Part shown: piece by piece, positions 1 through 64,000 of the stretch | Position numbering within the stretch: position 1 is the stretch's first letter | Layout: each line of letters starts with the position of its first letter | Position numbers and translations under genes: made by a program | The notes under the pieces: model-generated | Told to the model about the DNA's origin: nothing | The model's input: the letters and a program-made list of their open reading frames with translations, nothing else | Database searches by the model: none | Assembly: GCA_903831815.1 (NCBI GenBank) | Contig: CAIKZC010000001.1 | Span: forward strand, 85,037-149,036 | Direction: 5' to 3' | Length of the DNA: 64,000 nucleotides | From: an uncultured bacterium | GTDB taxonomy: Bacteria > Patescibacteriota > Minisyncoccia > Phycocordibacterales > UBA11359

Positions 1-1
1 T

Positions 2-328
2 TCTTCAACAAACGCAGCGACAATCGCTTCAACCACATCAGCGAATTCATCCAATCTAACTGTCACATTTAACGGAAAATCTTTTTCGCCGACTTCTCTA
101 ACTATCAAAAAAGGACAAACGGTAAAATTCGTAAATAACGGTTCGGAAAAAATGTGGGTAGCGTCCAACCCTTTTCCATCTAGCGCAGATTATCCAGCTT
201 TCAATGAAAAATCAGGCGCAGACGTCGGCTCGTCATGGAGTTTTACTTTTGACAAAACAGGAGTTTGGTTCTACCACAATCACTATCATCCGGCTCAAGG
301 TGCAAAAATCGTTGTGAACGCCAAGTAA
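2..328 (+). CDS. Cupredoxin-like domain protein, C-terminal fragment; the 5-prime end lies outside the window
   Basis: Open frame from the window edge to TAA at 326-328, with no start codon in the window. Translation ...GQTVKFVNNGSEKMWVASNPFP...GVWFYHNHYHPAQGAKIVVNAK resembles a cupredoxin-type beta sandwich. Confidence 0.4.
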   Translation, partial: SSTNAATIASTTSANSSNLTVTFNGKSFSPTSLTIKKGQTVKFVNNGSEKMWVASNPFPSSADYPAFNEKSGADVGSSWSFTFDKTGVWFYHNHYHPAQGAKIVVNAK

Positions 329-343
329 GAGTGCTAGCATAGG

Positions 344-2524
344 ATGATGGATCTCTCTTCATCGATCGAAAAAATACACCGCCTCGCACCGGAGCAAAAA
401 ACGGCGCTCAGTAAACTTGGTTTAGTGACTGTTCGCGATTTGCTTTTTCACTTCCCTGTTCGTTATGGTAATAGCGCCGAAGTCACCTACATCAGCAGTA
501 TTACCGAAGGTGCTGACGTCACGATATATGGTACGGTCAAGAAAATAAAAACCGGTAAAGCTTGGAAAAAGAAAACGCCGCTTTCAACTGCGACTATCGA
601 AGACAGCACCGGCAAAATAAATGCCACGTGGTTTCATCAGCCGTACATCGCCAAAATAATTCAGGATGGCATGATGGTCAAAGTTCATGGCAAAGCTAAA
701 AAATATAAGGATTCGTGGAGTTTTATCAATCCGGAAATTGAACCTGTACGTGATGTGCCGATTGCGGTCGGTGATAATCTATTTGCGGAAAATGGCGAGG
801 GAGAAATTGGTATGTCCGAGCCGGTCTATCGGGAGAGCAGTGGCATTTCATCGCGCTGGTTTCATCACATCATTCAGAAAATCATCGGCAGCGGTTTGGT
901 GGAAAAAATTCCAGATATGATTCCGACGGAAATTTTGGAGCAATATCACTTGCCTTCCCTTGCCACCGCGCTCGTGTGGATTCATTTACCCAAAACTAAA
1001 AATGACGCACTAGCGGCACGTAAACGTTTTGCTTTTCAAGAAGTTTTTCTGATCCAGATTTTGAATGAGCAAGAACGCCAGAAAAATATGGCTACTAAAG
1101 GATTAGTGATTGAGAAAAGCGCCGAGGATTTGGAAAAATTTACTCAACATTTTCCATTTACCGAAACAGCCGCACAAAAACGCGCGATTGCGCAGATTTT
1201 AAAAGATTTCACTTCCGGTTATCCGATGTCGCGATTACTCGAAGGTGATGTCGGATCCGGTAAGACAGCGGTGGCAGCCACAACGGCGTATGCGGCTGTG
1301 ACCACGAGACCGAAAGGCCAAAATTTCGGCACTTTGCAGATCGCTTATATGGCCCCGACCGAAATTTTGGCCAAACAACATTTTGATTCATTCATAAAAT
1401 ATTTCTCGCATTTTCCGCTTTCTATCGCACTCATTACCGGTAGTGGTTACAAAAAATTTCCGTCAAAAGTAGCTTCAAATTTCAATACCGGCAACGGCTC
1501 AACAAATATTTCTCGCGCACAACTTTTAAAATGGGTCGCCAACGGCGAGATTTCCATAGTCATCGGCACACATTCGCTGATTCAAAAAAGTGTGAAGTTT
1601 AAAAATCTTGCCTATGTAATCATTGATGAGCAGCATCGATTTGGTACCAAGCAACGCAAAAATTTACGACGCAAAGATGATGAAGTTGTGCCACATTTGC
1701 TTTCCATGACTGCCACCCCTATTCCCCGCACTTTGGCACTGACGATTTTTGGAAATTTGGATCTGACTTTGCTTGATGAGATGCCGGCCGGCCGAAAACC
1801 GATTATCACCAAGGTTATCACGCCGAGTGAGCGCAACGCGACGTACCAAGCTGTCCGCAAAGAATTGCAGGCCGGCCGGCAAGCTTACATCATTTGCCCA
1901 CGCATCAACGAACCTGATCCGGACAAAGAAATGTCCGTTATTGCCAAATCAGTTAAAGCCGAAGCTGAACGTTTGCAAAAATCCGTTTTTCCGGAATTCG
2001 ATATCGATATTTTGCACAGCAAAATGTCACCGGCCGCCAAAGAAAAAACCATGCAAGCTTTTGAAAAACATGAGACCGATATTCTTGTGGCCACATCCGT
2101 TGTGGAAGTCGGCGTCAACGTACCAAACGCAACCGTGATTATTATCGAAGGCGCCGAACGTTTTGGATTAGCCCAACTTCATCAACTGCGCGGTCGCGTC
2201 ATTCGCAGCAACCATCAAGCTTATTGTTATGTTTTCGCCGAAAGTGCCGGAGACAAAACGGTCGAGAGACTTCGCGCGCTTGTCACCGCCAAAAATGGTT
2301 TTGAATTGGCTGAGTTTGATTTGCAACAACGTGGCACCGGTGACTTGATGGGTCGCAAACAATGGGGCATCTCCGACTTGGCCATGGAAGCCATGAAAAA
2401 TCTCAAGATGGTTGAAGCAGCTCGAATCGAGGCACAGAAAATTGTCACTGCCGATTTAACTCTCGCCAATTATCCAACCTTGAACGCTGCGCTCACTTCT
2501 CGCGAAGTTGTCCATTTCGAGTAA
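344..2524 (+). CDS. recG: ATP-dependent DNA helicase RecG
   Basis: 726 aa. It has an N-terminal wedge/OB region, Walker A GDVGSGKT, DEQHRFG (DExH) and helicase C motifs (QLRGRV), which is the RecG architecture. Confidence 0.88.
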   Translation: MMDLSSSIEKIHRLAPEQKTALSKLGLVTVRDLLFHFPVRYGNSAEVTYISSITEGADVTIYGTVKKIKTGKAWKKKTPLSTATIEDSTGKINATWFHQPYIAKIIQDGMMVKVHGKAKKYKDSWSFINPEIEPVRDVPIAVGDNLFAENGEGEIGMSEPVYRESSGISSRWFHHIIQKIIGSGLVEKIPDMIPTEILEQYHLPSLATALVWIHLPKTKNDALAARKRFAFQEVFLIQILNEQERQKNMATKGLVIEKSAEDLEKFTQHFPFTETAAQKRAIAQILKDFTSGYPMSRLLEGDVGSGKTAVAATTAYAAVTTRPKGQNFGTLQIAYMAPTEILAKQHFDSFIKYFSHFPLSIALITGSGYKKFPSKVASNFNTGNGSTNISRAQLLKWVANGEISIVIGTHSLIQKSVKFKNLAYVIIDEQHRFGTKQRKNLRRKDDEVVPHLLSMTATPIPRTLALTIFGNLDLTLLDEMPAGRKPIITKVITPSERNATYQAVRKELQAGRQAYIICPRINEPDPDKEMSVIAKSVKAEAERLQKSVFPEFDIDILHSKMSPAAKEKTMQAFEKHETDILVATSVVEVGVNVPNATVIIIEGAERFGLAQLHQLRGRVIRSNHQAYCYVFAESAGDKTVERLRALVTAKNGFELAEFDLQQRGTGDLMGRKQWGISDLAMEAMKNLKMVEAARIEAQKIVTADLTLANYPTLNAALTSREVVHFE

Positions 2525-2573
2525 TCAAACCAGCATTGAAGTCACCGTCGTTTTAAGCTAGTATGAGTAAATT

Positions 2574-2647
2574 CCACCCTTAGCTCAGTTGGTTAGAGCA
2601 TCGAGCTTATACCTCGAGGGTCCTAGGTTCGAGTCCTAGAGGGTGGA
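2574..2647 (+). tRNA. tRNA with anticodon TAT (reads AUA), putatively tRNA-Ile(UAU); no CCA encoded
   Basis: Manual cloverleaf fold. Acceptor CCACCCT/AGGGTGG has 7 perfect pairs. D arm GCTC-AGTTGGTTA-GAGC. Anticodon stem TCGAG/CTCGA with loop CTTATAC. V loop GGGTC. T arm CTAGG-TTCGAGT-CCTAG. Discriminator A. Confidence 0.7.
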
Positions 2648-2651
2648 CAAC

Positions 2652-2680
2652 AAAAAAAACCGCGCTTGGCGGTTTTTTTG
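2652..2680. terminator. Bidirectional intrinsic terminator between the tRNA and ftsH
   Basis: aaaaaaaACCGCgcttgGCGGTttttttt: a GC stem flanked by an A-run and a T-run. Confidence 0.7.
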
Positions 2681-2688
2681 GTTTTAAT

Positions 2689-4605
2689 TTATACCTGGCT
2701 CACAAAATCCACTTTCTTTTTTGGGGTAACACCATTGGCAACAAGAATGCTTTCGAATTCGGCACGTTCGATTGTTTCTTTTTCAATCAATCGTTTCGCG
2801 ATCGCATCGAGAAGTTGTCTGTGTTTTTCGATTACACCTTCAGCTTTTTTGTAAGCTTCTTTCATAATGAGCGAAACTTCGGCGTCAATTTCACCGGAAA
2901 CTTTTTCTGAATATTCGCCATCTTCAATACCGGCACCAAACATCGTTCGACCGCCGGCACTTTCAAGTGCAAGAGCACCCAACTTGTCGGACATACCGTA
3001 CTTTGTCACCATATCTCGAGCTAATCCAGTAGAAACTTGAAGATCGTTTGACGGACCAGTCGTCACATCATCAAAAATTATTTTTTCAGTCACGAAACCA
3101 GAAAGAGCGACAGCGATATCATCCAAAAATTCTTTTTTGCTCTGCATTTTGCGATCTTCGAGTGGCAAATGCAAAGTGTAACCGGCTGCGCGTCCTCGTG
3201 AAATGATCGAGACTTTGTGGACAGGATCGGCATACGGCAAAACTGAAGCGACGAGCGCGTGTCCGGCTTCATGGAAAGCAGTTAACTCTTTTTCTCGCAC
3301 GGAAAGCAAATGACTTTTTCTCTCCGGTCCCATCATCACTTTTTCGATGGAACGCACGAGGTCAAATTGCGCAACTTTCAAACGATTTTCGCGAGCGGCC
3401 AAAATCGCCGCTTCGTTCATAAGTGAATAGAGATCGGCGCCGGAAAATCCCGGGGTTCTTTCGGCAATGACCATCAAATTTACATCCTCGGCAAATGGTT
3501 TTTTGCGAGCATGAATTTCCAAAATAGCTTCACGGTCGTGGCGGTCAGGCAGATCGATTGTGACACGTCGGTCAAAACGGCCTGGGCGGAGTAAGGCAGG
3601 ATCGAGCACATCCGGTCGGTTAGTTGCGGCCATAACAATCACTTTTTCGTTCGGCTCAAATCCATCCATCTCAACGAGAATTTGGTTCAAAGTTTGTTCA
3701 CGCTCGTCGTTACCACCACCGACACCGGTGCCGCGCACGCGCCCCACGGCGTCGATCTCGTCCACGAAAATAATCGCGGGCGCGGCGGCTTTAGCCATTT
3801 TAAATAAATCACGCACACGGCTTGCTCCAACACCAACAAACATTTCCACAAATTCCGAACCGGAAATTGAGAAGAAAGAAACACCGGCCTCCCCCGCTAC
3901 CGCACGAGCCAGCAAGGTCTTGCCAGTACCCGGCGCGCCCATCAGTATAATTCCTTTCGGTATCCGCGCGCCTATATCCAAAAACTTTTTCGGATTTTTC
4001 AAAAAGTCCACAATTTCACTCAGCTCTTCCTTAGCTTCCTTCGCTCCGGCAATATCTTTGAAAGTGACTTGCTGTTTCTTGTCGTGAGGCAATGTGATGC
4101 GCGCTTTGGATTGACCAAAAGTAAATGCTTGCATGCCCGCACCTTTAACTTGTCGCGTAATGAACCAAATAAATATGGCAATAAAAACAATCGGAATAAT
4201 AAACGGCGCAAGGTTTATGAGCCAATACATAAAACCGCTTTGGGATTGGATATTGATTTGCACTCCGGCCAATTTATCTTTCGTGACGCCATAATTAACC
4301 AACGACTCAGTCAGAGCTGTGCCAACTTCTTTTTCAGCTTGTTTCTTATCACCGTTAGTATAAACAATATTTAAAGTGTCATCGGTAACGGTAATGCTTG
4401 TAACTTTGCCGGCCGTGACATCACTGGCCAATTGCGAGATCGGAATATTCGGAACTTGATTGGTACTGCCAACAATTGAAGAATAGATAATTATTAAAAT
4501 TATAAAAATAGACAAACTGGTAATAAGGTTACGCCAAAACGACGACTTATTATCTTTTCCCTTCTTTTTGTTGCCTTTATTTTTTTGTTGTGAATTTGGA
4601 TTCAT
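2689..4605 (-). CDS. ftsH: ATP-dependent zinc metalloprotease FtsH
   Basis: 638 aa. N-terminal TM segments, AAA+ Walker A GAPGTGKT, second region of homology, and HEAGHA zinc-binding motif. Confidence 0.9.
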
Positions 4606-4707
4606 ATTATTTATATTATATCACAATGACACATCTCTCTATTAAGACAGACGCCGTAGGAAAAGCAAGTTTCTGACAAAAATATTCCTGACAAATAAAA
4701 ACGTGAA

Positions 4708-5033
4708 GCCCCCGACAAACCATAGGTTTGTCGGGGGCGCTCTGTGTCACTGTCTCAACGGATCGGCCCAGTCACGAACGATACCGCCGTAACCAGACTC
4801 ATCTTGTTCATCTTCATCTGGCCCGGACAACACCCGGGCTTCATGCTGATGAGCTCGAGACTCGTCGGAGGCATCCATCACCTGATCGGACGGATTTTGA
4901 TTTTCCGGTCCCATAGTCATGACTCCATTCTTTGACAAGACCTCTGGCAGAGCTGCCGGGAACATCCCGTAAACAGCTGACTTATCTGGCTACTATTATA
5001 CACCCCCTTGGACTATTTGTCAAGCGTCAAAAA
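4708..5033 (-). ncRNA. Orphan transcription unit: consensus sigma70 promoter, about 260 nt of GC-rich RNA (contains a 72-aa acidic ORF 4747..4965 lacking an SD), and a terminator hairpin
   Basis: Minus-strand TTGACA (5023..5018), 17-nt spacer, TATAAT (5000..4995). Terminator GCCCCCGACAAACC-tat-GGTTTGTCGGGGGC at 4708-4738. The region is far more GC-rich than its surroundings. Confidence 0.4.
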
Positions 5034-5070
5034 ACTCTCAAAAAATCCCCTATTCTGCTATGATTATGCC

Positions 5071-5517
5071 ATGGCCATATTGTTGGAAAACAAAAAAGCC
5101 CATTTCAACTACGAGATTCTCGAGCGTTTTCAAGCTGGAATTGAAGTTGTGGGACATGAAGTGAAAGCTTTGCGCCATAATCTCGGCTCTCTTGAAGGGG
5201 CCTATATAACGATACGAGGCGGCGAGGCGTATATCATGAATATGTTAATTTCGCCATATCAGGTAAATAACACCGACCCTACCTACGAGCCCCGCCGCAA
5301 TCGCCGCCTCCTCCTCACCAAAAAAGAAATAAAAAAACTTGAAGAAACCGAGCACCAAGCAGGTTTGACAATAGTGCCTATTTCGGTGTATAATAATAAA
5401 CGGTGGATTAAGATGGAAATTGCGATTGTCCGAGGCAAGAAACAATTCGACAAACGCGAGGTCATCAAAAAGCGCGAAACAGATCGCGAAATCCGCCGCG
5501 AATTTAAAGATCGTTGA
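5071..5517 (+). CDS. smpB: SsrA-binding protein SmpB (start 5071 preferred; the longer ORF starts at 5008)
   Basis: MAILLENKKAHFNYEILERFQAGIEVVGHEVKALR... matches the SmpB N-terminus. It lies immediately upstream of the tmRNA. Confidence 0.85.
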   Translation: MAILLENKKAHFNYEILERFQAGIEVVGHEVKALRHNLGSLEGAYITIRGGEAYIMNMLISPYQVNNTDPTYEPRRNRRLLLTKKEIKKLEETEHQAGLTIVPISVYNNKRWIKMEIAIVRGKKQFDKREVIKKRETDREIRREFKDR

Positions 5518-5547
5518 AAATCGAAAAGTAGATAAGCATTTTAATAC

Positions 5548-5959
5548 GGGGATGATCGGCCTAGACAACTGATTCCCTTCTTGATGTGCGCTATAAGGGT
5601 CCTTGATACCTTCCAATCACCATGGAAATCTAAGTGCTAAAACCTTAGTTGCAAGCGCAAAGTCAACCTTATCTCCATATTTTGGAGCTAAAGACTTCGC
5701 GTTCGCCTACGTTTCTTAACCTAGGCGACGTCTCTCATCCTAATGTTTGGTCAGGATGAAGGGGTGTAATAAATCCAAACTGGAACTTGCGGTTTCTCGG
5801 CGCAAGTTTAAGAACAAGAGGATCGGCGGTGCATGATTTTGTTGGTTTAACCCATGCATTGCCTAAACGCCCACCTACCGGCGGGCACTAAAATCTTCTA
5901 CATAGCGTAGAAACATCAGAAGCATCTTTTGCACGGCGGTTCGATTCCGCCCATCTCCA
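5548..5959 (+). ncRNA. ssrA: Transfer-messenger RNA (tmRNA, ssrA)
   Basis: 5-prime GGGGATG pairs with 3-prime CATCTCC, including the G3-U alanine-identity pair. tRNA-like T arm GGCGG-TTCGATT-CCGCC, discriminator A, no CCA encoded. Length 412 nt, adjacent to smpB. Candidate tag frame ...AKDFAFAYVS ends at TAA 5717-5719 (tentative). Confidence 0.85.
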
Positions 5960-6139
5960 CAGACAAAATAAAAACTGCCCGCTAGGGTGGTTTTTATTTT
6001 GTCTGTAATTGATGATTGCCGGAATCGAAAGCCGGACCGAAGCTGCGATGTGAGCGAAGCGAACCGCAGCGAGGGAGGCGGGGTCGCGCAAAAATTGCGT
6101 AGCAATTTTATGTGTGACCGATGGAGCCTGCCTCCATCA
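5960..6139 (+). repeat. Element A copy 1: AT-rich 15-bp-stem hairpin (5960-6005) plus a 115-nt GC-rich conserved core (6021-6139)
   Basis: About 90% identical to 7345-7517. Several internal hairpins (GCTGCG...CGCAGC; CGCAA-aaa-TTGCG; GATGGAG-n5-CTCCATC). The core begins with GGAATCGAA, part of an inverted copy of the tmRNA T-loop/acceptor. Confidence 0.6.
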
Positions 6140-6214
6140 CTATAAAAGAAAGCGTCACAAAAGTACGCTTTCTTTCTTTTCGACTCATATACATAATTCG
6201 TATATAATAATCAT

Positions 6215-7204
6215 ATGAATATTGAATCAGCACCACAACCCGACAATCCCCAACAAGAAGAGAAAGTTGATCAAGAGAAGAAGTTCTATGAAGCATACCT
6301 AGACTATTTACAAAAATACAAAGCAGAAGCACTAGAAGCCCTCATTGAAATACATAAATATAATCCAAAATATATTTTTCTCACCGAAACCTCAAGCATA
6401 GGGTCTGGTTACGTGATGAAGTCTGGTCTAAAAGCTGCGTACCCAGATACCGAACAGCCAGAGTTTTACAGAGTTAACCCAAGGGATATATTAAAAGTAA
6501 TGTTAATCGGGCAAACCCGATTACTTGGGCAAAATATTGAAGGAATAAGAAAAATTCACCCAACACATATTCCTCGTATAAAGAAAGATGTTAATGATTA
6601 CTTGCGTAATGCTGGAGGATATGACGAGAAATTATTTGAATCAAAGCGACAGGAACTGGAAACATTTTTCAGAAGCAGAATTAAAGATACTTCGGCAAAA
6701 ATTCTTGTTTTCGACTCAGACTGGTCTACAGGGAAAAGTCCGGGAAGTATTGTTTCCCTATTAAAAAACCCTGAACATTACGGTTTTAGTGCTGATATAA
6801 AATGTGAAAACGTGAAAATGAACTTGCCCGAAGTGCCAACTGCACATTGGAATCGATTAAAAACAGCTGATCTTGTTTATGGCGGCAAAGTTCAGTTGGA
6901 TTTAAATCTGGGACCAGAAGATATAATCGGTATTCCGGCAGTTATAGCGCCGCTATCCGGCGTAAGTAATAATATTCCAATAACAGCAAAAAACAAAGAA
7001 TTTACAGGAGCTGGAACTAGAAACTTCAGGGCAAAAATTGCTAAGCTAACAACCGACAATATAAAACAAGTTCACTCTCCCGTTCGAGGGACAGTACCTC
7101 TAAATGCACCTCTAATCACTATTAACGCTCTGGAACAATTCGGCATAAAAATCGGAAATGAGATTAGACAAGATTTAGAAAAGGAACAACAAACAACCCC
7201 ATAA
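6215..7204 (+). CDS. Hypothetical protein (329 aa) flanked by the two copies of element A
   Basis: Long ORF with a TTCGAC-16-TATATAAT promoter-like sequence upstream. No recognisable motifs. Confidence 0.45.
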   Translation: MNIESAPQPDNPQQEEKVDQEKKFYEAYLDYLQKYKAEALEALIEIHKYNPKYIFLTETSSIGSGYVMKSGLKAAYPDTEQPEFYRVNPRDILKVMLIGQTRLLGQNIEGIRKIHPTHIPRIKKDVNDYLRNAGGYDEKLFESKRQELETFFRSRIKDTSAKILVFDSDWSTGKSPGSIVSLLKNPEHYGFSADIKCENVKMNLPEVPTAHWNRLKTADLVYGGKVQLDLNLGPEDIIGIPAVIAPLSGVSNNIPITAKNKEFTGAGTRNFRAKIAKLTTDNIKQVHSPVRGTVPLNAPLITINALEQFGIKIGNEIRQDLEKEQQTTP

Positions 7205-7344
7205 CAAGCTATTCAATTCCTTCTTGTGACTTCTATGATGAAATCTGCCTAAACAAAGTTTTTTAAACCCGAGCTCCACAATCGCCTCCGCCGCTTCAAA
7301 AACCCAAGAATGTAGTTGGTTCCAACTTTGATGCACTGTGTCCA

Positions 7345-7517
7345 CAGACAAATAAAAAACTGCCTCTTAGGTAGTTTTTTATTTGTCTGAAAAAGATGGG
7401 CGGAATCGAAAGCCGGACCGAAGCTGCGATGTGAGCGAAGCGAACCGCAGCGAGGGAGGCGGGGTCGCGCAAAAATTGCGTAGCAATTTTATGCGTGACC
7501 GATGGAGCCCATCTCCA
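7345..7517 (+). repeat. Element A copy 2 (hairpin 7345-7389; GC core 7402-7517)
   Basis: Direct repeat of 5960-6139. 7393-7409 (AGATGGGCGGAATCGAA) is a 17-nt exact reverse complement of the tmRNA 3-prime end (TTCGATTCCGCCCATCT). The copy ends GCCCATCTCCA. Confidence 0.6.
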
Positions 7518-7530
7518 TACAACGCATCCA

Positions 7531-7559
7531 TTGACTATTATACACACTTATGATACTAT
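7531..7559 (+). promoter_or_regulatory. Sigma70-like promoter of cassette gene 1 (TTGACT-17-TACTAT)
   Basis: Same architecture as the promoters at 7997, 8615, 9255 and 9770. Confidence 0.55.
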
Positions 7560-7611
7560 ATTGATGGTGCATTTTCAGAAACCATGTTCATTTATCATGT
7601 AGGAGTAAACC

Positions 7612-7884
7612 ATGAAAGATCTTTTTGCTGAACTGGGCAAGAGATTGCCCAGTGGCATTAATAGTCCCGGTGAATTGGATTTGGCTTTCAGTTGTCTCGC
7701 TTCTTTGCTTCCTGAAGGACCGCTCATGCTTTCGGATCCGGCAGTCTCTATTATATGCGATGCCTTCGAGAAGTTGGGGAAAGCAAAAGAACTTGACATG
7801 GCGGCCGTGACTCAATTGGCCACCAATATCTGCATCCTTTGGGATCTAAGTCTGAAAGCCAAGGCTCAACGGGGACAAAGGTAA
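7612..7884 (+). CDS. Hypothetical small protein (90 aa), cassette 1
   Basis: AGGAGT RBS 8 nt upstream of ATG. Its own promoter and terminator. GC higher than the genome background. Confidence 0.5.
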   Translation: MKDLFAELGKRLPSGINSPGELDLAFSCLASLLPEGPLMLSDPAVSIICDAFEKLGKAKELDMAAVTQLATNICILWDLSLKAKAQRGQR

Positions 7885-7901
7885 ACGCAAACCCGCAGGA
7901 G

Positions 7902-7990
7902 AAGCCGCAAGCTTCCCTGCGGCTTTCTCCTTTCCAAATCACTCAAAACCCTCCAAATTGCGCGGTTCTTAAATCGTTCACTCAACTCCA
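7902..7990 (+). terminator. Terminator hairpin AAGCCGCAagcttcccTGCGGCTT plus a conserved 60-nt downstream module (copy 1 of 2)
   Basis: Near-identical to 8510-8598. Followed by a T-rich tract. Confidence 0.6.
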
Positions 7991-8102
7991 CAACTATTGA
8001 CGAATATTTATAATTATGCTATGATTTACATAGCATTATTTGGTTAACATCGTGTTGATCAAATAAAAAACAGTAAGTTCTATCAAAAAAGGAATCAGAT
8101 CA

Positions 8103-8477
8103 ATGACACAAGTTTATCGAGGAATCGGAAACTCCATCAGTTACCGAGCCGGACTCATGAACGAACTCGCAATGAAGATGGCTGAGCAGGACATCAGAGA
8201 CAAAGAGCTTCGAGGAGAACTTCTCAAACTCGCACCAGCGTTTTTGCACAAATGGCTCTCCGAAGATCTCGTTCTGACAAGCCTGTTCAAGTTTGGCCGG
8301 TATGACACGAAAATAGTCTTCGGCGATATGTACAACTTCAAGAATGTCGCCGACACGAGACAGAAAATCAAAATGCTCGCCGAAGCTTGGGATGGAGTGG
8401 TTCTTATACAGCTCGGCATACCGGATGGCACACCAAAGCCTCACAGGATTCCTATATGCCTCTCGGCAATCATGTAG
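8103..8477 (+). CDS. Hypothetical small protein (124 aa), cassette 2
   Basis: Promoter TTGACG(7997-8002)-17-TATGAT. RBS AAGGAA. Terminator module copy 2 downstream. Confidence 0.5.
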   Translation: MTQVYRGIGNSISYRAGLMNELAMKMAEQDIRDKELRGELLKLAPAFLHKWLSEDLVLTSLFKFGRYDTKIVFGDMYNFKNVADTRQKIKMLAEAWDGVVLIQLGIPDGTPKPHRIPICLSAIM

Positions 8478-8509
8478 GTCCGAGAATTACACGGCAACTA
8501 AGCCGCAGA

Positions 8510-8598
8510 GAAGCCGCAAGCTTCCCTGCGGCTTTTTCTTTTCCAAATCATTCAAGATCCTCCAAATTGTGCGGTTCTTAAATCGATCACTCATCTCC
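8510..8598 (+). terminator. Terminator hairpin plus conserved module (copy 2)
   Basis: AAGCCGCAagcttcccTGCGGCTTTTTC followed by ccaaatcattcaagatcctccaaattgtgcggttcttaaatcg. Confidence 0.6.
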
Positions 8599-8723
8599 AC
8601 CACAAAAATAAAATTTGACGTATCTAATCTATTATTGTAATGTCTATTTTGGATGACGACGTGTGTCGTCACGGTTCCATTTTACGGGTCATAGAGAACC
8701 CCATCCCGAAAGGATAAAATCTC

Positions 8724-9122
8724 ATGTTTCAGAAAGTAAATTTCTTCGTTGATAGTGCGCTTAAGAGAAGAATGTCTGCCAACACGGAAGATGGCCGCTG
8801 TCTCATGACAGAACCCGGAATTTGGGAGATTATGAGACTCATCCCAACACTGTTGGAATTGGGTTATGCCTGGAAACCCTACAATGGTCCACACGATCTA
8901 GGGGTACTTGAAGACCACGATAGCAAAGGGTTTTGCGAGTTCTGCGAGTACGTTAGGAATGCTCGACGTGTTGAAGCAACGATCAGGATGAACGGAAGCG
9001 GGGTAACATATTTCACCGAAGTGAGACTAATCCCCGACAAAAGGTCATCCTCGCAACACGGGTTACTAGCTTTCAGAACCTACCTCGTCGACGGCGCCAC
9101 AGAACTTATGGCTCTCGCATAA
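8724..9122 (+). CDS. Hypothetical small protein (132 aa, Cys-containing), cassette 3
   Basis: Promoter TTGACG(8615-8620)-17-TAATGT. RBS GAAAGGATAA. Terminator AAGCCGCatggttcacccaGCGGCTT at 9162-9195. Confidence 0.5.
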   Translation: MFQKVNFFVDSALKRRMSANTEDGRCLMTEPGIWEIMRLIPTLLELGYAWKPYNGPHDLGVLEDHDSKGFCEFCEYVRNARRVEATIRMNGSGVTYFTEVRLIPDKRSSSQHGLLAFRTYLVDGATELMALA

Positions 9123-9340
9123 CAGCGCCCAACAGACTCTGGTCTACACAGAAGTCAGATGAAGCCGCATGGTTCACCCAGCGGCTTCTTTTTTTAACAA
9201 AAATCAACGTATCTCGCGGCTTTTCCATTGCTTCATTTTTCAAAAAATTAATATTTGACGTCAATGTTGTTATGTGATACTATATTTTTGGCTCAACAGT
9301 TCCAAAACAACACAAACTCAAACAGAAGAAAGGCAAAGTT

Positions 9341-9676
9341 ATGAATAAAATCATCACTTGGGACAAGGTTCTCACACGGAACTTTGTCGGCGGATATGTT
9401 GAACTTGTGAATAAAGGGGTCCGATATTTCGGACCTATCAGCTCGATAATCGCTCATGAAGAAGAGATCAAGGTGTCGGTTTTGTGGCTAGCTCAAAGCG
9501 ACAAAACCATTTGGCGCAAGGTCGTCGACAGTCAGGTAATCACTTTTACGCGTGCCAATCAACCACAAGATATCGGAAGGAATCAAGTACATATCCCGAT
9601 TTCGGTCAAGGCTCAATACACCTTTCACCCAAAAGGCGGCGTACGTTTTGCCTCTTTAAGGGTCGAGGGAGTGTGA
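9341..9676 (+). CDS. Hypothetical small protein (111 aa), cassette 4
   Basis: Promoter TTGACG(9255-9260)-17-TACTAT. RBS AGAAAGG. Terminator at 9709-9741 is identical to the cassette 3 terminator. Confidence 0.5.
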   Translation: MNKIITWDKVLTRNFVGGYVELVNKGVRYFGPISSIIAHEEEIKVSVLWLAQSDKTIWRKVVDSQVITFTRANQPQDIGRNQVHIPISVKAQYTFHPKGGVRFASLRVEGV

Positions 9677-9871
9677 CTTGGATTCAACCCTCTCATGAAG
9701 CACAAGTTAGCCGCATGGTTCACCCAGCGGCTTCTTTTTTTGCCCAAAACCACACCACGAAATCACCGCTTGACAATATAAGTAGTATCTGATAGGATAT
9801 AGGAACAAAGAAGGGTTCGTGTCGAGACACATATTTGTATAATAGTTAAGTAAATAAAATCAAAAAACAAA

Positions 9872-10069
9872 ATGAAGGGAACAATCAAGAAGTTAACTCC
9901 AAAAGGTTTTGGTTTCATCTCCTCAGAAGGCATGGCGAAAGATCTTTTCTTTCACTCAAAGGGCCTTGTAGGCGTACAATTCGATGAATTGCGCGAAGGT
10001 GACGCTGTAACTTTTGATACCGAAGAGTCTCCAAAGGGACCTAACGCTGTCAACGTACAACGAGCATAA
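9872..10069 (+). CDS. cspA: Cold-shock protein, CspA family
   Basis: 65 aa. KGFGFI RNP1 motif. Promoter TTGACA(9770-9775)-17-TAGGAT with an 80-nt 5-prime UTR. Terminator AACTGCCGAGAGATCGGCAGTTTTTTT at 10081-10108. Confidence 0.9.
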   Translation: MKGTIKKLTPKGFGFISSEGMAKDLFFHSKGLVGVQFDELREGDAVTFDTEESPKGPNAVNVQRA

Positions 10070-10126
10070 TCAAACAAAAAAACTGCCGAGAGATCGGCAG
10101 TTTTTTTGTTGCTCATTTTTCCTTTT

Positions 10127-11215
10127 TTAATAAGTAACGTTGAAATAGATCGTACCTGTCTGACCCTTGGAATTGGAAACATAGATCGGATAAGATCCCG
10201 GAGTCACAAGCTGCTCATATGCTGCACAAGCATATCCGCCCGTCGTGATGTCGCAAGGACCAACGGAGGATGGAATGGTAAATCGTATCGAATCACCATT
10301 GGAAGATGAAACGTTACTCTTTCCCCCATTACCGAAATGCACCGTGTTGTCATATCGAGTAAATCCTGAACCGTATAGTGTCACCTGTCGACCAACATGT
10401 CCAGAACTTGGAGAAATGGAATTTAATTCCGGTTGATTTTGATAATAATATCCATTGTCGTAGCAATTATTATAATTGTTGTAATTATAGCTGCCACCCA
10501 ATACGGAGAAAGAAATTGGATTACTCGTGCCGCGAGATGTCATAACAGAAACGGAATATGACCCGGAATAATTATTATAATTATTCAGTTGCGGAACCGC
10601 AAAAGCCATCGCCTGGCCTTGATACGAAGGAATTCCATCTAGAGTAATTCCATCAAAAATGATGGTGTTGTTATAAAGATCAAAACCGGAACCATAGATC
10701 GTTATGGACTGACCCACATAACCGGAATTTGTCGAAAGCGAAGTTATAACCGGCGCTCCATAATAATTATTGTAGTTATTGTATCCATAATTATAGCCGC
10801 CGTTGTATCCGGCATTTCCACATGAAATATTTTGTATAGATTGACGAGTCGATACTCCAACTATTCCATCGGAAGGAAGACCATGAGCAATCTGATATTG
10901 CTTCACAGCCTGCACAGTCAAAGCTCCATAATATCCGCTCGGCGCAGCAATCGGCAAATAATTTTGCGAGATCATATAGGCTTGAAGCATCGAAACTTCT
11001 CCACCCGTGTTAGAGTCAAAGAGTCCTTTATAAAGATTGTTATTTAGATTAAGACAAGACACTGCATAATTCGCAACCGATGGAGTTATTGGCGGAATAA
11101 GATTGCTGTATGTAGGAATATAATTGCTATACTGAGCAAAAACAGAGATCGGTGATACGAGACATACTGAAAATGCTAGTGCCACAACAGTCGAAAACAT
11201 GAATATTTTTTTCAT
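10127..11215 (-). CDS. Secreted protein with a peptidoglycan-binding-like domain and two IPT/TIG-like repeats; Tyr/Asn-rich
   Basis: Signal peptide MKKIFMFSTVVALAFSVCLVSPISVFA. ...LPSDGIVGVSTRQSIQ... Repeats ...SGYVGQSITIYGSGF and ...SGHVGRQVTLYGSGF. Confidence 0.6.
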   Translation of the reverse strand: MKKIFMFSTVVALAFSVCLVSPISVFAQYSNYIPTYSNLIPPITPSVANYAVSCLNLNNNLYKGLFDSNTGGEVSMLQAYMISQNYLPIAAPSGYYGALTVQAVKQYQIAHGLPSDGIVGVSTRQSIQNISCGNAGYNGGYNYGYNNYNNYYGAPVITSLSTNSGYVGQSITIYGSGFDLYNNTIIFDGITLDGIPSYQGQAMAFAVPQLNNYNNYSGSYSVSVMTSRGTSNPISFSVLGGSYNYNNYNNCYDNGYYYQNQPELNSISPSSGHVGRQVTLYGSGFTRYDNTVHFGNGGKSNVSSSNGDSIRFTIPSSVGPCDITTGGYACAAYEQLVTPGSYPIYVSNSKGQTGTIYFNVTY

Positions 11216-11314
11216 AATAGTATTTTATTAGTTATCAACGTCACTATAACACCGAGGGAGCCACTTTTCAATAACATTGCCACAATAAACAAATAGTGCT
11301 ATAATTTCCCATTA

Positions 11315-11833
11315 ATGAATACCAGAGCCAGAATAAACCATCAGATCAGGGCCGCAGAGTTGCGTGTGATTGATTCTAATGGTGCAAATTTGGGTGTCAT
11401 CACTCTTACTGAAGCTTTGGGTAAAGCGCAGGAGCAAGGACTTGACCTTATCGAGATCTCCCCTAGCGCCGTACCTCCAATCGCCAAGATTATGGACTTT
11501 GGAAAGTATCAATACGAAGCGAACAAAAAACTTAAACAAGCTAAATCCAAGGCTAAAGTCGTTGAAATAAAGAATATTCAGGTTAAAATCGGTACAGGCG
11601 ATCACGATCTGACTCTCAAAGCTAAAAAGGCGTCGGAATGGCTAACAGAAGGAAATCGCATCAAAATAGACCTATTTCTCCCAGGACGCGCTAAATACCT
11701 CGATTTTAAGTTTCTTAAGGAAAGACTGGATAGACTACTTAAACTCATTACCATCGATTATACTGTTGCTGATAGCCCTAAAAAGAGCCTGAAAGGCATT
11801 ACCACAATCATCGAAAAGGCTAAAAAGCAGTAA
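11315..11833 (+). CDS. infC: Translation initiation factor IF-3
   Basis: 172 aa. IRAAELRVIDSNGANLGVIT...DLIEISP...PIAKIMDFGKYQY. Promoter TTGCCA(11277)-17-TATAAT(11300) lies only 9 nt from the ATG (near-leaderless). Confidence 0.85.
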   Translation: MNTRARINHQIRAAELRVIDSNGANLGVITLTEALGKAQEQGLDLIEISPSAVPPIAKIMDFGKYQYEANKKLKQAKSKAKVVEIKNIQVKIGTGDHDLTLKAKKASEWLTEGNRIKIDLFLPGRAKYLDFKFLKERLDRLLKLITIDYTVADSPKKSLKGITTIIEKAKKQ

Positions 11834-11886
11834 GACTGGACAAAAAATCAAAAACAAGTAGTATATAAGACTCAACGTTTAATATC

Positions 11887-12099
11887 ATGAAAACCAATAA
11901 ATCATACAGCAAGAGAATGAAAGTGACCCGAAACGGCAAGATCGTTTCTCGTGGAAAGGGACAAAATCACTTTAATTCAAAGGAAAGCCGACGCAGTCAG
12001 CTCAACAAGCGCCGAAGCGTGGCTATTGTTATGACGCAAAAATCAAGAAGTCGATACTTACCAGGATTCAAGGTCGCTAAAACCGCACCAGTAAAATAA
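11887..12099 (+). CDS. rpmI: 50S ribosomal protein L35
   Basis: 70 aa and basic. Sits between infC and rplT, the conserved operon position. Confidence 0.7.
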   Translation: MKTNKSYSKRMKVTRNGKIVSRGKGQNHFNSKESRRSQLNKRRSVAIVMTQKSRSRYLPGFKVAKTAPVK

Positions 12100-12105
12100 A
12101 CTAAC

Positions 12106-12450
12106 ATGGCACGAGTCAAAAAAGCTGTAAACGCATTAAAAGGACGACGAAATATCCTTAAACAAACCAAAGGATACCGTTTTGGTCGTAGCACCAAGAA
12201 AGCTCAAGCTATCGAAGCTCTTATGCACGCCGGAGCTTATGCTTTTGCTCACCGACGAGACAAGAAAGCCGACATGCGCGGTTTGTGGAATGTTAAAATT
12301 GGAACCGCCGCAAAAGCTAACGGTACTTCCTTCTCAGTTTTCATGGGTGCTCTCAAGAAAAATAAAATTGAATTAGATCGAAAGGTTCTCGCTGACATTG
12401 CGGAGAACAATCCGGAAACAATGAAGAGGATCCTCGCTGAAGTTAAATAA
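12106..12450 (+). CDS. rplT: 50S ribosomal protein L20
   Basis: MARVKKAVNALKGRRNILKQTKGYRFGRS...; terminator hairpin at 12466-12503. Confidence 0.9.
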   Translation: MARVKKAVNALKGRRNILKQTKGYRFGRSTKKAQAIEALMHAGAYAFAHRRDKKADMRGLWNVKIGTAAKANGTSFSVFMGALKKNKIELDRKVLADIAENNPETMKRILAEVK

Positions 12451-12623
12451 TTTAAATACATAAATAGAAGAGGCCCACGAACTACCGTTCGCGGGCCTTT
12501 TTGAACATCACTTCAACCTACTCGCCGGCTCAGTTGTTGGCATCGTCGTTGGGCGCGCATCCGAGAAATAAACATTCATAATCAGCGACGCGACGGCGAT
12601 CACTCCAATGTAAGTCAGCGGAA

Positions 12624-12857
12624 CTATCCACAAAGGTCTTCTCGCCATACAAACATTCCTTTCAAAAAGGGCCGGCTCGGTGGCAATGACTTAGTCACCT
12701 TCTCCACGTGCACGCGTCTTGCCGGCGCTGTTGTCGGCCGAGTTGTTGATTCGTCAACCGGTCGAACAAGCCTAATATCTGCGCTGATGGCCACCCACAG
12801 AATTATTATTATACTTACGCCGAGTAGCCAGACCCATATTCTGTTCTCTTTATTCAT
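12624..12857 (-). CDS. Hypothetical small membrane protein (start at ATG 12857 preferred)
   Basis: GGGAGG RBS 5 nt upstream of ATG. One TM helix (WVWLLGVSIIIILWV). Sits in a GC-rich patch. Confidence 0.35.
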   Translation of the reverse strand: MNKENRIWVWLLGVSIIIILWVAISADIRLVRPVDESTTRPTTAPARRVHVEKVTKSLPPSRPFLKGMFVWREDLCG

Positions 12858-12966
12858 GATCACCTCCCAATGTTCATTCTGCTTTATCCGGCAGTTACGG
12901 TTTTAGCACAAGCTAATCTGGGCAATATTATACACTTTATTGGTATTTATGTCAATGTATTTAAAA

Positions 12967-13079
12967 AGCAAGTAAAAAGAGCAGTTTTGAGGGACTAACG
13001 GAGGCCGACGGGCCGAGTTGGAAGGAAATTTCCAGCAGGAAATTTACCTGTGCCCTCAAAACTGCTCTTTTTACTTGCT
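12967..13079. repeat. Element C copy 1: 27-bp perfect-stem hairpin with a 59-nt loop containing GGAAATTTCC motifs; terminator for the MBL gene
   Basis: AGCAAGTAAAAAGAGCAGTTTTGAGGG...CCCTCAAAACTGCTCTTTTTACTTGCT. The 37-nt loop core gagggcacaggtaaatttcctgctggaaatttccttc is shared, inverted, with 58148-58253. Confidence 0.55.
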
Positions 13080-13086
13080 TCTTTTC

Positions 13087-14451
13087 TTACATATCCAAAA
13101 CTACTGTCTCCCCAACTTTCGGATACACCGCATTTACTCCCAAATAATCTCGCAATCTTTGTGTTAAGAATAATGAAGATTTTGGTTCGCCCATCGCCAC
13201 CCAAACGCATTTCAAAGTTTTGGCCGTATTGCCGACAAACTCAATCAAATGATCAGAATCTTTGTGGGAAGAATATCCTAAAATAGTTTCAATTTTAGCT
13301 TTGACCGAAATATCTTTTCCTTCAATTTGCACCGACTTGGCGCCGTCTTGCAATTCTCGCCCGAGACTTCCGGCGACTTGATAACCAACGATCAAAATCG
13401 TGCTTTGTGGATCATTCAAAAATTCCCGTTCATGGTGAATAACTCGCCCACCAGTCGACATGCCGGAACCCGCAATAATGATCTTTGATCCCGCGTGGCG
13501 CACGATACCTCTCGATTCTTCCGTGGTACGAACAAATTTGAGTCCCGGAAATTCAAAAATGTTATCGCCTTCAGATTGCTCTTGCTGAACTGCTTTATTG
13601 AAACTGGCCGAAAAAGATTTATAGACACTCGTTACTTTTATTGCCAAAGGCGAATCCAGGAAAACCGGAATCGATTGGATTTCTTTGTTCTCGATTAAAT
13701 TATTTAATTCATACAAAATAACTTGCGTGCGCTCGAGGGAAAATGCCGGTATGACAATCGTGCCACCGCGTTTGATAGTGTCGTTTATCACTCGTTTCAG
13801 TTTTTCGCGTCGTTCAGATTTTGGTTCATGATTGCGATCACCATAAACGCTTTCCATGACCATATAATCGGCATCGGTAATTGTTTCGGTATCGGGTAAA
13901 AGCGGTGTCGGTGAATTGCCGAGATCGCCGGTAAACACGATTTTCTTGCCGTTTTTTACAAACTCAAACATGGTTGAACCTAGAATGTGACCCGCATCGC
14001 GTAAAGTCACCACAAAATCTCCGATAGTCGTCGGCTCATGATATGGAATTTCTTTCCAAAGTTCCAGCGCTTTATCAATATCCTCATTGTTAAAAATCGG
14101 TTCAACTTTTTGACTCCCCGCTTCGCGACGAATCTGCACCAAAATATCCGAAAGCATGACCGCGGCTAAATGTTTGGTGGCCGGCGTGCTATAAATCGTG
14201 CCGCGAAATCCGGCTCGCACCAATTTTGGAATACGCCCAATGTGATCGGCGTGCGCATGTGTGACAAAAAGATTTTTTATTGACGAAGCATCGTACGGAA
14301 AATCATCTTTATTTATTTCTTCCGCAAATTGACTGCCTTGGACCAAACCACAATCGATCAGATTTTTCCCGGCTTCGGATTCCAATAAAAAGTTGGCACC
14401 GGTCGCCGTGCCGACACCGCTTTCAAAAGTCAGAGTTGTTTTTGTTGTCAT
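13087..14451 (-). CDS. MBL-fold metallo-hydrolase, beta-CASP RNA-metabolising family (RNase J/CPSF-like)
   Basis: 454 aa. VTHAHADHIG motif plus downstream beta-CASP-like region. Confidence 0.75.
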   Translation of the reverse strand: MTTKTTLTFESGVGTATGANFLLESEAGKNLIDCGLVQGSQFAEEINKDDFPYDASSIKNLFVTHAHADHIGRIPKLVRAGFRGTIYSTPATKHLAAVMLSDILVQIRREAGSQKVEPIFNNEDIDKALELWKEIPYHEPTTIGDFVVTLRDAGHILGSTMFEFVKNGKKIVFTGDLGNSPTPLLPDTETITDADYMVMESVYGDRNHEPKSERREKLKRVINDTIKRGGTIVIPAFSLERTQVILYELNNLIENKEIQSIPVFLDSPLAIKVTSVYKSFSASFNKAVQQEQSEGDNIFEFPGLKFVRTTEESRGIVRHAGSKIIIAGSGMSTGGRVIHHEREFLNDPQSTILIVGYQVAGSLGRELQDGAKSVQIEGKDISVKAKIETILGYSSHKDSDHLIEFVGNTAKTLKCVWVAMGEPKSSLFLTQRLRDYLGVNAVYPKVGETVVLDM

Positions 14452-14741
14452 TAAATAAGTATATCAGAGAAATAAAAAACACCTGCTTGAGGCAGACGTT
14501 CTTAATCGGATTACTTGTCAGATATCATTCCTAGTAAAAACTAGGTGGGTATCCTCAGCGGCAATTTGTCAGAAAAGTGATACCCGAAAGCATCGTTCTC
14601 ATCGAAATTACACTTGAGCAATATCGGATTCCCAGAAAATATTATTACTCTAAGATGATATCCCAAGTAATCCTGAACTAATTATACTCCACTCATTTAA
14701 AAGGGGTATATTTCCAGCCACTTTTTTCTGTGGTGCAATGA

Positions 14742-15338
14742 TTAACAGCCAAACTCTATATCATAAGTGATCTGTTCGGAGATAAGTTTATGATCAATTA
14801 TTTCTTTTTTGGTAAACCAATGTTTGATCTCGTCTTCCGCCTCTTTGACTGAACCCGATGCATGTACCAAGTTGCGGATTGCCCGTCCATCACTATCACT
14901 CATTTGATATGAATCCAAAACATAGTCACCTCTGATCGTCCCGACATCTGAAGTCAGAGGTTCGGTGCCACCGGTTAATTTTCGCACGATCTTTACCGCA
15001 TGCGCGCCTTGCCAAATCATAGCGATGACAGGACCGGCCGTCATATATTCTTTTAATTTTTCCAATAGAATTCGCGTAATTTCCAAAGGATCGGTAGATG
15101 GCGGTTTCAAACCTTTGTCCATGTATCCTTTAATTGTTTTCTCACCCGTTACCCTGCGCCACTGCGGATCCAAAGTGTAATGCTGTTCGATCATTTCGGC
15201 CGTCGGCACGAACATTTTCATTGTCACAAGTTTCAAACCGATTCTTTCATATCGCCCGATTATTTCTCCGATCAAAGTTCGCTGAATTGCATCCGGTTTA
15301 ATGATAACTAGAGTACGTTCGTCCTTGTAGTGTGCCAT
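14742..15338 (-). CDS. ndk: Nucleoside diphosphate kinase with a C-terminal extension
   Basis: ERTLVIIKPDAIQR...NLVHASGS (active-site His region). Confidence 0.8.
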   Translation of the reverse strand: MAHYKDERTLVIIKPDAIQRTLIGEIIGRYERIGLKLVTMKMFVPTAEMIEQHYTLDPQWRRVTGEKTIKGYMDKGLKPPSTDPLEITRILLEKLKEYMTAGPVIAMIWQGAHAVKIVRKLTGGTEPLTSDVGTIRGDYVLDSYQMSDSDGRAIRNLVHASGSVKEAEDEIKHWFTKKEIIDHKLISEQITYDIEFGC

Positions 15339-15420
15339 TTTAGTTTCTTTAATAATAATTAAGTGATTATAACATAAGAAAAAAGTCGCGACACGAGACT
15401 GCTTTTTAAATTATTTGTTT

Positions 15421-16188
15421 CTAACTTTTCGTCAAAATTTCCGGCGCACCGTCAGTGATCAAAATAGTGTGCTCGAAATGCGCGCTACGTGAGTTGTCTT
15501 TGGTTAAAATCGTCCAATCGTCGGCGCCGTGACGAATTTCCGAGCCACCTTCGTTGAACATCGGCTCAATAGCGATCACCATGCCCGGTTTCAAAATCGG
15601 ACCTTGCCCAGGCATTCCAAAGTTTGGCACAAAAGGATCTTCATGAACCTCATATCCAACGCCATGGCCGGCCAACTCATCTGCTACAGAATAACCGTTG
15701 CGATTCGCCACCGCTTCGACAGCGACACCAATATCGCCGATAAAAGCACCCACGTGCGCCGCCGTGATCCCCGCAAAAAGCGCTTCCTCCGTGACCGCCA
15801 AAATCTTCTTTGCTTTCGCATCTACCTTCCCCACCGGCACCGTGATGGCCGAATCAACAATCATTCCCTCATGAATCAAACCCATATCAAGCCCAACAAT
15901 GTCGCCTTCCGCCAATTCACGATTTTCACTTGGAATACCGTGCACGATTTCATTATTAATTGAAACACAAAGACTGGCCGGAAAAGCGCGCTTAGCGCCT
16001 TTGGGTTTGTAATTTAAAAACGCCGGCTTATCACCAAAATCCAAGGTCATTTTTTTTGCCAGCGCATCGAGGTCAGATGTTTTGACGCCAACTTTTGTCG
16101 CGTCTCGAAGCGCAGCCAAAACCAGAGCAAGGTGTTTGCCTCCCTCTCGCAACTTCTGTATATCCTCCGGTTTTTTTATCGTTATCAT
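15421..16188 (-). CDS. map: Methionine aminopeptidase type I (start at MITIKK preferred)
   Basis: Pita-bread fold motifs; metal ligands D...D...H...E...E. Confidence 0.85.
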   Translation of the reverse strand: MITIKKPEDIQKLREGGKHLALVLAALRDATKVGVKTSDLDALAKKMTLDFGDKPAFLNYKPKGAKRAFPASLCVSINNEIVHGIPSENRELAEGDIVGLDMGLIHEGMIVDSAITVPVGKVDAKAKKILAVTEEALFAGITAAHVGAFIGDIGVAVEAVANRNGYSVADELAGHGVGYEVHEDPFVPNFGMPGQGPILKPGMVIAIEPMFNEGGSEIRHGADDWTILTKDNSRSAHFEHTILITDGAPEILTKS

Positions 16189-16189
16189 A

Positions 16190-16777
16190 TTACGCAATCG
16201 CCGCCAAAATATCAGTTGCAACCTTTTCTATCGTTTGCTCGCCGTTTATGTCGATCACTTTGTAATAATTATTTTGTCGGAAATAATCGATTGTCGGCAT
16301 AACATTGGTGTCATACCATTCGAGACGCGAATCGATATCTTCTTTTTTGTCATCACCACGTCCGCGCGCCAACAAACGATTCTTTGACCATTCCTTAGAA
16401 ACATTTATGACAATCACAATTGGATTTTGTCGGTTATAAAACTTGAGAGCATCGTGCAAAATCGGCGCTTCATAAGCTCGTCGTGATAGACCATCCAGTA
16501 TCAAATGCTCTTTCCCACTCAAATTCCTAATGAACATATTTGTCCAGATCCAGATCGGCAAAAATGACGGCAACAAACCGCCTTCAGACATGGTTTTGGC
16601 CGTAAGATCTTGGGTCAAACCAACTTCTTTGGTGAACTCGCGTAATTTCGCGCCGGTTTCAATGTAAACAACACGATCGCCAGCGTGCAAATTTTCCAAA
16701 TGTTTTATCAGCAACTGCGCCTGCGTTCCCTTGCCACAACCGGACCGACCAAACAACATAAATGTTTTAGGATTCAT
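16190..16777 (-). CDS. adk: Adenylate kinase (start at MNPKTFML preferred)
   Basis: P-loop GRSGCGKGTQ. Conserved secY-adk-map neighbourhood. Confidence 0.85.
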   Translation of the reverse strand: MNPKTFMLFGRSGCGKGTQAQLLIKHLENLHAGDRVVYIETGAKLREFTKEVGLTQDLTAKTMSEGGLLPSFLPIWIWTNMFIRNLSGKEHLILDGLSRRAYEAPILHDALKFYNRQNPIVIVINVSKEWSKNRLLARGRGDDKKEDIDSRLEWYDTNVMPTIDYFRQNNYYKVIDINGEQTIEKVATDILAAIA

Positions 16778-16794
16778 AGGCGTATCGTAGCACA

Positions 16795-17208
16795 TTAAGA
16801 CTCAAAATCAATCTCAAATGGATACATACCCATGCCGCAAGAGCCTTGCAATTTACCGATATTTTGACTGCCAACTTCAACATCGGTCGTGCCTGTTTGC
16901 GGCAAAATTTTACTGATATTTAAACTTGGAATACGAATTGAAGACGAGCAATCAAAAGTTCCGCTCGTTTTGAAACGCAAGATTGTCGGAAGACCGGCTT
17001 TAGCCGTACTTCTTCTTGGTGAATATCCGCCTCGAGCATCAATTTCAATAATTTGTTTACCATCGACAACGGAAACATTTTGCCCAGCAGTGCCCGAGTC
17101 AACATTGCCAATTCCGATTCCGCCTGCCTGCGAATTATTGTTGGCAATCATAAGAGCGCCAAAAATAATTCCCCCAGCTACTATAATTGAAGCAACGATC
17201 ATTTTCAT
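16795..17208 (-). CDS. Membrane-anchored cupredoxin-like domain protein, copper-island accessory
   Basis: N-terminal TM helix. C-terminal beta-rich domain with CGMGM motif, similar in pattern to the fragment at 2-328. Confidence 0.45.
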   Translation of the reverse strand: MKMIVASIIVAGGIIFGALMIANNNSQAGGIGIGNVDSGTAGQNVSVVDGKQIIEIDARGGYSPRRSTAKAGLPTILRFKTSGTFDCSSSIRIPSLNISKILPQTGTTDVEVGSQNIGKLQGSCGMGMYPFEIDFES

Positions 17209-17231
17209 AAAGTATTTTGAATTATTTTTGA

Positions 17232-18269
17232 TTAAAAATTAAAAACCGGCGCGATGAGACCGATCACCACCAAAGAATTGATAAGGTTAAATATGGCGAA
17301 GGCGATCACGATAAGTCCGGCCGATTTGAAAAATATTCCGGCCTTGGAACTTTTCTGAATGCTGAATGAACTGAAGCTAATCAAGGCCAACACCGGCAAA
17401 GTGCCGAGAGCAAAAGAGAGCATAGTGAGCCCACCGGTAACGAAACTTCCGGTTGATAAAGTGAATATTTGCATTGATTGAGTAAATCCGCACGGTAAAA
17501 AGAACGTCGCAACACCGACAAGGAGCGGAGTGAAAGTATGATTAAATTTTGAAACACCGATAGCATGTTTCGAAAGGAATTTTGGCATACCAGGCTGCAA
17601 TTTTTTGACCCAAGGAAAAACGTCTAGTAAATTTATACCGAGAATGAGCATTACAATTCCGATAATGAGACCGATAATAAAAGTTCCGGAAGTATTGAGA
17701 GTAAAAGCTGAACCTAAAATACCGATAAGTCCACCGAGAACAAAGAATGAAACAATGCGTCCGGCGTGGAACATGACTTGCGGTTTCACTTTACTTCCCT
17801 CCCTGGCAAATGTAGCTGACATGGACAAGAGCAGACCGCCGACAACAGCCATACAAGTTGAAAGTGAGGCGATAATTCCGATAACAAAAGCCGTGCTGTA
17901 AGTGACTTTTCCGGCACCAACTAAATTTATGAGACCAATCTTTTGCAGAATTATAAAGAGAACAATGAAACCAATTGCAATCGGCAAAGCAAATTTAAAA
18001 TCTGACCATTTTTCGGACCAATTTTTTGTTTGCGTTTGTTTTTCGACTGACAAACTATACCCGTGTTTGATGAGGACTTGTGATAAGTCTGTGGCGATTT
18101 GATTGGGCGTTCTTGTCCCAAAATCGCCGGTCACCTCAACGCTCTGATTCTTGAGACTTGAAACCGCATTCACAACTCCTGAAACTTCCTTGAGTTCGCT
18201 TTCCGTCATCAGCTCACACGATTTGCAATGCATTCCATTTACGTGAAATTTGTATGTTTGATTTGTCAT
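17232..18269 (-). CDS. HMA-domain fused to a multi-TM DsbD/CcdA-like (or TauE-like) membrane protein
   Basis: N-terminal GMHCKSCE heavy-metal-associated motif, then 8 or more TM helices with an FLPCGF motif. Confidence 0.55.
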   Translation of the reverse strand: MTNQTYKFHVNGMHCKSCELMTESELKEVSGVVNAVSSLKNQSVEVTGDFGTRTPNQIATDLSQVLIKHGYSLSVEKQTQTKNWSEKWSDFKFALPIAIGFIVLFIILQKIGLINLVGAGKVTYSTAFVIGIIASLSTCMAVVGGLLLSMSATFAREGSKVKPQVMFHAGRIVSFFVLGGLIGILGSAFTLNTSGTFIIGLIIGIVMLILGINLLDVFPWVKKLQPGMPKFLSKHAIGVSKFNHTFTPLLVGVATFFLPCGFTQSMQIFTLSTGSFVTGGLTMLSFALGTLPVLALISFSSFSIQKSSKAGIFFKSAGLIVIAFAIFNLINSLVVIGLIAPVFNF

Positions 18270-18270
18270 T

Positions 18271-20535
18271 TTAGATTTTTTTTGTTTTTAAACGAAGCGA
18301 ATTCCCTACTACCGACACACTTGAAAACGCCATAGCCATGCCCGCAAAAACAGGGCTAAGTAGCAATCCAAAAATCGGATAAAATAATCCGCCAGCTAAA
18401 GGAATGCCAATAATATTGTAGAAGAAAGCCCAAAATAGATTTTGTTTGATACCTCGCATGGTGATCTTGGAAAGATTTATTGCTTTAACTAAGCGAGAAA
18501 TATCTCCATGAAGAAGAGTGATGCCGGCGCTCTCAATAGCCACGTCGGTGCCGGTCGCCATGGCAATACCAACGTCCGCTTGAGCGAGAGCCGGCGCATC
18601 ATTAACCCCATCACCCGCCATGGCCACAATTTTACCCTGTGCTTGCAATTCTTTTATTTTATTTAATTTATCTTCCGGCATAACTTCCGAAACCACTTCA
18701 TCAATGCCGACTTGGTGAGCGATATAATTTGCCGTATTTTTACTATCGCCAGTCAGCATGACAATTTTAATTCCCAATTTGTGAAGTTGCCTGACCGCTT
18801 CGATCGCTTCAGGTTTTACAGCATCAGCCACCATAAATATTCCTAGAACTTTTTGCGCTGTTGCCAAAATAATTGGGGTTTTGCCTTGCAATGTTTCCCC
18901 GTGAATCAATCCAGAATCAAGAGTCAATTTTAAATCTTCAATAAGTTTTGAATTTCCAACAAAATATTCAATACCATCAACAATACCTTTCAAACCTTTG
19001 CCTTTTATGGCCTCAAAATTATTGGTCGATAATAGATCAATATTTTTTTCTTTCGCATAAGAAACAATGGCATGTGCGATCGGATGCTCCGATCTATTTT
19101 CCAATGTTGCTAAAATTGCGATCAATTCATCATCACTAATACCACTAATTTCGCCTTCGCTTTTCTCTCCGGAAAGATTTTTAATTGAAATTAATTCCGG
19201 TTTACCTTTAGTAATCGTGCCGGTTTTATCCATCACCACCACATTTACTTTGTGAAGTTTTTCCAATGTCCCCGCATCCTTCACCAAAATACCTTCACGT
19301 GCACCCTTGCCAACGCCGACAATAATTGCAGTTGGAGTTGCAAGACCGAGTGCACATGGACAAGCGATGACAAGAACCCCCACAAATGAAACCAGGCCGA
19401 AAGAAAGAGCTTGTGAAAAACCAAGATAATGCGAACCGAGCAATATCCACAAACTGAGCGAAACAAAAGCCAAAATAAGGACGATTGGCACAAAAATTCC
19501 GGATATTTTATCAGCCAACGCTTGGATTGGTGCGCGACTACCCTGCGCGTCTTCCACCATTTTGATAATGCGTGCAAGAAGTGTTTCCGAGCCGATGCCG
19601 GTCGCTTTGAACGTAAATGTGCCACTCGTGTTTATCGTACCCGACACCACTTTGTCTCCCGCCTTCTTGCCCACCGGCATCGACTCTCCCGTCACCATCG
19701 ATTCATCTACATAAGAAGTACCTTCAGCGATCACGCCGTCAACCGGAATTTTCCCCGCCGGCTTTACCACGACCATATCTCCATGCACAACTTGGTCGAT
19801 TGGTATTTCAATTTCTTTACCAGAACGCACCACCAATGCCGTTTTAGATTGTAAATTAAGAAGTTTCTCTATAGCGTCTCCGGTTTTCAACTTTGACCGT
19901 GTTTCCAAATATTTTCCGAGAGCAATAAAAGCAATGACCACAATCGTCACATCGTAATATGTCTGACTTACATTAATATAAGCCGCCAATTGTTTCGCAA
20001 ATATCGTAATTGCCAAACTGTAAATAAATGCGGCCAACGTACCAATACCGATTAAAGTGTCCATATTGGCTTTGCCAAATCGCAAAAAGCGATACACGCC
20101 AAGCAAGTAAGGCTTCCCCACCATAAACAGCGCATAAGTCGCCATGATCGGCAAAATAATACTAAAAATAGTTTGGAACGTTTGCGACATTTCCGGAATA
20201 ATTTTCCAACCCACCAAAATATCCCACCCCATGAAAAAAATACTGATGACTGCCAGAGGTATTACAGAAAATATTTTATTCCTCATGCTTCGTAATTCTT
20301 CCAACTTTTCTTTTTTAGTTTGACCAAATTCCAACGAATACCCTAACGGTTCTATTTTTTTAGAAAGTGATTCAGCACTCGTTTTTGTTTTATCAAAAGA
20401 AACCTTGGCCGTTTCGGTGCCATAGTTTACTTGCACAGATTCAACACCAGCAGTTTTTTTGAAAGTTTTTTCAATAATGCTCGCGCATGAAGCACAATGC
20501 ATTCCTTTAATTCTATAAGTTTGCAAAGTATTCAT
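18271..20535 (-). CDS. copA: Copper-translocating P1B-type ATPase
   Basis: N-terminal HMA GMHCASCA; CPC motif IACPCALG; DKTGTIT phosphorylation site; GDGVNDAPAL. Confidence 0.9.
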   Translation of the reverse strand: MNTLQTYRIKGMHCASCASIIEKTFKKTAGVESVQVNYGTETAKVSFDKTKTSAESLSKKIEPLGYSLEFGQTKKEKLEELRSMRNKIFSVIPLAVISIFFMGWDILVGWKIIPEMSQTFQTIFSIILPIMATYALFMVGKPYLLGVYRFLRFGKANMDTLIGIGTLAAFIYSLAITIFAKQLAAYINVSQTYYDVTIVVIAFIALGKYLETRSKLKTGDAIEKLLNLQSKTALVVRSGKEIEIPIDQVVHGDMVVVKPAGKIPVDGVIAEGTSYVDESMVTGESMPVGKKAGDKVVSGTINTSGTFTFKATGIGSETLLARIIKMVEDAQGSRAPIQALADKISGIFVPIVLILAFVSLSLWILLGSHYLGFSQALSFGLVSFVGVLVIACPCALGLATPTAIIVGVGKGAREGILVKDAGTLEKLHKVNVVVMDKTGTITKGKPELISIKNLSGEKSEGEISGISDDELIAILATLENRSEHPIAHAIVSYAKEKNIDLLSTNNFEAIKGKGLKGIVDGIEYFVGNSKLIEDLKLTLDSGLIHGETLQGKTPIILATAQKVLGIFMVADAVKPEAIEAVRQLHKLGIKIVMLTGDSKNTANYIAHQVGIDEVVSEVMPEDKLNKIKELQAQGKIVAMAGDGVNDAPALAQADVGIAMATGTDVAIESAGITLLHGDISRLVKAINLSKITMRGIKQNLFWAFFYNIIGIPLAGGLFYPIFGLLLSPVFAGMAMAFSSVSVVGNSLRLKTKKI

Positions 20536-20538
20536 ATT

Positions 20539-20802
20539 TTATTTTCTTTTCAATTTATACACTTTCAAAACTTCATCGACAGCCTTTACGGTGTCCCCTC
20601 TTTTGATTTGCTCAACGACACAATGCGAAAGATGCCCTTCCATGAGCATATCCTCAACATTGGAAAGCCCTTGTTTAGCCGCCGAACTTTGAGTAATAAC
20701 ATCGATGCAATACGAGCCGTTTTCGATCATCTCCCGCAAACCCCGCACCTGTCCTTCAATAATTTTTAATCTTTGCACTATCTTTTGGTTTTTCATATTC
20801 AT
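20539..20802 (-). CDS. csoR: CsoR/RcnR-family copper-sensing transcriptional repressor
   Basis: 87 aa. ...GQVRGLREMIENGSYCIDVITQ...H...C signature. Overlaps the copA start by 4 nt. Confidence 0.85.
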   Translation of the reverse strand: MNMKNQKIVQRLKIIEGQVRGLREMIENGSYCIDVITQSSAAKQGLSNVEDMLMEGHLSHCVVEQIKRGDTVKAVDEVLKVYKLKRK

Positions 20803-20840
20803 GCACTATAGTGTATACCCCCTAGGGGGTACTGTCAACA
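20803..20840 (-). promoter_or_regulatory. csoR-copA promoter with a CsoR-type operator TACCCCCTAGGGGGTA (20816-20831) in the spacer
   Basis: Minus-strand TTGACA-gtaccccctagggggta-TACACT, then 7 nt to the ATG. The GC-tract palindrome is the canonical CsoR operator type. Confidence 0.65.
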
Positions 20841-20845
20841 GAAAT

Positions 20846-20955
20846 AAAAAAGCAAAAGGCACTTGCAGGGTGCCTTGCGCAGCGCGACTGGCGCGAGCAG
20901 AGCGGACGGCCAGCAGGCCGGAACGCGTGCATCCCCAAAGTGCCTTTTGCTTTTT
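20846..20955 (+). repeat. Element B copy 1: GC-rich about 75-nt conserved core closed by a 17-bp stem
   Basis: Closing stem AAAAAGCAAAAGGCACT...AGTGCCTTTTGCTTTTT. Core ttgcagggtgccttgcgcagcGCGCgactgGCGCgagcagagcggacGGCCagcaGGCCggaacgcgtgcatcc. Confidence 0.65.
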
Positions 20956-20965
20956 TATTCCCTTT

Positions 20966-22237
20966 TTAATACTCCCTCATCGAGATCTGCGCATCCACTT
21001 TTTTAGCAATATCAAGCACCACAGAAACCACGATTAGAAGGGCTGTACCGCCAATAGCGAGGTATGTGAGGCCGGTAACGGCTCGTAGCACAAGAGGCAA
21101 AACAGCGATAAGACCGAGGAAAATAGCGCCAACCATCGTAATACGTGTCAAAACAGTGGAAATATATTCTGCGGTTGGCTGTCCTGGTCGCACGCCCGGA
21201 ATGAAGGCGCCATTTTTCTGCAGGTTAGTTGAGAGCGTATGAGGATCAAAAGTTACGGCCGTGTAAAAATAAGTGAAAGCAAAAACGAGCAAGAAGTAAA
21301 CAGCAGCGTAAAACCATGGATTATTAAACAAAGCGAGTCCCATGCCGGCATATTGCGCAATCAAAGCATTAGAAAAATGAGAAAGCGCAGAGAATATCAT
21401 TTGTGGAAAAAGTAAAAGTGAAAGAGCGAAAATGATCGGAATGACTCCGGCTTGGTTAACGCGAAGTGGTAAGTAAGTTGAAGTACCACCATAAACTTTC
21501 ATGCCTCGCACTCGTTTAGCATACGTAACAGGAATTGGACGTTCTGCTTCGGTAACAATAACCACACCAAGAATTACGAGAACTGCGGCAACTACGAAAG
21601 CAATATAAAGCGGAAGTTGTGAAGGATCGTAAGCAAATAGAAATTGACTGATGGTACTTGGAATGTTAGCGATAATACCGGCGAAAATGATTAGAGACAG
21701 ACCGTTTCCAACACCAAATTCAGTAACTAGTTCACCAATCCACATCAGCAATACTGAACCGGCAATAATGACAACGAGGTTAATTAACATTGATCCGATA
21801 CCAAGAGTAGGTAAAACACCTTGTCGTTCAAGAAGGATCAAGAAACTGAAACCTTGAACTGCGGCGAGCGGCACTGTAAGCAAACGTGAATATTGGCTGA
21901 ACTTCTTGCGACCGGCTTCCCCTTCCTCCTGATACAACGCTTTGAGACGCGGTGAAAGAATAGTCAAAAGTTGCATTATGATAGAACCGGTAATGTAGGG
22001 ACCAACTCCAAGCATCACAATGGAAAGGTGTGACAATCCTCCTCCAGAAAAGACGTTAAAGAGACTTAACAATTGGTTGCTGTTAAGTAAGTTTTGCAAT
22101 TGAATAGTATCAATACCTGGTACCGGCACAGCGGCAAGTACTCGGAAAATCGCGAGGGCAATAACAGTAAAAATGATTCTTCGACGCAACGACGCATCCG
22201 CAAACATCATTTTTATTTTTTGGAAAGCGGTGTTCAT
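20966..22237 (-). CDS. secY: Preprotein translocase subunit SecY
   Basis: 423 aa with 10 TM segments and SecY N-terminal consensus. Confidence 0.9.
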   Translation of the reverse strand: MNTAFQKIKMMFADASLRRRIIFTVIALAIFRVLAAVPVPGIDTIQLQNLLNSNQLLSLFNVFSGGGLSHLSIVMLGVGPYITGSIIMQLLTILSPRLKALYQEEGEAGRKKFSQYSRLLTVPLAAVQGFSFLILLERQGVLPTLGIGSMLINLVVIIAGSVLLMWIGELVTEFGVGNGLSLIIFAGIIANIPSTISQFLFAYDPSQLPLYIAFVVAAVLVILGVVIVTEAERPIPVTYAKRVRGMKVYGGTSTYLPLRVNQAGVIPIIFALSLLLFPQMIFSALSHFSNALIAQYAGMGLALFNNPWFYAAVYFLLVFAFTYFYTAVTFDPHTLSTNLQKNGAFIPGVRPGQPTAEYISTVLTRITMVGAIFLGLIAVLPLVLRAVTGLTYLAIGGTALLIVVSVVLDIAKKVDAQISMREY

Positions 22238-22249
22238 TGTTGTTTTAAA

Positions 22250-22870
22250 TTATTTTGTTGAAGGCTTCTTGGTTTCTTTGGCAACATTAGCGGGGGCTTT
22301 TTCTTTCTTAACATCCTTTTTCACTTCCTTCTTCTCTTTTTTTGCCTCAGATTTTACTTCTGGTTTCTTTTCTGTTTTGACAGATGGAGTTGTGGCGACT
22401 TTCTTGGCTGGATTCACGCTAACTTTAGTCCAAAGTTTAATTGTACCACCAGCTTTTTCGATAGCAGCTTTTGCAGTTTCAGAAACTAAAACGTTTGAAA
22501 ATGTTAATTTTTTAGAAATTTCACCACCGAGAACTTTAATTGGCGCAACGGAAGATTCACGATATCGGATCAAATTAGCGAGTCGGAGTGTTGAAGGATT
22601 GACAGTATCCCCTGCTTTGAAAGCAGCCTCGATAGCAGTCAAATTAACAGCCATTGGTTTCTCCACAATTCCACGGTTGCTGTTTTTGCCACGACCGCGA
22701 AGTTTTGGGATACGCTTGATCATATCTCGAGCTTCCGGACGAATCTTGTGACCTGAACGAGCCTTTTGACCTTTGGTACCACGACCGGAAGTCTTGCCAC
22801 GTGTGCCTCCACGACCGACAGAAATGCTGCGTTTATTTTTGTGTATTCGTCTAAAAAGTATTGTATCCAT
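22250..22870 (-). CDS. rplO: 50S ribosomal protein L15 with a Lys-rich C-terminal extension
   Basis: GRGGTRGKTSGRGTKGQKARSGH... Confidence 0.85.
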   Translation of the reverse strand: MDTILFRRIHKNKRSISVGRGGTRGKTSGRGTKGQKARSGHKIRPEARDMIKRIPKLRGRGKNSNRGIVEKPMAVNLTAIEAAFKAGDTVNPSTLRLANLIRYRESSVAPIKVLGGEISKKLTFSNVLVSETAKAAIEKAGGTIKLWTKVSVNPAKKVATTPSVKTEKKPEVKSEAKKEKKEVKKDVKKEKAPANVAKETKKPSTK

Positions 22871-22876
22871 GATGGT

Positions 22877-23614
22877 TTATTTAGTCTTTGGGGCTACTTT
22901 TACTGGCGCGACTGGAGCAGCTTTCACTTCACTAGCTGGAGTAACTTTTATTTTTGAAGGCTTCAAAGTGGCGAGAGCCATGATTGTGGCGCGAGCAATG
23001 TTAAGTTTGTTCTTGCTTGGAGAAACAATTTTGGCTGAAACATCGGAAATACCGGCAAGTTCAAAAATATCTCGAATCGCAGAACCGGCGATCAAACCTC
23101 TGCCCTCTGCAGGACGGATCACGACACGAGCACTTGAATATTTCAAACCAACTTCGTGAGCAATTGAATTTCCTTTAACCAAATTGACTTTGATAACATT
23201 CTTGCGTGCATTTTTCAAAGCTTTGTCGATAGCAAGTGCGGTATCAAGACCTTTTCCAGTACCAACACCAACTGAACCTTTGTGATTTCCGATAATGATA
23301 GCGACAGAGAAACTGAATCGTCGTCCGCCGGTAACCACACGCACGACACGTCGAATATTTAAAATACGTTGATCGAATTCTGATTTAACTTTTTCTGGAC
23401 GAGGACTTCGGCGACCGGTATTTTTCTTGAATCCGCCTGAGCCACCATCACGTCCGCCACCAAAACCGCTTGGCATACGAGGACTATTTCCCGTACCACG
23501 AGATACTGGAGCAGTCGAAGCTGGAGCTGAAGTTGCAGGAGCAGCAGGAGTTGAAACTGGTGCTACTGGAGCAGCTGGTGCAGGTGTATTTGTTTTTGGT
23601 GTAGTATTTTCCAT
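22877..23614 (-). CDS. rpsE: 30S ribosomal protein S5 with an Ala/Pro-rich N-terminal extension
   Basis: ...RVVRVVTGGRRFSFSVAIIIGNHKGSVGVGTGK... Followed directly by rplO, with no L30 gene between. Confidence 0.85.
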   Translation of the reverse strand: MENTTPKTNTPAPAAPVAPVSTPAAPATSAPASTAPVSRGTGNSPRMPSGFGGGRDGGSGGFKKNTGRRSPRPEKVKSEFDQRILNIRRVVRVVTGGRRFSFSVAIIIGNHKGSVGVGTGKGLDTALAIDKALKNARKNVIKVNLVKGNSIAHEVGLKYSSARVVIRPAEGRGLIAGSAIRDIFELAGISDVSAKIVSPSKNKLNIARATIMALATLKPSKIKVTPASEVKAAPVAPVKVAPKTK

Positions 23615-23620
23615 AATGTA

Positions 23621-23971
23621 TTAAAACTTTAGTCCGCCTTCTCGAGCAGAATCGGCAAATAATTTGATCTTGCCGGTGTACTTGAAACCACCTCGGTCAA
23701 AACAAATTTTGGTAATCTTTTTAGCCACCGCAGCCTTGGCAATCATTTGACCGAGTGATTTTGATTTCTCAGTCATATTTTTTCCTTCAGCTTTCGCAGA
23801 ACTCAAGCCTACAATTGTCTCGCCTGTTGTATCATCAATAATCTGCGCAAACATATGGCGATTTGATTTGTAAATAGAAAGACGAGGCATTTCTTTGGTA
23901 CCAGAAACTCGAGCTCGGATGCGAGCGTGTCGGCGTTGTCTTGAATCTGCTTTGACGTTTAATTTTTTCAT
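23621..23971 (-). CDS. rplR: 50S ribosomal protein L18
   Basis: RLSIYKSNRHMFAQIID...GGFKYTGKIKLFADSAREGGLKF. Confidence 0.85.
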   Translation of the reverse strand: MKKLNVKADSRQRRHARIRARVSGTKEMPRLSIYKSNRHMFAQIIDDTTGETIVGLSSAKAEGKNMTEKSKSLGQMIAKAAVAKKITKICFDRGGFKYTGKIKLFADSAREGGLKF

Positions 23972-23974
23972 ATA

Positions 23975-24508
23975 TTATGCAGTTTTCTTGCCTTCCTTTC
24001 GGCGGATTACTTCTCCTTCATATCGAATTCCCTTGCCTTTGAAAGGTTCCGGCTTTCGGAAGTTTCGAACATAAGCGACGAATTGTCCAACAGCATCTTT
24101 GTCGATACTTGTAGCAACCAAAACTCCTTTTTCAATCACAACTTTAACTTCTGCGGGAATTTTTACGGCGACTGGATGTGAAAAGCCGAGGTTCAAATGT
24201 AATGTGTCCCCTTTTACTTCCCATTTGTATCCAACACCTTCAACCAAAAGTCTTTTGACAAAAGGCGTGTTAACTCCTTCGATCATATTTGAAATGTGAG
24301 AAGTGATTGTGCCCCAAAGTACGGCAGCTTCTGGAGTTTCTGATTTGAGAGTGACTACAACTTGTTTGTCGGCAACTTTTACATCAAGAGAAGGTGCAAT
24401 GGTACGAGTCAAAGTTCCAGCTGGGCCTTTCACAGTCAAAACATTACCGGAAATTGTAACTTCGGTTTTCTCTGGAATTGTAACTGGTTTTTTTCCGATT
24501 CGTGACAT
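23975..24508 (-). CDS. rplF: 50S ribosomal protein L6
   Basis: MSRIGKKPVTIPEKTEVTISGNVLTVKGPAG... Confidence 0.88.
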   Translation of the reverse strand: MSRIGKKPVTIPEKTEVTISGNVLTVKGPAGTLTRTIAPSLDVKVADKQVVVTLKSETPEAAVLWGTITSHISNMIEGVNTPFVKRLLVEGVGYKWEVKGDTLHLNLGFSHPVAVKIPAEVKVVIEKGVLVATSIDKDAVGQFVAYVRNFRKPEPFKGKGIRYEGEVIRRKEGKKTA

Positions 24509-24517
24509 ATATATGAA

Positions 24518-24910
24518 TTACCAAATTTTAAATAGAGCTTCGCCGCCGATCTTGGCTTTGCGAGCTTCTTTGTCGGTCATAATACCTTTTGAAGTTGAAA
24601 GAATGAGTGAACCAAAACCGTTTCGGACAGAAGCAATTTCCGTAGCGCCTTTGTAAATTCTTCGTGAAGATTTTGAAACACGTTGAACGTCGTTGACGCG
24701 AGGCTTGGTACCATCGTAAGCAATTCCGATTTCGAGAGTTGATTCGATCCCCTTCCCTTTAACTTCGACAGAAGAAATGAATTTGTGATTTTTTAAAACT
24801 TCAGCAATAGCGTGCTTAAGTTTTGAGTATGACAAAGAAATGGTTTCTTTGCGGACAGGACCGGCATTCTTGATACGAATTATTAAATCTGAAATTGGGT
24901 CTGTTACCAT
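24518..24910 (-). CDS. rpsH: 30S ribosomal protein S8
   Basis: DPISDLIIRIKNAG... Confidence 0.88.
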   Translation of the reverse strand: MVTDPISDLIIRIKNAGPVRKETISLSYSKLKHAIAEVLKNHKFISSVEVKGKGIESTLEIGIAYDGTKPRVNDVQRVSKSSRRIYKGATEIASVRNGFGSLILSTSKGIMTDKEARKAKIGGEALFKIW

Positions 24911-25089
24911 GATGATTTTGTAATACCTGGAATAATTCCTTCGTTAGCTAATTCTCGGAAACAGATACGGCATAGTCCAAAATCGCGCATGAAACCGTTT
25001 TTACGTGAACAACGGAAACAACGTCGAACGACCCTTGATTTAAATTTAGGGGCTCGAGCGGCTCGTGCTTTAACTGATGTTTTAGCCAT
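24904..25089 (-). CDS. rpsZ: 30S ribosomal protein S14 type Z (zinc-binding)
   Basis: 61 aa with CxxC...CxxC. Confidence 0.85.
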   Translation of the reverse strand: MAKTSVKARAARAPKFKSRVVRRCFRCSRKNGFMRDFGLCRICFRELANEGIIPGITKSSW

Positions 25090-25149
25090 AAAAAAAGCCT
25101 GAAAAAAGCTTGGGTTTCATCCTAACAAGAAGCAGGTTTAAAGTCAACA

Positions 25150-25262
25150 GAAAGCGCTGCCAAGAGCACCCTTTACAGGGTACGCGTAATTTTCTGCTGA
25201 AAATTCGCTCCGACTCGGCGCCAGTCGCGCCTCGTAGCCCCTGTAAAGGGCGCTCTTGTCCG
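25150..25262 (-). repeat. Element B copy 4, inverted orientation and diverged
   Basis: Closing stem GAGCACCCTTTACAGGG...CCCTGTAAAGGGCGCTC. Reverse complement carries GGCGCgactgGCGCC and ATTTTCagcaGAAAAT hairpins with the same loops (gactg, agca) as copies 1-3 but different stems, and ACGCGT is shared. Confidence 0.55.
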
Positions 25263-25297
25263 CTCAATCAATAGACCTTAAAATCCAGGTAAAAGAA

Positions 25298-25335
25298 AAG
25301 CCCGGGCGGTGTGGGACACCGCCCGGGCGACTATT
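25298..25335 (-). terminator. Intrinsic terminator of dapB
   Basis: GCCCGGGCGGTGTgggaCACCGCCCGGGC followed by a T-run on the minus strand. Confidence 0.6.
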
Positions 25336-25361
25336 TCACGACTTCAAACACTGACCGGTAA

Positions 25362-26222
25362 TCAGCCCGCCTTGAGGACATCGAGCATATCGAAGGCTTG
25401 ACCACGGATACCAAGCTCGATCTTCTTGGACAAGAACCTCAATGCTTTTAGCGCACCTGCAACATAAGGAGCGCGCCCATTGATGTTGTGGAACAAGCCA
25501 ACTCTCACACTTCCATCAGGCGCGCAGAGAGTATACTCGTGCCAACCGTGACCGCCAAGATATTCCGGCGGAACGCCCAGCAAATGTTGCTGTACGACTG
25601 GATCACGAATCATCCCGATATCTTCCACTGTGAACGGAGCTCCAAGACGAGCAAAAGAATCCATAAAGGAAATGGCTGTACCACTCGGATCTTTTTTGCC
25701 TTTCTGATGGCTTTCAACCACGGCCGCCTCGAAACCGGCAAAAACGCCGGGAAACATCTTGGCCGCCATCTGAAAAGTCGCGTGAAGTGCCACGACCTCG
25801 GCTGCCATATTAGGAGCAATGACAGCACAGGTCCGCGAACACTCAACTGCCCGTCGCAACTGAATTCGATCTCCTCCAGTCGTCCCCATGATGAATGGGA
25901 TCCAGTTTTCACAGAAGAACTCTACGTTGCCGTTGACCGCGTCTGGCTGGGAAAAATCGGCGACCACAACCGTACTTTTTTGTTCCGTCCGCATATAACT
26001 AATATCGGCTAGTGCAAGTTTCCGGTTTTCGGGGCGCACCAAGGAAATGCCAGACGCCGCGTCTTGATCTTCGGTTATCTCCGGACCAGTGAAGGCGAAA
26101 TTCGCCAATTCAAAATCATCCGGACACCGAAGAATCGCTTCGCGAAGCAAACGAGACATCTTGCCGGGAAAACCGCTGAGGATAACCACCGTCGGCTTCT
26201 TGGTCGTACTCGTACCACTCAT
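25362..26222 (-). CDS. dapB: 4-hydroxy-tetrahydrodipicolinate reductase (start at MSGTST preferred; the ORF extends to 26273)
   Basis: VVILSGFPGKMSR (NAD(P) binding); ESHQKGKKDPSGTA (DapB E-HH-K-D-PSGTA signature); GTTG. GC about 55%, against about 38% for the flanks. Confidence 0.8.
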   Translation of the reverse strand: MSGTSTTKKPTVVILSGFPGKMSRLLREAILRCPDDFELANFAFTGPEITEDQDAASGISLVRPENRKLALADISYMRTEQKSTVVVADFSQPDAVNGNVEFFCENWIPFIMGTTGGDRIQLRRAVECSRTCAVIAPNMAAEVVALHATFQMAAKMFPGVFAGFEAAVVESHQKGKKDPSGTAISFMDSFARLGAPFTVEDIGMIRDPVVQQHLLGVPPEYLGGHGWHEYTLCAPDGSVRVGLFHNINGRAPYVAGALKALRFLSKKIELGIRGQAFDMLDVLKAG

Positions 26223-26372
26223 ATCGCACCTCTTCCTGTAAAAGTTCTGTGAAAGGACATTGAAACTAAACAATTTCTAGCAGAGAAATGCGACGAAGTC
26301 AATACTCGTCGTTTTGTATAAAAAAAGAAAGGACCCTTGCGCTTCGCGCAAGGGTCCATGAAATCTCTGCTA

Positions 26373-27665
26373 TCAAGTCTGCAACATCTCATGGCTAGCT
26401 TCACGAAGCGTTCGCCACAAGTCTTCCGTCGTTTCGGCCCGACGGATCTGTTCGACCATACCATCCTCATGACGCAGAAGCTCCTGCGGAGCGGTGCGTC
26501 CATTGTAATTGGACCTCATCGCAATACTATGTGCTCCGGCTTCATGAACGACGATAATGTCACCAAGCTCGATGAATGGCAGAAGTCGCCGAGTGGCAAA
26601 CCGATCGGTGTTTTCACACGCTGGTCCAACAACATTCACTCGGTACAGCTGACCTCCCTTCACTCTTCCGGATGGATCCAAAACATCAATATGATGATAC
26701 GCACCATAAATGAATGGTCGTGGAATCGAAGCCATCGGACAGGCGTCGACGCCGATATGCGTCTCATAAGTATCCTTGCGATTGATGACCTTGGTCACCA
26801 AGGCGCCGTGAGGACCGGCCATGAATCGCCCGTTCTCCATAAATAAAGACGGGGCCCATCCATGAGCAGTATTGAAATCCATCAGAAGTCGTCTGGTTGC
26901 CGACGTCAATCTCTGGGTATCGAGCGGCTGCTGACTGGGTCTGTAATTCACTCCCCAACCACCACCGACGTTTATGTACCTGCAGCGCTTACCAGTAGCC
27001 TTCTCCAACACTTCGCAACGCTCAAGAAGCATCTTGGTTGTCGCGGCGTGGTATCGCCAGTTGCGCTGATTGGAGCAAATCATCGAGTGGATGCCGGAAG
27101 TTGTGGCACCCGCATTGAACGCTCTCTTGTATGCCGGAACGAATTGCTTGTCAGTCACACCATATTTGGCTTCCTGAGGTTTGCCAATAATGGAGGTACC
27201 TTTTCGTGCCCGACCGGGGTTGAAGCGGAAACAGATGTGGTCGGGGAAATTTTTCCCCATGGACTTACAAATACGCTTTACGGGTTCGACCATGGAAATA
27301 TCATCCAGATTCAGAATGACACCCATGTCGAGTGCTGTCTTAAATTCCTCGGTCGAGGTGTTGTTGGAAGTGAACATAACATCACAACCGGTTGCACCAA
27401 CGGAAGCTGCAAGCTGCAACTCGTGAACAGAACTGCAGTCAAAGCCGAAACCCATACTCCGCATTACTTTCATAATCGAATCGTTGGGCAAAGCCTTGAC
27501 AGCAAAGAATTCCTTGAAGTTAAAGCCCTCAAAGGCTGTATTCAGACAGAGACCGGTTGATTTGATTCCCGCCTCATCATAGATGAAAGCCGGTGAACCA
27601 AACTTGGCGATGATTGTCGGAACATGCGGATAAAGACGACGCTTGAATGACTGCGACAGTGGCAT
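26373..27665 (-). CDS. lysA: Fold-type III PLP-dependent decarboxylase, probable diaminopimelate decarboxylase (ORF extends to 27710)
   Basis: FAVKALPN (PLP-Lys region); ...GPACENTDRF... Flanked by GC-rich terminators (GGACCCTTGCGCttcgCGCAAGGGTCC at 26328-26356). Confidence 0.6.
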   Translation of the reverse strand: MPLSQSFKRRLYPHVPTIIAKFGSPAFIYDEAGIKSTGLCLNTAFEGFNFKEFFAVKALPNDSIMKVMRSMGFGFDCSSVHELQLAASVGATGCDVMFTSNNTSTEEFKTALDMGVILNLDDISMVEPVKRICKSMGKNFPDHICFRFNPGRARKGTSIIGKPQEAKYGVTDKQFVPAYKRAFNAGATTSGIHSMICSNQRNWRYHAATTKMLLERCEVLEKATGKRCRYINVGGGWGVNYRPSQQPLDTQRLTSATRRLLMDFNTAHGWAPSLFMENGRFMAGPHGALVTKVINRKDTYETHIGVDACPMASIPRPFIYGAYHHIDVLDPSGRVKGGQLYRVNVVGPACENTDRFATRRLLPFIELGDIIVVHEAGAHSIAMRSNYNGRTAPQELLRHEDGMVEQIRRAETTEDLWRTLREASHEMLQT

Positions 27666-27857
27666 GAATGCCTCCTTATGATTCTCTGAAAAAGACCTTT
27701 GACAGAACATCTGCCAATTTAATCTGTCCGAATACTACATTTTGAATTAAGGTGTGTCAATAAATAAAAATGCAAAGAAAAACCCGCCGTTTCCTCGGAG
27801 GAAACGGCGGGACTATTCATGAAAGAACCGATCACAAAACGAACGTAGGCCCAGCGA

Positions 27858-29072
27858 TTAGTACGCGACGCTGGCCTTATCGAACGCCTCAGCGATCCCG
27901 TTCGCGTTCGCGAGCACATCGTTAACGACGGCATAGCGAATATATGGATTGAACGGCACACCAAGCACACCAGTGTTCTCAAGCATAAGCCGATTGAAGT
28001 GCTCGGCATCTGTAATCACCTGGCCGAACGCCATCTTCGGCGTCTGCCAGAGAGTGAAGAAACCAGCCTGCGGGGTGACCGCGAGCTTCATTCCTCGCGG
28101 ACGCAAGATGCTGATCAAGGCACGGATGCGCTGATGATACAGCACCTGGGTCGCCTTGACCTCATCCATCCCATTTTCGAGTTGCTCGAGAATACCGATG
28201 GCGGCGAACGCGGCGAACCCGCTGTCTGCATCACCCTTGATGCGGGCGATGTCGTCAATGAAATCCGCGCTACCCACCATGGCACCAATTCGCCAACCAG
28301 TGAAGTTGCCGGCCTTGGAGGCCGAGAATGCTTCCGCCCAGGAAAGACCTGGGAATTGGCATGCGATTTGAGCAAGAGTCGGGTGACCAGATTCGTGAGT
28401 CACCAATGTGTAGGCCGCATCATTGACAAGCCTGATATCACGCTGTTGGCAATAACCGCACACGTGCCTGACCCAATCCTCATCCATCGCCCTCCCCGAA
28501 GGGTTGTGTGGAAAATTCATCATGACCAGACAGCGACCAACCTCCCGCTCCGTCGTGATTTGATCGAGCGTAAAAAGGAAACCGTTGTCTGGGCTCAACT
28601 TCAGAGCAACATGAGAAATATCGGAACCATACACCTCAGACCAATACGCCGGGGTAGGATAGCCGGGGTCGGTGCATGTGAACACTGTGAGATAAGGTGT
28701 GTCACGCGCCACCGCCCCACACGCGAGCGGAATGAGACCGAGCATCGGCTTGATGCCCGGAATCGGCAAATACCCCAAACCCTCAACATCGTCGAGGCAG
28801 TCGCCAACGTGGCAACGCACAAAACGCTTCGCGAAATCAGGAATCGGCAAACAGCCGTTGTCCTGGTATTCATGCATGTTCTGATCGCGCGACATCACCG
28901 CTTTCGCCGTGGCCTTGCAGGCCAGTTCGAGAGCCGGGCCACTTGGCTGACCGATCGAGAGATTGATGACCTTGACACCTTTCTCTTCGGCCGCTCTCCT
29001 TATGGCCTTGTTACGTTGAAACACGTTGCCCGGCGCAGCCGGCAACCACGATGTGAGAGTTGACTTCGCCAC
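27858..29072 (-). CDS. Class I/II aminotransferase, probable LL-diaminopimelate aminotransferase (DapL-like)
   Basis: PLP-Lys motif SASKAGNFTGWRIG; N-terminal NLSIGQP; adjacent to dapB and lysA. Terminator CCCGCCGTTTCCtcggAGGAAACGGCGGG at 27783-27812. Confidence 0.55.
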   Translation of the reverse strand: MAKSTLTSWLPAAPGNVFQRNKAIRRAAEEKGVKVINLSIGQPSGPALELACKATAKAVMSRDQNMHEYQDNGCLPIPDFAKRFVRCHVGDCLDDVEGLGYLPIPGIKPMLGLIPLACGAVARDTPYLTVFTCTDPGYPTPAYWSEVYGSDISHVALKLSPDNGFLFTLDQITTEREVGRCLVMMNFPHNPSGRAMDEDWVRHVCGYCQQRDIRLVNDAAYTLVTHESGHPTLAQIACQFPGLSWAEAFSASKAGNFTGWRIGAMVGSADFIDDIARIKGDADSGFAAFAAIGILEQLENGMDEVKATQVLYHQRIRALISILRPRGMKLAVTPQAGFFTLWQTPKMAFGQVITDAEHFNRLMLENTGVLGVPFNPYIRYAVVNDVLANANGIAEAFDKASVAY

Positions 29073-29199
29073 TGTGAGATCTCCTTAATTTGCAACGAAC
29101 CTTAACAGAGAAAAAGCCCTGTCAGCTTTATGGACAAAGTGTCCTACTTCCGGTTCAGAAACTAACATTTTAAGTGCAATGAGTCAATGTCTAACAAAA

Positions 29200-29232
29200 A
29201 ACCACCTTCGGCAGGTGGTTTTTTGTTTTTTA
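29200..29232. terminator. Bidirectional terminator downstream of rplE (AAAAAACCACCTtcggcAGGTGGTTTTTT)
   Basis: Same AAAAAACCACC...GGTGG form recurs at 43986-44012 and 56165-56200, each at an island junction. Confidence 0.6.
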
Positions 29233-29241
29233 AATTTTAAA

Positions 29242-29889
29242 TTATTTAGCAGGAGCTTCAGCGGTAAGAGGTTTTGCAGCTGCGCGAACTCGTTTACGTT
29301 TGGTGACTTCTCGTTTGTCGGCAACTTTCTTGAGAGGCATGCCAATGTGTCGGAGGAGTGCAATTGATTCTTCTTTAGTCTTTGCACTTGTGACAATCGT
29401 AACTGACATTCCAAAAACGTCTTTTAATTCTTCATCAGAAGTTTCCGGAAAAATAACGTGTTCACGAATCCCAACACTAAAGTTACCCATTTCATCAACA
29501 GAACCCGGATTAATTCCGCGGAAGTCTTTAGTTCGAGGAAAAGCGATGTGAATAAGTCGAGTTAGAAAATCTTCCATTCGTTTACCGCGGAGAGTTACTT
29601 GATATCCAACTGGGTCCCCTGCTCGAAGCTTGAAAGAAGCAATAGACTTTTTAGCGCTTCGTAGAGAGGCTTTTTGACCGGTAATTTGAGCGATACGATC
29701 TTCAACTAATTGGCTTTTCTTTTTATCCTTAAATGATCCGGTGCCAACAGAAACAATCACCTTAGTCACTTTAGGTGCTTGCATGACATTTTTGTAACCA
29801 AAAACTGGTTGTAATGCTTTGAAGGCGCTCTGTTGTTTTGCGTGTACGAGTTCCATGGTATTTAAATTACTTATCAGCTCGCTTCTCAA
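29242..29889 (-). CDS. rplE: 50S ribosomal protein L5 with a basic C-terminal extension
   Basis: Ribosomal L5 N-terminal and central consensus. Confidence 0.85.
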   Translation of the reverse strand: MRSELISNLNTMELVHAKQQSAFKALQPVFGYKNVMQAPKVTKVIVSVGTGSFKDKKKSQLVEDRIAQITGQKASLRSAKKSIASFKLRAGDPVGYQVTLRGKRMEDFLTRLIHIAFPRTKDFRGINPGSVDEMGNFSVGIREHVIFPETSDEELKDVFGMSVTIVTSAKTKEESIALLRHIGMPLKKVADKREVTKRKRVRAAAKPLTAEAPAK

Positions 29890-30118
29890 CGAGTTTTACA
29901 TTTGAAGCTGACATCGGGAAAGATTTGTCGATAACTTGTCCTTTTTTACCCTCTTGTCGTGCCTTAACATGTTTCTTGTGGACATTCATGCCTTCAACCA
30001 AAACTTTACCCATTTTAGGAAAAGCCCTAAGAACCTTGCCGGTCTTCCCCGCATCGGCTCCAATCATTATTTTTACTGTATCGTTTTTTCGAATATGCAT
30101 AAATGTAATATTAGACAA
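29867..30118 (-). CDS. rplX: 50S ribosomal protein L24
   Basis: KIMIGADAGKTGKVL...KMGKVLVEGMNV (KOW motif). Confidence 0.85.
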   Translation of the reverse strand: MSNITFMHIRKNDTVKIMIGADAGKTGKVLRAFPKMGKVLVEGMNVHKKHVKARQEGKKGQVIDKSFPMSASNVKLVEKRADK

Positions 30119-30482
30119 CTTCAGGCGCTAAAGATGCAATCTTTTGGAAACCCATTTCAGCGAGCTCACGTGGAAGAGGTCCGAAAACACGTCCAGCGAG
30201 TGGATCGGTCTTACCTTTTTCCAAAATCACCACTGCGTTCTCATCAAAACGAATATATGAACCGTCTTTTCGACGAAATTGTTTTTTCTGGCGAACGACA
30301 ACGGCATTTAAAACATCTTTCTTCTTTACGGCCTTGCGAGGATCAGCTTTTTGAACAGACAAAACAACCATTTCACCGATTTCGGCGTATCGTTTCTTGC
30401 TTGATCCGAGCACTTTAAAAATACGGCCAATTTTGGCTCCGGAGTTATCTGCAATTTTAACGATTGAACGTGGTTGGATCAT
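30111..30482 (-). CDS. rplN: 50S ribosomal protein L14
   Basis: MIQPRSIVKIADNSGAK... Confidence 0.9.
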   Translation of the reverse strand: MIQPRSIVKIADNSGAKIGRIFKVLGSSKKRYAEIGEMVVLSVQKADPRKAVKKKDVLNAVVVRQKKQFRRKDGSYIRFDENAVVILEKGKTDPLAGRVFGPLPRELAEMGFQKIASLAPEVV

Positions 30483-30487
30483 AAAAT

Positions 30488-30760
30488 TTATTTAACAATT
30501 TGAAAATGTTTGTCTTTTGAAATTGGTCGACATTCAACAATGGTGACCTTGTCCCCTATCTTTTTGGTATTGCCGACATCATGCGCTTTAAACTTTTTTC
30601 GCAAGTTGATGTACTTTTGATATTTTGGATGTTTAACATATCGCTCCACCAAAACCACACAAGTGTCTTTCATTTTGTCAGATGTGACAACACCATTCAA
30701 AGTTTTTGGCATACTTATTTTTGCGACTGGTGTATTTTTTTGTGAAGCAGTTTCTTTCAT
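30488..30760 (-). CDS. rpsQ: 30S ribosomal protein S17
   Basis: KTLNGVVTSDKMKDTCVVLVER... Confidence 0.85.
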   Translation of the reverse strand: MKETASQKNTPVAKISMPKTLNGVVTSDKMKDTCVVLVERYVKHPKYQKYINLRKKFKAHDVGNTKKIGDKVTIVECRPISKDKHFQIVK

Positions 30761-30765
30761 ATGAT

Positions 30766-30963
30766 TTATTTTGAAGCGTCCATCTTATTTTGCATTGAAA
30801 TTGCGGTCAAAACTCGAGCGATGTCTTTGCGAGCAGCCTTTCCTTCTTTAACATTCTTGACCTTGCCACCGGCAAAAGCGAATCGAAAATCGTGCAAAGC
30901 CTTTCGTTTCTCAACGAGAAGTCTCTTTAATTCATCTCTGGTTTTGCCCTTAATTTCGTTCAT
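30766..30963 (-). CDS. rpmC: 50S ribosomal protein L29
   Basis: 65 aa; ...RDELKRLLVEKRKALHDFRF... Confidence 0.8.
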   Translation of the reverse strand: MNEIKGKTRDELKRLLVEKRKALHDFRFAFAGGKVKNVKEGKAARKDIARVLTAISMQNKMDASK

Positions 30964-30984
30964 GGTCTATGGTTTATACTACTT

Positions 30985-31407
30985 TTAACCGATTCGCGCA
31001 ACAATCTTGGTTTTGACTGGCATTTTGGTGCCGGCCTTTCGAAGTGCTTCGTGGGCGGTCTTTTCGTCTACACCGTCAACTTCGTACATAACTCGGCCTG
31101 GGCGAACCTCAAATTCATAGCCCTGAACATCTCCTTTTCCTTTACCCATTTTCACTTCGGCCGGTTTTTGAGTGTAAGGACGATCCGGGAAAATGCGAAC
31201 CCAAACTTTACCGGTTTTGCCGGCGAAGTGAGTAAGCGCCTTTCGGCCAGCTTCGATTTGCTGTGAAGAAACTCGGCAGTGAGTGATAGCTTTTAGACCA
31301 TAAGATCCGAAGGCTACAGTTGTGCCTCGTGTCTCAGCAGTACGTCGAGTTTCATGTCGACGACCGGTCTGCCATTTTCGAAATTTTACTTTTTTAGGGG
31401 TAAGCAT
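30985..31407 (-). CDS. rplP: 50S ribosomal protein L16
   Basis: MLTPKKVKFRKWQTGR... Confidence 0.9.
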   Translation of the reverse strand: MLTPKKVKFRKWQTGRRHETRRTAETRGTTVAFGSYGLKAITHCRVSSQQIEAGRKALTHFAGKTGKVWVRIFPDRPYTQKPAEVKMGKGKGDVQGYEFEVRPGRVMYEVDGVDEKTAHEALRKAGTKMPVKTKIVARIG

Positions 31408-31416
31408 GATAGTATT

Positions 31417-32076
31417 TTATTTCTTTTCAAAAACTTCACCGCGGTAAATCCAAACCTTGATACCGATTTGACCATAAGTCATATGGGCTTTCTCTCGAGC
31501 GAAATCAATGTCAGCGCGAAGTGTCTGTAAAGGCACTTGTCCTTTCTTTAACTCCTCTGTGCGGGCCATTTCAGCTCCACCAAGTCGGCCACCCAAGTAA
31601 ATCTTGATTCCTTTAACCTCGCGGTTAGCCATAACTTTTTCAAGCATTTGTTTAACGACACGTCGGAAAGGCAAACGTTTTTCAAGTCCTTCAGCTACCA
31701 TTTGGGCAACAATTGCAGCGTTAGCTTCTGGGTTTTTAACTTCCTCAACATCAATTTTCAATTCTTCTTTAACCACAATCTTTTGTCGTTTGATGAAAGT
31801 TTCAATATCAGCTCGAAGTTTAGTCATGCCCTCACCTGATCGGCCAATGATCATACCTGGACGAGAAGATTTGATGATGATGCGCAAAGTTTTCTGACCG
31901 CGTTCCATTTCGACAGCGGCTACGTAGTTGCCGCGAAGTTTTTTCACAATAAATTCGCGAAGCAAAACGTCACACTTCAAAAATTGCTGGTACTTGCCGT
32001 TAGGAGCAAACCATCGGCTTTTCCAACCTCGCAAGATTCCAATTCTATGTGAATATGGGTGTACGGTGTGTGACAT
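31417..32076 (-). CDS. rpsC: 30S ribosomal protein S3
   Basis: KH domain and S3 C-terminal domain; HPYSHRIGI... Confidence 0.9.
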   Translation of the reverse strand: MSHTVHPYSHRIGILRGWKSRWFAPNGKYQQFLKCDVLLREFIVKKLRGNYVAAVEMERGQKTLRIIIKSSRPGMIIGRSGEGMTKLRADIETFIKRQKIVVKEELKIDVEEVKNPEANAAIVAQMVAEGLEKRLPFRRVVKQMLEKVMANREVKGIKIYLGGRLGGAEMARTEELKKGQVPLQTLRADIDFAREKAHMTYGQIGIKVWIYRGEVFEKK

Positions 32077-32077
32077 G

Positions 32078-32545
32078 TTATTTTTTTGCGGCTTTAGCCG
32101 GTGCTTTGGTAACTTTTGGCGCTTTTACAGCCTTCACTTCAGCCTTATTCTCAGCCATTTTAGCGACTTTGGCGTTTTTCTTAACTTTTGGAGCCTTAAC
32201 ATCCAAAGTAATGGTAACAGTAGAAGTATGTTTGTGAATAGGAAAACCACGTCCGCGGGCCATAGGCATCATGCGTTTTAGAATTGGTCCTTTATCAACA
32301 GTAATCCCCTTTACGATTAGATTGGTCTCGTCAACGCTCAAACTTTTGGCATTTGCGATGGCAGATTTCAAAAGTTTAAGAATTGGGTCAGCTGCGTCTT
32401 TAGGGGTAAACATCAAGGTAGAAACCGCAGTCATAATTGGCTTACCTTTAATAAGATTCGCAACACGGCGAACTTTTCGAGGAGATTGTCGATAATTTGT
32501 AAGGGTAGCGGTAACCATAATATTATGCGGCTTTCTTTTCTTCAA
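32078..32545 (-). CDS. rplV: 50S ribosomal protein L22 with an Ala/Lys-rich C-terminal tail
   Basis: ...[22 protein letters not shown]... Confidence 0.85.
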
Positions 32546-32870
32546 CCGAGGCTTTAGCGGCCTGAGCTGCGGCCATCTCGGACTCTTTCTTCTTCATTTC
32601 AAGCTCCTTCTGCATACGACCTCCGTGTCTTAAGAAGACTTTAGTAGGAGAAAATTCACCAAGTCGGTGACCTACCATTTCTTCTGATACAAGGACATCG
32701 ATATGTTTCTTGCCATTGTACACACCAAAGGTAAAACCAACCATTTCTGGAGAGATTTGACTGCGTCGGTACCATGTCTTAATAACGCCAGTTTCAATTG
32801 GGCGTTTTCCCGCAATCTTCTTGAGAAGCTTGGGTTCGACGAATGGTCCTTTCTTTAGTGATCGTGCCAT
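32523..32870 (-). CDS. rpsS: 30S ribosomal protein S19
   Basis: [18 protein letters not shown]... Confidence 0.9.
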
Positions 32871-33008
32871 GGTGAAAATAAAAAGCCCCTAAGGCCTTGA
32901 TGTAGAATACTATACAAAAGGAGAAAATAAGTCAATACGGCAAACAATATAAAAGCTACAGGCAAAGACTTTGCCTTTCGCCTTATATAAGCTGAGATAA
33001 AATCTTTT

Positions 33009-35552
33009 TTATAGAGGAGAAATTCCGAAGCCGGCGCCGAGGTAGTTGACGATATTTCGAGCTTCAAGTTCCGGGCGCCACGTAGCTTGCGATTGCAATC
33101 TCTCGGCGCCGATAAGTGAACTTAAAGTAGCTGATCCACCAATTGAAGCGCTGTAACTTTCGACGGTGCGAGAAACATCAGGGAAAGTAACCGCTTGTGA
33201 CACCGCACCAGTTTCTTTAGAAAGAGTCAGCCAATTGGTAAATGATTTTGGTGCATCCTGAATCATGAACCAATTTGATGCTGCGGCATTAGTGTAATAT
33301 GTGTTGTTGCTGAATGTTGCTCTAGCGGTTGACAATACTCCTTCAGAAGATACGGATGGAGATTGATAAAGCTTATCCTGGAATTTATTTCCAATAACTT
33401 GAATGTTTGTGAGTGGTCCGGCACTCAGCCCCACGAAACCTTGATTCCAATTGTAGAGAACGTTGTTTGAAATGGTGACATTCTGACTGGCCACAATACT
33501 TTCCAATCTGATACCGAAACTTGTTCCATTATTTGGTTTGTTTAGAAGCAAGTTGTTTGTAATGAGACCGCCATTGATACTTCCTAGATCAATTCCATAA
33601 CTTTGATCGGCTCCACCCAGCACTCTTCCTGTTTCAGTTAGCACATTATTCCGAATTGTGGCATCAATTGCACCATACTGAACCGAGGCTCCTTCTCCGG
33701 TTTTTGCGCCAACCGACATACTATTGCCGTTTGCGGCGAGAAGATTATTTTCGATCAGAACATGATTGGTTAGATTAGCGCCATTTTCGCTTCGCACCAA
33801 TATACCCTCACTTGAGGCATTAGAAATAATGTTATTTCTAATCGTGAGGTTCGTCATGTCATCCAGATACATATTGTGACTACGATCATCAGGCACTTGG
33901 AAACCGGTTTTCCAACCATTATGATCGATCACGTTAAATTCAATCAACATACCGTCAGCCGTTGAAGCAAAAATACCTTGCGATTTTGGTCCTCCAGCAT
34001 TGTAAGCATCAAGAATTCTGGAGCCGCGAATTGTGACGTGACTTGGACCTTTAGATGCATTTAGAGATGTGTCAGGTTCAGCTACAAAGTTATCAATAAA
34101 TCCTTCAATCGTACAATTTTCAACTAAGAAATTATTGCCCGAACCGTAAATGAAGATTCCTGTACCGTTTCCTTGACCTACGAGATGAAGTCCGACCATC
34201 GCAACGTTACTGGTGTTAAGTCCGTAAAAGTTTATGCCATTGTTATCCGCCGTTTCCGAAATAATCGGCTGTGCTCCGGTGCCGTAACTTGAAATTAACA
34301 TTTGCGCTGTAGCCAGTCCGGATTTTCGCCAACTGAAACTTTCATTTGTCCATGTGTCCCCTGCTTTGAGAAGCAACCAGTCCGGATAACCGTCACGAAT
34401 TAAAGAATATCCTTTGGCCAGTGTTTTTACCGGATGAGCTGAATCAAGGCCGGTATTGCTATCATTTCCTCCCGAACTACTGACATAGATTTTCTGAGTA
34501 TTGGCAGCGGCAGTGAAAGTTGTCCAGGTTACAGCGCCAGTTGAAGTTGGTGGCGGAACAACTGGTGGCGGAACAACCGGAGGAGCATACGTGCAAGATT
34601 GAGAGGTGACAGGTGTTCCTGTGCAACCAGCTGGAGCTGAAGTATATGTTCTGGTCTGTGTGTTATTTGACTGACAATCACTCCAAGCACCGTAAGTGTA
34701 TGTGCAAGCCTGTACCGGCGGAACATAAGTACAAGATTGTGACGTCACCGGAGTGCCCGTGCAACCCGTTGGAGTTGACGAAGCGACCGTACGAGTTTGA
34801 GTACTGTTTGATGCACAAGTTCCCCATGCACTGTAAGTATAAGTACAAGCTGAAGGAGGAGTAGTTGTCGAAGATTGATAATCAAAAACCACATCAACCC
34901 AATAATTTCGATTATTCCAAGTACTGGTCGGGAAAGTGTTTATATTGTAAACATAAACTCCGTTAGGTCCATTTTTTGTATTACTTGCCAGAGCGCGAAT
35001 AACTCCATTTTTATGAACAGTGCTGAAATAATTAGAATTTACGGCATAGAAACCGTTTGATGTAGAATACGAAGCGATATAAGGAGTATTGGCGGCAATT
35101 GCTATAGGCGTAGAGAAATTGGCGCTTTGCCATCCGGAAGCAGTTTCATTGATAAAAGTTACTGATCCAAGGAGAGCTCCTGTTGTTGTCCAAAGATGAC
35201 CGACGTGAGTGCCGGTATCACCCGGAATTTTATAAAATTGAATTTGTCTGATGTTTCCCGGGACATCGGTGCGAATTCTGACACCCAACTCAACCGGTTT
35301 ACCTGAACCAGTCTCGGAAGGTTTAACCGTATTGTCCCAAAGCTCAGCGGTACTTATCACAGGAGCAGGCGCGCTCTGTGTATTTGTGACCAAAGTCTCC
35401 GTTTGAGGAGTAACTCCATAGAACAAAGCGGCTGTCTGTTCTTGTAAGGCCGGAATTCCGGTATACAGTACATATGCAGCTATAGATATTACGAGCAAAA
35501 CGAAAACCCAGAGAAGAAGACGTTTCATATATTTATTTAAAAAAACGAGCAT
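33009..35552 (-). CDS. Large cell-surface protein: N-terminal TM anchor, two tandem Cys-rich 47-aa repeats, PPVVPPP linker, and right-handed parallel beta-helix (pectin-lyase-fold) repeats
   Basis: 847 aa. Repeated (I/V)xNN(L/V/I) beta-helix rungs (IRNNIISNA, IENNLLAANG, IRNNVLTETG, ITNNLLLNK, ISNNVLYNW). Two 141-nt tandem DNA repeats at about 34570-34850. Confidence 0.65.
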   Translation of the reverse strand: MLVFLNKYMKRLLLWVFVLLVISIAAYVLYTGIPALQEQTAALFYGVTPQTETLVTNTQSAPAPVISTAELWDNTVKPSETGSGKPVELGVRIRTDVPGNIRQIQFYKIPGDTGTHVGHLWTTTGALLGSVTFINETASGWQSANFSTPIAIAANTPYIASYSTSNGFYAVNSNYFSTVHKNGVIRALASNTKNGPNGVYVYNINTFPTSTWNNRNYWVDVVFDYQSSTTTPPSACTYTYSAWGTCASNSTQTRTVASSTPTGCTGTPVTSQSCTYVPPVQACTYTYGAWSDCQSNNTQTRTYTSAPAGCTGTPVTSQSCTYAPPVVPPPVVPPPTSTGAVTWTTFTAAANTQKIYVSSSGGNDSNTGLDSAHPVKTLAKGYSLIRDGYPDWLLLKAGDTWTNESFSWRKSGLATAQMLISSYGTGAQPIISETADNNGINFYGLNTSNVAMVGLHLVGQGNGTGIFIYGSGNNFLVENCTIEGFIDNFVAEPDTSLNASKGPSHVTIRGSRILDAYNAGGPKSQGIFASTADGMLIEFNVIDHNGWKTGFQVPDDRSHNMYLDDMTNLTIRNNIISNASSEGILVRSENGANLTNHVLIENNLLAANGNSMSVGAKTGEGASVQYGAIDATIRNNVLTETGRVLGGADQSYGIDLGSINGGLITNNLLLNKPNNGTSFGIRLESIVASQNVTISNNVLYNWNQGFVGLSAGPLTNIQVIGNKFQDKLYQSPSVSSEGVLSTARATFSNNTYYTNAAASNWFMIQDAPKSFTNWLTLSKETGAVSQAVTFPDVSRTVESYSASIGGSATLSSLIGAERLQSQATWRPELEARNIVNYLGAGFGISPL

Positions 35553-35700
35553 TAAACACTATTAATACTTTAATTGTATACTTGTCAAATATTTAGGCTA
35601 CGCAAGTTATCCACAGGGGGGATAAAATGTTTTATTTAAAAAAACTCCGCATAATCGTCTTTTGGACTTTTACACGGAGACCTTTCCTTCCAGCGAACGA

Positions 35701-36315
35701 TCATGTTCTGACAACGGTGCCCAAAAATTCATCCAGCTCAGCTTGTTCTTCAGGACCGATTTTTGACCCCTCATCGATCATGAGCAACAAATTCCCCTCT
35801 TGGAACGCGATTCTCCTCTGCGGTTTCTGTTCGATAGAACCGATGAGAATGATCTTTACGTTCGGCACAGGCGCATCATAACGACGGCAATGAGAAAGAC
35901 AGAAAGTTGTCGAAAGTAGGATACCCCCAAGCTCCTCCAATTGAGGCTCTGCAAGTTGTACCCACCGGTTTTCGTCACGCTCTTGCTGTTCGGGTCTCGC
36001 GAATTCGAGCCTGACCACGTAACCAAAACCCATCCCACGATGCTTCTCGGGATAGACGTGCGCCAAAACAAAACCTGCCTGCTCCATCTCACGCAAGATC
36101 CCCGAAGCAGTGACCCGCCTCTGCATTCCCCATATCTGCTGAGGTGCAGGATAGAGGATGACCTTCTCCGATCGTGGAACCGGTATGCCGTTTACGATGG
36201 CATACTGAAAAGTCTTCAGGGCGCCAACTGTTTCTTCCCCGCCCATAAAATAGACGGAGACGGCGCCAATATCGGCCAAACTCACACCATTGAGACACAT
36301 CATGACTAACCTCAT
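35701..36315 (-). CDS. Hypothetical protein (204 aa) in a GC-rich patch
   Basis: Continuous ORF spanning a region with GC well above background. No confident motif. Confidence 0.4.
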   Translation of the reverse strand: MRLVMMCLNGVSLADIGAVSVYFMGGEETVGALKTFQYAIVNGIPVPRSEKVILYPAPQQIWGMQRRVTASGILREMEQAGFVLAHVYPEKHRGMGFGYVVRLEFARPEQQERDENRWVQLAEPQLEELGGILLSTTFCLSHCRRYDAPVPNVKIILIGSIEQKPQRRIAFQEGNLLLMIDEGSKIGPEEQAELDEFLGTVVRT

Positions 36316-36390
36316 ATGAAAAGACCTTAATTAGAACTCTTTCGAGAAATTATCACTAAATATCAAATTCGTCAAACGGAAACACAAAAC

Positions 36391-37038
36391 CTATTCATGA
36401 AATCCAATTTTTTCTTTTTTCGGTTCTTCCGGTTCCTCCAGTACCGGTTTCTTCAGCCGTTCTAATGATTCCACGGATTCCGCCAGTTTCTCTATAACAC
36501 CAAACACGATTTGAAAATTTTCGCCATATTTTTTCTCCAAATCATCCAGGCGATGAGCGAGTTCGCTATTCAGAGACAAAATCTGGCGCAATTTCACAAA
36601 AGTTTTAATGATGGCAATGCTCATGGCCACTGCCCGCGGGCTATTAAGCACCGTAGCGGCCATAAGCGCACCGTGTTCGGTAAAGGCGTAGGGTAAGAAA
36701 CGACGTTTGCTAAAATTTGCGGTTCCAAATTGGAACCGCAAATTTTGACCCTTTTTCAAGGTCGCAATTTGCGACCTTGAAACCTGATCTTCGTTCAAGG
36801 TTCCAATTTGGAACCTTGAACGAAGATACTCTGCTTCACTTTTTGTAAGCTGAAACATAAATTCTGCAGGAAAACGATCAATATTACGTTGTACCGCCTT
36901 ATTTAAATTCTTTGTCTTTACTCCATACAAACTCGCCAAATCACTGTCCAAAATCACCTTTTGATTACGAATAATTAAAATTATCTGCTCCACCCTCTCC
37001 TCCGGCGCAAGACCCACGCCATTGATATTTTTGTTCAT
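36391..37038 (-). CDS. ORF6N-domain (KilA-N-like) protein, paralog 1, with an in-frame roughly 120-nt palindromic expansion
   Basis: ...IRNQKVILDSDLASLYGVKTKNLNKAVQRNIDRFPAEFMFQLT...RFLPYAFTEHGALMAA... is the ORF6N signature. It carries an extra segment QIGTLNEDQVSRSQIATLKKGQNLRFQFGTANFSK relative to paralog 2 (55468-55974). Confidence 0.75.
   Translation of the reverse strand: MNKNINGVGLAPEERVEQIILIIRNQKVILDSDLASLYGVKTKNLNKAVQRNIDRFPAEFMFQLTKSEAEYLRSRFQIGTLNEDQVSRSQIATLKKGQNLRFQFGTANFSKRRFLPYAFTEHGALMAATVLNSPRAVAMSIAIIKTFVKLRQILSLNSELAHRLDDLEKKYGENFQIVFGVIEKLAESVESLERLKKPVLEEPEEPKKEKIGFHE
36710..36827. repeat. Three consecutive long palindromes (35, 29 and 41 nt) inside the ORF6N paralog-1 CDS
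   Basis: aaaatttgcGGTTCCaaattGGAACCgcaaatttt; tttcaaGGTCGCAAtttGCGACCttgaaa; atcttcgttcaaGGTTCCAAtttGGAACCttgaacgaagat. Confidence 0.8.
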
Positions 37039-37085
37039 GCCAAAAGCCTAACAAATGGAGATAAAATATTAATAAAATCCAGCTA

Positions 37086-37384
37086 TTGACAAAATCTTGG
37101 CTTATGCTAAGATACAAGAGGAAAATTTCAGAAAGTCTCTTGGCACTAACTGACCCGTTCTTGGAACTGATCATTCTAAAGGGCGCACTCAGAAGGCCGG
37201 TGATAGTCATGCACCTTAGCTGAAACTCTTCGTGAGATTCGAGGTTTCAGTGACAAAAGAGCGGAATCCTCACTAAGGGAAGCGTATGCACATGTCGCGA
37301 CCCCTGATTTTTTTAAAAATGTGCCGGTCATTGGACCGAGAACGAACAAACCCCTCAGCTACGCTTGATGAGGGGTATTTTCTT
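37086..37384 (+). ncRNA. Candidate small RNA: orphan promoter (TTGACA-16-TAAGAT) to an intrinsic terminator, with no ORF
   Basis: -35 at 37086-37091 and -10 at 37108-37113. Terminator CCCCTCAgctacgcttgaTGAGGGGtattttctt at 37351-37384. No ORF over 30 aa on this strand. Convergent with the downstream gene. Confidence 0.4.
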
Positions 37385-37405
37385 GGCCAAAAAACTAAAA
37401 ACTAC

Positions 37406-38029
37406 TTAAACACTGAGTATTTCAAACCTCTCACCCTCGACAAAAACGGCTTGGTCGTCGTTTAGGAAAATGAGCGGAGTTTTGTTTTCCGCGAGGTGCT
37501 CCATAACTTTCTTATTATCCGCTACAATATCGGGATTATTGGTATGCGGCAAGATCATGAAGTTGACCAATCCCAAAGCTCTATAATCGGATATCAAGTT
37601 GAGGTATTCCGTTTCCCCACCATCGTACTGCGCCAAGGTCACATCTTTTGCCGCTATCATGGAACCCGCGCTCGTGCCGGTGTATATAATTTCACCCTTC
37701 CGCACAGCGTCAACCACCACCCCTGCGAGACCGCTCTTCTGCAACACCGACAAAAGAAGCAACACACTGCCCCCGCAAAAATGAATAACCTCTGACCTCC
37801 CCAAAAGCTCCCTCATCTCCTCTTTTGTCGTCTTCCTCAAATCAACATCAACAATTTCACAACCCAAAGACGTAAACGCTTCCCTGTCGCTCCGCACCCA
37901 CCACGGCTCTTCAACCTCATCCGCCGCGTTCCTAATAAACATCACCTGGCAGCCCTTCCCCACCTTCGGTGCTTTCATCGCGAGAATCGAAATCGTATTT
38001 TGCAAACTTGAGGCGAGGAAGAGGGTCAT
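37406..38029 (-). CDS. Peptidase S51 family (dipeptidase E-like)
   Basis: GTSAGS nucleophile motif; IHFCGG; 207 aa. Confidence 0.7.
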   Translation of the reverse strand: MTLFLASSLQNTISILAMKAPKVGKGCQVMFIRNAADEVEEPWWVRSDREAFTSLGCEIVDVDLRKTTKEEMRELLGRSEVIHFCGGSVLLLLSVLQKSGLAGVVVDAVRKGEIIYTGTSAGSMIAAKDVTLAQYDGGETEYLNLISDYRALGLVNFMILPHTNNPDIVADNKKVMEHLAENKTPLIFLNDDQAVFVEGERFEILSV

Positions 38030-38034
38030 GGTTA

Positions 38035-38574
38035 TTATTTTATACCTCCAAAATTATACTTCCATCCCGGCTGCCATTTGAAGTGAGTCGATGTTAATTG
38101 CTCAAGCGTTACACCATTGATTAAATTTTCCAAACCAAACTGTGTTGCTCTATGACCGATTATCATAACTCGCTTGCCATCATAATTTTTAAACAAGTCT
38201 TCTAAAAAAGATTTCATTCGTACAGTTGTTTGAGTATAACTTTCACCATTAGGAAAAGGCGTTGAAATTCTTTGTGGTTTTTCCTTATCAACAATCTCGC
38301 TGGGTTTTTGAGTAAAATCACCATAGTTACATTCTCGTAACCGAGCGTCTTTTACAATCGGCCATTTATTACCAAAACCAATTTCTGCACTATTGTATGC
38401 ACGTTGAAGATCAGAGCAAAAGATTGCATCAAAATGATCATTTTTATATCGCTCTCCCATTTCTTTTGATTGTTGAATACCTAAAGGAGACAAAGCCACG
38501 TCATTGTGTCCGGACGCTAAATGAGCTTCGTTATCAAATGTAGTTCCGTGTGCTTCAAATATTATTTCAATCAT
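38035..38574 (-). CDS. Histidine phosphatase family protein (phosphoglycerate-mutase-like)
   Basis: N-terminal EAHGTT catalytic His motif, a variant of RHG; 179 aa. Confidence 0.65.
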   Translation of the reverse strand: MIEIIFEAHGTTFDNEAHLASGHNDVALSPLGIQQSKEMGERYKNDHFDAIFCSDLQRAYNSAEIGFGNKWPIVKDARLRECNYGDFTQKPSEIVDKEKPQRISTPFPNGESYTQTTVRMKSFLEDLFKNYDGKRVMIIGHRATQFGLENLINGVTLEQLTSTHFKWQPGWKYNFGGIK

Positions 38575-38668
38575 AAAATTATTCTAATATTTTTGATTTA
38601 TCACCAACTGTAATTGTACCAAAAAGAAAGGCCGGCGGAAAACTAATCTTTACTTTTTTAATATTATA

Positions 38669-39883
38669 TTGTATTTTAGTAAGATGTTATTCGAAGAACT
38701 GATAAAAAAACATCTGGCCGGAATAGATCTCGACCTTAGAAAAAAACCTGATGGATATTCTCGTTACATGGATCAAAAGGTCACACCGGATGTTTTAACT
38801 TTTATCGCCGACTGCATTGTAAATTTTTTAGGCGGAAAAAAATCTGACACAATTTTCACAACTAAAGATATTTGGGATTTTCAATATTTCCAGAAAAACA
38901 TCGTTGCTATATTTGGTAAACCATCTCCTACAAACGAAAGTGCAAATGCAGAATACGATAAGTTTATTGCTCAACCACTTAAAACTTTAGCATTTGCAAA
39001 GATATTGGAAGAAAAGAAAGTGGGGGTACGAAATACATACCAAGTCATTCAGCCAGAATTGTTGGAGTACATTTCACAAAACGAACGAAATGCTTGGGTA
39101 TTCCTTGTTGTGTATGTTGAAAAAGTTCTAACTGATAGCGGTTTTATTAAAGAGTTAAATTCTTTTAAGACTAAGTCACTTTCTGGAACGGTGACTCAAG
39201 AAGATTTTGAACTCCTCAAAGCAAAATTTGAATCTTTCATGCTTGGATATACAAACATAACAACTGATGTTGAAATTAGACGTATTTTTCCTAAAGTCTT
39301 AAATCCTTACGCAGCTTACAACATGATTAACGGCTCAGAAGATGGGCATATGACAGAAAGTAGATTCGTTTATTCTGACTTAATGTATAACCGATCAAAT
39401 TTTCGAGATTTAGGAAAAGACAAAGCCCTGACAAGAAGTGAGGCTGAAGAAATTTTTATTGGTAAACCAGAATTTTCTGATTACAGAACACAAAAAGCAA
39501 AAAATATTGTAAGAAGAAATCATTCAACCAGCGAGATTCGTGACAAATTGGCTGTCGGAGATGCTACTCAGGTTCACCACATATTCCCCGAACATCAGTT
39601 TCCTAAAATCTCGGCTTTTGTTGAAAATTTAATCCTGTTAACACCACAACAACACAACACAAGAGCTCATCCGAATAACCACACTCAATCTATTGATCGA
39701 GATTATCAACGTGAGTGTATTTTGTCTAAAATTACTTCAATTGAATCTTCAATCAGACAAGGGAAAGACATTTATTCAAAAGAGTCGTTGATCCATGTTC
39801 TAAACACAGGGCTCTCGTTGGACATGTCAACAAACACAACATTCAACGAATTAAGGGAAGTTGTAAAAAAAACGTACGCTTAA
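38669..39883 (+). CDS. Putative HNH-motif (beta-beta-alpha-Me) nuclease, candidate restriction endonuclease
   Basis: C-terminal ...VHHIFPEHQFPKISAFVENLILLTPQQHNTRAH (H-H...N...H). Convergent and overlapping with the MTase stop. AT-rich island. Confidence 0.45.
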   Translation: MYFSKMLFEELIKKHLAGIDLDLRKKPDGYSRYMDQKVTPDVLTFIADCIVNFLGGKKSDTIFTTKDIWDFQYFQKNIVAIFGKPSPTNESANAEYDKFIAQPLKTLAFAKILEEKKVGVRNTYQVIQPELLEYISQNERNAWVFLVVYVEKVLTDSGFIKELNSFKTKSLSGTVTQEDFELLKAKFESFMLGYTNITTDVEIRRIFPKVLNPYAAYNMINGSEDGHMTESRFVYSDLMYNRSNFRDLGKDKALTRSEAEEIFIGKPEFSDYRTQKAKNIVRRNHSTSEIRDKLAVGDATQVHHIFPEHQFPKISAFVENLILLTPQQHNTRAHPNNHTQSIDRDYQRECILSKITSIESSIRQGKDIYSKESLIHVLNTGLSLDMSTNTTFNELREVVKKTYA

Positions 39884-42405
39884 TTTTTCACTTGTACTCC
39901 AAAAAAGAATACCGAGTTGTTATCAATATTTAATGACCTTGTACCATGGTTTCGGGCTACTCGATAGAACTCAGTAAATTCTTCGGTTCCAAAATAAGCT
40001 AGATCTTTTTCGGTTATTTTAACGTCAGTTCCTTTTTGAGTAAGAATCGCCACAGATCCATCTACAAGCGTGTTTTCAGGTAAGAATGATGCTCTGGGAG
40101 CATATGTTAGATTCGGTACCAAAACACTTTTATCTTTATTCCAAAATTTTGATATTGATAAACCCTCTAACGAATCGACGTAGGAATCATAATTTGGAAT
40201 ATTTATTATTTCATTTCGCCCAATATTTCTTGATTTCAATATTCGTATTTTCCCTTTGTTTTTTGTTATCTTTTTAGTAATTTGTCGATCTCTATAGGAG
40301 GTAAATATATTGAATCTAAGTTTTCTTGCAACAAAGTCAAAGAAACTATTTCTATACACCAGCCAATACGGAAAATCTTTTGAACATATATATGACTGAT
40401 CCTTGTAACCAATTTCATTTTTTACATAAGATTCAATAAGAGTTCGTGTACCTTTGTTTCTAGTATTAACAATTAAACTTATCGTCTCAATCTTTACCCC
40501 CTTGAATCCTTTCTCGCCATAATCTGTAATTTTTTCTACAGCAAAGGACGATACAAGTTCTCTTGTTTTGTTGAATTCTGGTGCAGACAGAAAGCTTTTA
40601 GGAATAATCAGACCGACCGTATCTCCCAACTGAATTGCTTTTTCAAGAAAATATGAGAAAAGGTTATTTGTTTCTGTATTGTATTTGTCTTTTTTATAAA
40701 CACTCAGAAGTTGTTTATTTTCTGATATATCTCCAAATGGAGGGTTCCCGACAACAATATCATAGTGCTTAGATTGTTTAAATAGATTAGTTTCACCATA
40801 CAGTAGAAAGTCGGCGTTTATCAAATTGATTTTTACATTTTTAGGTATATCAATTTTTTTAAGTAAAATCCTTAGAATCTCAATTGCGTTTTTATCTATA
40901 TCAATAACGTCGATTTCTACATCACTAACTATTTTGTATTTTTCAATAAGTAATGGAAGAAAATTTCCAGCCCCAACAGATGGCTCTAATATAGAGACTT
41001 TTTCAAATTTAGATGCATCTGGTAAATCTTTTATAATAGTGAAACAAATATCTTGTCTTGTGTAATAAGCGGCATGTTGAAAGCGTTGAGCATTTGAATG
41101 TTCAACCATCTTTGCCAATTCAGGGTAATTTAGATCTTTTATGTTTTCTTTAAGAAATATTTTTAGATTTTCTTCTATGTAAAGTCTCTTCTCCTTAATA
41201 AGTTTTTTTATTTGGGTTTCATTCTTCTCTATATTCTTGAATTTTAAATTTATATTTTTAGCTATTCCATTGAATATGACAGTAGGTACCGCTTCACCAA
41301 GAGATTGTCTAATATTAATCTCTTCTTTTTTAAGGATCTTCCTTTTCTCTTCGTCAGACAGTTTATTTAGGTCGTTTAGTGAGATAGACACCCAATTAAA
41401 AGAATTCGGAACAGACATCATTCGCATTAATTCTCTAATACTGAAAACTCTATTGTCTTTCGGATGAATTGTAGCTTGACTGGCTAATATATCGTTTCTT
41501 GTATGAACACAGGGGGCAACCTTATCCCAATAACATCGAGAATACTTGTCTCCATTTTTATTTTCATTACTTACAATTTTTCCATTTACAATTTGATGGG
41601 GTCGTCTCTTAGGATCAACGTTATCAAACGCGGATTGACCTTCCTTAGTATTCTCTATCCAAGGAAGCATGTGTTCAGAATATGGTCGAAAATTGTGGTA
41701 AATATCTTTTTTATCAATCTCACCCATTTTCCTCAGAGGAGCAAGGTCTCCAATCGCGCCTCGCAAAGTGCTGCCATTTTTTAAGGGAGGCATTAAATCT
41801 AACGGTGTGACTTCATGAATATCTTTTCTTACGCCAATTACTAGTGTTCTTGTTCTACTAGATGGGTTACCGTAATCTTTGAAATTAATTATTTGATAGT
41901 GAATGTTATATTTGCCACCCAAGTTCAATTCTATTGCCTCACGAATTTTTTTCTGATTTTTATCAGTATCAGTACAAAGGCTAGAAAGAAAGGCTCGTAC
42001 ATTTTCAAAAATAAATACCTTTGGTCTAATTTTATCCACAAGTTTGATTGATTCAACAACAAGTGAATTTCGTGCCAACTCATCTCCTTTCTTATGGTTT
42101 GCAACCGACATCCCCTGACATGGAGGTGTTGCTAACAGAACGTCGATTTCTTTTAATCCTTGCTTTGATTTCCAAAGATCAATCTCTGAAAAGATTTTGT
42201 TTTGCGTACTTTTTTTTGTAATATCATCATTTATATATCCACTAGAATATGTGCATGTGTTATTATGTTTTTGAACATCTAAACGTCTGCTAATCAGTTC
42301 GACAGTTGCAACACAATCAAAACCCTCTTTCGAGAAGCCGTAGCATCCAACGCCAGCACTACTAAATAGGCTTATGTATGTTAATTTTTTACGCTGATTA
42401 TTCAT
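39880..42405 (-). CDS. Fused DNA methyltransferase: N-terminal C5-cytosine MTase plus C-terminal amino-MTase (NPPF, N6-adenine/N4-cytosine type)
   Basis: m5C motifs I LFSSAGVGCYGF, IV PPCQGMS, VI FIFENV. C-terminal motif I EPSVGAGNF and motif IV VVGNPPFG. 841 aa, GC about 30%. Confidence 0.8.
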   Translation of the reverse strand: MNNQRKKLTYISLFSSAGVGCYGFSKEGFDCVATVELISRRLDVQKHNNTCTYSSGYINDDITKKSTQNKIFSEIDLWKSKQGLKEIDVLLATPPCQGMSVANHKKGDELARNSLVVESIKLVDKIRPKVFIFENVRAFLSSLCTDTDKNQKKIREAIELNLGGKYNIHYQIINFKDYGNPSSRTRTLVIGVRKDIHEVTPLDLMPPLKNGSTLRGAIGDLAPLRKMGEIDKKDIYHNFRPYSEHMLPWIENTKEGQSAFDNVDPKRRPHQIVNGKIVSNENKNGDKYSRCYWDKVAPCVHTRNDILASQATIHPKDNRVFSIRELMRMMSVPNSFNWVSISLNDLNKLSDEEKRKILKKEEINIRQSLGEAVPTVIFNGIAKNINLKFKNIEKNETQIKKLIKEKRLYIEENLKIFLKENIKDLNYPELAKMVEHSNAQRFQHAAYYTRQDICFTIIKDLPDASKFEKVSILEPSVGAGNFLPLLIEKYKIVSDVEIDVIDIDKNAIEILRILLKKIDIPKNVKINLINADFLLYGETNLFKQSKHYDIVVGNPPFGDISENKQLLSVYKKDKYNTETNNLFSYFLEKAIQLGDTVGLIIPKSFLSAPEFNKTRELVSSFAVEKITDYGEKGFKGVKIETISLIVNTRNKGTRTLIESYVKNEIGYKDQSYICSKDFPYWLVYRNSFFDFVARKLRFNIFTSYRDRQITKKITKNKGKIRILKSRNIGRNEIINIPNYDSYVDSLEGLSISKFWNKDKSVLVPNLTYAPRASFLPENTLVDGSVAILTQKGTDVKITEKDLAYFGTEEFTEFYRVARNHGTRSLNIDNNSVFFFGVQVKN

Positions 42406-42557
42406 CCCTTACATTATAACTTTTATAAGTTTTTCTGGGAAGGGCTATTTTCAATATTAACTAATGATAAGGTCTTTTGGAAAAATATTTTTTAATCAAC
42501 ATGGCTAAAGAAATATTTATACAATCAACAACATTTTTTATTTTCTTTGTAAATTCA

Positions 42558-43244
42558 TTAAAATGGCTTTGGATACGACTTCATTGGTCCAATAATTTCA
42601 TAAAACTTCTTTAAGTTAACGATAACAGATCCATTATTTGAAAAAATTTTCTTTTTGTGTAATACAGATAAGTCGATGTCGTCTTGGGAAAAATTATCAT
42701 TTGCGACTACATAAAAAAGTTTACCAGAAAAGTTTTTATACTTATCAATTTTTATATTTATATTGTTTTGTAAATTAAGCATTGTATCAGTATTAAAAAT
42801 ATCAACACCAAAATTACCGTCTGGAGAATAAACATAAAAATCTACCCTATTTCTTGAATCATCAAAAATTTTCTCAGTATGTACGAAGACCTCACCAAAT
42901 TTATTTTTTAAAATTCTCTCTAAAGCCAACTCACTGGCACGCCCCCTTTTATTAACACGGAGAGCTATCTCACTCCTAAATTTACCTTTTCCAAAATGAA
43001 CATCTTCATAACCTAAAACCGAGCGCAATTGTTGCAAACCTCCAAATCTTCTTTCAATCATTTTCCGATTCGGCAAGAATTCAAATGAATCTAATTCTAT
43101 AGAACCTGGATACCTTCCGTTTAGTTCTTTAAAATATTCAAATCCGTCTTTAAGATTTTCAAGACTCCATTTCTCTCCAACAACATTTTTAATATTCTTT
43201 TTTAAATTTTTATATTTTTCCATTAGATTTAAATACGTAGCCAA
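42558..43244 (-). CDS. Hypothetical protein (228 aa) in the R-M island; possible nuclease partner
   Basis: Co-directional with the MTase. Weak PD-(D/E)xK-like pattern (VDFYVY...GVDIFNTD). Speculative. Confidence 0.4.
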   Translation of the reverse strand: MATYLNLMEKYKNLKKNIKNVVGEKWSLENLKDGFEYFKELNGRYPGSIELDSFEFLPNRKMIERRFGGLQQLRSVLGYEDVHFGKGKFRSEIALRVNKRGRASELALERILKNKFGEVFVHTEKIFDDSRNRVDFYVYSPDGNFGVDIFNTDTMLNLQNNINIKIDKYKNFSGKLFYVVANDNFSQDDIDLSVLHKKKIFSNNGSVIVNLKKFYEIIGPMKSYPKPF

Positions 43245-43270
43245 GCAATACTATATTTGAACTATTTTAA

Positions 43271-43780
43271 TTAGTAAAAACAGTTAAATATAGGAGTTTT
43301 TGTTAGTAGTGAACTTAAAATTGCTGTTGCTACAGCTGAACCGATACCAACAAGAATAGCTAACCAAAAATTCCTTTGTTCTTTGCGCTGTTCGTTTGTT
43401 TTATACCCATTATTTCTAAAAGCCAAAAGACCGGACTGCATTTCAACCTGCCAACTCATTGCATAATCTTTTGTTCCAAGCTTATTAAGATAAAATATTG
43501 GACCAAAAATAGCTTCATCCTCTTTTCCAAGATTAAATTTAGTAAATCCATTGAAAATATTCACACTCTCACTTCTACGGTTTCTGGTTATTGAAATAAG
43601 TTTTTCTCTTTCTAAAAAATCTAAGGTATAGAAAATACCATCAAGTTCCTTTAGTAATTCCAACAAATTTGGTTTCAAATGTTCAAAATTATTGAATCCT
43701 TTTTTCTCAGTTAAAAGCTGACCAAGAAACGGTTCTCTTCTCGTTAGAATTAAATCTACAAGTTTCGTATGAATTTCCAT
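43271..43780 (-). CDS. Hypothetical protein (169 aa) with a C-terminal TM helix
   Basis: ORF with C-terminal hydrophobic segment LAILVGIGSAVATAILSSLL. Confidence 0.4.
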   Translation of the reverse strand: MEIHTKLVDLILTRREPFLGQLLTEKKGFNNFEHLKPNLLELLKELDGIFYTLDFLEREKLISITRNRRSESVNIFNGFTKFNLGKEDEAIFGPIFYLNKLGTKDYAMSWQVEMQSGLLAFRNNGYKTNEQRKEQRNFWLAILVGIGSAVATAILSSLLTKTPIFNCFY

Positions 43781-43864
43781 GTGTTTTAAATTATTTTAAC
43801 TCTACTACTTTTACAGTGAACTACAAGTATCTAATGGGATATGATTTTGATTTTACACAAGCGC

Positions 43865-43966
43865 GAAAGACCGTGCCTTGCAGGGTGCCTCGCACAGGCC
43901 GACTGGGCCGAGCGGAGCGGACGGCCAGCAGGCCGGAACGCGTGCATCCCTAAAGGCATGGTCTGT
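43865..43966 (+). repeat. Element B copy 2
   Basis: Closing stem AGACCGTGCC...GGCATGGTCT. The core has GGCCgactgGGCC where copy 1 has GCGCgactgGCGC, a compensatory change. Followed by the terminator AAAAAACCACCtttcGGTGG at 43986-44012. Confidence 0.65.
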
Positions 43967-44011
43967 AGCGCTTTTGTGACAACAAAAAACCACCTTTCGG
44001 TGGCTCTTTGT

Positions 44012-44863
44012 TTACTTCCCACTCTTTGCCTTCCCCACTCTCCTTCTCGTCACAATCAAATGATTTGAATATCTCTTTGCTCGTCGTGACTTCTGTCCCT
44101 TGCCCGTTGGCTTGCCGTAAACAGACTTTGCGCGTCGAGTTCCTCGTCCCTGTCGTCCTTCACCTCCTCCGTATGGATGGTCAACTGGGTTTTGAGCAGT
44201 ACCTCGAACGGTTGGGCGAATACCTAACCATCGACTTCGTCCTGCTTTACCAATATTGATCAATCGGTTTTCCTCGTTGGAAACAACACCGATAGTTGCG
44301 AAACAGGTATCGATAACTCGTCGTACTTCAGTTGAAGGCAACTTTAGGTGCACATATCCGGCATCGTGAGCAATAACTTCAACGAAGTTACCGGCAGACT
44401 TTGCAAGTCGTGCGCCACCATTAGCATTTACTTCAACGTTGTAAACGAAAGTACCGACTGGAATGTTCTTGAGCATCATTGAATTTCCAACTTTGATCTC
44501 GGCTTTTGGCGAAACAATGAACTCACTGCCAACTTTCATACCTTGTGGAAGTACAACGTATCGTTTCTCGCCATCTTTGTATTGAGCGAGAGCGATGAAG
44601 GCTGTACGGTTTGGATCGTATTCAACAGTCATGAGAGTGGCAGGAATATCTCGTTTGTTATATGTAAAATCAACTTCTCGATAGAGTCGTTTGTGTCCTG
44701 ATCCCTTATGACGTGTGGTGATAATACCTCGGTTGTTGCGTCCTACAGCACGTTTGAAGCCATGAGTAAGTGATTTCTCAGGGTCGTTCGTAGTCACGAT
44801 CTTGTTAAATTCGATCGTGGTCATCGCTCGTCGAGGGATACTGGTTGGTTTATATGATTTCAT
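44012..44863 (-). CDS. rplB: 50S ribosomal protein L2
   Basis: ...GRNNRGIITTRHKGSGHKRLYR... Confidence 0.9.
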   Translation of the reverse strand: MKSYKPTSIPRRAMTTIEFNKIVTTNDPEKSLTHGFKRAVGRNNRGIITTRHKGSGHKRLYREVDFTYNKRDIPATLMTVEYDPNRTAFIALAQYKDGEKRYVVLPQGMKVGSEFIVSPKAEIKVGNSMMLKNIPVGTFVYNVEVNANGGARLAKSAGNFVEVIAHDAGYVHLKLPSTEVRRVIDTCFATIGVVSNEENRLINIGKAGRSRWLGIRPTVRGTAQNPVDHPYGGGEGRQGRGTRRAKSVYGKPTGKGQKSRRAKRYSNHLIVTRRRVGKAKSGK

Positions 44864-44869
44864 GGTCGT

Positions 44870-45316
44870 TTATATAATTTCAATCTTATCCCCTTTCTTG
44901 AGATAGACGTAAGCTTTTTTAACACCCGACTTTTCACCCCACTTGCCTCGAACGAAAACGCTCTTAGCAGGAAGACTGACAACTCGCACTTTCTCCGGAG
45001 TCACTTTGTACATAACTGAAACCGCCTTGGCGATCTTTGTTTTTGTCGCGTCTTTGGAAACTTCAAAAACGTAAACACCAATCTCGGCTGCAGCAGTTGC
45101 CTTCTCGGTCACTCGTGGTCGGACGATAACGGAAGCTAGGTCATGCGAGAAATCAACACCGGCAGTTGGAAGAACTACTCCACCCTTTCGTGAAGCGACA
45201 GTTTTAGGTGTTTTCACCTTTTCTGAAGCCACAACTTTCACATCTGCCTTTGCGCTCTTGGCAATAGACTTGGCAGCGACAGTATCTTTTGCTTTTTTTG
45301 CTGAAAAGAAGGCCAT
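44870..45316 (-). CDS. rplW: 50S ribosomal protein L23 with an N-terminal Ala/Lys-rich extension
   Basis: L23 core ...VIVRPRVTEKATAAAE... Confidence 0.8.
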   Translation of the reverse strand: MAFFSAKKAKDTVAAKSIAKSAKADVKVVASEKVKTPKTVASRKGGVVLPTAGVDFSHDLASVIVRPRVTEKATAAAEIGVYVFEVSKDATKTKIAKAVSVMYKVTPEKVRVVSLPAKSVFVRGKWGEKSGVKKAYVYLKKGDKIEII

Positions 45317-45319
45317 GGA

Positions 45320-45979
45320 TTATTTCTTAGGAGTTAAGGCCATCAACGAATCGGCCGGGCTGGTAATAACCACGTACTTATATTGTGCAAGAACCAACGG
45401 ATTGATATTTCGCAATTCCTCAACGGTAACGCTACCAATGTTGTTGAAACTCTTCTCCACATTTTTATTCTTGGCTGGAAGAGCGAGATACAACGCATTA
45501 ACTTTCTTGGTCGCAAGCTTTTCATACCCCTTGATCCCCGCTAGCGAAACCAAAACTTTTTTGGCTTCAACTGTCTTTGGAGCATCAAAAGACATTTTCT
45601 CGACGAACAAGACTTCACCGTTCTTGAACTTCTTTGAAAGCATCATGTTTACTGCCTTTGCCTTCATTTTTTTGTTCACTTTGCGATCGGTATTCTTGTC
45701 ATTTCGAGGTCCGAGTGATACACCTCCCTTCACCCAGATAGGTGAACGTGAAGATCCGTGACGCGCCTTACCAAGACCTTTTTGTTGCCATGGTTTCTTG
45801 CCTCCTCCGCTTACTTCTGATCGATTTTTTGTATGTTGAGTGTGACCACGAGCAGACATTCTCAAAGAATTGATGACTTGGTTGACCACGTCACTATTCC
45901 AAGAAACGCCAAATATTTCTTCTGGAAGTTTGAAACTGCCAGCTGACTTACCATCTTGTTTGTAAATTGTTGTTTCCAT
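45320..45979 (-). CDS. rplD: 50S ribosomal protein L4
   Basis: L4 consensus; 219 aa. Confidence 0.85.
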   Translation of the reverse strand: METTIYKQDGKSAGSFKLPEEIFGVSWNSDVVNQVINSLRMSARGHTQHTKNRSEVSGGGKKPWQQKGLGKARHGSSRSPIWVKGGVSLGPRNDKNTDRKVNKKMKAKAVNMMLSKKFKNGEVLFVEKMSFDAPKTVEAKKVLVSLAGIKGYEKLATKKVNALYLALPAKNKNVEKSFNNIGSVTVEELRNINPLVLAQYKYVVITSPADSLMALTPKK

Positions 45980-45984
45980 AAAGA

Positions 45985-46599
45985 TTATTTAGTACTCGTT
46001 ATCTCCACTAGAGTGCCGCGTCGACCAGGAATCGCGCCACTGATAAAAATTTCATTTTTTGCTGAGTCAATCTGAACCACTTTGAGGTTTTTGACCGTAA
46101 CTCTGTCCCCGCCCATGCGTCCACCCATTCTCTTACCTTTTCGTGGACCTGTTCGAAGACCGCCTCCGATAGAACCCGGCTCTCGTTCAGAGTGTTTCTG
46201 ACCGTGTGATCGTGGACCACCGTGGAAACCATGGCGTTTGACCACACCTTGGAAACCTTTTCCTTTTGAAACACCGGAAACAGTTACAACGTCGCCTTCA
46301 GCGAAAGCGGACACGTCGATCTTGTCACCGATTTTCATTTCAGTCGCATTTTCGAGAGGAAATTCTCGCAAAAAACGGAAGTTGCCGAGACCTTTCAAAT
46401 GGCCGCGCACAGCTTTAGAAATATTTTTTTCGTTGCGAGTACCAAAACCAACCTGCACGGCTTGGTAGCCGTCAGTTTCGTTCGTTTTGAGCTGTGTCAC
46501 AGTGACCGGACCGGCTGAAATAACCGTTACAGGATGCACCGCGCCATCAGTGTCAAATATTTGGCTCATCGCCACCTTTGTTCCCAGAATTAATTTCAT
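45985..46599 (-). CDS. rplC: 50S ribosomal protein L3
   Basis: MKLILGTKVAMSQIFD... Confidence 0.9.
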   Translation of the reverse strand: MKLILGTKVAMSQIFDTDGAVHPVTVISAGPVTVTQLKTNETDGYQAVQVGFGTRNEKNISKAVRGHLKGLGNFRFLREFPLENATEMKIGDKIDVSAFAEGDVVTVSGVSKGKGFQGVVKRHGFHGGPRSHGQKHSEREPGSIGGGLRTGPRKGKRMGGRMGGDRVTVKNLKVVQIDSAKNEIFISGAIPGRRGTLVEITSTK

Positions 46600-46619
46600 G
46601 GCAGTAGATTAACAGAATA

Positions 46620-46988
46620 TTAGACGCTCTTTACATCAATACTAACTCCTGATGGTAGAGATAAACTGCTCAAAGCTTCGACGACTTTAGCTGTTGGGTT
46701 GATAATATCGATGATTCTCTTGTGAATTCTCATTTCAAATTGTTCTCGTGCATTTTTGAAAATGAAAGTAGAACGATTCACAGTGTATTTTTTGATTTCC
46801 GTAGGAAGTGGAATTGGTCCTTGAACTTCTACGTCATATCGCATCGCGGTATCCATGATTTGCTTTACCGAAACATCCAAGAGTTTGTATTCGTAAGCTT
46901 GAACACGAAGTCGCAATTTTGATACAGCATCTTTTTTAGAAGCTGACGCTACTTTTGTCGTTTTCTTGGGTGTTGATGTTGCAGTCAT
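46620..46988 (-). CDS. rpsJ: 30S ribosomal protein S10 with an N-terminal extension
   Basis: ...LRLRVQAYEYKLLDVSVKQIMD... Confidence 0.85.
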   Translation of the reverse strand: MTATSTPKKTTKVASASKKDAVSKLRLRVQAYEYKLLDVSVKQIMDTAMRYDVEVQGPIPLPTEIKKYTVNRSTFIFKNAREQFEMRIHKRIIDIINPTAKVVEALSSLSLPSGVSIDVKSV

Positions 46989-47006
46989 GGTGTTTGGATT
47001 AGAGTA

Positions 47007-48209
47007 TTAGGCGATGATCTTGGTTACAACACCGGCACCAACAGTCTTACCTCCCTCTCGGATGGCAAAACGCATGTTAGCTTCGAGAGCAACTGGAGCA
47101 ACAAGTTTAACCTTGAAACTTACGTTGTCTCCTGGCATAACCATTTCAGTTCCTTCATTCAAGATAACATCACCAGTTACGTCTGTAGTTCGGATGTAGA
47201 ATTGTGGCTTGTATCCAGCAAAGAATGGAGTATGTCGTCCACCTTCCTCTTTCTTCAAAATCAAAGCTTCTGCTTCGAATTCTGTATGAGGAGTGGTTGT
47301 ACCTGGCTTGCAGAGCACCTGACCTCGAGTTACGTCTTCTTTCTTAAGACCTCGGAGGAGTACGCCGGCATTGTCGCCTGCCATACCTTTATCAAGTTGC
47401 TTGTTGAAAGCTTCGATACCGGTAACGGTTGATTTCTGAGTTGGTTTAAGTCCAACAATTTCAACATCATCACCAATATTGATAACACCTCGTTCGATAC
47501 GACCGGTTACAACTGTACCTCGACCTTCAATTGAGAAGATGTCTTCGATTGGCATCAAGAATGGTTTATCGATATCTCGAACAGGCATTGGAATGTAAGT
47601 ATCCAAAGCGTTTAGAAGATTTTCGATTCCGGCGATTCCTTCTGGAGTACCAGCAAGAGCTTGAGTAGCTGAACCGCGGATAATTGGAGCGGTTTTGCCA
47701 TCAAATCCATATTTGGTCAAAAGTTCACGAACTTCTTCCTCGATAAGATCCAAAAGATCTTTATCAGGCACCAAGTCAACTTTGTTTAGGAAAACAACGA
47801 TCTTAGGTACACCGACTTGTTTAGCCAAGAGAATGTGCTCTCGAGTTTGAGGCATAGGACCGTCAACTGCGGAAACAACAAGAATAGCACCGTCCATTTG
47901 AGCGGCACCAGTAATCATGTTCTTTACATAGTCAGCGTGACCTGGGCAGTCAACGTGAGCATAGTGACGAGTCGCGGTTGAATACTCAACGTGCGAAATC
48001 GCGATAGTAACGATTTTGGTAGGATCACGTCGGCCGTCCTTTTCAGAAGCCTTAGCAACTTGATCATACGCAATAGCTTTAGCAAGACCCTTACCTGCCT
48101 GAACAGCTGTAATAGCTGCAGTCAAAGTAGTCTTACCGTGGTCAACGTGACCGATGGTGCCAACGTTTACGTGTGGCTTTGATCGATCAAAAACAGCTGC
48201 ATCTGCCAT
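47007..48209 (-). CDS. tuf: Elongation factor Tu
   Basis: [22 protein letters not shown]. Confidence 0.95.
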
Positions 48210-48592
48210 ATATTTATTGGTGAGTTGGTTCGCTATTAAGCAGGATGCACGAGATGTTTACCCTGTCCGATAGCTAACGCTCAAATTTACTTCTAGTTAA
48301 TAATGATGCTTTCAATTACTGCAAAAACCGGCCAATGGCCAGCGCCGTAAAATGAAAACAGCGCATAAAATGCGTATTTGATATAGTAGCAGATACGAAA
48401 TAATAGTCAATGGGAGCAGGTTTCGGCTGTACCCTAATAGTGCACAGGTTACGCACTTCCAGCTTAAATTTGCTTTTATGCTATTGACTTCCCTATTTTA
48501 CACTGTATTATCCAAGCAGAAATCTCGACCGTCAATGTGATGGTTGTGATTGCACACAAATAACTCTTTGTAATGAATGGAAGGAGCCAGCT

Positions 48593-49054
48593 ATGGCAAG
48601 TCACAAGGAAATCGCGGCGATTAAGAGCTACATCGTTAACGCCCCGAAATCAAAGTTTGATACCGATGCTGCCGCCGTCGCCTTGGGCATGCAGATTATG
48701 TTTTACCTGATCGCCCAATCTGAAGAGTTTGAGACGAGCGTTCGTATCAACCTCCAAGGAAATACCAAGACCAAGGAACGATTAGACGGGGCTTGCAATT
48801 TTATGACTCGCGTCGGCAAATTCAACCACGGCCTCAACGCAATGCTGCGGGCCGCCGGCACCAATCGTCGCTTTGAAGGAATTTCTGTTGAACGGGGTCA
48901 GTACATATTCTCTTTCAAGCCATTTGATGTTTCCCCTTTCGAGGTGGACAACATCCCCCGCGTCAACTTCGATGAACTTACAACGATCGTCCTCCCCACA
49001 ACTGGGCTCAATCCTGTGACAGAACAGGAGCGAGTCACGGTTGCTCAGGTTTGA
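48593..49054 (+). CDS. Hypothetical protein (153 aa), an opposite-strand insertion between fusA and tuf
   Basis: Consensus-like promoter TTGACT-16-TATTAT at about 48486-48514. RBS AAGGAG. Terminator CCCACCGaaactctCGGTGGGcttttttt at 49088-49125. GC above background. Confidence 0.5.
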   Translation: MASHKEIAAIKSYIVNAPKSKFDTDAAAVALGMQIMFYLIAQSEEFETSVRINLQGNTKTKERLDGACNFMTRVGKFNHGLNAMLRAAGTNRRFEGISVERGQYIFSFKPFDVSPFEVDNIPRVNFDELTTIVLPTTGLNPVTEQERVTVAQV

Positions 49055-49147
49055 GAATGCATCGAGCTCAAACTGCCGCGCACCAAAACGCAAAACCCAC
49101 CGAAACTCTCGGTGGGCTTTTTTTATTTGCTTTTTTTGTTTTACTTT

Positions 49148-51292
49148 CTACTTTCTACTTTCGACAATCGTTTTCTCTACGTTTGCAGGCACCACTTCAT
49201 AGTGATCAAATTCCATGTTTGCATTTCCTCGTCCTTCAGTCATCGAACGTAATTGTGTCGTATACCCAAACATTTCAGATAGAGGCACTTTTGATTTTAC
49301 CACTTTGATATTGGCTGGACGATCTTCGAACCCTTCTATTGTACCTCGTTTTGAGTTAAGAGAGCCAACGATATCACCGAGGAATTTCTCCGGAACAGTA
49401 ACATCAACTTTCATTATAGGTTCAAGAATAACCGGTTTTGCGCGTTTTGCGGCTTCTTGGAAGGCCATAGAACCGGCGATTTTGTAAGCGATTTCGGAAG
49501 AGTCGACGTCATGATATGAACCGAACGTGAGTTCGCAAGAAATGTTGACCATTTTAAAGCCAGCTACGACACCGCGTTCCATTGCTTCTTTCACACCTTT
49601 TTCAACAGCTGGAATAAATTCAATTGGAATGACACCTCCTTTAATTGAATCAATAAATTCAAAGCCATCGGAAATTTTGACGTTCTTTGGCACTTTAGCT
49701 GTTGGATCACGCTTCTCAAGTGGCTTGATGGTAATTTTTACGTGACCATATTGTCCCTTTCCTCCTGACTGCTTGATGTATTTGTGTTCAGCTTCTGCTT
49801 CGGCCATAATTGTTTCTTTGTAGGCAACTTGTGGCTTACCGACATTAGCTTCAACGCCGAATTCTCGTTTCATACGATCAACCATGATTTCAAGGTGAAG
49901 TTCACCCATACCGGAAATAATAGTTTCGCCGGTTTCCTGATCGGAATTTATTTTGAAGGTTGGATCTTCATCGGAAAGTTTCTTCATAGCCATACCCATT
50001 TTCTCCTGGTCGGCTTTGGTCTTTGGTTCGATACGCAAAGATACGACTGGATCCACGAATTTAATTGGGTCGAGAATGATTGGATTGTTTTCGTCGCAGA
50101 AAGTGTGCGAAGTTCGCGCGCTTTTCACGCCGACAGCTGCCGCAATTTCTCCGGCATAAACTTTTTTAACTTCTTCACGTTTGTCAGCTTGCAATCGCAC
50201 GATACGACCGAGCCTCTCTCGATCCCCCGTCGTTGAATTGTAAATATATGTGCCAGCTTCGATCGTTCCTGAATAAACACGGAAGAAAGTTAATTGACCA
50301 ACGAACGGATCATTCTGAAGTTTGAAAGCAAGAGCGGCAAAAGGTTCCTCATCGGAAGCATGACGATAAATTGTCTCACCTGTATCAGGATTGATGCCGT
50401 GAACCGGTGGAATATCGAGAGGAGATGGAAGATAATCGACAACGGCGTCCAAAATGAGTTGCACGCCTTTGTTTTTGAGAGCCGAGCCGGTGAAGACAGG
50501 CACGAGCTTGACGGACAATGTTCCTTTGCGAATACATTTTTTAAGTTCGTCGATGCTCGGCTCTTTGCCATCCAAGTATGCAGCCAAAATCGTATCATCA
50601 AATTCCACAACTTTTTCCACGAGTTCAGCGCGATACTTTTTAGCATCAGCTAGCATATTCTCAGGAATTTCAGCAACACGAATCGTCCCACCCATTTCGC
50701 CTTCGAAATAGTAGGCTTTCATGGTTAGCAAATCGACAATGCCTTCAAAATGTTCTTCCAAACCGATTGGCAATTGAAAACGCACGGCATTTTTGGTCAA
50801 ACGATCCAAAATAGATTGATATGATCGTTCAAAACTTGCGCCCATACGATCGAGTTTGTTAATAAAACAAATTCGAGGCACGTTTCCATCATCGGCATAT
50901 CGCCAGTTAGTTTCAGATTGAGGTTCAACGCCTGCAACACCGTCAAAAACGACAACAGCACCGTCGAGCACGCGAAGAGATCGTTTTACTTCTGCGGTAA
51001 AGTCAATGTGCCCCGGAGTGTCAATAATATTGAAGCGAACTTTCTTGGAGATATCCTTACCCATGTAACTTGGATTCCAGAAACAAGTAATAGCGGCGGC
51101 GGTAATAGTGATACCTCGCTCTCTTTCCTGCTCCATCCAGTCGGTGGTTGTGTTACCGTCGTGCACCTCACCAATTTTGTGAGATTCACCCGTGTAATAC
51201 AAAACACGCTCTGATGTCGTGGTTTTACCGGCATCGATATGGGCAATAATACCGAAATTTCTGACCTTCTCTAATGGATAATCGCGTTGCAT
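49148..51292 (-). CDS. fusA: Elongation factor G
   Basis: AHIDAGKTTT, DTPGHIDF, full five-domain length (714 aa). Confidence 0.95.
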   Translation of the reverse strand: MQRDYPLEKVRNFGIIAHIDAGKTTTSERVLYYTGESHKIGEVHDGNTTTDWMEQERERGITITAAAITCFWNPSYMGKDISKKVRFNIIDTPGHIDFTAEVKRSLRVLDGAVVVFDGVAGVEPQSETNWRYADDGNVPRICFINKLDRMGASFERSYQSILDRLTKNAVRFQLPIGLEEHFEGIVDLLTMKAYYFEGEMGGTIRVAEIPENMLADAKKYRAELVEKVVEFDDTILAAYLDGKEPSIDELKKCIRKGTLSVKLVPVFTGSALKNKGVQLILDAVVDYLPSPLDIPPVHGINPDTGETIYRHASDEEPFAALAFKLQNDPFVGQLTFFRVYSGTIEAGTYIYNSTTGDRERLGRIVRLQADKREEVKKVYAGEIAAAVGVKSARTSHTFCDENNPIILDPIKFVDPVVSLRIEPKTKADQEKMGMAMKKLSDEDPTFKINSDQETGETIISGMGELHLEIMVDRMKREFGVEANVGKPQVAYKETIMAEAEAEHKYIKQSGGKGQYGHVKITIKPLEKRDPTAKVPKNVKISDGFEFIDSIKGGVIPIEFIPAVEKGVKEAMERGVVAGFKMVNISCELTFGSYHDVDSSEIAYKIAGSMAFQEAAKRAKPVILEPIMKVDVTVPEKFLGDIVGSLNSKRGTIEGFEDRPANIKVVKSKVPLSEMFGYTTQLRSMTEGRGNANMEFDHYEVVPANVEKTIVESRK

Positions 51293-51721
51293 ATAATAAT
51301 AATTAATAAGCTAAAGCTTTTTTTGACGTCACTCGGACGGATATGAGAATAAGACTCTCATATCCGTCCTCATTAGTCAAAATAAAAAAGGGCGTTGACC
51401 CTACTAATAAGTACCCGTGATTGTAGCGTAAAAGGTTGAAAGTGTAAAGAAAACGGATCCCCGAATCAATTACCTGCTATAATAATCCCAGATTGGTTAT
51501 ATTGAACGGTTACGGCTTTTCAAGACCTTTTGGACTCATGCATATTGAGAGCGCGGACGGTTACGGCTTTCCACGGAGGATATGCATGGTAGTCAACAAA
51601 AAAGAAAATACTTGGTGCGACGTGTTGGTTGATTTTTGATCACATATAAAATACAGTCCGGTCTCTTCCATTTTTTTTGGACTAGATGGACAGTGGAATA
51701 GATGACACGTCGCACAACACC

Positions 51722-51846
51722 GACTCTAACGGCAACCCGAACGTTTTCAATCTCGAACACAACGATGATGGTTTGTGGCTGAACAACAATTGGGCGAAAC
51801 CCGACAATGAGTGGAATCCGAACAACAAGTTCGCGTTCCGTCTCCG
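51722..51846 (+). repeat. DGR template repeat (TR), 125 nt
   Basis: Aligns with VR 53314-53438 (minus strand) with about 27 mismatches, all at TR adenines, plus one synonymous G/A. Followed by hairpin CCGCGAttttacaagTCGCGG at 51862-51882. Confidence 0.85.
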
Positions 51847-51868
51847 AAACTGTTTTCTTTCCGCGATT

Positions 51869-52216
51869 TTACAAGTCGCGGTTTTTCTTTTCTGGATTTA
51901 CCAGACTTTTCTTCCAACCACCAAGCATTTTGCCAACATCTTCAAGTTTCAGGGCAACATCTTCATATTGTTTGTCAGAAATGAGCTTACCCTCCCACGC
52001 AACCGAAATCAGAAACTTCAAGGTATCCAGAATCAAAATACATTTTGAAATCTTTTCCAATTTCTTTTCTTTTTCTGTAAAATAAGCAATATAAGCCCAA
52101 TCGAGCAAATCAAGAAATTTATTTTCAATTCGAGAGCCAATAGTATAACGAGACCCTTTAGCAATATGAGGAACAATGTTAACCCAAACCAAATACCCCT
52201 CTTTGATTCTATTCAA
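51869..52216 (-). CDS. avd: DGR accessory variability determinant (Avd, four-helix-bundle family)
   Basis: 115 aa. C-terminal ...LKLEDVGKMLGGWKKSL and N-terminal YLVWVNIVPHIAKGSRYTIG match the bAvd/four-helix-bundle family pattern. On the strand opposite to the RT, overlapping the RT ORF 5-prime end. Confidence 0.65.
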   Translation of the reverse strand: MNRIKEGYLVWVNIVPHIAKGSRYTIGSRIENKFLDLLDWAYIAYFTEKEKKLEKISKCILILDTLKFLISVAWEGKLISDKQYEDVALKLEDVGKMLGGWKKSLVNPEKKNRDL

Positions 52217-53285
52217 AATCGAGGCGTTATCGAGAGAGAGAGAGAGAGAGAGTAAACTGCGGTTTGGTCATATCTATGATGATATCATTTCTATTAAAAA
52301 CTTGCTCATAGCATGGCGCGAATTTTTGCGCAACAAACGCGACCGAAAAGATGTCGAAAGATTTTCACTTCATTTAATGGATAACGTGTTAGCGCTTCAC
52401 CGTGAACTTATAAACAAAACTTACCATCACGGACACTATAAAGCTTTCAAAATCAATGATCCAAAACCCCGTGACATTCACAAAGCGAGTGTTCGGGATC
52501 GACTTTTACACCACGCAATTTACCGAATTTTATATCCATATTTTGATCCTAAATTTATTTTTGATTCGTACTCCTGTCGAAATGTTAAAGGCACGCATCG
52601 TGCCGTAAATCGTTTTCGTAAATATGCTCGCAAAGTTTCAAAAAACCACACCCGAACTGTTTGGATTTTAAAATGTGATATCAGAAAATTTTTTGCCAAT
52701 ATTGATCACAAAATTTTACTAGATATTTTAAAACGACGCATGAGTAATAAAGACACTGTTTGGTTACTAAATGAAGTTATTAAAAGTTTTAACACTAAAA
52801 ATAAATCGGATGTTGGTTTGCCGCTAGGCAATCTTACCAGCCAACTTCTTGTGAATATATACATGAATGAATTTGATCATTTTATCAAACGAAATTTGAA
52901 AATTGCTTATTATGCCAGATATGCAGATGATTTTATTGTTTTGCACGAAAACAAAGAATATCTCAAGGGTATTCTGCCAACAATATCAGAATTTCTAGAA
53001 ACACACCTAAAATTATCACTCCATCCAAACAAAGTTTCCATAAAAACAATTTCTTCTGGAGTCGATTTTTTAGGCTGGGTCAGTTTTCCACACCACAGAG
53101 TTTTACGCAACTCTACAAAAAAGAGGATGTTCAGAAACTTAAATCGAGATCCGAAAAAAGAATCTTTGGCCTCTTATCAAGGACTCTTAAGTCGCGGCGA
53201 TACACATAAATTGAAACAAATGATATCAGAAAAATATTTCGAAAAGAATCAAAGAAACCAAGAGCCAAAGGTTCAGAAAAATTAA
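52176..53285 (+). CDS. DGR reverse transcriptase; true start uncertain (may lie downstream of the (GA)10 tract)
   Basis: RT motifs: LKCDIRKFFANIDHKIL (motif 2), GLPLGNLTSQLLVNIYMNEFD (motif 4/B), YARYADDFIV (YxDD catalytic), LHPNK...GWV. Confidence 0.85.
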   Translation: MLTQTKYPSLILFKIEALSRERERESKLRFGHIYDDIISIKNLLIAWREFLRNKRDRKDVERFSLHLMDNVLALHRELINKTYHHGHYKAFKINDPKPRDIHKASVRDRLLHHAIYRILYPYFDPKFIFDSYSCRNVKGTHRAVNRFRKYARKVSKNHTRTVWILKCDIRKFFANIDHKILLDILKRRMSNKDTVWLLNEVIKSFNTKNKSDVGLPLGNLTSQLLVNIYMNEFDHFIKRNLKIAYYARYADDFIVLHENKEYLKGILPTISEFLETHLKLSLHPNKVSIKTISSGVDFLGWVSFPHHRVLRNSTKKRMFRNLNRDPKKESLASYQGLLSRGDTHKLKQMISEKYFEKNQRNQEPKVQKN

Positions 53286-53297
53286 GAGTAAAAGACT

Positions 53298-55142
53298 CTA
53301 AGTTTTAGACTTGCGGAGACGGAACGCGAACTCGTAGCCCGGATCCCACCCAAAGCCGGGCATCGCCCAAGCGCTGTACAGCCATAAACCAACACCGCGG
53401 CGTTCGAGATTGAAAACGCACGGGCTGCCGTCAGAGTCGGAGATTTGTTTCATACCAACAACAAACCAGTCACCTAAAGGCTGATTTTTATATTGCAGAC
53501 GATAATTAGGTCCTGTATCGGCGGGACACAATTCCAACCCAAGGGCTTGTGCTCGTTCATAAATTTGATCAGTTGTGGCGTTTGTTTTGAAACCAAGATC
53601 AGCAACCGTTAAACGAATCAGTGTGGCAGTTTCAATATTTTTGCCAGTCACAAATTCACGACTTTTGAGCATAAATTCGACATTATCAGAAATTTTTATG
53701 CCATCTTTTTTCAATTCACTTAATAAGTGTTCACCAGTTTTGCCTCCTATCTCAACACTTTCTCGGCTAATTTTCTTTTCCGGAAAGGAAGTGTAAACGT
53801 GTTCAAGATTGTCTGGTAGTTTTTGGAAAATACCGGGTTCGAGTTGTCCGACATATACCTTGGTGTTTTCATTTATTTGACTTGGAACGTGTGCAATCTG
53901 TTCTTTTGTGCACTCAAAGATAACCAACACGTCTTCTTCAACATTTCTATTGGTTCGTAATTCGACAATACGTGGGTCACGTTCGTAACCAAAACCTTCA
54001 ATCGGTGTGTTAATTTCGTAGAGAAAAATCAAATCATCTTTGGTAAAGGCTTCGCCTTTTTCGTGTTTTTGATCCAAAGCAGTAAGCTTTTTCATGTCCT
54101 CACTTTTTTTGCGATACGCATCGGCTTCCGTGCCAAATTCTGCAAGCTTAGTATCCAATACCTCCTGAAAAATTGGTTCAACATCTTGATGGGGTAGAAG
54201 CCCGCGGATTTGACCGATTTGGTTGCCAGTCATTTGGATTGCGAGGCGTGGCTGAGTGGGATTGCCGTCATTGTCGTAAGTATAATAAACATAAAAATCT
54301 CCTTGCTTGTTGTAGCTGTGCGCAGTTGCCTTGCCTTCAATACACCAACCAGCTCCACCTGTCTTCCCTTCCACAGATTGCCATAGTCTATCAGCATCAT
54401 TAGAATTGTTAGCTTCATATTTTATCCACGTTCCTTGTATTTCTTCCTTATTTTCGATTTTGGAAGCCAGAGAGCCGGCAATAAAATCGGCATATAGAGC
54501 TGGAAATTTCTTGGAAAAATTTTCTCGTATTTCCAGGTCTTTCAGATTTTTGTTGTCATTTTTAACTTTTTCGTAAATATCAAGTATTTTTGCCAACGCA
54601 GCTCGGTTGATATCAGGGAAACGACCCACGGTTGATTCGGTACGAGACTTGAACTTACCTAGTTCTTTGTCGAATTGCGAAAGCTTAATTACCTGATTCC
54701 AAACGTAGTATTTAAACCAAGCAGGGTAAGCAACGTCTTCTTTAGTGAGATAATCCATCCATGTATCGAGAGAGTGCTTCTGATCTTCAATTGCTACATC
54801 CATCATCTGCTCGCGCACGTTTTCAGGAATTACTTCTACAGGTTGCCCACGTTCTCGTGCGATACGTTGCTGAAGTTCAAAATAGCTTTCGGGGAAATTA
54901 TCACGCTTGATTAGCAACGCGTCATATATTTTGTCGCGAAACATTTCAATGTTACGTTCACGTTTTTCTGTATCCGGATTGAGAAAAATATTTTCCAGTC
55001 TATCCATATATGCTTCTATTCTTGCGGTTGGATCATTAGGAACACTTTCACCGGTTCGTTGTTCCTGACGTTCTACTGCACGTTGCACCTCAGGTGAGGT
55101 TTGCAATTCTGGGTTTTTGATATGAAGCGGAAATTTTTCCAT
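53298..55142 (-). CDS. DGR target protein (614 aa) with the variable repeat in its C-terminal 40 aa
   Basis: C-terminus ...SPCVFNLERRGVGLWLYSAWAMPGFGWDPGYEFAFRLRKS is the diversified counterpart of TR-encoded ...NVFNLEHNDDGLWLNNNWAKPDNEWNPNNKFAFRLRN (Asn AAC codons in TR). VR 53314-53438. Confidence 0.8.
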   Translation of the reverse strand: MEKFPLHIKNPELQTSPEVQRAVERQEQRTGESVPNDPTARIEAYMDRLENIFLNPDTEKRERNIEMFRDKIYDALLIKRDNFPESYFELQQRIARERGQPVEVIPENVREQMMDVAIEDQKHSLDTWMDYLTKEDVAYPAWFKYYVWNQVIKLSQFDKELGKFKSRTESTVGRFPDINRAALAKILDIYEKVKNDNKNLKDLEIRENFSKKFPALYADFIAGSLASKIENKEEIQGTWIKYEANNSNDADRLWQSVEGKTGGAGWCIEGKATAHSYNKQGDFYVYYTYDNDGNPTQPRLAIQMTGNQIGQIRGLLPHQDVEPIFQEVLDTKLAEFGTEADAYRKKSEDMKKLTALDQKHEKGEAFTKDDLIFLYEINTPIEGFGYERDPRIVELRTNRNVEEDVLVIFECTKEQIAHVPSQINENTKVYVGQLEPGIFQKLPDNLEHVYTSFPEKKISRESVEIGGKTGEHLLSELKKDGIKISDNVEFMLKSREFVTGKNIETATLIRLTVADLGFKTNATTDQIYERAQALGLELCPADTGPNYRLQYKNQPLGDWFVVGMKQISDSDGSPCVFNLERRGVGLWLYSAWAMPGFGWDPGYEFAFRLRKSKT

Positions 55143-55143
55143 A

Positions 55144-55365
55144 TTATTTTATTTTCTTAGCAAGCTCACGCAAGTCACCATAAAGAACTTTTCCTTCTCC
55201 TAACTCGCTTTCGGCTTGGAGAACAGCATTAACCGCCTCGTCCTCAGCAAAATGATCGAGAGCTTTGTGTACAACTTCAACTTTGTTATTTGCATTTCCA
55301 GCTTTTATATAGGCCGCAATAAAGGCTTCTTGTTTTGCGGTAATTGATATTGATAACGTAGTCAT
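55144..55365 (-). CDS. Ribbon-helix-helix (ParD/CopG-like) small protein, translationally coupled (TAAtATG) to the DGR target
   Basis: 73 aa. TLSISITAKQEAFIAAYIKAGNANNKVEVVHKALDHF aligns with ParD-family antitoxin ...[33 protein letters not shown]. Confidence 0.5.
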   Translation of the reverse strand: MTTLSISITAKQEAFIAAYIKAGNANNKVEVVHKALDHFAEDEAVNAVLQAESELGEGKVLYGDLRELAKKIK

Positions 55366-55414
55366 ATATTTTTATAGTATTGCCACATTATACTATAATA
55401 CGCCGTAAATAATA

Positions 55415-55445
55415 CAGGAAATCTTGAGGTCGCAATTTGCGACCT
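55415..55445. promoter_or_regulatory. 30-nt perfect palindrome ATCTTGAGGTCGCAATTTGCGACCTCAAGAT between ORF6N-2 and the RHH gene (terminator and/or operator)
   Basis: Core GGTCGCAATTTGCGACC is identical to the core of the 36752-36780 palindrome. TATAAT at about 55388 (minus strand) lies downstream of it. Confidence 0.5.
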
Positions 55446-55467
55446 CAAGATTTACTAACAAGCTATT

Positions 55468-55974
55468 TTACCCATGAAAACCAATTCTCGGTTTTTCCTT
55501 CTCTTTTGGTTGAATTGGAGGTTCCATAAGTTGTTTTATAGCTCGAAAAACAACTTGAAAATGTTGATCGTATTTTTTCTCCAACTCATCCAATCGACGA
55601 ACCAAGTCTTTGTTAACAGAAAGAATTTGGCGCAATTTTATAAAAGTCCTTACTATTGCCACACTCATAACAATAGCTTGTGGACTGTTTAATACGTTAG
55701 CCGCCATCAATGCACCATGCTCAGTAAATGCATATGGCAAGTAACGACGCCCGCCATAACTTGAGGTCACAAATTGTGACCTCAAGTTTTGCACTTCTTC
55801 CAAACTCAACTGAAACATAAAATCTTCAGGAAAACGATCAGGATTCCTTTTAACTGCCTGATTTAAAACCTTTGTCTCCACACCATACAAATTTGCCAAA
55901 TCCCTGTCCAAAATCACCTTTTGATTACGAATAATTAAAATTGCCTGTTCTACCCTCTCCAGTTTTTTATTCAT
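55468..55974 (-). CDS. ORF6N-domain (KilA-N-like) protein, paralog 2
   Basis: ...IRNQKVILDRDLANLYGVETKVLNQAVKRNPDRFPEDFMFQLS...LRSQFVTSSYGGRRYLPYAFTEHGALMAANVL. The LRSQFVTSS motif is encoded by the 27-nt perfect palindrome CTTGAGGTCACAAATTGTGACCTCAAG (55769-55795). Confidence 0.8.
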   Translation of the reverse strand: MNKKLERVEQAILIIRNQKVILDRDLANLYGVETKVLNQAVKRNPDRFPEDFMFQLSLEEVQNLRSQFVTSSYGGRRYLPYAFTEHGALMAANVLNSPQAIVMSVAIVRTFIKLRQILSVNKDLVRRLDELEKKYDQHFQVVFRAIKQLMEPPIQPKEKEKPRIGFHG

Positions 55975-56048
55975 CCCAAAACCGTAGCATTTTGGAGATA
56001 AAATATTTATAAAATCTATTTGATATTTTTTATATTTTATTTAATGCG

Positions 56049-56149
56049 GAAGACTATGCCTTGAAGGGTGCCTTGCGCAGCGCGACTGGCGCGAGCGGAG
56101 CGGACGGCCAGTAGGCCGGAACGCGTGCATCCCAAAAGACATAGTCTGC
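56049..56149 (+). repeat. Element B copy 3
   Basis: Closing stem AGACTATGCC...GACATAGTCT. Core near-identical to copy 1, with GGCCagtaGGCC. Followed by terminator AAAAAACCACCgagcGGTGGTTTTTT at 56165-56200. A TTGATA-17-AATGCG promoter-like sequence sits upstream at about 56009-56040. Confidence 0.65.
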
Positions 56150-56221
56150 AGCATTTACATACAAAACAAAAAACCACCGAGCGGTGGTTTTTTGTTTTGT
56201 ATTTATGTTTTTGCTTTCAGA

Positions 56222-56692
56222 CTACCACGCAAAGTGAGCAAACGCCTTGTTGGCTTCGGCCATCTTGTGCACGTTCTCGCGTTTCTTGACTGCTTCCCCT
56301 TCTCCCTTGGCTGCAGCAATAAGTTCGTCAGCGAGTTTCAAATGCATTGGTTGTCCTTTCTTGCTTCGAGCGGCGTCAATGATCCATTTCATCGAGAGAG
56401 CTTGTCGTCTTTCAGGTCGAACTTCGCGAGGCACTTGGTAGTTAGCTCCACCAACTCGACGAGATCGCACTTCCATAATAGGACCGGTATTCTTCATGGC
56501 TGTATCAAAAACTTCAATAGGATTTTCAACTTTAGCTTTTTCCTTAATTACATCAAAAGCGCCGTAAACTATTTCACGAGCCGTTTGTTTCTTGCCGCAA
56601 ACCATGACACGGTTGATAAATTTCTCAACTTTCTCAGAACTGAATTTAATGTCAGGCTTTACGATATTTCGATTTTTTACTTTACGTCGCAT
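56222..56692 (-). CDS. rpsG: 30S ribosomal protein S7
   Basis: 156 aa; S7 consensus ...KFINRVMVCGKKQTAREIVYGAFD... Confidence 0.9.
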   Translation of the reverse strand: MRRKVKNRNIVKPDIKFSSEKVEKFINRVMVCGKKQTAREIVYGAFDVIKEKAKVENPIEVFDTAMKNTGPIMEVRSRRVGGANYQVPREVRPERRQALSMKWIIDAARSKKGQPMHLKLADELIAAAKGEGEAVKKRENVHKMAEANKAFAHFAW

Positions 56693-56717
56693 TTTGGTTT
56701 ATGAAAAAATATTAAAA

Positions 56718-57134
56718 TTATTTAGCTGCTTTTGGACGCTTTGCTCCGTACTGGCTTCGTGATTGTCGGCGAGTTTCAACACCGGCGGCATCGAACTTTC
56801 CTCGAACAACTTTGTATCTCAAACCGACGTCTTTGGTACGACCACCTGAAAGTAAAACGACAGCGTGCTCTTGCAAGTTGTGTCCAATACCCGGAATGTA
56901 AGCGGTAACCTCTAGACCATTTGAAAGTCGAACACGAGCAATTTTTCGAACAGCTGAGTTAGGTTTCTTTGGAGTCTTGGTGGTAACTTTAGTGCAAACA
57001 CCACGCTTTAAAGGTGAAGGGTAAAATTTTGGTCGGTTTTGAATCGAGTTGAAAGAGCGGAGGAGGGCCACCGACTTTGGTTTTCGTTTCGTGTTCTTGC
57101 GACCACGTTTTATGAGTTGATTTATTGTTGACAT
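56718..57134 (-). CDS. rpsL: 30S ribosomal protein S12
   Basis: [12 protein letters not shown]...; PKKPNSA region. Confidence 0.9.
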
Positions 57135-57221
57135 TGAAACACTGCGTTTTTAAACGAAGTAGAGACTACATTACTATATTGCCTTAAAAAACGCAAGCTT
57201 TGTAGCTTTGCTCTGGCAACC

Positions 57222-57842
57222 TTACACAAGAGGCAAACCGGTGATCCAAGAAAAGACGATGGATATAATTGGAAAAATGTAATTCCAGAGCACCAAAATA
57301 AAGAACAATATAAGGAACGTTGAATATTGTCCCATAATACGGCGTACGCGCAAAGCGTTTTCCGGCAGGAGAGCGAAAAGAACTTTTGAGCCATCAAGCG
57401 GCGGTATCGGCATGAGGTTGAAAATAGCCAACATTATATTGATGAAAACAATCATTTCCACGATAAAAATGGCCGTTGTTGGAATAAATGGAAAACTGAA
57501 ACGCAAAAAAAGACCGAAAACTAAAGCAATGACAATGTTAATTGCCGGACCTGCCCCGGCCACAATCGCTTCTCCCCACTTACGGTTTCGCAAATTATAT
57601 GGATTAAAAGGCACCGGCTTAGCCCAACCAAACAATACTGGTGAGTGAAAAACAAAAAGTAGCAGCGGCAAGATGATAGTACCGAACGGATCAATGTGTC
57701 TAATAGGGTTCAAAGTCAGGCGATTTTCGTATTTGGCCGTGGTATCGCCCTGAAAAAGAGCGGCATATCCGTGCGCAACTTCATGAATGATAGCCGAAAA
57801 CAGCAGAACGATCAGTTGGAAAATAATGTCGATTGTTTGCAT
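57222..57842 (-). CDS. Site-2 protease family (peptidase M50) membrane metalloprotease
   Basis: HEVAHGYAA (HExxH) inside a TM helix; NPIRHIDPFG; 206 aa. Confidence 0.75.
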   Translation of the reverse strand: MQTIDIIFQLIVLLFSAIIHEVAHGYAALFQGDTTAKYENRLTLNPIRHIDPFGTIILPLLLFVFHSPVLFGWAKPVPFNPYNLRNRKWGEAIVAGAGPAINIVIALVFGLFLRFSFPFIPTTAIFIVEMIVFINIMLAIFNLMPIPPLDGSKVLFALLPENALRVRRIMGQYSTFLILFFILVLWNYIFPIISIVFSWITGLPLV

Positions 57843-57885
57843 AAAGCTTTGCTCTATGATAGCATAGTCGAACTAGATAAAAAAT

Positions 57886-58128
57886 ATGGCCAAAGTCTGC
57901 GCAATTACAAAACGAAGTTCACTCCTTGCTGGCGGGTACTCAAACCGTACGCGTGCTACCCAATACAACCCTACCGGAATGATTCGCAAGTATGTCAACC
58001 TCAAGAAAAAGAAAATTTACGTTCCTGAGCTCAAAAAATTCATTACTTTGACTCTTTCAACTCGTGCCATTAAAACTATCAACAAAAACGGCGCCTATGC
58101 TGTCTTGAAGAAAGCTGGGATTATTTAA
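57886..58128 (+). CDS. rpmB: 50S ribosomal protein L28
   Basis: MAKVCAITKRSSLLAGGYSNRTRATQ... Confidence 0.85.
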   Translation: MAKVCAITKRSSLLAGGYSNRTRATQYNPTGMIRKYVNLKKKKIYVPELKKFITLTLSTRAIKTINKNGAYAVLKKAGII

Positions 58129-58147
58129 AAGAAAAAGCACTCGCATA

Positions 58148-58253
58148 GCAGTAAAAAGATGCCTCGAGGGCACAGGTAAATTTCCTGCTGGAAATTTCCT
58201 TCACACTCGCGCCGTCGCGCTCCGTGAGTTCCTCTCGGTCACCTTTTTACTGC
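58148..58253. repeat. Element C copy 2: hairpin GCAGTAAAAAG...CTTTTTACTGC with a loop carrying GGTAAATTTCCTGCTGGAAATTTCC; bidirectional terminator between rpmB and the NUDIX gene
   Basis: Loop core is the reverse complement of the copy-1 core at 13021-13060. Stems differ but both contain GTAAAAAG. Confidence 0.55.
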
Positions 58254-58723
58254 TATAAAACACCTATACTCTGTTTAATAATTTGAGAACCGTCTTGATT
58301 GAAGGTAAATGTGGCTTTTAGTTTTTCGCCTTTTATAACTTTCGGCAACCAGTGTACGTCGTTGATCCACATATTTTTAAATGGTAATTCTGAGTATGAA
58401 TACCACTGCGGTTTCATTTCTTCGCTTTCAGTTGGTTCGCCTTGCCACTTCTCGGTAAAGAAAATATGAACCTGCTGATCAAACTCTTTTTTATTTTCAA
58501 AAAAGAAATCTATAGTGGCGACATTTTGTAAATCTTCCTCATTTATTTTTACAGAAATCTCCTCGCCAGTTTCGCGAATCGCCGCTTGCTGTATCGTTTC
58601 GTCATCGTGCAACTTACCACCGACGCCATTCCATTTACCTATACCAAAGCCTCGCTTCTTCATAGCGAGTAAAATTTTCTGTTCCGTCGGTTTATTAAGA
58701 AAAACGAGAGTGCATTGTCGCAT
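58253..58723 (-). CDS. NUDIX hydrolase
   Basis: Nudix box GGKLHDDETIQQAAIRETGEEISV (Gx5Ex7REUxEExGU). Confidence 0.8.
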   Translation of the reverse strand: MRQCTLVFLNKPTEQKILLAMKKRGFGIGKWNGVGGKLHDDETIQQAAIRETGEEISVKINEEDLQNVATIDFFFENKKEFDQQVHIFFTEKWQGEPTESEEMKPQWYSYSELPFKNMWINDVHWLPKVIKGEKLKATFTFNQDGSQIIKQSIGVL

Positions 58724-58836
58724 GTATTAATGATACCTCTATGTTTTACAAAAACAAGAAGTAAAATTATAGAAAATCCGCGTAGCTCTGAAGCACACGC
58801 GGGTTATCATTCAACTAAATACGGGGCATCTGTAGG

Positions 58837-59493
58837 TTATATATCGAGTAACTTCTTGCGAACGAGAAGGAAACAGGCATCAACCATCCAATACTGATGT
58901 GTATAAGACAGACCTAAATTCCGTCTATGCCCTTTCTCATCAAATAACATTGGACAACGACCACGTTTTGGTTCCGTCGAACCCAACGCAACAACAACTA
59001 AACCTCGAGGACACTGCTGAGTTAAAGCGCTATAGGCAAGTAAATGGGAAAGACCGCCAGGTTGCCACGAATTCACGGGATCAATCTCAGTGATTCGCTT
59101 CAATTCCGCACTGGTTGAAATCACACATTCGGGATAATCAATGGCATATTCATAATCAACTCCAATCTCTTGTCCATCATGCCAATCTGGAAAGAGGTCA
59201 TCATCGATTATTTCTTTGTTTACATAACTACAATTGCTGAATTCATGCATGCGCTGTAAATTAAGATCGCAGAACATGAAGGTGCCGAGAACTTTCACTA
59301 TCGCGGCACCAAGTGCCGGGAGATTGCAGAAGGCACGAAATTTGGCCCGATCGATATTGCCAATAATTCCAATATCAAAGAGATCAGCCAAAAGACCGCT
59401 ATCGATAAGCTGCTGGGTCCAACCAACAGATCTTTGCTTATCAACAACAAGACGACCAATCGTAACAATCTGTCCTGCAGTCGTGGTTTCCAT
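58837..59493 (-). CDS. Hypothetical protein (218 aa)
   Basis: ORF with no confident motif. Confidence 0.4.
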   Translation of the reverse strand: METTTAGQIVTIGRLVVDKQRSVGWTQQLIDSGLLADLFDIGIIGNIDRAKFRAFCNLPALGAAIVKVLGTFMFCDLNLQRMHEFSNCSYVNKEIIDDDLFPDWHDGQEIGVDYEYAIDYPECVISTSAELKRITEIDPVNSWQPGGLSHLLAYSALTQQCPRGLVVVALGSTEPKRGRCPMLFDEKGHRRNLGLSYTHQYWMVDACFLLVRKKLLDI

Positions 59494-59631
59494 AACCAGA
59501 CTCCTTATAATAGGCTACCATCCGCCTTAGCAACAAGCCGAGGTTTCAAGCGTGCCTGTAATTGTCCAGAATTCGTAGAGATTTGAAAGTTCAGACTATC
59601 TGCTACAACATTAATCTATTTACGATAGCTG

Positions 59632-60486
59632 TCAACGTTTCCATACCATACCGTCACTTTTGAAAATTATTGTGCCAAGGTTGAATGTAATGAGCGGAAT
59701 AATATTTAGTTTTTTAAAAAGATCCAGAGTTTCTTGATGAGGGTGACCGTATTTATTATTTAACCCGGCAGAGATGACGGCGCATTTTGGGGTGACGGTG
59801 GAGATAAAAGATTCGGAGGCGGAGGTGCGCGAACCATGATGCCCGGCTTTTAAAATATCGCTTTTGGTTCGCGCACCATCGAGTAAAGTCACGTATTCCT
59901 CGGTTGCGCTTGGTGCATCGCCGGTAAACATGACTGTGCTACTACCGTAAACAAGCTGTCCGATAATAGAACTGGTATTAGTTTCAAGTTTTGCCACATC
60001 TCGATCAGGAAAAAGCACATCAAAATGTGCTCCCCCGCCAATTTCAATTGATTGTCCGCGCCGAGCGATTACTTTTTTGATATTTTTTTGCTTAATCAGA
60101 TCTTCCAAAACTTTGTAACTCGGCGAACCGCCATTTGTACCCGGCTCAATTATCAAACCAACATCATATCTTTTTAAGAGATCGATGAAACCACCATAAT
60201 GGTCAACATCAGGACTACTTATCATTAACACATCAATGTAACGGTCGTACCAGGGCATAAGTTTTGCTATTTCCGATAAAATTGCGGCATTTGGCCCACC
60301 GTCAATGATCATTTGATGATGAGTTGGCGATTCTATGAAAATACTGTCACCTTGTCCGACGTTAAGAAAAGCTGTGGTCAATATATTTGTAGGAATTTGC
60401 CGGTAAACAGCCTGCCAGACTGTTATCGAAGCGAGCAGCAAAATACCGAGAATAAGTAGCCGATAATATATTTTGAAATGAAACAT
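59632..60486 (-). CDS. ComEC/Rec2-type MBL-fold domain protein (competence DNA-internalisation nuclease domain), TM-anchored
   Basis: N-terminal TM helix; VGQGDSIFI...DGG; SSPDVDHYGG; KAGHHGSRTS, as in the ComEC C-terminal beta-lactamase-like domain. Confidence 0.7.
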   Translation of the reverse strand: MFHFKIYYRLLILGILLLASITVWQAVYRQIPTNILTTAFLNVGQGDSIFIESPTHHQMIIDGGPNAAILSEIAKLMPWYDRYIDVLMISSPDVDHYGGFIDLLKRYDVGLIIEPGTNGGSPSYKVLEDLIKQKNIKKVIARRGQSIEIGGGAHFDVLFPDRDVAKLETNTSSIIGQLVYGSSTVMFTGDAPSATEEYVTLLDGARTKSDILKAGHHGSRTSASESFISTVTPKCAVISAGLNNKYGHPHQETLDLFKKLNIIPLITFNLGTIIFKSDGMVWKR

Positions 60487-60601
60487 TCGATCATCCTATC
60501 AGAGCGAGATAAAATAAAAATAAAATCTTTTTGTCATAAAATGATTTTAAATACGGCTAAGAAAAAGCTTTAAAATTTATTAATTTAAAAAAACAACAAA
60601 C

Positions 60602-61192
60602 ATGTACCCAACTCAAACATTTAATCTTCCGGAACTAAAAGGCATTTCAAAGCGCACGGTCGAAGAACATCTGAAACTTTTCGCCAGCTATGTAAAATTT
60701 ACGAACATTATTATGGATGTTTTGAAGCAGCACTCAAATAACAACGACACGGATTTATATATTCTGACCGAACTTAAGCGTCGATTTAGTTTTGAATGGA
60801 ACGGAATGCGCAATCACGAATATTATTTCAAAAGTCTGGAATACGGCGCAAAAACACTTGCTCCAGATAGCGCCTTGCGACAAAAAATTGAAGATCAATA
60901 CGGAAGTGTTGAGGCATGGCTCACGGCATCCACTTCACTCGCTCAAACACGCGGAGTCGGTTGGGCGATGGTGTACTACGATCCGCACACTGGCCGATTA
61001 ACCCTTGCATGGGTCGATGAACACCACAATGGACAATTGGGAAGTTTGCCGTTAGTACTTGCGTTAGATATGTGGGAGCACGCATTCCTTATCGACTATT
61101 CGCCCGCAGAAAAGAAAAAATATATTACCGCTTTTTTTGGAAATTTGAATTGGAATGTGATAGAAAAAAATTATCTAACCGCTCGAGGTTAA
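60602..61192 (+). CDS. sod: Fe/Mn superoxide dismutase
   Basis: DMWEHAFLIDY signature; N-terminal helical and C-terminal alpha/beta domains; 196 aa. Confidence 0.85.
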   Translation: MYPTQTFNLPELKGISKRTVEEHLKLFASYVKFTNIIMDVLKQHSNNNDTDLYILTELKRRFSFEWNGMRNHEYYFKSLEYGAKTLAPDSALRQKIEDQYGSVEAWLTASTSLAQTRGVGWAMVYYDPHTGRLTLAWVDEHHNGQLGSLPLVLALDMWEHAFLIDYSPAEKKKYITAFFGNLNWNVIEKNYLTARG

Positions 61193-62756
61193 CCAAGGTC
61201 AAAGGACTATCTGTTGACCGTGAATTTTTCGATTGAAATTTCTGCAGTCTCCACAACCAAAATCCGAGAACAATATATATGACTGCGACGCCCCACTCAG
61301 GAATTTGGAATTGTAAAACACCAAAAGGAATATTGGAAAAAAAGTTCGCGACAAGCAAAATATATTCGAGCATCAAATTTGAAATGACGACAAGCGGTAA
61401 CGCAAGCAGACTGTGAACATATCCGACCAGAGTGGCGGCAAAACCAAAACTCATAACCACAGGTAAAGTTGGCAAAATCAGTAAATTGGTAACCACTGTT
61501 ACTAAAGAAATCTGGCCCGAAGTCGAAAGCAAAATCGGCAAAAGATATAACTCGATTATAAAAGTGCTCAGCATTATTTCGCGAATTTTAAAGGTCTCCG
61601 GTAAAAATTTTAAATGCGAACCATATTTCAAAACAACCGAAGGAGCCGAAAATATTACCGCAAAAGTTGCGATACAAGAAAGTTGAAATGAAACATCAAA
61701 CACCACCATCGGATTCCAAAGTGCCATGAAAAGAACTGTCATAAATAATGCGCGACCAACGTGGTAAGTGCGATATATAAGTGCGGCAAAAATTACCAAA
61801 AGCGCCATAATTCCGGCGCGCACGACGGTTGCACTGAAACCTGTCATGATCACAAAAGCTAATATTCCCACGGCGCCAATTATAAGACGAAGTTTTTTCG
61901 GTAAAAAAATTAAAAGTGTCATCAGACCTTGTGCAATAATCGTGACATTAAAACCGGAAAGGGCGACGATGTGAATCAGTCCGGCTTGCGTGAACATTGC
62001 CTGCTCCACCTTTGAAAGAGACGATCGCCCACTGACAAGTAGGCCGGCTAAAAGTCCGCTTTTTGGCGCCACAAAAAGTTCGTCAATTTTGCGTAGAAAA
62101 TTATTTTTTATTTTTATTAAATACTCACGAAAAATATTTTCTTGATGATGAGACACGATACTGATGTTAGGAAAAACCATTATGTAGAATATTCCCTGTC
62201 GGGCAAGATACACATCATATGCGAAATTTCCTTCATCGCTTTTGATTGGTTTTGGTTTTACGATTTTGCCAAATAATTTTATTTCATCACCATACTCGAC
62301 CGTCGAATATCTATCGGCTGTTATCAACATTTTCGTCGGCGAAGTACCGCTGGCAATATTTGGAAGTGTTTTCACAATTATTTTTGATGAGCCATCGGAC
62401 ATTTGTGGCTCTTCAATTACGGTCGCCAAAATAGAAATCTTTTTATTTAAAGTCTGCTCAGGGACATTTGAATAGTTAAATGACATCCACAATCCCACAC
62501 GCCCTGCACCAAGAGCTATGCCAATTAAAAATATAATAAATATTTTTTCGTTTTGGACACTAAGACTGAAACTTTTATCGGTTTTTTTTAATAATTTTGT
62601 TTTTTGATAACGCAACACAAAAAAAGAAACAATTCCTAAATCTACAAACCCAAGACACACAATAACTGCCGAACACCAATCGTGTGCTATAGAGGAGGTG
62701 ATGCATGTTCCAATAAGCACGCCTCCGACGAGCGAGTATAATCGTGCATTTTGCAC
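61125..62756 (-). CDS. comEC: ComEC/Rec2 family competence protein, polytopic membrane channel part
   Basis: 543 aa with more than 10 TM helices. DUF4131-like N-terminal region and competence-domain hydrophobic core. 3-prime end overlaps the sod 3-prime end by 68 nt (convergent). Confidence 0.65.
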   Translation of the reverse strand: MQNARLYSLVGGVLIGTCITSSIAHDWCSAVIVCLGFVDLGIVSFFVLRYQKTKLLKKTDKSFSLSVQNEKIFIIFLIGIALGAGRVGLWMSFNYSNVPEQTLNKKISILATVIEEPQMSDGSSKIIVKTLPNIASGTSPTKMLITADRYSTVEYGDEIKLFGKIVKPKPIKSDEGNFAYDVYLARQGIFYIMVFPNISIVSHHQENIFREYLIKIKNNFLRKIDELFVAPKSGLLAGLLVSGRSSLSKVEQAMFTQAGLIHIVALSGFNVTIIAQGLMTLLIFLPKKLRLIIGAVGILAFVIMTGFSATVVRAGIMALLVIFAALIYRTYHVGRALFMTVLFMALWNPMVVFDVSFQLSCIATFAVIFSAPSVVLKYGSHLKFLPETFKIREIMLSTFIIELYLLPILLSTSGQISLVTVVTNLLILPTLPVVMSFGFAATLVGYVHSLLALPLVVISNLMLEYILLVANFFSNIPFGVLQFQIPEWGVAVIYIVLGFWLWRLQKFQSKNSRSTDSPLTLVNLERLDNFFLSHSNSNFQKKR

Positions 62757-62880
62757 TCTTACATGTTACACAATAGAGATAAAATATTTATAAAAAAGTT
62801 CTAAAGAAATTCTAAAATCCGTGAAACAAATTCTACGGCTACTAATATGACTGTTCTAAGCAGATCACAATTTTTCGTTG

Positions 62881-63612
62881 TTATTTCGAGAACTCTTCGA
62901 TGATAGAAATTTCTTCGGATTTATTTAAAGCTTTTTTGTAGCGAACACCGGAAACCCCCTTAACACGTTTTTCACATTCTTGCCACGACTTATCCACATG
63001 GATTTTGCCGCCAACTTTACTTACATATGAGTATGCTTTTGCTGTCGAACGTTTTTTGGAAGCACTGCGCGCGAAACTTTTTTCACTATTATGCGCAATA
63101 TTTTTAATATCAATTTTATATTCTGAAATAGGGCCGTCATAAAGTTTGATAGTTTTTTTGTCCGCAAAAGCTGTCGCAATTTCATCACATCTTTCGTTGC
63201 CCGGGACACCAACATGTCCTTTTAAAACTTTCCATTGAATCTTTTCATCACCCGGCATGTCTTCCAAAAGATATGAAAGTTTTTCCCAAAGATCACGATT
63301 CAAAACTTGTTCTTTTTGCAAAGTTAACCAACCGCGAGCTTTCCATCCCGCTACCCATTTTGTAATTCCATTGACGACATAGGCCGAGTCGGTATAAACA
63401 ATGCACTTAAAATTAAGTGTCAGTAATTCATATTCTATTAAAAAATCGACAGCCGAAATAACTGCCTGCATTTCCATGCGATTATTTGTCGTGTGTGCTT
63501 CACCGCCACCAAGTTCCACCACTCGATCGTTTGCAACCACCACCGCTCCCCAACCGCCCGGACCGGGATTACCGCGCGATGAACCGTCCGTAAAAATTAA
63601 AATGTTTTCCAT
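62881..63612 (-). CDS. rnhA: Ribonuclease HI with a C-terminal basic extension
   Basis: IFTDGSSRGNPGPGGWGAVVV; D...E...D...D catalytic residues; 243 aa. Confidence 0.8.
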   Translation of the reverse strand: MENILIFTDGSSRGNPGPGGWGAVVVANDRVVELGGGEAHTTNNRMEMQAVISAVDFLIEYELLTLNFKCIVYTDSAYVVNGITKWVAGWKARGWLTLQKEQVLNRDLWEKLSYLLEDMPGDEKIQWKVLKGHVGVPGNERCDEIATAFADKKTIKLYDGPISEYKIDIKNIAHNSEKSFARSASKKRSTAKAYSYVSKVGGKIHVDKSWQECEKRVKGVSGVRYKKALNKSEEISIIEEFSK

Positions 63613-63614
63613 AT

Positions 63615-63944
63615 TTAAATTATATCAGAAATACGAAGTCGAAGTTCGGTGCGGCCGCCAAAAACGGACTTTTCGAGCGACGCGACGAGGTTAATTTTTT
63701 TGGCGGCCGCCGGAACATTCGCAAAATCTTCCGGCTTAGCGAAAAATCCGATAGCCGAAATTTTCTCGCCAGCAATATTTCTAAACACTAATTCCAAATG
63801 ATCATTTTTCTTGCCGAACTGACGCACACTTTCCACACCGACATTTTCAAAAAGAAAAATTGGCTTCTCGTTATCCAAACCAAACGGCATCATCTTTTCT
63901 AGACTCTTAAAATTATTCCAAGTTATATCATCAAGAGTAAGCAC
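63615..63944 (-). CDS. Probable C-terminal part of a RecJ-like exonuclease; the gene likely continues beyond the window end
   Basis: ...LELVFRNIAGEKISAIGFF...GGRTELRLRISDI resembles the RecJ C-terminal OB region. Upstream sequence is cut by the window edge. Confidence 0.35.
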   Translation of the reverse strand: MLTLDDITWNNFKSLEKMMPFGLDNEKPIFLFENVGVESVRQFGKKNDHLELVFRNIAGEKISAIGFFAKPEDFANVPAAAKKINLVASLEKSVFGGRTELRLRISDII

Positions 63945-64000
63945 AGCATCAATAAAAATTTGCTCCGGATCTTTTATTTTTTTCTTTTTTAAATATGCCG

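Follow-up and report, generated by a model that had tools for sequence, protein, structure and literature searches.

Does the DNA between the ORF6N gene and the S51-family peptidase gene of this Paceibacteria-type (Patescibacteria/CPR) bacterium hold a small-RNA gene of its own, and does such a gene belong with ORF6N? A preliminary description of the locus had seen here an orphan small-RNA unit, running from a promoter to a terminator with no reading frame between them, and had proposed that it may be paired with the ORF6N gene. We analysed the locus within its window, a 64,000-nucleotide stretch of contig CAIKZC010000001.1 (Table 1), in which the candidate unit is divergent from ORF6N and convergent with the S51 gene. 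By the names under which sources list the closest S51 homologs, the organism belongs to Patescibacteria/Paceibacteria. The first part of the proposal stands, in that a plus-strand promoter-to-terminator unit without an ORF is found in silico; the pairing with ORF6N is not supported. The reading that we prefer, and on which our own confidence is evenly divided, is that of a stand-alone, lineage-restricted plus-strand sRNA gene extending from ~37120 to ~37384.

Table 1. Positions of the features discussed, counted from the first letter of the window (L009 is the diverged relative introduced in the text)
Feature	Position	Strand	Remarks
ORF6N gene, paralog 1 (ORF6N-1)	36391-37038	-	flanks the candidate unit
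S51-family peptidase gene	37406-38029	-	flanks the candidate unit
Histidine phosphatase (His_Phos) gene	38035-38574	-	neighbour of the S51 gene
Sigma-70-type promoter	37086-37113	+	-35 TTGACA 37086-37091; -10 TAAGAT 37108-37113; 16-nt spacer
Promoter-like site for ORF6N-1	37065-37092	-	weaker; TTGTCA-16-AATATT; 9/12 in scan
Predicted non-coding transcript, ~265 nt	37120-37384	+	from promoter to terminator
RNA body	37275-37350	+	79% identical to L009
Conserved block 1, AAGGGAAGCGUAUGCACAUGUCGCGACCCCUGA	37275-37308	+	31/34 (91%) identical; predicted local stem GGG..GCG / CGC..CCC
Hypervariable linker, 18 nt	37309-37326	+	7/18 (39%) identical to L009
Conserved block 2	37325-37349	+	hairpin CGGUC-AUUG-GACCG, then single-stranded AGAACGAACAA
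Bidirectional intrinsic terminator	37350-37384	both	8-bp stem, 11-nt loop, U-rich tails either side
Spacer between terminator and S51 gene	37376-37405		70% identical to L009
Strict-class promoter	5365-5394	+	drives tmRNA gene (5548-5962)
Strict-class promoter	9770-9798	+	drives cold-shock protein gene (9872-10069), ~75-nt leader
Strict-class promoter	4995-5023	-	short unannotated ORF ~4920-4750, SD + terminator
Strict-class promoter	12927-12955	-	short unannotated ORF ~12856-12510, SD + terminator
Strict-class promoters	20810, 27732, 59608	-	three ordinary operons
24-nt motif GAGATAAAATATT(A/T)ATAAAAT	37056-37079, 55993-56016, 60495-60527, 62772-62795		directly 5' of four minus-strand genes
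ORF6N gene, paralog 2	55468-55974	-	
Element B, three copies	20862-20940, 43838-44013, 56020-56210		repeat

The TTGACA-16-TAAGAT promoter of the preliminary description is read directly from the DNA, with an extended -10 TG at 37105-37106 within the spacer, and a consensus scan scores it as a 10/12 match plus that TG; judged from the position of the promoter, the transcript would start at ~37120 on the plus strand. Loose promoter-like matches number nine in 3.5 kb of this DNA (42% GC), versus 6.9 expected. The strict class TTGACA-N16-18-TANNNT is found eight times in the window, compared with 2.15 ± 1.36 times in shuffled sequences (a ~4-fold excess; none of 100 shuffles contained eight or more sites), and the seven sites other than the one at 37086 each lie 5' of a genuine gene. 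In this genome, the strict class is thus real and productive. Because the class is over-represented and the other seven sites precede real genes, plus-strand transcription from ~37120 is likely. Within this productive class, only the 37086 site and the tmRNA promoter have no ORF behind them, and this is the best single argument for a plus-strand RNA. The tmRNA promoter itself lies inside the preceding ORF, ~150 nt 5' of the tmRNA gene, and the sites at 4995 (-), 12927 (-), 9770 (+), and 5365 (+) have the near-consensus form TTGACA...(G)TGTATAAT.

The preliminary description had also suggested looking for homologs in related genomes, a search that succeeded in part. Contigs that encode an identical S51 or ORF6N protein (L001-L006) are 100% identical across the region, and the sole diverged relative recovered is L009, a 1,144-nt contig (Ga0395910_100273 of JGI 3300037076) that ends inside the RNA; it covers 37275-37405, that is, the 3' 110 nt of the RNA, but neither the promoter nor the first 155 nt of the transcript. 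When all loci were searched with nhmmer and covariance models (CMs), the RNA was found only in the identical contigs and in L009. Three S51 homologs that were considered as syntenic relatives (P0002, P0003, and P0004; ~50% identity) turned out not to be syntenic, a synteny-based scan of genome contigs gave distant S51 genes only, neither DNA-pattern scans of viral contigs nor blastn against phage and plasmid sequences gave a match, and five metagenome DNA-pattern matches were chance hits in GC-rich contigs; the viral, phage, plasmid, and metagenome searches relied on exact patterns or were otherwise restricted. The S51 gene in L009 (positions 1-1016 of that contig) is cut to its C-terminal 113 codons and is a mosaic, with 98-100% identity to the window over 37580-37759 and ~85% thereafter, and 5' of it come two small genes, of 79 and 129 aa, that the window lacks.

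The 3' end of the unit was likewise borne out as the CCCCTCA...TGAGGGG hairpin with a T-run: ACCCCUCA (37350-37357) pairs with UGAGGGGU (37369-37376), AUUUUCUU follows, and the stem has a pair probability of 0.97 in the full-length ensemble. A terminator scan omitted this hairpin solely for its 8-nt loop limit. In L009, the stem changes from CCCCUCA/UGAGGGG to CCACUCA/UGAGUGG, a single compensatory replacement of C-G by A-U, and the U-run is better than in the window. The hairpin also follows the S51 stop codon (37406-37408), on the opposite strand, at a distance of 31 nt, and by its sequence and position it is the predicted end both of the candidate RNA on the plus strand and of the His_Phos-S51 operon on the minus strand. 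Because it would exist anyway as the operon's terminator, it is not independent proof of a plus-strand unit. It could indeed be nothing else: the hairpin would then be the His_Phos-S51 terminator, the ~230 nt before it decaying leftover DNA, perhaps from a rearrangement at the strain-variable junction described below, and the plus-strand promoter fortuitous or vestigial. We consider such a non-functional spacer or relic rather unlikely. The distance of 31 nt from the S51 stop codon and the U-rich tail on the minus strand are what it predicts, and chance alone would yield about two of the eight promoter matches. Against it stands the promoter itself, which is near-consensus, has an extended -10, and belongs to a class whose other members are all productive.

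What lies between promoter and terminator does not look like a protein gene or the remains of one. As the preliminary description had it, there is no reading frame: the ~230 nt contain multiple stops in all six frames, and a concatenated six-frame translation found no match at E ≤ 10 among 5.8 billion proteins. A recognizable pseudogene was rejected on this result, and the query turned up no spurious ORF calls from relatives either. This lack of any trace of a decayed protein gene counts against the relic reading, as does the GC content of the RNA body, 46%, compared with 23-36% in the short gene-free spacers of the window. An alternative genetic code, considered on account of four in-frame TGA codons in one frame, was dismissed, TGA being the terminal codon of 8 of 57 long ORFs. 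A decayed inverted copy of ORF6N, an idea prompted by 13/17 identities with the start region of ORF6N, was likewise discarded, with scores equal to those of shuffled sequences; in a tblastn search of the region with 122 ORF6N proteins, the best match reached 19.6 bits and shuffled controls 18-22.7 bits. Similarity and covariance-model searches of the window and the loci turned up neither another copy nor a repeat partner, and a DGR template, a dispersed element, or another repeat partner was set aside with no similar sequence found elsewhere in the window. Flanking 16-nt direct repeats that might have been insertion scars match at 13/16 positions, with one copy belonging to the conserved ORF6N leader, and are probably due to chance. 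Nor is this a CsrB-like RNA with GGA motifs: there are five GGA in 265 nt versus about four expected from composition.

A very small protein could still be encoded by a frame of 32-45 codons that ends at 37223, or by a minus-strand frame of 51-57 codons (37349-37176), with the rest of the transcript as UTR, an explanation that strikes us as very improbable indeed. Gene callers did call the 37086-37223 frame where it lies at contig ends (L004 and L005), a possible ATT start at 37125 is found behind AAGAGGAAA with AGAGGA preceding it, and elsewhere in the window strong promoters drive small ORFs. Against this, the TTG start of the 45-aa frame falls in the -35 box and hence 5' of the predicted transcription start, the SD-like AGAGGA is located at or before that start, no ATG, GTG, or TTG with an SD follows downstream, and no frame has a protein match. 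In addition to the 57-aa ORF on the minus strand, a 59-aa plus-strand ORF extends through the terminator into the S51 gene. Compared between the window and L009, both of these frames have mainly non-synonymous changes without third-position bias, and in L009 the plus-strand 3' frame shrinks from 57 to 25 codons; this comparison covers the 3' third only, the 45-aa frame being in the 5' part beyond L009. On these sequence comparisons, coding by the 57-aa and 59-aa frames is not supported. A conserved small ORF, the finding that the preliminary description had named as speaking against a small RNA, is not seen in the 3' third covered by L009.

The same alignment provides a measure of constraint, with the diverged tract of the S51 gene as reference (pS 0.335 and pN 0.128 between the window and L009). 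The RNA body (37275-37350) exceeds synonymous sites in conservation (p = 0.012), and for the two blocks within it, which are 91-92% identical (22/24, or 92%, for block 2 over 37327-37350), the same comparison gives p ~1e-5, the blocks having been picked post hoc from the alignment. Over the whole stretch 37275-37384, identity is 74%, which does not significantly exceed what synonymous sites predict (p = 0.06) and is in keeping with a relic; blocks of 91-92% identity next to a spacer of 70% and a synonymous divergence of 33% are harder for it to accommodate. Taken together, the 3' third of the candidate RNA appears to be under patchy constraint.

Whether this constraint reflects RNA structure is less clear from the folding data. 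When the window and L009 were folded jointly with RNAalifold, 24 of 24 predicted pairs were kept, three of them by double changes, namely, the C-G to A-U replacement in the terminator and two in the 4-bp mini-hairpin of the linker, which is retained as UUUU/AAAA turns into AUUC/GAGU. Such compensatory changes argue against a relic; in a covariation control, 65 of 500 shuffles did as well as the real pair of sequences, and we regard the covariation evidence from these two sequences as suggestive. The thermodynamic signals are weak: the 3' domain has MFE z-scores of -1.6 to -2.3 and an SCI of 0.66, similar on both strands, and weak structure statistics are one of the points in favor of a relic. 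The secondary-structure check proposed in the preliminary description therefore had a mixed outcome, with a strong terminator stem and all 24 pairs kept on the one hand and a full-length MFE z-score of only -1.6 on the other.

Structure also bears on the strand. If the conserved 3' blocks acted in a minus-strand RNA, they could be the 3' UTR or a read-through tail of the S51 operon, or else a long leader of ORF6N-1, both of which we hold to be very unlikely. The minus strand folds as well as the plus strand (-22.2 versus -21.9 kcal/mol), with similar z-scores and SCI, and a second terminator-like hairpin was flagged on it at 37339-37324. However, a minus-strand transcript would reach the first terminator before the conserved blocks, L009 does not preserve the U-run of the second hairpin, the ORF6N promoter-like site (37092-37065 in the minus-strand direction) leaves a leader of only ~25 nt, and the only strong promoter points in the plus direction. 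The plus strand is favored further because its G-U pairs become C-A mismatches on the minus strand and because its covariation term is larger (-2.0 versus -0.75).

For the preferred plus-strand RNA, two structure models remain, one with local hairpins in the 3' domain and the other with a rod of ~190 nt in which 37156-37164 would pair with the complementary 37336-37344 and the pairing would continue from there. A forced rod of nt 37-225 has an energy of -55.5 and a z-score of -2.8 (from 30 mononucleotide shuffles only), and the versions comprising nt 1-200 and 1-265 have z-scores of -0.7 and -1.7. The local-hairpin model accommodates the substitutions seen in L009, two of which would disrupt A-U pairing in the rod unless the 5' arm, a part of the RNA beyond L009, carries compensating changes. 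A 6S-like architecture is not claimed.

Does the RNA belong to a known family? No Rfam family matched the candidate when the whole window was scanned at gathering thresholds, and at E ≤ 10 on the 531 nt from 36950 to 37480 the only match was that of the terminator portion to the trpB motif, with 22.7 bits versus a gathering score of 59. A tRNA or tmRNA fragment was discounted, ARAGORN having found none at the region. That the unit is convergent with the peptidase gene and hence neither a leader nor a riboswitch, as the preliminary description had argued, agrees with our reading of the S51 gene on the minus strand: a riboswitch, T-box, or leader attenuator was rejected with the next downstream gene on the opposite strand and no aptamer or leader model matched. 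An antiterminator pairing of ACCCCUGA with UGAGGGGU was also considered and is not kept in L009.

The housekeeping RNAs deserve a closer look. Bacterial RNase P RNA (RF00010/RF00011) has a long-range P4 helix that is formed, after P1-P3, from the conserved GGAAAGUCC and ACAGAA-N-GGCUUA regions; SRP RNA has the domain IV (helix 8) motif with a GNAR tetraloop and conserved symmetric and asymmetric loops; and 6S RNA folds into a rod of ~180-200 nt with a 5'/3' closing stem and a large central bubble. A highly diverged 6S, RNase P, or SRP RNA that the Rfam models miss would account for a strong consensus promoter like that of tmRNA, which fits a stable RNA, for the possibility of a ~190-nt rod at nt 37-225 (z = -2.8 from 30 shuffles), and for a CR-I-like AGAAAGUC near the 5' end. 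Still, the 6S RNA that the preliminary description had singled out for an Rfam scan was not found: neither 6S (RF00013 and related models) nor RNase P (RF00010) nor SRP models matched within 36950-37480 even at E ≤ 10. The AGAAAGUC that resembles the RNase P CR-I motif is at nt 11-18 of the predicted RNA, too close to the 5' end for P1-P3 to fit before it, and reading reveals no 3' strand complementary to it for P4; for SRP RNA, the domain IV consensus is absent by reading as well. Furthermore, the rod would lose A-U pairs to the two L009 substitutions, and conservation of a housekeeping RNA should extend well past a single close relative, whereas the collections searched (by exact-pattern or restricted searches) gave no match. 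The Rfam negatives apply to scores above ~15 bits, and diverged CPR forms of RNase P RNA that fall below default thresholds have been reported, with sub-noise thresholds needed in 10 of 35 circular CPR genomes (Lui et al., 2021; PMC8172020). Weighing these points, we judge a diverged housekeeping RNA to be highly unlikely.

We now turn to the relation to ORF6N. The preliminary description held that both ORF6N genes may be paired with a divergently transcribed non-coding RNA, the role of which would be played at paralog 2 by element B copy 3 behind a similar divergent promoter. The paralog 1 and paralog 2 loci have sequence in common only up to the 24-nt motif, which stands in front of both ORF6N paralogs and of the genes at 59632-60486 and 61125-62756; judging from these positions, it is probably part of a promoter or leader shared by these genes. 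Past it, the two loci differ, with the RNA unit following at paralog 1 and element B at paralog 2. No plus-strand promoter was detected in front of copy 3 of element B, and two further copies of this element are dispersed in intergenic regions away from ORF6N. In four contexts of ORF6N homologs (L020, L021, L022, and the P0091 contig; 60-64% identity), ORF6N is directly upstream of rpsS, and a long divergent non-coding unit is absent, with the upstream neighbor 28-206 nt away. Insertion just upstream of rpsS, inside the ribosomal-protein gene cluster, recurs among the ORF6N homologs of related Patescibacteria, and in one such context the toxin-antitoxin genes PemK, RelB, and YafQ lie in between.

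The junction between ORF6N-1 and the RNA unit is itself variable. Contig L023 matches 36235-36980 at 99.7% identity, after which unrelated sequence takes the place of the RNA unit, and three independent assemblies (L003, L004, and L005) break at 37087, 37098, and 37140, by the RNA promoter. The unrelated 286 nt of L023 (positions 1-286) have an open frame on the other strand, and the contig comes from the same sample as L003. The junction is, as far as the assembled sequences indicate, a strain-level breakpoint, and structural variability of this kind among strains adds to the case for a relic. Because L023 joins ORF6N-1 to unrelated sequence, it uncouples ORF6N-1 from the RNA unit; with the four homolog contexts pointing the same way, the sequence comparison does not support an ORF6N-ncRNA pairing. 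The only specific relation to ORF6N would seem to be a physical one, the overlap of the predicted -35 boxes, which lie back-to-back on the same DNA (TTGACA at 37086-37091 on the plus strand and TTGTCA at 37092-37087 on the minus strand). The minus-strand site at 37065-37092 also includes the 24-nt motif.

Two other features should be noted. Element B has a nearly invariant, GC-rich core of ~80 nt, CTTGCAGGGTGCC...GCGTGCATCCC, with a closing stem that covaries (AGACTATG/CATAGTCT, AGACCGTG/CATGGTCT, and AAAGGCA/TGCCTTT) and an inner GCGC..GCGC that changes to GGCC..GGCC; long terminator hairpins follow two of the three copies, and Rfam gave terminator-type chance matches only. From its sequence, element B has the look of a structured RNA or a repeat present in several copies, and the structural evidence for it is better than that for the candidate at 37120-37384. 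Inside ORF6N-1, the minus strand of 36700-36830 carries ~130 nt of nested palindromes (e.g., TAAAATTTGCGGTTCCAAATTGGAACCGCAAATTTTG) in frame, a block that encodes extra copies of the peptide repeat (L)R(S/F)Q(I/F)xT, present in three to four copies in ORF6N-1, one in paralog 2, and two in several homologs.

For the sRNA gene that we prefer, the following course of events can be envisaged. RNA polymerase would start at ~37120 from the near-consensus extended -10 promoter, transcribe ~265 nt of non-coding sequence, and stop at the shared bidirectional terminator (37350-37384). The product would most likely be a trans-acting regulatory RNA, which may contact its targets via the conserved segments 5'-G(U/C)CGCGACCCCUGA-3' and 5'-AGAACGAA(C/U)AA-3', with a variable linker that tolerates change; a search for target complementarity within the 64-kb window gave nothing above chance. 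As the strong plus-strand promoter and the weak ORF6N-1 promoter share a -35 box, firing of one probably excludes the other, and any functional link to ORF6N would consist of this promoter overlap and not of a conserved partnership. Transcription, the transcript ends, the trans-acting mode, and the promoter interference are all things we infer.

At present, the locus offers a single candidate, restricted to its lineage, whose promoter is good, whose terminator is shared, and whose conservation is partial; it is not surprising, and it merits an annotation line. Its interest is modest and lies mainly in how little sRNAs of Patescibacteria have been explored: to our knowledge, in these organisms with genomes of ~0.5-1 Mb almost nothing is annotated beyond tRNA, rRNA, tmRNA, and RNase P RNA, and we know of no sRNA characterized in the host's Patescibacteria lineage. 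If verified, a stand-alone sRNA would mean that RNA-based regulation is kept in symbiotic, reduced bacteria, and it would provide a handle for finding targets. That the locus instead encodes an undescribed, Paceibacteria-specific structured RNA, be it a functional analogue of global regulators such as 6S RNA, none of which has been recognized in this lineage, or a promoter-interference switch built on the ORF6N -35 box, we find quite improbable; if true, such an RNA and the covarying element B would point to an unexplored ncRNA repertoire in reduced genomes.

Among known systems, 6S RNA resembles the candidate in being non-coding, in having a strong promoter, and in the imperfect rod that can be drawn for nt 37-225 (~190 nt). 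It differs in that the candidate has no covariance-model match and a branched unconstrained fold, and in that the candidate rod would need to be processed out of a 36-nt leader and the terminator tail. With back-to-back divergent promoters, the locus has in common that TTGACA (+) and TTGTCA (-) occupy the same DNA, although here mutual exclusion is only a prediction, the promoter on the ORF6N side matches the consensus weakly, and the junction is strain-variable. The hairpin at 37350-37384 corresponds to the bidirectional terminators found between convergent units, with a single hairpin, A/U-rich flanks on both sides, and stem pairing kept via compensatory change; nothing about it is unusual, and it is an ordinary part. 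The closest counterparts of the candidate as we read it are the trans-encoded sRNAs. At ~265 nt, it would be at the long end of this class, and its homolog comes from one close relative. The generic hallmarks of sRNAs, namely, an own promoter, a 3' intrinsic terminator (here shared with the convergent operon), and no conserved ORF, are all seen in silico, and we regard the candidate as a plausible bacterial intergenic sRNA, a known kind of RNA, that on sequence matches no known RNA family. Like the trans-encoded sRNAs, it has its own sigma-70-type promoter, no ORF, and a GC-rich hairpin with a U-run at its end, is set apart from its flanking genes, and has short conserved segments with variable linkers between them.

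Follow-up and report, generated by a model that had tools for sequence, protein, structure and literature searches.

A convergent pair of genes in the 64,000-nucleotide stretch of DNA analysed here (the window) very probably constitutes a complete, and probably active, Type IIS restriction-modification (R-M) system of the HpyAV/Hin4II family, one that reached a Patescibacteria (Taylorbacteria-like) genome by horizontal transfer. The pair extends a known Type IIS family and is not a new system. It lies in a region of 31.9% G+C (38575-43830), compared with 43.1% in the remainder of the window. The four open reading frames that an earlier note reported in this region are all present; the note was right that the region is AT-rich, while its value of 39% for the flanks is replaced by 43.1%.

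The nuclease and the fused methyltransferase

The nuclease is encoded on the forward strand by a frame that is open from TTG 38669 to 39883 (404 aa). Its start is most likely ATG 38684, as in the homologues, which would give a protein of 399 aa encoded by 38684-39883. The methyltransferase gene, encoding 841 aa, occupies 39880-42405 on the reverse strand, and the stop codons of the two genes overlap by 4 bp (TTAA, 39880-39883). A promoter-like site, TTCCCA-17-TATAAT (42413-42441, reverse strand), is positioned 8 nt 5′ of the methyltransferase ATG and obtained the top score of the region in a consensus scan, being a consensus match only. No controller (C) protein gene is present at the R-M locus.

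The nuclease comprises an N-terminal winged-helix-type DNA-recognition region and a C-terminal HNH (beta-beta-alpha-Me) cleavage domain, with a disordered linker at residues 240-258. The predicted structure, two domains and a flexible linker, is consistent with a Type IIS layout. The C-terminal HNH motif proposed earlier for the 404-aa frame is real: it reads HHIFP...ENLILLTPQQH, and residues H303, H304, N320 and H329 (H298, H299, N315 and H324 in the 399-aa numbering), the catalytic ones, are invariant across sets of 10 and of 46 homologues. The protein matches the PADLOC profile REase_II PDLC03488, whose underlying enzymes PADLOC does not name, over its full length (1.4e-100, residues 9-401 on profile positions 3-397 of 430). 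No Pfam family matches it at E ≤ 0.01.

The 841-aa protein matches PADLOC MTase_II PDLC03277 (6.4e-230, residues 6-837 on profile positions 5-818 of 823) and is composed of two methyltransferase halves. The N-terminal half, about residues 1-395 (41221-42405, reverse strand), is a C5-cytosine methyltransferase with LFSSAGVG (motif I, residue 14), PPCQG (motif IV, residue 95), FENV (motif VI, residue 134) and GEAVP (motif X, residue 370); it matches Pfam DNA_methylase PF00145 (4.6e-40, residues 9-339), the 387-position PADLOC profile PDLC03370 (7e-144, residues 6-392) and, in the PDB, M.HaeIII and M.HhaI. The C-terminal half, about residues 440-841 (39883-41088, reverse strand), is a gamma-class N6-adenine methyltransferase, in which EPSVGAGNF (residue 474) is followed by NPPF (residue 554), the gamma-class order, and which ends in a C-terminal target-recognition region. 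This half matches Pfam Eco57I (1.6e-15) and N6_Mtase (2.2e-07) over residues 443-651, the 445-position PADLOC profile PDLC03382 (3.5e-90, residues 401-837) and, in the PDB, M.TaqI (residues 531-681). The earlier note had named C5 motifs I, IV and VI and the gamma-class order; all are borne out, and Pfam agrees. Full-length methyltransferase homologues, 82-89% identical, occur in other Patescibacteria contigs, and the exact sequence is recorded on one contig only.

Family assignment and proposed mechanism

HpyAV (Helicobacter pylori 26695, hp0053/hp0054) and Hin4II (Haemophilus influenzae RFL4) are Type IIS systems specific for CCTTC, with cleavage at 6/5 (PMC2816704). The published lengths of M.HpyAV, M1.Hin4II and M2.Hin4II, 823, 387 and 445 aa (PMC2816704, Table 2 and text), are those of the three PADLOC profiles, of which the 387-position one spans the C5 half and the 445-position one the N6-adenine half, as published for M.HpyAV (PMC2816704). 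Furthermore, the H-H-N-H spacing of the nuclease (1/16/9) is the same as that of H294, H295, N311 and H320, the catalytic residues of HpyAV identified by mutagenesis (PMC2816704), and the positions are nearly equal. HpyAV is like no known restriction enzyme but Hin4II (PMC2816704), and because of this exclusive resemblance and the companion methyltransferase profiles we identify the nuclease with HpyAV/Hin4II. The evidence for the assignment consists of profile lengths, domain mapping, catalytic spacing and architecture, not of an alignment to labelled sequences; none of the matches from either protein search carried the label HpyAV or Hin4II.

The architecture is that of HpyAV in that an N-terminal C5 half and a C-terminal gamma-class N6-adenine half are joined in one protein (841 aa here, 823 aa in M.HpyAV), whereas Hin4II has the two methyltransferases as adjacent genes. 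Both prototypes share with the present system a nuclease of about 400 aa with a C-terminal HNH domain and the adjacency of R and M. However, in HpyAV and Hin4II M precedes R in one direction, whereas the present R and M genes converge and their stop codons overlap; and HpyAV and Hin4II come from animal-associated bacteria, whereas the present pair comes from a Patescibacteria MAG.

In the proposed mechanism, the 841-aa methyltransferase alone would protect the host DNA. Specifically, its N-terminal half would place a C5-methyl group on cytosine in the pyrimidine-rich strand of an asymmetric site, while its C-terminal half would place an N6-methyl group on adenine in the purine-rich strand; the two chemistries would be fused because C is the only target base on one strand and A the only one on the other. 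The 399-aa nuclease would recognize the same site through its winged-helix-type region and, by means of its one HNH centre, cut on one side of it at a distance of a few bases. A double methyltransferase serving an asymmetric, Type IIS-like site had been suggested previously, and the suggestion matches the strand logic of M.HpyAV (hp0054), which places m6A in GAAGG and m5C in CCTTC (PMC2816704, PMC3936762) and is typed 'Gamma,5mC' (PMC3936762). We infer the target sequence, the point of cleavage and the activity of the system in this host; by homology, the site is most likely CCTTC/GAAGG with 6/5 cleavage, and the specificity may differ from that of the prototypes by one or more bases.

Distribution of the pair and competing explanations

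In 85 loci of other genomes, spanning phyla and including plasmids, the nuclease adjoins a C5 plus N6-adenine methyltransferase wherever the flanking DNA suffices. Two layouts occur: convergent genes that share the 4-bp overlap seen here, and M followed by R in one direction; an Acinetobacter plasmid carries a split, Hin4II-like M1-M2-R arrangement. Together with the full-length Type II profile match, this linkage upholds the earlier proposal that the 404-aa protein is the endonuclease. Between 1476 and 3035 homologues were found, of which a few carry the name 'restriction endonuclease' or 'type II R-M system restriction endonuclease' in their sources, and relatives occur in 347 genomes of a one-genome-per-species collection. 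The neighbours of the pair vary by host, with a serine recombinase in L003 and LexA in L004, and the flanking DNA has a higher G+C than the pair in 16 of 17 host loci. These differing neighbours, and G+C below that of the hosts, establish the R-M pair as mobile.

The alternative that fares best, though still an unlikely one, is that the system is present but has recently lost restriction, or that it is maintained less for phage defence than as a selfish addiction module. R-M pairs are known to act as addiction modules, this one sits in a fast-turnover cargo segment (see below), and CCTTC is not avoided in the host DNA (123 observed versus 121 expected in the 64-kb window, a comparison that is uninformative and does not count against CCTTC as the site). 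However, neither frame is truncated, every catalytic residue is intact, and contigs from several samples contain an identical nuclease gene, which keeps its Peptidase_S51-His_Phos-R-M junction in those from other samples.

We consider it improbable that the pair belongs instead to another known HNH Type IIS family with C5 and N6-adenine methylation, such as HphI (GGTGA), MnlI (CCTC) or the GTCTC-type Alw26I/Eco31I/Esp3I enzymes, which share the logic of an asymmetric site, m5C plus m6A and an HNH nuclease. Alw26I, Eco31I and Esp3I have an HNH nuclease, a paired or fused m6A and m5C methyltransferase and an asymmetric site; in M.Alw26I and M.Esp3I, m6A precedes m5C, the reverse of the order in the 841-aa protein. 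The N6-adenine half matches TIGR02987, the profile of the Alw26I/Eco31I/Esp3I adenine methyltransferases, but only partially (residues 446-580), and its 60.3 bits fall far under the cut-off of 353.5. HphI, in work by Lubys (1996) that is cited in PMC5714182, is reported to have separate m5C and m6A methyltransferases and an HNH nuclease encoded by co-directional genes. HphI-type nucleases belong to Pfam HNH_2 (PF13391; PMC5714182), whereas the present nuclease matches no Pfam family and is thus outside HNH_2. Moreover, the 823-, 387- and 445-position profiles lead clearly over the next-best PADLOC methyltransferase profile (E 5e-55).

A single composite defence system made up of all four AT-rich genes is very improbable. 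The remaining two, a 228-aa frame (42558-43244) and a 169-aa frame (43271-43780), lie upstream of the methyltransferase gene on the same strand, and the four adjacent genes have a common low G+C of 29-35%. The 228-aa protein has an N-terminal helical domain and an alpha-beta-beta-beta-alpha-beta core, so that the PD-(D/E)xK fold for which the earlier note proposed a check is present; residues E105, D135, D148 and K168 are invariant, the lysine lying outside any (D/E)xK triplet. The 169-aa protein, which would be the membrane-anchored partner, has a hydrophobic C-terminal segment, no match in Pfam, PHROG, PADLOC or NCBIfam, and relatives numbering 51 representatives at E ≤ 1e-3 among 1.84 billion. 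Against a composite system, a homologue of either frame is absent from all 85 R-M loci, homologues of the 228-aa protein are solitary genes amid housekeeping genes with no methyltransferase nearby, the neighbours of the R-M pair in L003, L004 and L005 are unrelated to those here, and the methyltransferase gene is preceded by its own promoter-like site and a 152-nt gap. The two frames are independent neighbours in AT-rich cargo, outside the R-M module, and the PD-(D/E)xK fold does not make the 228-aa protein a second nuclease of the R-M system. The four-gene 'defence island' of the earlier note is accordingly not a unit, these two frames not being co-conserved with the R-M pair.

It is scarcely credible that the HNH protein acts as a homing or selfish nuclease and that the methyltransferase beside it is an unrelated orphan: the PHROG matches of the HNH protein to phage HNH endonucleases are weak (E 1.5e-4 to 0.06) and many HphI-related HNH proteins have no methyltransferase beside them (PMC2441816), but the strict adjacency across phyla and plasmids, the full-length Type II restriction-enzyme profile match and the large non-HNH N-terminal recognition region conserved throughout the family all argue for an R-M nuclease, and no grouping with homing or transposon nucleases was found.

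The segment between rplB and rpsS

The S10 ribosomal-protein operon is normally unbroken. In the window, rplB (44012-44863) and rpsS (32523-32870) are 11.1 kb apart. The earlier note had described an island between these two genes; the flanks are as described, but the AT-rich part covers only the 5.2 kb beside rplB. Toward rpsS lie five further non-ribosomal genes, encoding His_Phos_1, Peptidase_S51, ORF6N, a 204-aa protein and an 847-aa DUF4082/beta-helix protein. In a blastn comparison, synteny with the close relative L102 (81% identity) ends at 43962 and restarts at 32935, which delimits a variable segment of 11.0 kb (32936-43961); at this position L102 carries 1.7 kb that includes RelB/YafQ. 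A G+C-rich structured repeat (43863-43969, reverse strand), one of three copies in the window, is located directly after the rplB terminator and marks the boundary of the segment on the rplB side. The entire rplB-rpsS stretch is variable cargo, of which the R-M pair is one item.

Among the 58 related loci that are informative, 36 have additional DNA after rplB, so that rpsS is not the next gene; this DNA encodes transposases, kinases, toxin-antitoxin pairs and further R-M systems. A tentative joint reading, falling somewhat short of probable, is that the rplB-rpsS gap serves mobile cargo as a landing site throughout a Paceibacteria/Taylorbacteria-like clade, receiving R-M systems, toxin-antitoxin pairs, transposases and sensor kinases, with the repeat and the 228-aa gene possibly involved. 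The repeat may have a role in cargo turnover, or may be a small RNA, while the solitary PD-(D/E)xK gene may encode an independent selfish nuclease assisting such insertions.

The pair brings the HpyAV/Hin4II Type IIS family into Patescibacteria and shows this family, with thousands of proteins and members in 347 genomes, to be far larger than the dozen members listed in 2010. The two enzymes are a candidate source of a Type IIS enzyme specific for CCTTC or a near variant, and the fused methyltransferase would mark each site on both strands, which matters for the transformation and methylome binning of uncultured hosts. The genomic context is perhaps of more interest than the R-M system. If the landing-site reading is true, the pair is one case of a defence hot spot inside an essential, highly expressed operon. 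The split operon is a caution for tools that assume ribosomal-protein blocks to be syntenic and single-copy, and, if defence and addiction genes split it repeatedly within a single clade, it would serve as a marker site in studies of gene flux in ultra-small bacteria.

The HNH nuclease and the fused methyltransferase

The four ORFs that the earlier note described in the AT-rich stretch are all present: an HNH nuclease ORF of 404 aa (38669–39883, + strand), a fused methyltransferase ORF of 841 aa (39880–42405, − strand), a 228-aa ORF (42558–43244, − strand) and a 169-aa ORF (43271–43780, − strand). The nuclease and methyltransferase genes are convergent, as claimed, with TTAA shared by the overlapping stop codons. 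Because nuclease homologues begin at an ATG equivalent to 38684 (MLFEEL...), the nuclease most likely starts there and has a length of 399 aa. The stretch is indeed low in G+C (31.9% over 38575–43830; nuclease 34.9%, methyltransferase 32.6%, 228-aa ORF 29.1%, 169-aa ORF 31.0%), whereas the ~39% assigned to its flanks has to be corrected to 43%, since the remaining window measures 43.1%. A search for target-site duplications or element ends around the island yielded nothing beyond short AT-rich matches expected by chance.

The nuclease matches no family in Pfam or NCBIfam, and a PDB sequence search with it returned no match; PDLC03488, a PADLOC profile for Type II restriction enzymes, covers the whole protein (1.4e-100). 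The C-terminal HNH motif that had been noticed in this ORF is real, as residues H303, H304, N320 and H329 (404-aa numbering) are invariant across 10 and across 46 homologues. The AlphaFold model, built with 46 sequences (pLDDT 87, pTM 0.81), begins with a large N-terminal region, which a disordered linker (aa 240–258) connects to an HNH-bearing C-terminal domain. In structure, the N-terminal region most closely resembles winged-helix DNA-binding domains, among them the one in DpnI. Type IIS enzymes are usually built this way, with distinct recognition and cleavage parts joined together.

Pfam assigns DNA_methylase (C5) to aa 9–339 and Eco57I/N6_Mtase to aa 443–651 of the methyltransferase. The C5 half contains motifs I (FSSAG), IV (PCQ), VI (ENV) and X (GEAVP), while in the N6 half EPSVGAGNF precedes NPPF, the gamma-class order; the domains and the motif order thus bear out the proposed fusion of a C5 methyltransferase to a gamma-class amino-methyltransferase. 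A PDB sequence search matches M.HaeIII and M.HhaI to the first half and M.TaqI to the second. The three best PADLOC profiles are PDLC03277 (823 positions, 6.4e-230), which aligns end to end, PDLC03370 (387 positions, 7e-144), which aligns to the C5 half, and PDLC03382 (445 positions, 3.5e-90), which aligns to the N6A half. PADLOC matches to DISARM and Druantia methyltransferases are much weaker than those to the Type II profiles, and their partner genes are absent.

In two other Patescibacteria loci (L076 and L084), the methyltransferase is 84–85% identical to that of the window, and the adjoining nuclease just 47–48%. The nuclease gene has changed, by divergence or by exchange, far more quickly than the methyltransferase beside it.

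Family assignment and spread of the pair

M.HpyAV (hp0054) is a true fusion of 823 aa, of which the C5 part is homologous to M1.Hin4II (387 aa) and the N6A part to M2.Hin4II (445 aa) (PMC2816704). The lengths of the three PADLOC profiles, 823, 387 and 445, are exactly those of M.HpyAV, M1.Hin4II and M2.Hin4II. The HpyAV and Hin4II nucleases are 419 and 418 aa long, with an HNH site formed by H294, H295, N311 and H320 (PMC2816704), and the HNH residues of the window nuclease have the identical 1/16/9 spacing at a nearly equal position. Three profile lengths that match exactly, together with the domain mapping and catalytic spacing, lead us to assign the restriction–modification (R-M) pair to the HpyAV/Hin4II family (Type IIS, CCTTC 6/5), a link that is strong, though indirect. 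SMRT sequencing assigned CCTTC (m5C) and GAAGG (m6A) to hp0054, class 'Gamma,5mC' (PMC3936762); the window pair would presumably share CCTTC specificity, and could differ by a base.

Two large protein searches, queried with the window nuclease and with a profile built from the nucleases of the Acinetobacter and Psychrobacter plasmids, and two cluster look-ups gave only generic 'restriction endonuclease' names, with neither HpyAV nor Hin4II among the hit labels; the 80 loci retained from the genome scan are from species other than those of Table 2 in PMC2816704. CCTTC, GGTGA and GTCTC show no signal of avoidance in the window, and a CPR methyltransferase preprint contains nothing relevant to an HpyAV/Hin4II-type family. 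Two other families were rejected: HphI, whose nucleases belong to Pfam HNH_2, which the window nuclease does not match, and Alw26I/Eco31I/Esp3I, for which the TIGR02987 score is 60 and the cut-off 353.5.

In the protein collection, the nuclease family numbers 1476 to 3035 members, and relatives occur in 347 genomes of a one-genome-per-species collection and on eleven viral contigs. In a tblastn search of 85 loci (plasmids, close homologues and 80 species genomes), the C5 and N6A parts adjoin the nuclease in every locus with enough flanking DNA; the nuclease is tied to the methyltransferase. Together with the family match, this linkage supports the reading of the double methyltransferase and HNH endonuclease as an R-M system. 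The pair is convergent with an identical 4-bp overlap in Patescibacteria, and runs methyltransferase then nuclease in one direction in Bacteroidota, as in HpyAV and Hin4II. An Acinetobacter towneri plasmid carries M1, M2 and R split, as in Hin4II, and a Psychrobacter plasmid carries the fused methyltransferase form; a literature search for plasmid pA18P2 found nothing. The genes outside the pair vary between hosts. In 16 of the 17 loci checked, the A+T content of the pair exceeds that of its flanks, which fits a horizontally moving two-gene module.

The 228-aa and 169-aa ORFs

Neither of the two AT-rich ORFs upstream of the methyltransferase gene has a homologue in any of the 85 R-M loci. The 228-aa ORF belongs to a family of ~180 proteins, nearly all from Patescibacteria, ~207 aa long and 50–60% identical, and its homologue is solitary among housekeeping genes in loci L096 and L098. 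Its model (pLDDT 83) has a helical domain at the N-terminus, followed by an alpha-beta-beta-beta-alpha-beta core in the C-terminal part; the PD-(D/E)xK fold, for which the earlier note had proposed structure prediction, is present. The 228-aa gene is an independent, solitary nuclease-like gene, which could be selfish or have a role in repair. Immediately upstream of its homologue in L098, a gene (7238–7717) bears an HNH-like motif, HNLELICPNCH, suggesting that small nuclease genes cluster at such sites.

The 169-aa ORF has a hydrophobic C-terminus, only 51 representatives among 1.84 billion proteins, and no annotation from domain or profile searches. It is unrelated, on comparison, to the ORF that lies upstream of the 228-aa gene's homologue in L098.

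The split ribosomal operon

In the window, a terminator hairpin marks the end of rplB at 44012, and rpsS starts at 32870. A 'Candidatus Taylorbacteria' MAG is closely related to the source organism. Two junctions, rplB–repeat–169-aa ORF and Peptidase_S51–His_Phos–R-M, are reproduced at 99.95–100% identity in contigs of the same population from other samples. A close relative, L102, with rplB in the same 90% cluster and DNA 78–83% identical to the window, is syntenic to position 43962 and again from 32935, and between these ends has only 1.7 kb, encoding RelB, YafQ and one further ORF. Accordingly, the entire 11 kb between rplB and rpsS, of mixed G+C content (29–51%), is variable cargo.

We surveyed the rplB-to-rpsS distance in 80 metagenome loci with rplB relatives (62–91% identity). 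The distance is <300 nt in 22 loci, 300–1100 nt in 14 and 1.2–6.2 kb in nine; rpsS is absent within at least 2 kb of rplB in 13, some of which are operon rearrangements, and 22 are uninformative. Across this Patescibacteria clade (window 32936–43961; loci L102, L103 and L115–L194), 36 of the 58 informative relatives lack rpsS directly after rplB. The gaps hold 67 ORFs in total, including six histidine kinases, a further two Type II restriction enzymes accompanied by methyltransferases, HicA, RelB/YafQ, DDE transposases, RhuM, a diaminopimelate-pathway (DAP) trio (L146, L152 and L163) and, in the closest relative (L115), an EcoRI-type methylase with GmrSD_N/HNH and HTH-SocA/Panacea. None of the surveyed gaps shares the cargo of the window. 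Genomic islands of Patescibacteria are enriched in translation genes (PMC12455944); we found no paper describing an rplB–rpsS hot spot.

The junction of rplE (29242–29889) and rpsN (24904–25089) is also split in the window, by DapB-like, diaminopimelate-decarboxylase-like and aminotransferase genes (25362–29072). This is the DAP trio that recurs between rplB and rpsS in L146, L152 and L163; L102 has different genes at rplE–rpsN, for purine biosynthesis and a pilin-like protein.

A G+C-rich repeat of ~85–105 nt is present in three copies, all on the − strand, each just past a gene end or terminator hairpin: after rplB (43863–43969), after secY (20848–20954) and before an ORF6N paralogue (56046–56152). 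RNAalifold predicts a multi-stem structure of 29 pairs, three with compensatory changes between the three copies, and no Rfam family matches the repeat, even at E<=1. After rplB, L102 has at the same place a different insert with similar ends.

Several further elements were observed. The gene directly upstream of rpsS (33009–35552) encodes an 847-aa protein that looks secreted and combines DUF4082 with threonine/proline-rich cysteine repeats and a right-handed beta-helix; contigs of the same population from other samples keep it at this position. Two ORF6N paralogues (KilA-N/anti-repressor-like; PADLOC candidate PDC-S05), at 36391–37038 and 55468–55974, are 85% identical over 150 nt, and the coding sequence of the former contains perfect palindromes at 36712–36746 (17-nt arms) and 36787–36827 (20-nt arms). 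The window also encodes a tRNA-Ile with anticodon TAT (2574–2648) and a tmRNA (5548–5962), with repeated terminator-like modules downstream of the latter (5956–5999 and 7341–7384) and in further repeat pairs (6014–6137/7395–7518 and 7899–7994/8508–8603).

The R-M pair adds a new member to a Type IIS family already known and is therefore ordinary as a mechanism. Of the leads from this region, the split in the ribosomal operon, as a place where cargo recurs, is the most interesting, along with the structured G+C-rich repeat that borders it.

What the first reader, a model, noticed from the sequence alone, without database searches (positions are those of the whole stretch)
51686..55365. Complete diversity-generating retroelement (RT, Avd, TR, C-terminal VR) inserted between fusA and rpsG
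The TR (51722-51846) and the VR at the 3-prime end of the 614-aa target gene (53314-53438, minus strand) align over 125 nt. About 27 differences all fall at TR adenines; the only other difference is a synonymous ttg/tta. TR AAC (Asn) codons correspond to R, G, Y, S, A, M, F, D in the VR, which is the DGR adenine-mutagenesis signature. The RT has the YADD active site. An Avd-like four-helix-bundle gene sits on the opposite strand to the RT and overlaps its 5-prime end, which is unusual. The target is convergent with the RT, 12 nt stop-to-stop. The whole module interrupts the otherwise universal rpsL-rpsG-fusA-tuf arrangement.
Basis: partly seen in the sequence, partly recalled or inferred. Interest (0 to 1): 0.85.

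Follow-up and report, generated by a model that had tools for sequence, protein, structure and literature searches.

The report
Diversity-generating retroelement inside ribosomal gene cluster
This is a complete, probably active diversity-generating retroelement of the type usual in Patescibacteria (CPR), lying in a gap of the rpsG-fusA cluster that is often occupied in this lineage; its family also carries a structured RNA leader before the template and a hypervariable repeat tract at the RT/avd junction, neither of which I found described.

Summary
TR 51720-51846 (+) and VR 53440-53314 (-) align without gaps over 127 nt. Of 25 mismatches, 24 lie at TR adenines (p=1.6e-15). The RT has the YADD and LGNLTSQ motifs, Avd scores above the Pfam cut-off, and the 614-aa target carries the VR at its C-terminus.

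Two points called unusual are ordinary. TR-(avd)-RT is the published B3 architecture, found in 90% of CPR DGRs. In relatives the rpsG-fusA and fusA-tuf spacers often hold accessory genes, and one relative has another DGR between fusA and tuf.

I found three further things.
1. A ~225-nt leader lies 5' of the TR. It has an extended -10 box, eight helices with strong covariation, and a terminator straight after the TR. Together these define a discrete RNA of about 400 nt. Rfam has no match.
2. Every close relative has a (GA)5-21 or G9-14 tract at the avd/RT junction. An otherwise identical contig from another sample differs by exactly one GA unit.
3. Another contig from the same population differs from the window at one base in 2846, and that base is an adenine-templated VR position.

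Verdict: an ordinary new member of a known kind. The family-wide leader and repeat tract deserve follow-up.

The parts
51475..51483 (+). Extended -10 promoter-like box TGCTATAAT, just upstream of the conserved leader
   Evidence: Read directly from the sequence. A TAnnnT box, mostly preceded by TGn, sits at the same place in about 20 of 21 related loci (alignment). Its function is inferred.
51491..51719 (+). Conserved structured non-coding leader of the DGR RNA. Helices: H1 51502-51510/51515-51523; H2 51538-51546/51579-51587; H3 51552-51561/51566-51575; H4 51615-51626/51704-51715, which abuts the TR 5' end; H5 51630-51634/51638-51642; H6-8 51656-51670/51678-51691
   Evidence: Alignment A5 of 22 loci and the RNAalifold structure. 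95% of cells are paired against 81.7% in shuffles. 37 pairs and 182 cells have changes on both sides against 23 and 60 in shuffles (0 of 500 shuffles reach the observed values). Slid-partner controls give 18-38 cells. Many G-U pairs fix the strand as +. nhmmer finds the leader 41 times in 2.06 Mb; the full-length matches lie beside a TR and a few partial matches lie beside targets without a cassette. No Rfam family matches.
51720..51849 (+). Template repeat (TR). The last 19 nt of the core (51828-51846) are identical to the VR (IMH*-like). Homology with the VR ends at 51849
51861..51891 (+). Intrinsic-terminator-like hairpin CCGCGA...TCGCGG followed by TTTTTCTTTT, directly after the TR. It overlaps the last codons and the stop of avd on the other strand
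   Evidence: Terminator scan. The hairpin and T-run are conserved in the family alignment. It may be the 'Avd-binding stem-loop just downstream of TR' reported for many DGRs by Handa et al..
51869..52216 (-). avd, the accessory variability determinant (115 aa from TTG 52216). An alternative start is TTG 52192, which follows a GAGGGG Shine-Dalgarno-like motif
   Evidence: PF22296 bAvd at 51.1 bits, above the gathering score of 40. NF033474 DivGenRetAVD at E=3e-16. 62-85% identical in most relatives.
52232..52252 (.). (GA)10.5 simple-sequence repeat at the head-to-head avd/RT junction. It lies 15 nt upstream of the avd start codon and inside the window's RT ORF, where it encodes RERERE
   Evidence: TRF. 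A (GA)5-21 or G9-14 tract sits at the same position in all 30 rows with RT and avd, the window included. 33 of the 41 such tracts in 2.06 Mb lie at this junction. Contig L165 from another sample is identical over 1837 nt except for one GA unit fewer.
52176..53285 (+). DGR reverse transcriptase (369 aa from ATG 52176, which follows a GAGGA Shine-Dalgarno-like motif). The ATG that follows the repeat tract in most relatives is CTG here (52257)
   Evidence: RVT_1 at E=2e-25. LGNLTSQ at residues 216-222 and YADD at 249-252. More than 8000 homologues, the closest from Patescibacteria. Start-codon analysis.
53311..53440 (-). Variable repeat (VR), encoding the last ~44 residues of the target. The IMH-like GC-rich segment is 53314-53332
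   Evidence: Contig L166 from the same population differs from the window at a single base in 2846: 53335, which changes VR codon TAC (Tyr) to TCC (Ser) opposite TR adenine 51825.
53298..55142 (-). DGR target gene, 614 aa, with no signal peptide or recognised domain. The VR sits in a C-terminal, probably C-type-lectin-like domain
51446..56164 (.). Lineage-specific island in the rpsG-fusA spacer. It holds the DGR cassette, a ParD-like 73-aa gene (55144-55365, minus strand) and an ORF6N gene (55468-55974, minus strand)
   Evidence: Homology with the closest relative L082 stops at 56165 and resumes at 51445. ParD-like match TIGR02606 at E=7e-6, below the cut-off. ORF6N at E=5e-36 and PADLOC PDC-S05 at E=2e-55. 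Neither gene accompanies the DGR in other loci.

Best explanation
The region is a chromosomal diversity-generating retroelement of the Patescibacteria-specific type with a TR-(avd)-RT core (architecture B3). It diversifies the C-terminal ligand-binding surface of a 614-aa protein that is conserved across Paceibacteria. What is shown: all parts are present and intact, the TR/VR differences are adenine-specific, and the same cassette occurs across the family. What is inferred, by analogy with the Bordetella phage DGR: (1) A short promoter drives a non-coding RNA of about 400 nt, made of a structured leader, the TR and a terminator. (2) RT and Avd, made from head-to-head genes, bind this RNA. (3) cDNA synthesis starts near the TR 3' end, around 51849. 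It copies the TR with misincorporation opposite adenines. It stops at the 12-bp helix H4, which abuts the TR 5' end. (4) The cDNA replaces the VR of the convergent target gene, guided by the 19-nt GC-rich IMH. The cassette is cargo of a 4.7-kb island in the rpsG-fusA spacer. In this lineage the spacers of the str cluster are frequent landing sites, because rpsL-rpsG, fusA and tuf appear to be separate transcription units.
For: - TR/VR: 24 of 25 mismatches lie at TR adenines, p=1.6e-15. There is no other VR in the window.
- RT: RVT_1 domain with LGNLTSQ and YADD. Avd scores above the Pfam cut-off.
- Family: 33 related loci have TR/VR pairs in which nearly all mismatches (12-26 per locus) lie at TR adenines. 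TR(+)-avd(-)-RT(+) is invariant, while the target sits on either side. This equals the published B3 architecture.
- Activity: one base differs in 2846 nt between two assemblies of the same population. It is a VR position templated by TR adenine 51825. The chance of that by position alone is about 37/2846 = 1.3%.
- RNA unit: a conserved extended -10 box, a leader with covariation well above the controls, and a terminator-like hairpin after the TR.
- Context: homology with the nearest relative breaks at 56165 and 51445. A hairpin with a T-run follows rpsG, and a promoter-like site precedes fusA. Spacers are occupied in many relatives, and there is a second DGR in the fusA-tuf gap of L088.
- No relatives of the target occur in IMG/VR viral contigs.
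Against: - The ATG that starts the RT after the repeat tract in most relatives is CTG here. Translation must use ATG 52176 or TTG 52203 upstream, reading through the GA tract, or a weak CTG. RT expression is therefore uncertain.
- The window and two of the other three assemblies that cover the VR carry the same VR. Diversification is not rapid at the consensus level.
- No GC-rich hairpin follows the IMH. Wu et al. find one in only 34% of DGRs.
- The C-type-lectin fold rests on weak scores. The isolated domain modelled poorly, with pLDDT 58.
- Transcription, priming and homing are all inferred.
Confidence: 0.93

Rival explanations
1. The cassette is a decaying relic that is no longer active. 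The VR differences record past activity, and the RT has lost its start codon.
For: The family-typical ATG after the tract is CTG in the window. The VR is identical in the window, L165 and L167. Many relatives of the target have no RT, avd or TR within 10 kb, and some keep only a leader fragment (L030, L032, L053). Loss of the cassette is therefore common.
Against: The RT, avd and target ORFs are all intact. An in-frame ATG with a GAGGA motif lies upstream; relatives have ATA at this position, and the difference is synonymous in avd. The TR, leader and terminator are all conserved. The one population-level difference falls exactly on an A-templated VR base.
Confidence: 0.12
2. The RT belongs to another retroelement or defence system, such as a group II intron, a retron or a DRT/Abi system. 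In that case the TR/VR similarity is a partial gene duplication.
For: The best NCBIfam hit of the RT is group II intron RT/maturase (162 bits, far below the cut-off of 300). It also gives weak hits to Drt and retron models.
Against: No group II intron or retron RNA is found by Rfam. avd lies adjacent. The substitution spectrum is adenine-specific, which a decaying duplicate would not show, and this recurs in 33 loci. The RT carries LGNLTSQ. That this is the motif-4 signature of DGR RTs is from my own knowledge.
Confidence: 0.02
3. The island is a prophage or mobile-element remnant that brought the DGR in. On this view the DGR serves a phage, as in Bordetella phage BPP-1.
For: ORF6N and a ParD-like antitoxin gene, typical mobile-element cargo, lie beside it. 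The cassette's genomic position differs between genomes, and in L002 a serine recombinase is adjacent.
Against: The island has no integrase, no structural phage genes and no flanking direct repeats. The target family has no relatives in 2.9 million viral contigs. Roux et al. 2021 describe the Patescibacteria DGR clade as almost entirely cell-encoded. ORF6N and ParD do not travel with the DGR elsewhere.
Confidence: 0.05
4. The GA or G tract at the avd/RT junction has no switching role. It is just a purine-rich ribosome-binding or 5'-UTR element, or a mutational hot spot tolerated in a non-critical spacer. The one-unit difference in L165 is an assembly error.
For: In about 17 of 30 loci a canonical in-frame start follows the tract, so tract length cannot shift the RT frame there. 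The frame of the conserved upstream ATG relative to the RT is 'in' in only about a third of GA-type loci, as expected by chance (my count). Only one variant contig was seen.
Against: The tract's position is fixed while its type (GA or G) and length vary freely. 33 of 41 such tracts in 2.06 Mb sit at this junction. In the poly-G relatives L055 (G11) and L011 (G14) the RT is in frame with upstream starts. In L002 (G10), with similar flanks, it is not. In the window the only canonical starts lie upstream of the tract.
Confidence: 0.45

Closest known systems
CPR/Patescibacteria DGRs of architecture B3, TR-(avd)-RT (Wu et al. 2018, PMC5758913), equal to DGR clade 2 of Roux et al. 2021 (PMC8144416)
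   Same: The core order and strands match: TR, inverted avd, RT. The host phylum is the same. The element is cell-encoded. The target lacks transmembrane or known domains. Such DGRs are sometimes interleaved with ribosomal protein genes.
   Different: Nothing essential differs; the window is an ordinary member. The papers I could read do not mention the ~225-nt structured leader 5' of the TR or the repeat tract at the avd/RT junction. I could not read Paul et al. 2017 (Nat Microbiol), the main paper on CPR DGRs.
Bordetella phage BPP-1 DGR (mtd-avd-TR-brt)
   Same: Adenine-specific TR-to-VR transfer. An RT plus an Avd. The VR lies at the 3' end of the target and is followed by a GC-rich IMH. 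A duplex abutting the TR 5' end acts as the cDNA stop in BPP-1 (Handa et al. preprint). H4 occupies the same position here.
   Different: In BPP-1 all genes are on one strand. The essential structured RNA (the 140-nt Sp) lies 3' of the TR and pairs back with it to prime from Sp A56. Here avd is inverted, and the TR is followed within 12 nt by a terminator-like hairpin. The conserved structured RNA lies 5' of the TR, so the RNA looks permuted. BPP-1 is phage-borne and targets a tail fibre. This element is chromosomal, and its target has no recognised export signal.
Simple-sequence-repeat contingency loci, for example poly-G or poly-C and dinucleotide tracts in Neisseria, Haemophilus (hifA/hifB divergent promoters) and Campylobacter. 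These examples are from my own knowledge; reviews are listed.
   Same: A hypermutable tract sits in the 5' part of an ORF or between divergent genes. Tract length differs between close relatives and within one population.
   Different: The controlled genes here would be the RT and Avd of a mutagenic retroelement, not a surface antigen. No switching of expression has been shown. In many family members the tract lies upstream of the likely start codon.
PcfJ-like DGR targets (category g of Wu et al. 2018)
   Same: Wu et al. list PcfJ-like domains upstream of the VR in a few CPR targets. Foldseek against viral models gives two PcfJ-like proteins among the top three hits (E 0.02 and 0.6).
   Different: None of the 40 family members matches the Pfam PcfJ model, even at E<=10. 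The resemblance is weak and structural only.

Membership tests
Diversity-generating retroelement (DGR) | A TR/VR repeat pair whose differences fall almost only at TR adenines | tested here: met
   24 of 25 mismatches lie at TR adenines, p=1.6e-15. The same holds in 33 related loci.
Diversity-generating retroelement (DGR) | A reverse transcriptase of the DGR type: RT motifs 1-7, YxDD, and (I/L/V)GxxxSQ in motif 4. The last criterion is from my own knowledge. | tested here: met
   RVT_1 at E=2e-25 covering residues 97-301. LGNLTSQ at 216-222 and YADD at 249-252. No DGR-specific RT profile was available, and no phylogeny was made.
Diversity-generating retroelement (DGR) | The VR lies at the 3' end of a protein-coding target and is followed by an IMH that differs from the IMH* of the TR | tested here: met
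   The VR ends 11 nt before the stop codon. A 19-nt identical GC-rich segment is followed by divergence after 51849/53311. The function of the IMH cannot be tested here.
Diversity-generating retroelement (DGR) | An accessory protein Avd (present in most DGRs, not all) | tested here: met
   PF22296 at 51.1 bits, above the cut-off of 40. NF033474 at E=3e-16, which at 59.5 bits is below the NCBI cut-off of 80.
Diversity-generating retroelement (DGR) | The VR is displayed on a C-type-lectin (or Ig) fold | tested here: inconclusive
Diversity-generating retroelement (DGR) | Ongoing mutagenic retrohoming, seen as VR heterogeneity in the population | tested here: inconclusive
   The single difference in 2846 nt between two assemblies lies at an A-templated VR base. 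Two other assemblies have the same VR as the window. Reads were not available.
DGR architecture B3 (Wu et al. 2018) | Core order TR-(avd)-RT, with avd on the reverse strand | tested here: met
   Window coordinates. Definition from the legend of Figure 5 of PMC5758913.
Structured non-coding RNA (candidate new family: DGR leader) | Conserved secondary structure supported by compensatory changes above the controls | tested here: met
   52 pairs. 37 of them have changes on both sides against 23 in shuffles (0 of 500 reach the observed value). 182 cells against 18-38 in slid controls. The 22 sequences are related, so shuffle control (a) overstates significance; slid control (b) is the safer one.
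Structured non-coding RNA (candidate new family: DGR leader) | Expressed as RNA and required for cDNA synthesis | not testable with these tools
   Only promoter-like and terminator-like motifs are available.
SSR contingency (phase-variable) locus | A hypermutable repeat tract in a promoter or 5' coding region whose length varies between close relatives | tested here: met
   (GA)5-21 or G9-14 in all 30 rows, the window included. L165 differs from the window by one GA unit and by nothing else in 1837 nt.
SSR contingency (phase-variable) locus | Tract length switches expression of the adjacent gene | not testable with these tools
   In the window the RT frame from ATG 52176 is open with (GA)10.5 and closed with (GA)9.5. 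This follows from the sequence. Which start codon is used is not known.
Group II intron / retron / DRT reverse transcriptases | Score above the family cut-off, plus the cognate RNA (intron domains or msr/msd) | tested here: not met
   All NCBIfam hits are far below their cut-offs. Rfam finds no intron or retron RNA.

The most novel reading that the evidence does not exclude
Two features may set the Patescibacteria B3 DGR clade apart from the Bordetella paradigm.

(a) Its DGR RNA may be a self-contained transcript of about 400 nt in which the RT/Avd-binding and priming scaffold lies 5' of the template, a permuted arrangement. Helix H4 would play the part of the cDNA stop duplex.

(b) The mutagenic machinery itself may be under stochastic control by a hypermutable (GA)n or (G)n tract at the head-to-head avd/RT junction. 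Cells in a population would then switch diversification on, off or in level.

In the window, the RT frame from its only canonical start codons depends on the tract length. A (GA)9.5 allele, which would close that frame, coexists in the same population.
Probability: 0.35. Interest if true: 0.75.

Novelty: new member of a known kind. Interest (0 to 1): 0.5.

Why it matters
The element itself adds one more Patescibacterial DGR and shows that the spacers of the str cluster are landing sites for accessory genes in this lineage.

The family-level features matter more.

**The leader.** A covariation-supported leader would give DGR biochemists a second, differently arranged RNA scaffold to compare with the Bordetella RNP. 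It is also a candidate new RNA family.

**The repeat tract.** If the tract gates RT or Avd, that would be a case of one hypermutation device controlling another. It would bear on how cells limit the cost of targeted mutagenesis.

Both points can be tested with existing metagenomic reads and simple reconstitution experiments.

Tried and rejected
- **Other VRs in the window.** There are none.
- **GC-rich cruciform after the IMH.** Not present.
- **Target function.** Sequence searches found nothing: Pfam at E<=10 over 40 members, NCBIfam, PADLOC, and PDB sequence profiles of the whole protein and of the C-terminal domain.
- **C-terminal domain modelled alone.** Poor model, pLDDT 58, so not used.
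- **AFDB50 fold library.** Unavailable.
- **My recollection that the middle domain looks PcfJ-like.** Pfam does not support it. BFVD Foldseek gives only weak support.
- **Pairing between the leader and the TR 3' end that could mark the priming site.** The leader's AAAGAAA (51601-51607) is complementary to UUUCUUU at 51854-51860 and at 51884-51890. Both partners are nearly invariant, so covariation cannot test this. I leave it as a hypothesis.
- **RNAalifold pairs inside the TR.** I disregard these, because the TR is constrained by the protein it mimics.
- **The conserved ATG at 52166 as the general RT start.** Its frame relative to the RT is 'in' in only about a third of GA-type loci, so this is rejected.
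- **The tract as the spacer of an avd promoter.** For the window I read a possible TTTACT-19 nt-GATAAC on the minus strand. The -35-like box is not conserved in relatives, so this is not adopted.
- **Exact-sequence look-up of the window Avd.** Not on record.
- **Paul et al. 2017.** Could not be read.
- **The palindrome in and beside the ORF6N gene as a genome-wide repeat.** There are only two copies in the window.

Full report
**Observation.**
- Over 51720-51846 / 53440-53314 the two sequences align without gaps. There are 25 mismatches in 127 nt. Of these, 24 lie at TR adenines (15 A>G, 7 A>T, 2 A>C). The other is the synonymous TTG/TTA change at 51775.
- With 37 adenines in the TR, the hypergeometric probability is 1.6e-15.
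- In the VR reading frame the changes recode TR AAC, AAT, AAA, GAT, GAC, GAG, CAC and AAG codons.
- The last 19 nt are identical and GC-rich. Homology ends at 51849/53311.
- A pattern derived from the TR 3' part finds only the TR and this VR in the 64-kb window.

**The genes.**
- The 369-aa ORF at 52176-53285 is a reverse transcriptase (RVT_1, E=2e-25). It has LGNLTSQ at residues 216-222 and YADD at 249-252. Its hits to group II intron, Drt and retron models all fall far below their cut-offs.
- The 115-aa ORF at 51869-52216 on the minus strand is Avd: PF22296 at 51 bits against a cut-off of 40, and NF033474 at E=3e-16.
- The 614-aa target (53298-55142, minus strand) has no Pfam, NCBIfam, PADLOC or PDB sequence match.
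- The RT and target stops are 12 nt apart.
- Rfam finds no intron or retron RNA.
- The identification as a complete DGR is therefore sound.

**The family and what is already known.**
- The target belongs to a large family, with 1712 hits at about 70% identity over the full length. Every named hit comes from Patescibacteria or Paceibacteria. The same is true of the closest RT homologues.
- I examined 79 loci from GTDB species representatives. In every locus that has both RT and avd, the module TR(+)-avd(-)-RT(+) is invariant. The target lies before or after it in three arrangements. The window's arrangement recurs in L008, L034 and L058.
- 33 loci have a TR/VR pair with 12-26 mismatches, nearly all at TR adenines.
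- Wu et al. 2018 define exactly this core as architecture B3, 'TR-(avd)-RT'. They state that it accounts for 90% of CPR DGRs. [quoted passage not shown]
- Roux et al. 2021 describe a cell-encoded DGR clade restricted to Patescibacteria whose targets lack recognisable domains.
- The target family has no relatives in IMG/VR.
- So the inverted avd is the norm for this lineage, not an oddity.

**Genomic position.**
- The nearest fusA relative (94% identical; L082/L083) has rpsL-rpsG, then a 946-aa gene with no Pfam match, then fusA, then a HigB-like/HTH pair, then tuf. An 85% relative holds other small genes in both spacers.
- Among 83 metagenomic relatives, the rpsG-fusA gap exceeds 500 nt in 25 of 59. 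The fusA-tuf gap does so in 31 of 42.
- L088 (fusA 79%) carries another DGR of the same clade between fusA and tuf. Its target is 288 aa and shares only the C-terminal VR domain.
- Against L082, homology stops at 56165 and resumes at 51445. This delimits a 4.7-kb island made of the DGR, a ParD-like gene and an ORF6N gene.
- The hairpin after rpsG (56156-56205) is conserved in L082, but there it lies on the other side of that genome's insert. The two insertions are therefore independent.
- A promoter-like site and hairpins precede fusA.
- In the window the S10 cluster is likewise interrupted after rplB, by a fused C5/N6 methylase and other genes.
- My inference is that the str/S10 clusters are split into several transcription units in this lineage and tolerate insertions. 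The DGR's position is real but not exceptional.

**The target protein.**
- AlphaFold2 with a 40-sequence alignment gives mean pLDDT 74.6, and above 90 for residues ~400-614.
- The best Foldseek PDB hits are C-type lectin CRDs (mincle, DCAR2, MCL, NKp65), but at E 0.1-2.
- Foldseek against viral models gives an uncharacterised phage protein (E=5e-6) and two 'PcfJ-like' proteins.
- The C-type-lectin reading is plausible but not established. The N-terminal function remains unknown.

**A structured leader RNA.**
- Aligning the TR flanks of 22 loci shows a strongly conserved non-coding segment of about 225 nt directly 5' of the TR. It begins just after a conserved extended -10 box, TGCTATAAT at 51475-51483 in the window.
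- RNAalifold predicts eight helices in it. On that structure, 95% of cells are paired against 81.7% in shuffles. 37 of 52 pairs have changes on both sides against 23 in shuffles. 182 cells have such changes against 60 in shuffles and 18-38 with slid partners.
- Numerous invariant G-U pairs fix the strand as that of the TR and the RT.
- Helix H4 (51615-51626 with 51704-51715) ends four bases before the TR.
- Directly after the TR comes a hairpin plus T-run that the scan scores as a terminator, at 51861-51891. It overlaps the avd stop codon.
- An nhmmer profile of the leader finds 41 copies in 2.06 Mb. The full-length copies lie beside a TR, including in the distant L088. Truncated copies lie next to targets that have lost the cassette.
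- Rfam 15 has nothing there, even at E<=10.
- In the Bordetella phage DGR the essential structured RNA (Sp) lies 3' of the TR. A duplex abutting the TR 5' end stops cDNA synthesis. The comparative survey in that preprint looked only 40 nt upstream and 100 nt downstream of the TR.
- I therefore propose, as inference, that this clade makes a discrete RNA of about 400 nt (leader, TR, terminator). The leader would be the counterpart of Sp in a permuted position, and H4 the stop duplex.
- A possible priming contact joins the leader's A-rich segment (51597-51610) with the U-rich stretch after the TR. Covariation cannot test it, because both partners are invariant.

**A hypervariable repeat at the avd/RT junction.**
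- The window has (GA)10.5 at 52232-52252.
- All 30 rows with RT and avd, the window included, have a tract at this spot: (GA)5-21 or G9-14. It lies 15 nt from the avd start in the GA type, and 13-44 nt before conserved RT codon 33.
- Of the 41 such tracts in the 2.06 Mb I held, 33 lie at this junction.
- In about 17 loci a canonical in-frame start follows the tract, mostly an ATG five codons before codon 33. In those loci the tract is probably 5'-UTR.
- In the window that ATG is CTG (52257). The only canonical in-frame starts, ATG 52176 (after a GAGGA motif) and TTG 52203, lie upstream. The ORF therefore reads through the tract.
- Contig L165, from another sample of the same project, is identical to window 52164-54002 except that it has one GA unit fewer. 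That closes the frame from those upstream starts.
- L167 (3330 nt) is identical to the window, tract included.
- Among poly-G relatives with similar flanks, G11 (L055) and G14 (L011) keep upstream starts in frame, and G10 (L002) does not.
- This pattern fits a contingency locus. I cannot show switching, and the alternative of a plain purine-rich leader element remains open.
- I found no paper that links DGRs with repeat-mediated phase variation.

**Evidence of activity.** Contig L166 (2846 nt, a third sample) differs from the window at one base only, 53335. The change turns VR codon TAC (Tyr603) into TCC (Ser), opposite TR adenine 51825. So across about 8 kb of overlapping assemblies, the only two polymorphisms are an A-templated VR base and the GA tract.

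**Verdict.**
- The element is an ordinary new member of the known Patescibacterial B3 DGR clade.
- Its position in the str cluster reflects a lineage-wide habit of filling these spacers.
- The features worth following up are family-wide: the structured 5' leader, and the repeat tract at the avd/RT junction.

Noticed in passing
window 55416-55456 and 55755-55791: A near-perfect palindrome of 27-41 nt (CTTGAGGTCRCAAWTTGYGACCTCAAG) occurs twice. One copy is inside the ORF6N gene, where it encodes the conserved NLRSQFVTSS motif. The other is in the spacer between ORF6N and the ParD-like gene. It may be an operator for the ORF6N DNA-binding protein. A 94% match lies in an intergenic spot of L082 (21727-21761).
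   Followed up: partly
window 55468-55974 (-) and 36391-37038 (-): There are two ORF6N-domain genes in the window. The one beside the DGR matches the PADLOC candidate defence family PDC-S05 (E=2e-55). A homologue sits in the rpsG-fusA spacer of L085.
   Followed up: partly
window 48415-49147, ORF 48593-49054 (+): The fusA-tuf spacer is also occupied, by a 153-aa ORF on the opposite strand with no family match. This stretch has no counterpart in the closest relative L082, which has a HigB-like/HTH pair there instead.
   Followed up: partly
window 33009-43780: The S10 ribosomal cluster is interrupted after rplB (44012-44863). The inserted genes are two unknown ORFs, an 841-aa fused C5-cytosine/Eco57I-type N6 DNA methylase (39880-42405), a 404-aa unknown ORF on the other strand (possibly its nuclease), a histidine phosphatase, a peptidase S51, an ORF6N gene and an 847-aa DUF4082/beta-helix protein.
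   Followed up: partly
window 56156-56205: A hairpin with 24-nt arms (96% complementary) and a T-run lies directly after rpsG and is probably its terminator. Its homologue in L082 (9861-9892) lies after that genome's 946-aa insert. The two genomes were therefore hit on opposite sides of the same hairpin.
   Followed up: partly
window 51335-51448: The conserved region upstream of fusA (87% identical to L082) holds the best promoter-like site of the region (minus strand, TTTACA-17-TACAAT), a terminator-like hairpin (51402-51389) and a 14-bp hairpin (51335-51369). It may be a leader or attenuator for fusA.
   Followed up: no
window 52257 and 52176: The ATG that starts the RT in most relatives is CTG in the window. 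At 52176 the window has ATG where relatives have ATA; the difference is synonymous in the overlapping avd codon. It creates an upstream in-frame start behind a GAGGA motif. This looks like a start-codon relocation that places the GA tract inside the ORF.
   Followed up: partly
L088 3574-6421: A relative has a second DGR of the same clade between fusA and tuf. Its target is only 288 aa and shares just the C-terminal ~115-aa VR domain with the window's target. This shows that the VR domain is modular. The locus also has a G10 tract at the avd/RT junction, and another G10 right after the RT, before a PhD-like antitoxin gene.
   Followed up: partly
L011 9204-15208: The avd-TR-leader-target unit appears twice in tandem, with identical VRs over 179 nt. 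This is either a real duplication or an assembly artefact.
   Followed up: no
L013, L020, L027, L030, L032, L037, L053, L065, L072: Many full-length homologues of the target have no RT, avd or TR within 10 kb. L030, L032 and L053 keep only the first ~70 nt of the leader next to the target gene. This suggests repeated loss of the cassette, or control in trans from elsewhere.
   Followed up: no
window 2574-2648 and 5548-5962: A tRNA-Ile with anticodon TAT and a tmRNA gene are the only RNA genes found by ARAGORN and Rfam in the window.
   Followed up: no
window 55144-55365 (-): A 73-aa ParD/RHH-like gene ends 1 nt before the target's start codon, which suggests translational coupling. No toxin partner is nearby, and the gene is not found beside the target in any other locus.
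   Followed up: partly

Follow-up and report, generated by a model that had tools for sequence, protein, structure and literature searches.

A perfect (GA)10 tract at the junction of two divergent DGR genes, avd and RT, is probably a hypermutable frameshift switch seated in the head-to-head, codon-aligned overlap of the two gene starts. The tract lies in a stretch of DNA of 64 kb (42% G+C) referred to as the window, whose coordinates are used throughout; it was compared with a family set of 80 related DGR loci from CPR/Patescibacteria genomes (581,595 nt). A phase-variation switch acting on the mutagenic machinery had been suggested in a first-pass annotation of the window, and it is now, on the strength of length alleles and frame analysis, the best-supported reading. 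The tract is hypervariable in length, repeats occupy the same junction family-wide, the reading frames that cross it are under selection to stay open, and frame arithmetic links its length to the register of both genes.

The tract and the DGR around it

The elements of the DGR follow one another in the order TR (+), inverted avd (−), RT (+) and target (−).

51713–51849, + strand: template repeat (TR), forming a 137-nt pair with the variable repeat, on the RT strand and upstream of the inverted avd
51861–51881, + strand: G+C-rich hairpin with a T run behind it, immediately after TR; it overlaps the avd stop codon
51869–52231, − strand: avd body, encoding a predicted bAvd four-helix-bundle protein that starts with the conserved DNASILNRIKEGY segment right after the repeat; stop codon at 51869–51871
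52232–52252: simple sequence repeat (GA)10G, read as C(TC)10 on the avd strand, common to the predicted 5' coding regions of avd and RT
52253–53285, + strand: RT body (RVT_1), with family-wide protein conservation from His32 (52269)
53298–55142, − strand: DGR target gene (614 aa), convergent with RT and ending in the variable repeat
53311–53447, − strand: variable repeat (VR), at the 3' end of the target gene

The DGR around the tract is confirmed as genuine. TR and VR, 79% complementary over the 137 nt compared, differ almost only at TR adenines, where 27 of the 29 mismatches fall. The mechanically called avd ORF (51869–52216, −) matches Pfam bAvd (PF22296, E = 2e-13), which identifies it as Avd, and each of the 76 family loci with enough upstream DNA has its avd divergent from RT; in a Pfam run on the N-terminally extended protein, the bAvd match does not reach into the N-terminus. 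The mechanical RT ORF (52176–53285, +) gives an RVT_1 match (E = 2e-25), and its translation contains LGNLTSQ, which is invariant in the family alignment of RTs. This instance of the [ILV]GxxxSQ motif assigns the enzyme, encoded next to TR, to the DGR clade, and its homologues are CPR DGR RTs. The target gene has no Pfam match, and a scan of 51300–53500 against Rfam gave none. The hairpin at 51861–51881 may serve as a terminator of the TR RNA. Long-range pairing of (GA)n with the pyrimidine-rich sequence that follows TR was considered and set aside, the pyrimidines being explained by the Lys/Glu-rich avd C-terminus on the other strand.

The letters at 52232–52252 are GAGAGAGAGAGAGAGAGAGAG, that is, (GA)10 plus a G. 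This is the only dinucleotide repeat of at least five units in the window, and the longest dinucleotide run in each of 100 first-order Markov simulations of the window was 4–6 units. The tract starts 16 nt from TTG 52216, the first codon of the mechanical avd ORF, and lies within the mechanical RT ORF, where it is translated as SRERERES. The first-pass annotation, which had described a perfect (GA)10 without a second example in the window, 16 nt upstream of the avd start codon and inside the RT frame, agrees with the sequence, the repeat count and the ORF positions. It had also proposed that a change of one unit would shift the RT frame or alter the avd promoter or UTR. The first part stands, as frame translations show that one GA unit gained or lost cuts RT off from its upstream start; the second probably does not, as avd appears to be coding up to and across the tract.

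Length variation between near-identical copies

The tract is hypermutable. Among copies of the window locus, with all lengths taken from assemblies, the alleles are n = 10 (the window, L082, L095 and L096), n = 9 (L001) and n = 7 (L097). Two of these copies (L095 and L096) match the window at 100% identity; L001 is identical to it over 1,837 nt except for the loss of one GA unit and has the same VR, L097 has three GA units less and no other difference, and L082 differs at 15 of 1,707 positions. Repeat number is therefore polymorphic in otherwise identical or near-identical genomes, and the invariant tract length that the first-pass annotation had considered as evidence against a switch is not what these assemblies carry. 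The variation is wider in a related strain from a metagenome series, of which 11 contigs have n = 5, 9, 10, 12 (four contigs), 13 (three contigs) and 15; RT is identical over the 954 nt compared in all 11, and the only other variable stretch is VR, which differs in nearly every contig.

Protein records carry the same signature. RT clusters with 0–4 aa differences over 311–336 core residues hold several tract lengths, and their N-terminal forms, namely LIxxxIEAxS(RE)n..., MRNNxNPNQ...(ER)n... and a truncated gene call, fit all three frame states; poly-G RT clusters likewise mix tract lengths and N-terminal forms. A DNA-pattern scan of metagenome contigs for further alleles yielded one contig only.

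Junction repeats across the family

The first-pass annotation described such tracts as rare in an AT-rich host genome. The junction tract is no peculiarity of that genome; it recurs family-wide in CPR DGRs, often as poly-G. RT homologues at 60–75% identity, all from CPR/Patescibacteria, read RERERE just ahead of the conserved N-terminus, and roughly 580 relatives were detected. Within the set of 80, the avd/RT junction carries (GA)n of 11–46 nt in 22 loci, poly-G of 7–13 in 43 and a hybrid of the two in 3; in L048 the repeat is built from a 7-nt unit, (GATTGCT)n, and in L069 it is (CT)n, in the opposite orientation. Only three loci (L075, L051 and L035) are without any junction repeat. When G/C runs of at least 8 and dinucleotide runs of at least 6 units are counted, with the junction defined as the 170 nt that precede the RT Ile37 codon, the 80 loci have 72 long simple repeats inside the junction vs. 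2 outside it. The site thus holds an uninterrupted, slippable repeat both in the window, as (GA)10, and in its relatives, as (GA)5–23 or G7–13, and the presence of four or more repeat types at one site argues for selection for slipperiness, not for sequence.

Probable starts of avd and RT

The codons that bear on the two gene starts are as follows; frames A, B and C refer to the RT strand.

52269–52271, − strand: ATG, proposed start of avd, the exact complement of the RT His32 codon CAT; context GATATG
52253–52268, − strand: predicted avd 5' leader leading from the start ATG to the repeat, with the codons for TKPQF plus the first base of a Thr codon
52166–52168, + strand: conserved RT-side candidate start ATG in frame B (MRNNVNPNQ...), the exact complement of the avd His17 codon
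52176–52178, + strand: secondary ATG in frame A, the only canonical RT-frame start at n = 10; TTG 52203 is in the same frame

Most likely, avd starts at ATG 52271 and runs through the repeat. Conservation of the Avd protein begins right at the tract, and a canonical start is usually missing from the interval that separates the tract from the conserved motif. In GA loci the residues that follow the tract are [DGS]-x-A-S-[IV]-L-x-[RK]-I-K-E-G-Y, the Ser being encoded by TCG, TCT, AGT or AGC, and the matching segment of poly-G loci is x-I-L-P-V-L-E-R-V-K. Across the family the position of TTG 52216 encodes Leu, by TTG in about one third of GA-type loci and by CTN in most others. From the equivalent of ATG 52271 to the tract, the avd-strand frame contains 0 stops in 474 codons, vs. 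50 and 65 in the other two frames, and is open in 53 of 53 testable loci. The 32 poly-G loci have 0 stops in 359 codons (39 and 60 in the other frames) and are fully open in 32 of 32 cases in the avd frame vs. 3 and 2 in the others (p about 7e-24; this and all other p values given here ignore kinship among loci), while the 18 GA loci have 0 stops in 96 codons (9 and 4 in the other frames). All three repeat-free loci have avd in frame from the ATG that complements His32, with a length of 129–130 aa. Among database homologues of Avd, 81 of the 120 best show (LS)n ahead of the conserved motif and six have poly-Pro, a count biased by a query that itself included the LS stretch; the typical N-terminus is M-T-[RK]-P-x-x-x-(LS)n-L-D-x-A-S-I-L. 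Because protein conservation extends up to the tract and the frame from ATG 52271 is free of stops, avd is read here as coding across the tract, which is probably not part of an avd promoter or UTR. At n = 10 the ORF from ATG 52271 is out of frame and ends after 14 aa at TAA 52229–52227. The database gene call for avd (P0209) starts at TTG 52192, and an exact database look-up of the 115-aa Avd read from TTG 52216 returned no match.

For RT, several features of the sequence indicate that translation in GA-type loci passes through the tract from an upstream ATG. An RT start downstream of 52253 had been raised at first pass as the contrary case, but from the tract to His32, where the conserved N-terminus begins, the window offers no canonical start in the RT frame. 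The next in-frame start past the tract is TTG at Leu43, the use of which would remove residues that are invariant in the homologue alignment (I37, I38, S39 and N42); CTG 52257 sits where some RT homologues have ATG. Frame B, which is codon-aligned with avd, is open for at least 90 nt and has an ATG 64–78 nt upstream of the tract in 25 of 25 GA or mixed loci. In the same loci frame C is closed within about 37 nt of the tract (mostly about 25 nt) and has no ATG, and only part of the related loci combine an open frame A with a start in it. ATG 52166 is in frame with RT only at n = 8, 11 or 14; at n = 10 its ORF ends at TAA 52253–52255.

Codon choice in avd also bears on frame B. The Leu and Ser codons that create stops on the opposite strand (TTA, CTA and TCA) make up 0 of 105 Leu/Ser codons in the first 20 avd codons after the tract vs. 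102 of 453 in the rest of avd (p = 7.5e-11). Poly-G loci without an RT ATG after the tract show the same avoidance (3/53, p = 0.003), and those with such an ATG show none (45/139). In the three repeat-free loci, the RT ORF is long, open and in frame, starting with MRNN or MRHN. Genuine genes of the host genome have no Shine-Dalgarno sequences and show A/T-rich ...ATATG contexts instead, which the contexts of ATG 52166 (AATATG) and ATG 52271 (GATATG) resemble. The GA-type loci L002, L003, L006 and L011 have an RT ATG right after the tract, so that RT would be switchable in only some loci, and in most poly-G loci RT has an ATG of its own, which would leave only avd switchable there.

A shared register and the proposed switch

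At their 5' ends avd and RT overlap head to head over about 100 nt. In both genes the start codon is complementary to a His codon that the opposite gene reads in frame; both ORFs therefore lie in one register, and repeat number predicts their states together.

n = 8, 11 or 14: RT in frame from ATG 52166; Avd in frame from ATG 52271 (132–136 aa)
n = 7, 10 or 13: RT in frame only via ATG 52176 or TTG 52203 (frame A); the Avd ORF from its ATG stops after about a dozen residues
n = 9 or 12: RT out of frame; Avd out of frame

In the family, the loci with RT in frame B are the same eight GA or mixed loci that have avd in frame (L006, L011, L016, L018, L022, L029, L046 and L056). The window, at n = 10, has RT in frame with the secondary ATG and avd out of frame, and a single slippage event would bring either the window or L001 (n = 9) to the state in which both genes are in frame.

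In the proposed mechanism, avd would be translated from ATG 52271 (−), with the repeat read as (Leu-Ser)n ahead of the conserved DNASILNRIKEGY... body, and RT from ATG 52166 (+), with the same repeat read as (Glu-Arg)n ahead of the body that begins at the conserved His32; the expected N-termini would be MTKPQFT(LS)n... for Avd and MRNNVNPNQIPLFDSIQNRGVI(ER)n... for RT. Since the repeat sits between conserved starts and conserved bodies on both strands, unit changes would be expected to alter expression. Slipped-strand mispairing during replication would change n by whole units and thus turn Avd, and in GA-type loci also RT, on and off at random, and DGR mutagenesis itself would thereby become phase-variable. 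This scheme supposes that the conserved ATGs are the starts in use, that an out-of-frame gene has lost its function and that Avd is needed, as it is in the Bordetella phage DGR. Extended to the family, the idea is held somewhat less firmly: it seems rather likely that a large family of CPR/Patescibacteria DGRs is phase-variable, with the hypermutation machinery toggled at random to give bursts of target diversification in subpopulations, and, with similar assurance, that the family-wide switch site took up at least four repeat types while each start complements a conserved His codon of the other gene.

Register in assembled genomes and alternative explanations

The register in assembled genomes is close to random. 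Among the 25 GA or mixed loci, RT is in frames A, B and C in 11, 8 and 6 cases; avd is in frame with its own ATG in 14 of 51 loci, and if any upstream ATG is accepted the figure is 23 of 68. The in-frame state is thus not enriched among assembled loci, though enrichment would be expected if the trans-tract ORFs are real. A near-random register fits a fast neutral switch and equally a register without importance. In the related strain, VR varies across samples while most consensus alleles are in nominally off registers, so that the off state may be leaky, or cells in the on state may be a minority. Both the random register and the VR diversity are also compatible with leaky expression by RNA-level or ribosomal slippage, and genes in the window might start independently of the tract, at TTG 52216, at TTG 52192 (the start of P0209) or at CTG 52257. 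The switch is retained despite the missing enrichment because stops are avoided in the trans-tract frames, the repeat-free loci keep both ORFs in frame and the ATGs are conserved.

Slippage at the level of RNA or the ribosome is an unlikely alternative. The tract would then be an attenuator that yields low Avd and RT from any register, because RNA polymerase stutters or tRNAs slip on (CU)n/(GA)n or on poly-C/poly-G, and the changes of DNA length would be a by-product. A register that is random across genomes would follow from this, as would VR diversification in the related strain with its mostly out-of-frame consensus alleles, and both ORFs would still be kept open across the tract; CCC codon runs are, moreover, prone to +1 slippage by tRNA-Pro. 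Against it, the length variation in DNA is large and direct (n = 5–15 in one strain) and sufficient for switching, well-documented bacterial transcriptional slippage occurs on runs of A or T rather than on G/C runs or dinucleotides, and the 7-nt repeat of L048 is unlikely to slip in RNA. Nor is there a preferred offset of the kind that a fixed programmed frameshift would need: offsets 0, 1 and 2 occur in 14, 22 and 15 loci, and a fixed site of programmed frameshifting or transcriptional slippage is not supported.

It is improbable that the tract is non-coding and lies in a short intergenic or 5'-UTR stretch between the divergent genes, whether as a spacer between overlapping promoters or as a purine-rich RT leader or ribosome-binding region, with each gene starting on its own side, avd at TTG 52216 and RT at CTG 52257 or another non-canonical codon. 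A promoter role is suggested by the −10-like sequences that follow many tracts (TAAACT, TAGAAT, TAATAT) and by a weak promoter-like site on the minus strand (52233–52206), and some homologues have an RT ATG 1–5 nt past the tract; the random register, too, would be of no consequence. The promoter scan as a whole is, however, at chance level (10 sites vs. 6.0 ± 2.5 expected), and a spacer switch of the hif or porA type was rejected, as GA-type tracts of 11–46 nt misfit a 16–18 nt promoter spacer, no consistent −35 element accompanies them and the evidence for coding stands against it. A purine tract acting as a Shine-Dalgarno sequence was likewise dismissed in a host whose genuine genes do without one, and in some loci as much as 53 nt separate poly-G from the RT ATG. 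Conservation of Avd up to the tract, the replacement of TTG 52216 by CTN in most relatives and the strong avoidance of stops in the trans-tract frames of both strands also oppose non-coding readings. Least probable of all, and very doubtful, is a neutral microsatellite or a homopurine structure such as H-DNA, kept by slippage bias and limited repair and switching nothing. Such a tract would have a random register and widely drifting lengths, as observed, and the (GA)n and poly-G tracts alike are mirror repeats of purines only. A genome-wide mutational bias is nevertheless difficult to reconcile with the concentration of repeats at the junction, and a homopurine structure with the non-homopurine 7-nt repeat of L048 and the inverted (CT)n of L069; repeat-free loci hold both ORFs in frame, and the surrounding sequence is kept open for translation on both strands.

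Relation to known systems

The frameshift switch favoured here resembles classical repeat-mediated phase variation, with the CT-repeat loci of Helicobacter pylori and the poly-G loci of Campylobacter and Neisseria as the closest analogues. In H. pylori, oipA, sabA and hopZ carry CT/GA-repeat frameshift switches in their 5' coding regions. As there, a CT/GA repeat would stand just past a start codon, slippage would move the frame of the gene body, and alleles differ in otherwise near-identical strains. Unlike those genes for surface proteins, the DGR encodes a mutagenesis machine, its hosts are CPR/Patescibacteria, and a single repeat is common to two divergent, antiparallel, codon-aligned overlapping 5' coding regions. 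Between hifA and hifBCDE of Haemophilus influenzae, a (TA)n repeat sets the spacing of −10 and −35 elements within a narrow range of lengths. The likeness lies in one dinucleotide repeat between divergent units that serves both; in the DGR family, by contrast, tracts span 11–46 nt and the evidence points to the reading frame.

Contingency loci with poly-G/C tracts in Campylobacter jejuni and Neisseria concern surface structures and restriction-modification genes (PMC8437040, PMC5084427). The poly-G members of the DGR family share with them G8–G13 tracts within ORFs, length polymorphism at strain level and a predicted on/off frameshift, but none of those loci has been reported for a DGR or for two overlapping divergent ORFs. 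The DGR cassette of Bordetella phage BPP-1 comprises mtd-VR, avd, TR and brt, with avd, TR and brt co-oriented (PMC5758913, PMC3240598). Common to both elements are an RT with LGNLTSQ, a four-helix-bundle Avd, adenine-specific TR/VR differences and a VR at the 3' end of the target; in contrast to BPP-1, for which no repeat is described, avd is here inverted between TR and RT, and its 5' overlap of about 100 nt with RT holds the repeat. According to a 2024 study of DGRs in Bacteroides, both the signals that control mutagenic retrohoming and its regulation await discovery (bioRxiv 10.1101/2024.11.15.621889). No link of DGRs to simple repeats or phase variation was found in the literature searched, a search that did not include the survey of CPR DGRs by Paul et al. 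(2017).

If the frameshift reading is correct, a whole DGR clade of ultra-small bacteria gates hypermutation by a random genetic switch, which would confine the cost of target mutation to a subpopulation, and a mutable switch placed on a mutator would be a form of DGR regulation previously unreported in the literature searched. One repeat that serves two head-to-head overlapping ORFs would also be an unusual gene architecture. Gene callers mis-annotate the avd and RT starts in these genomes, and the resulting proteins are truncated or variably extended.

Probable Variable Region Diversification and the Template Repeat

Contigs L083-L093 belong to one related strain in which the RT gene is invariant, and the VR differs in nearly every sample's contig; variation of this kind beside an unchanging RT suggests that the DGR family is diversifying actively in nature. 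The positions of the differing sequence and of a hairpin, recognized in the window's sequence directly after the TR, are as follows.

L083-L093, 130-175 nt past the stop codon of RT: differing VR sequence
51861-51881, plus strand: G+C-rich hairpin (CCGCGA...TCGCGG) with a T run

The hairpin overlaps the avd stop codon and could terminate a short stand-alone TR RNA, in which case TR and RT, separated by the inverted avd, would be transcribed as two different RNAs.

Repeat Forms at the avd/RT Junction

The site occupied by (GA)n or poly-G in other loci is taken in the related locus L048 (3900-4030, upstream of RT) by approximately nine copies of the 7-nt repeat GATTGCT, which lie within the avd ORF, are translated as SNQQSAI repeats and at present leave this ORF in frame (154 aa). 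P0143, a protein of the poly-G cluster of P0004, contains two stretches encoded by GGGG and has the ...HxY.NI.SV motif twice, an apparent tandem duplication of the junction. In L098, a relative of the window locus at 88.7% identity, the tract has decayed to (GA)4 followed by AAGAAAG, an RT ATG comes directly after it, and the encoded 107-aa Avd core is still identical; judged from this arrangement, L098 may be on the way to losing the proposed frame-shifting switch.

Contig breaks, or N runs with very long poly-C, fall exactly at the junction tract in L004 (1-60) and L074 (640-700). The junction repeat seems to disrupt assembly, thus tract lengths in these two loci are unreliable; it possibly also disturbs two-colour sequencing chemistry.

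Translation Starts and Genes Adjacent to the DGR Target

Inspection of starts of genuine genes of the window (EF-Tu, EF-G, S7, S12, and the DGR target) found no Shine-Dalgarno sequence at 48209, 51292, 55142, 56692, or 57134; the sequence leading into these genes' starts is rich in A/T and often reads ...ATATG. Two ORFs lie directly upstream of the target gene.

55144-55365, minus strand: 73-aa ORF, no Pfam match
55468-55974, minus strand: protein with an ORF6N domain (PF10543, E = 5e-36) and a weak match to Phage_pRha

Both are possible mobile-element or phage-regulator neighbors of the DGR.
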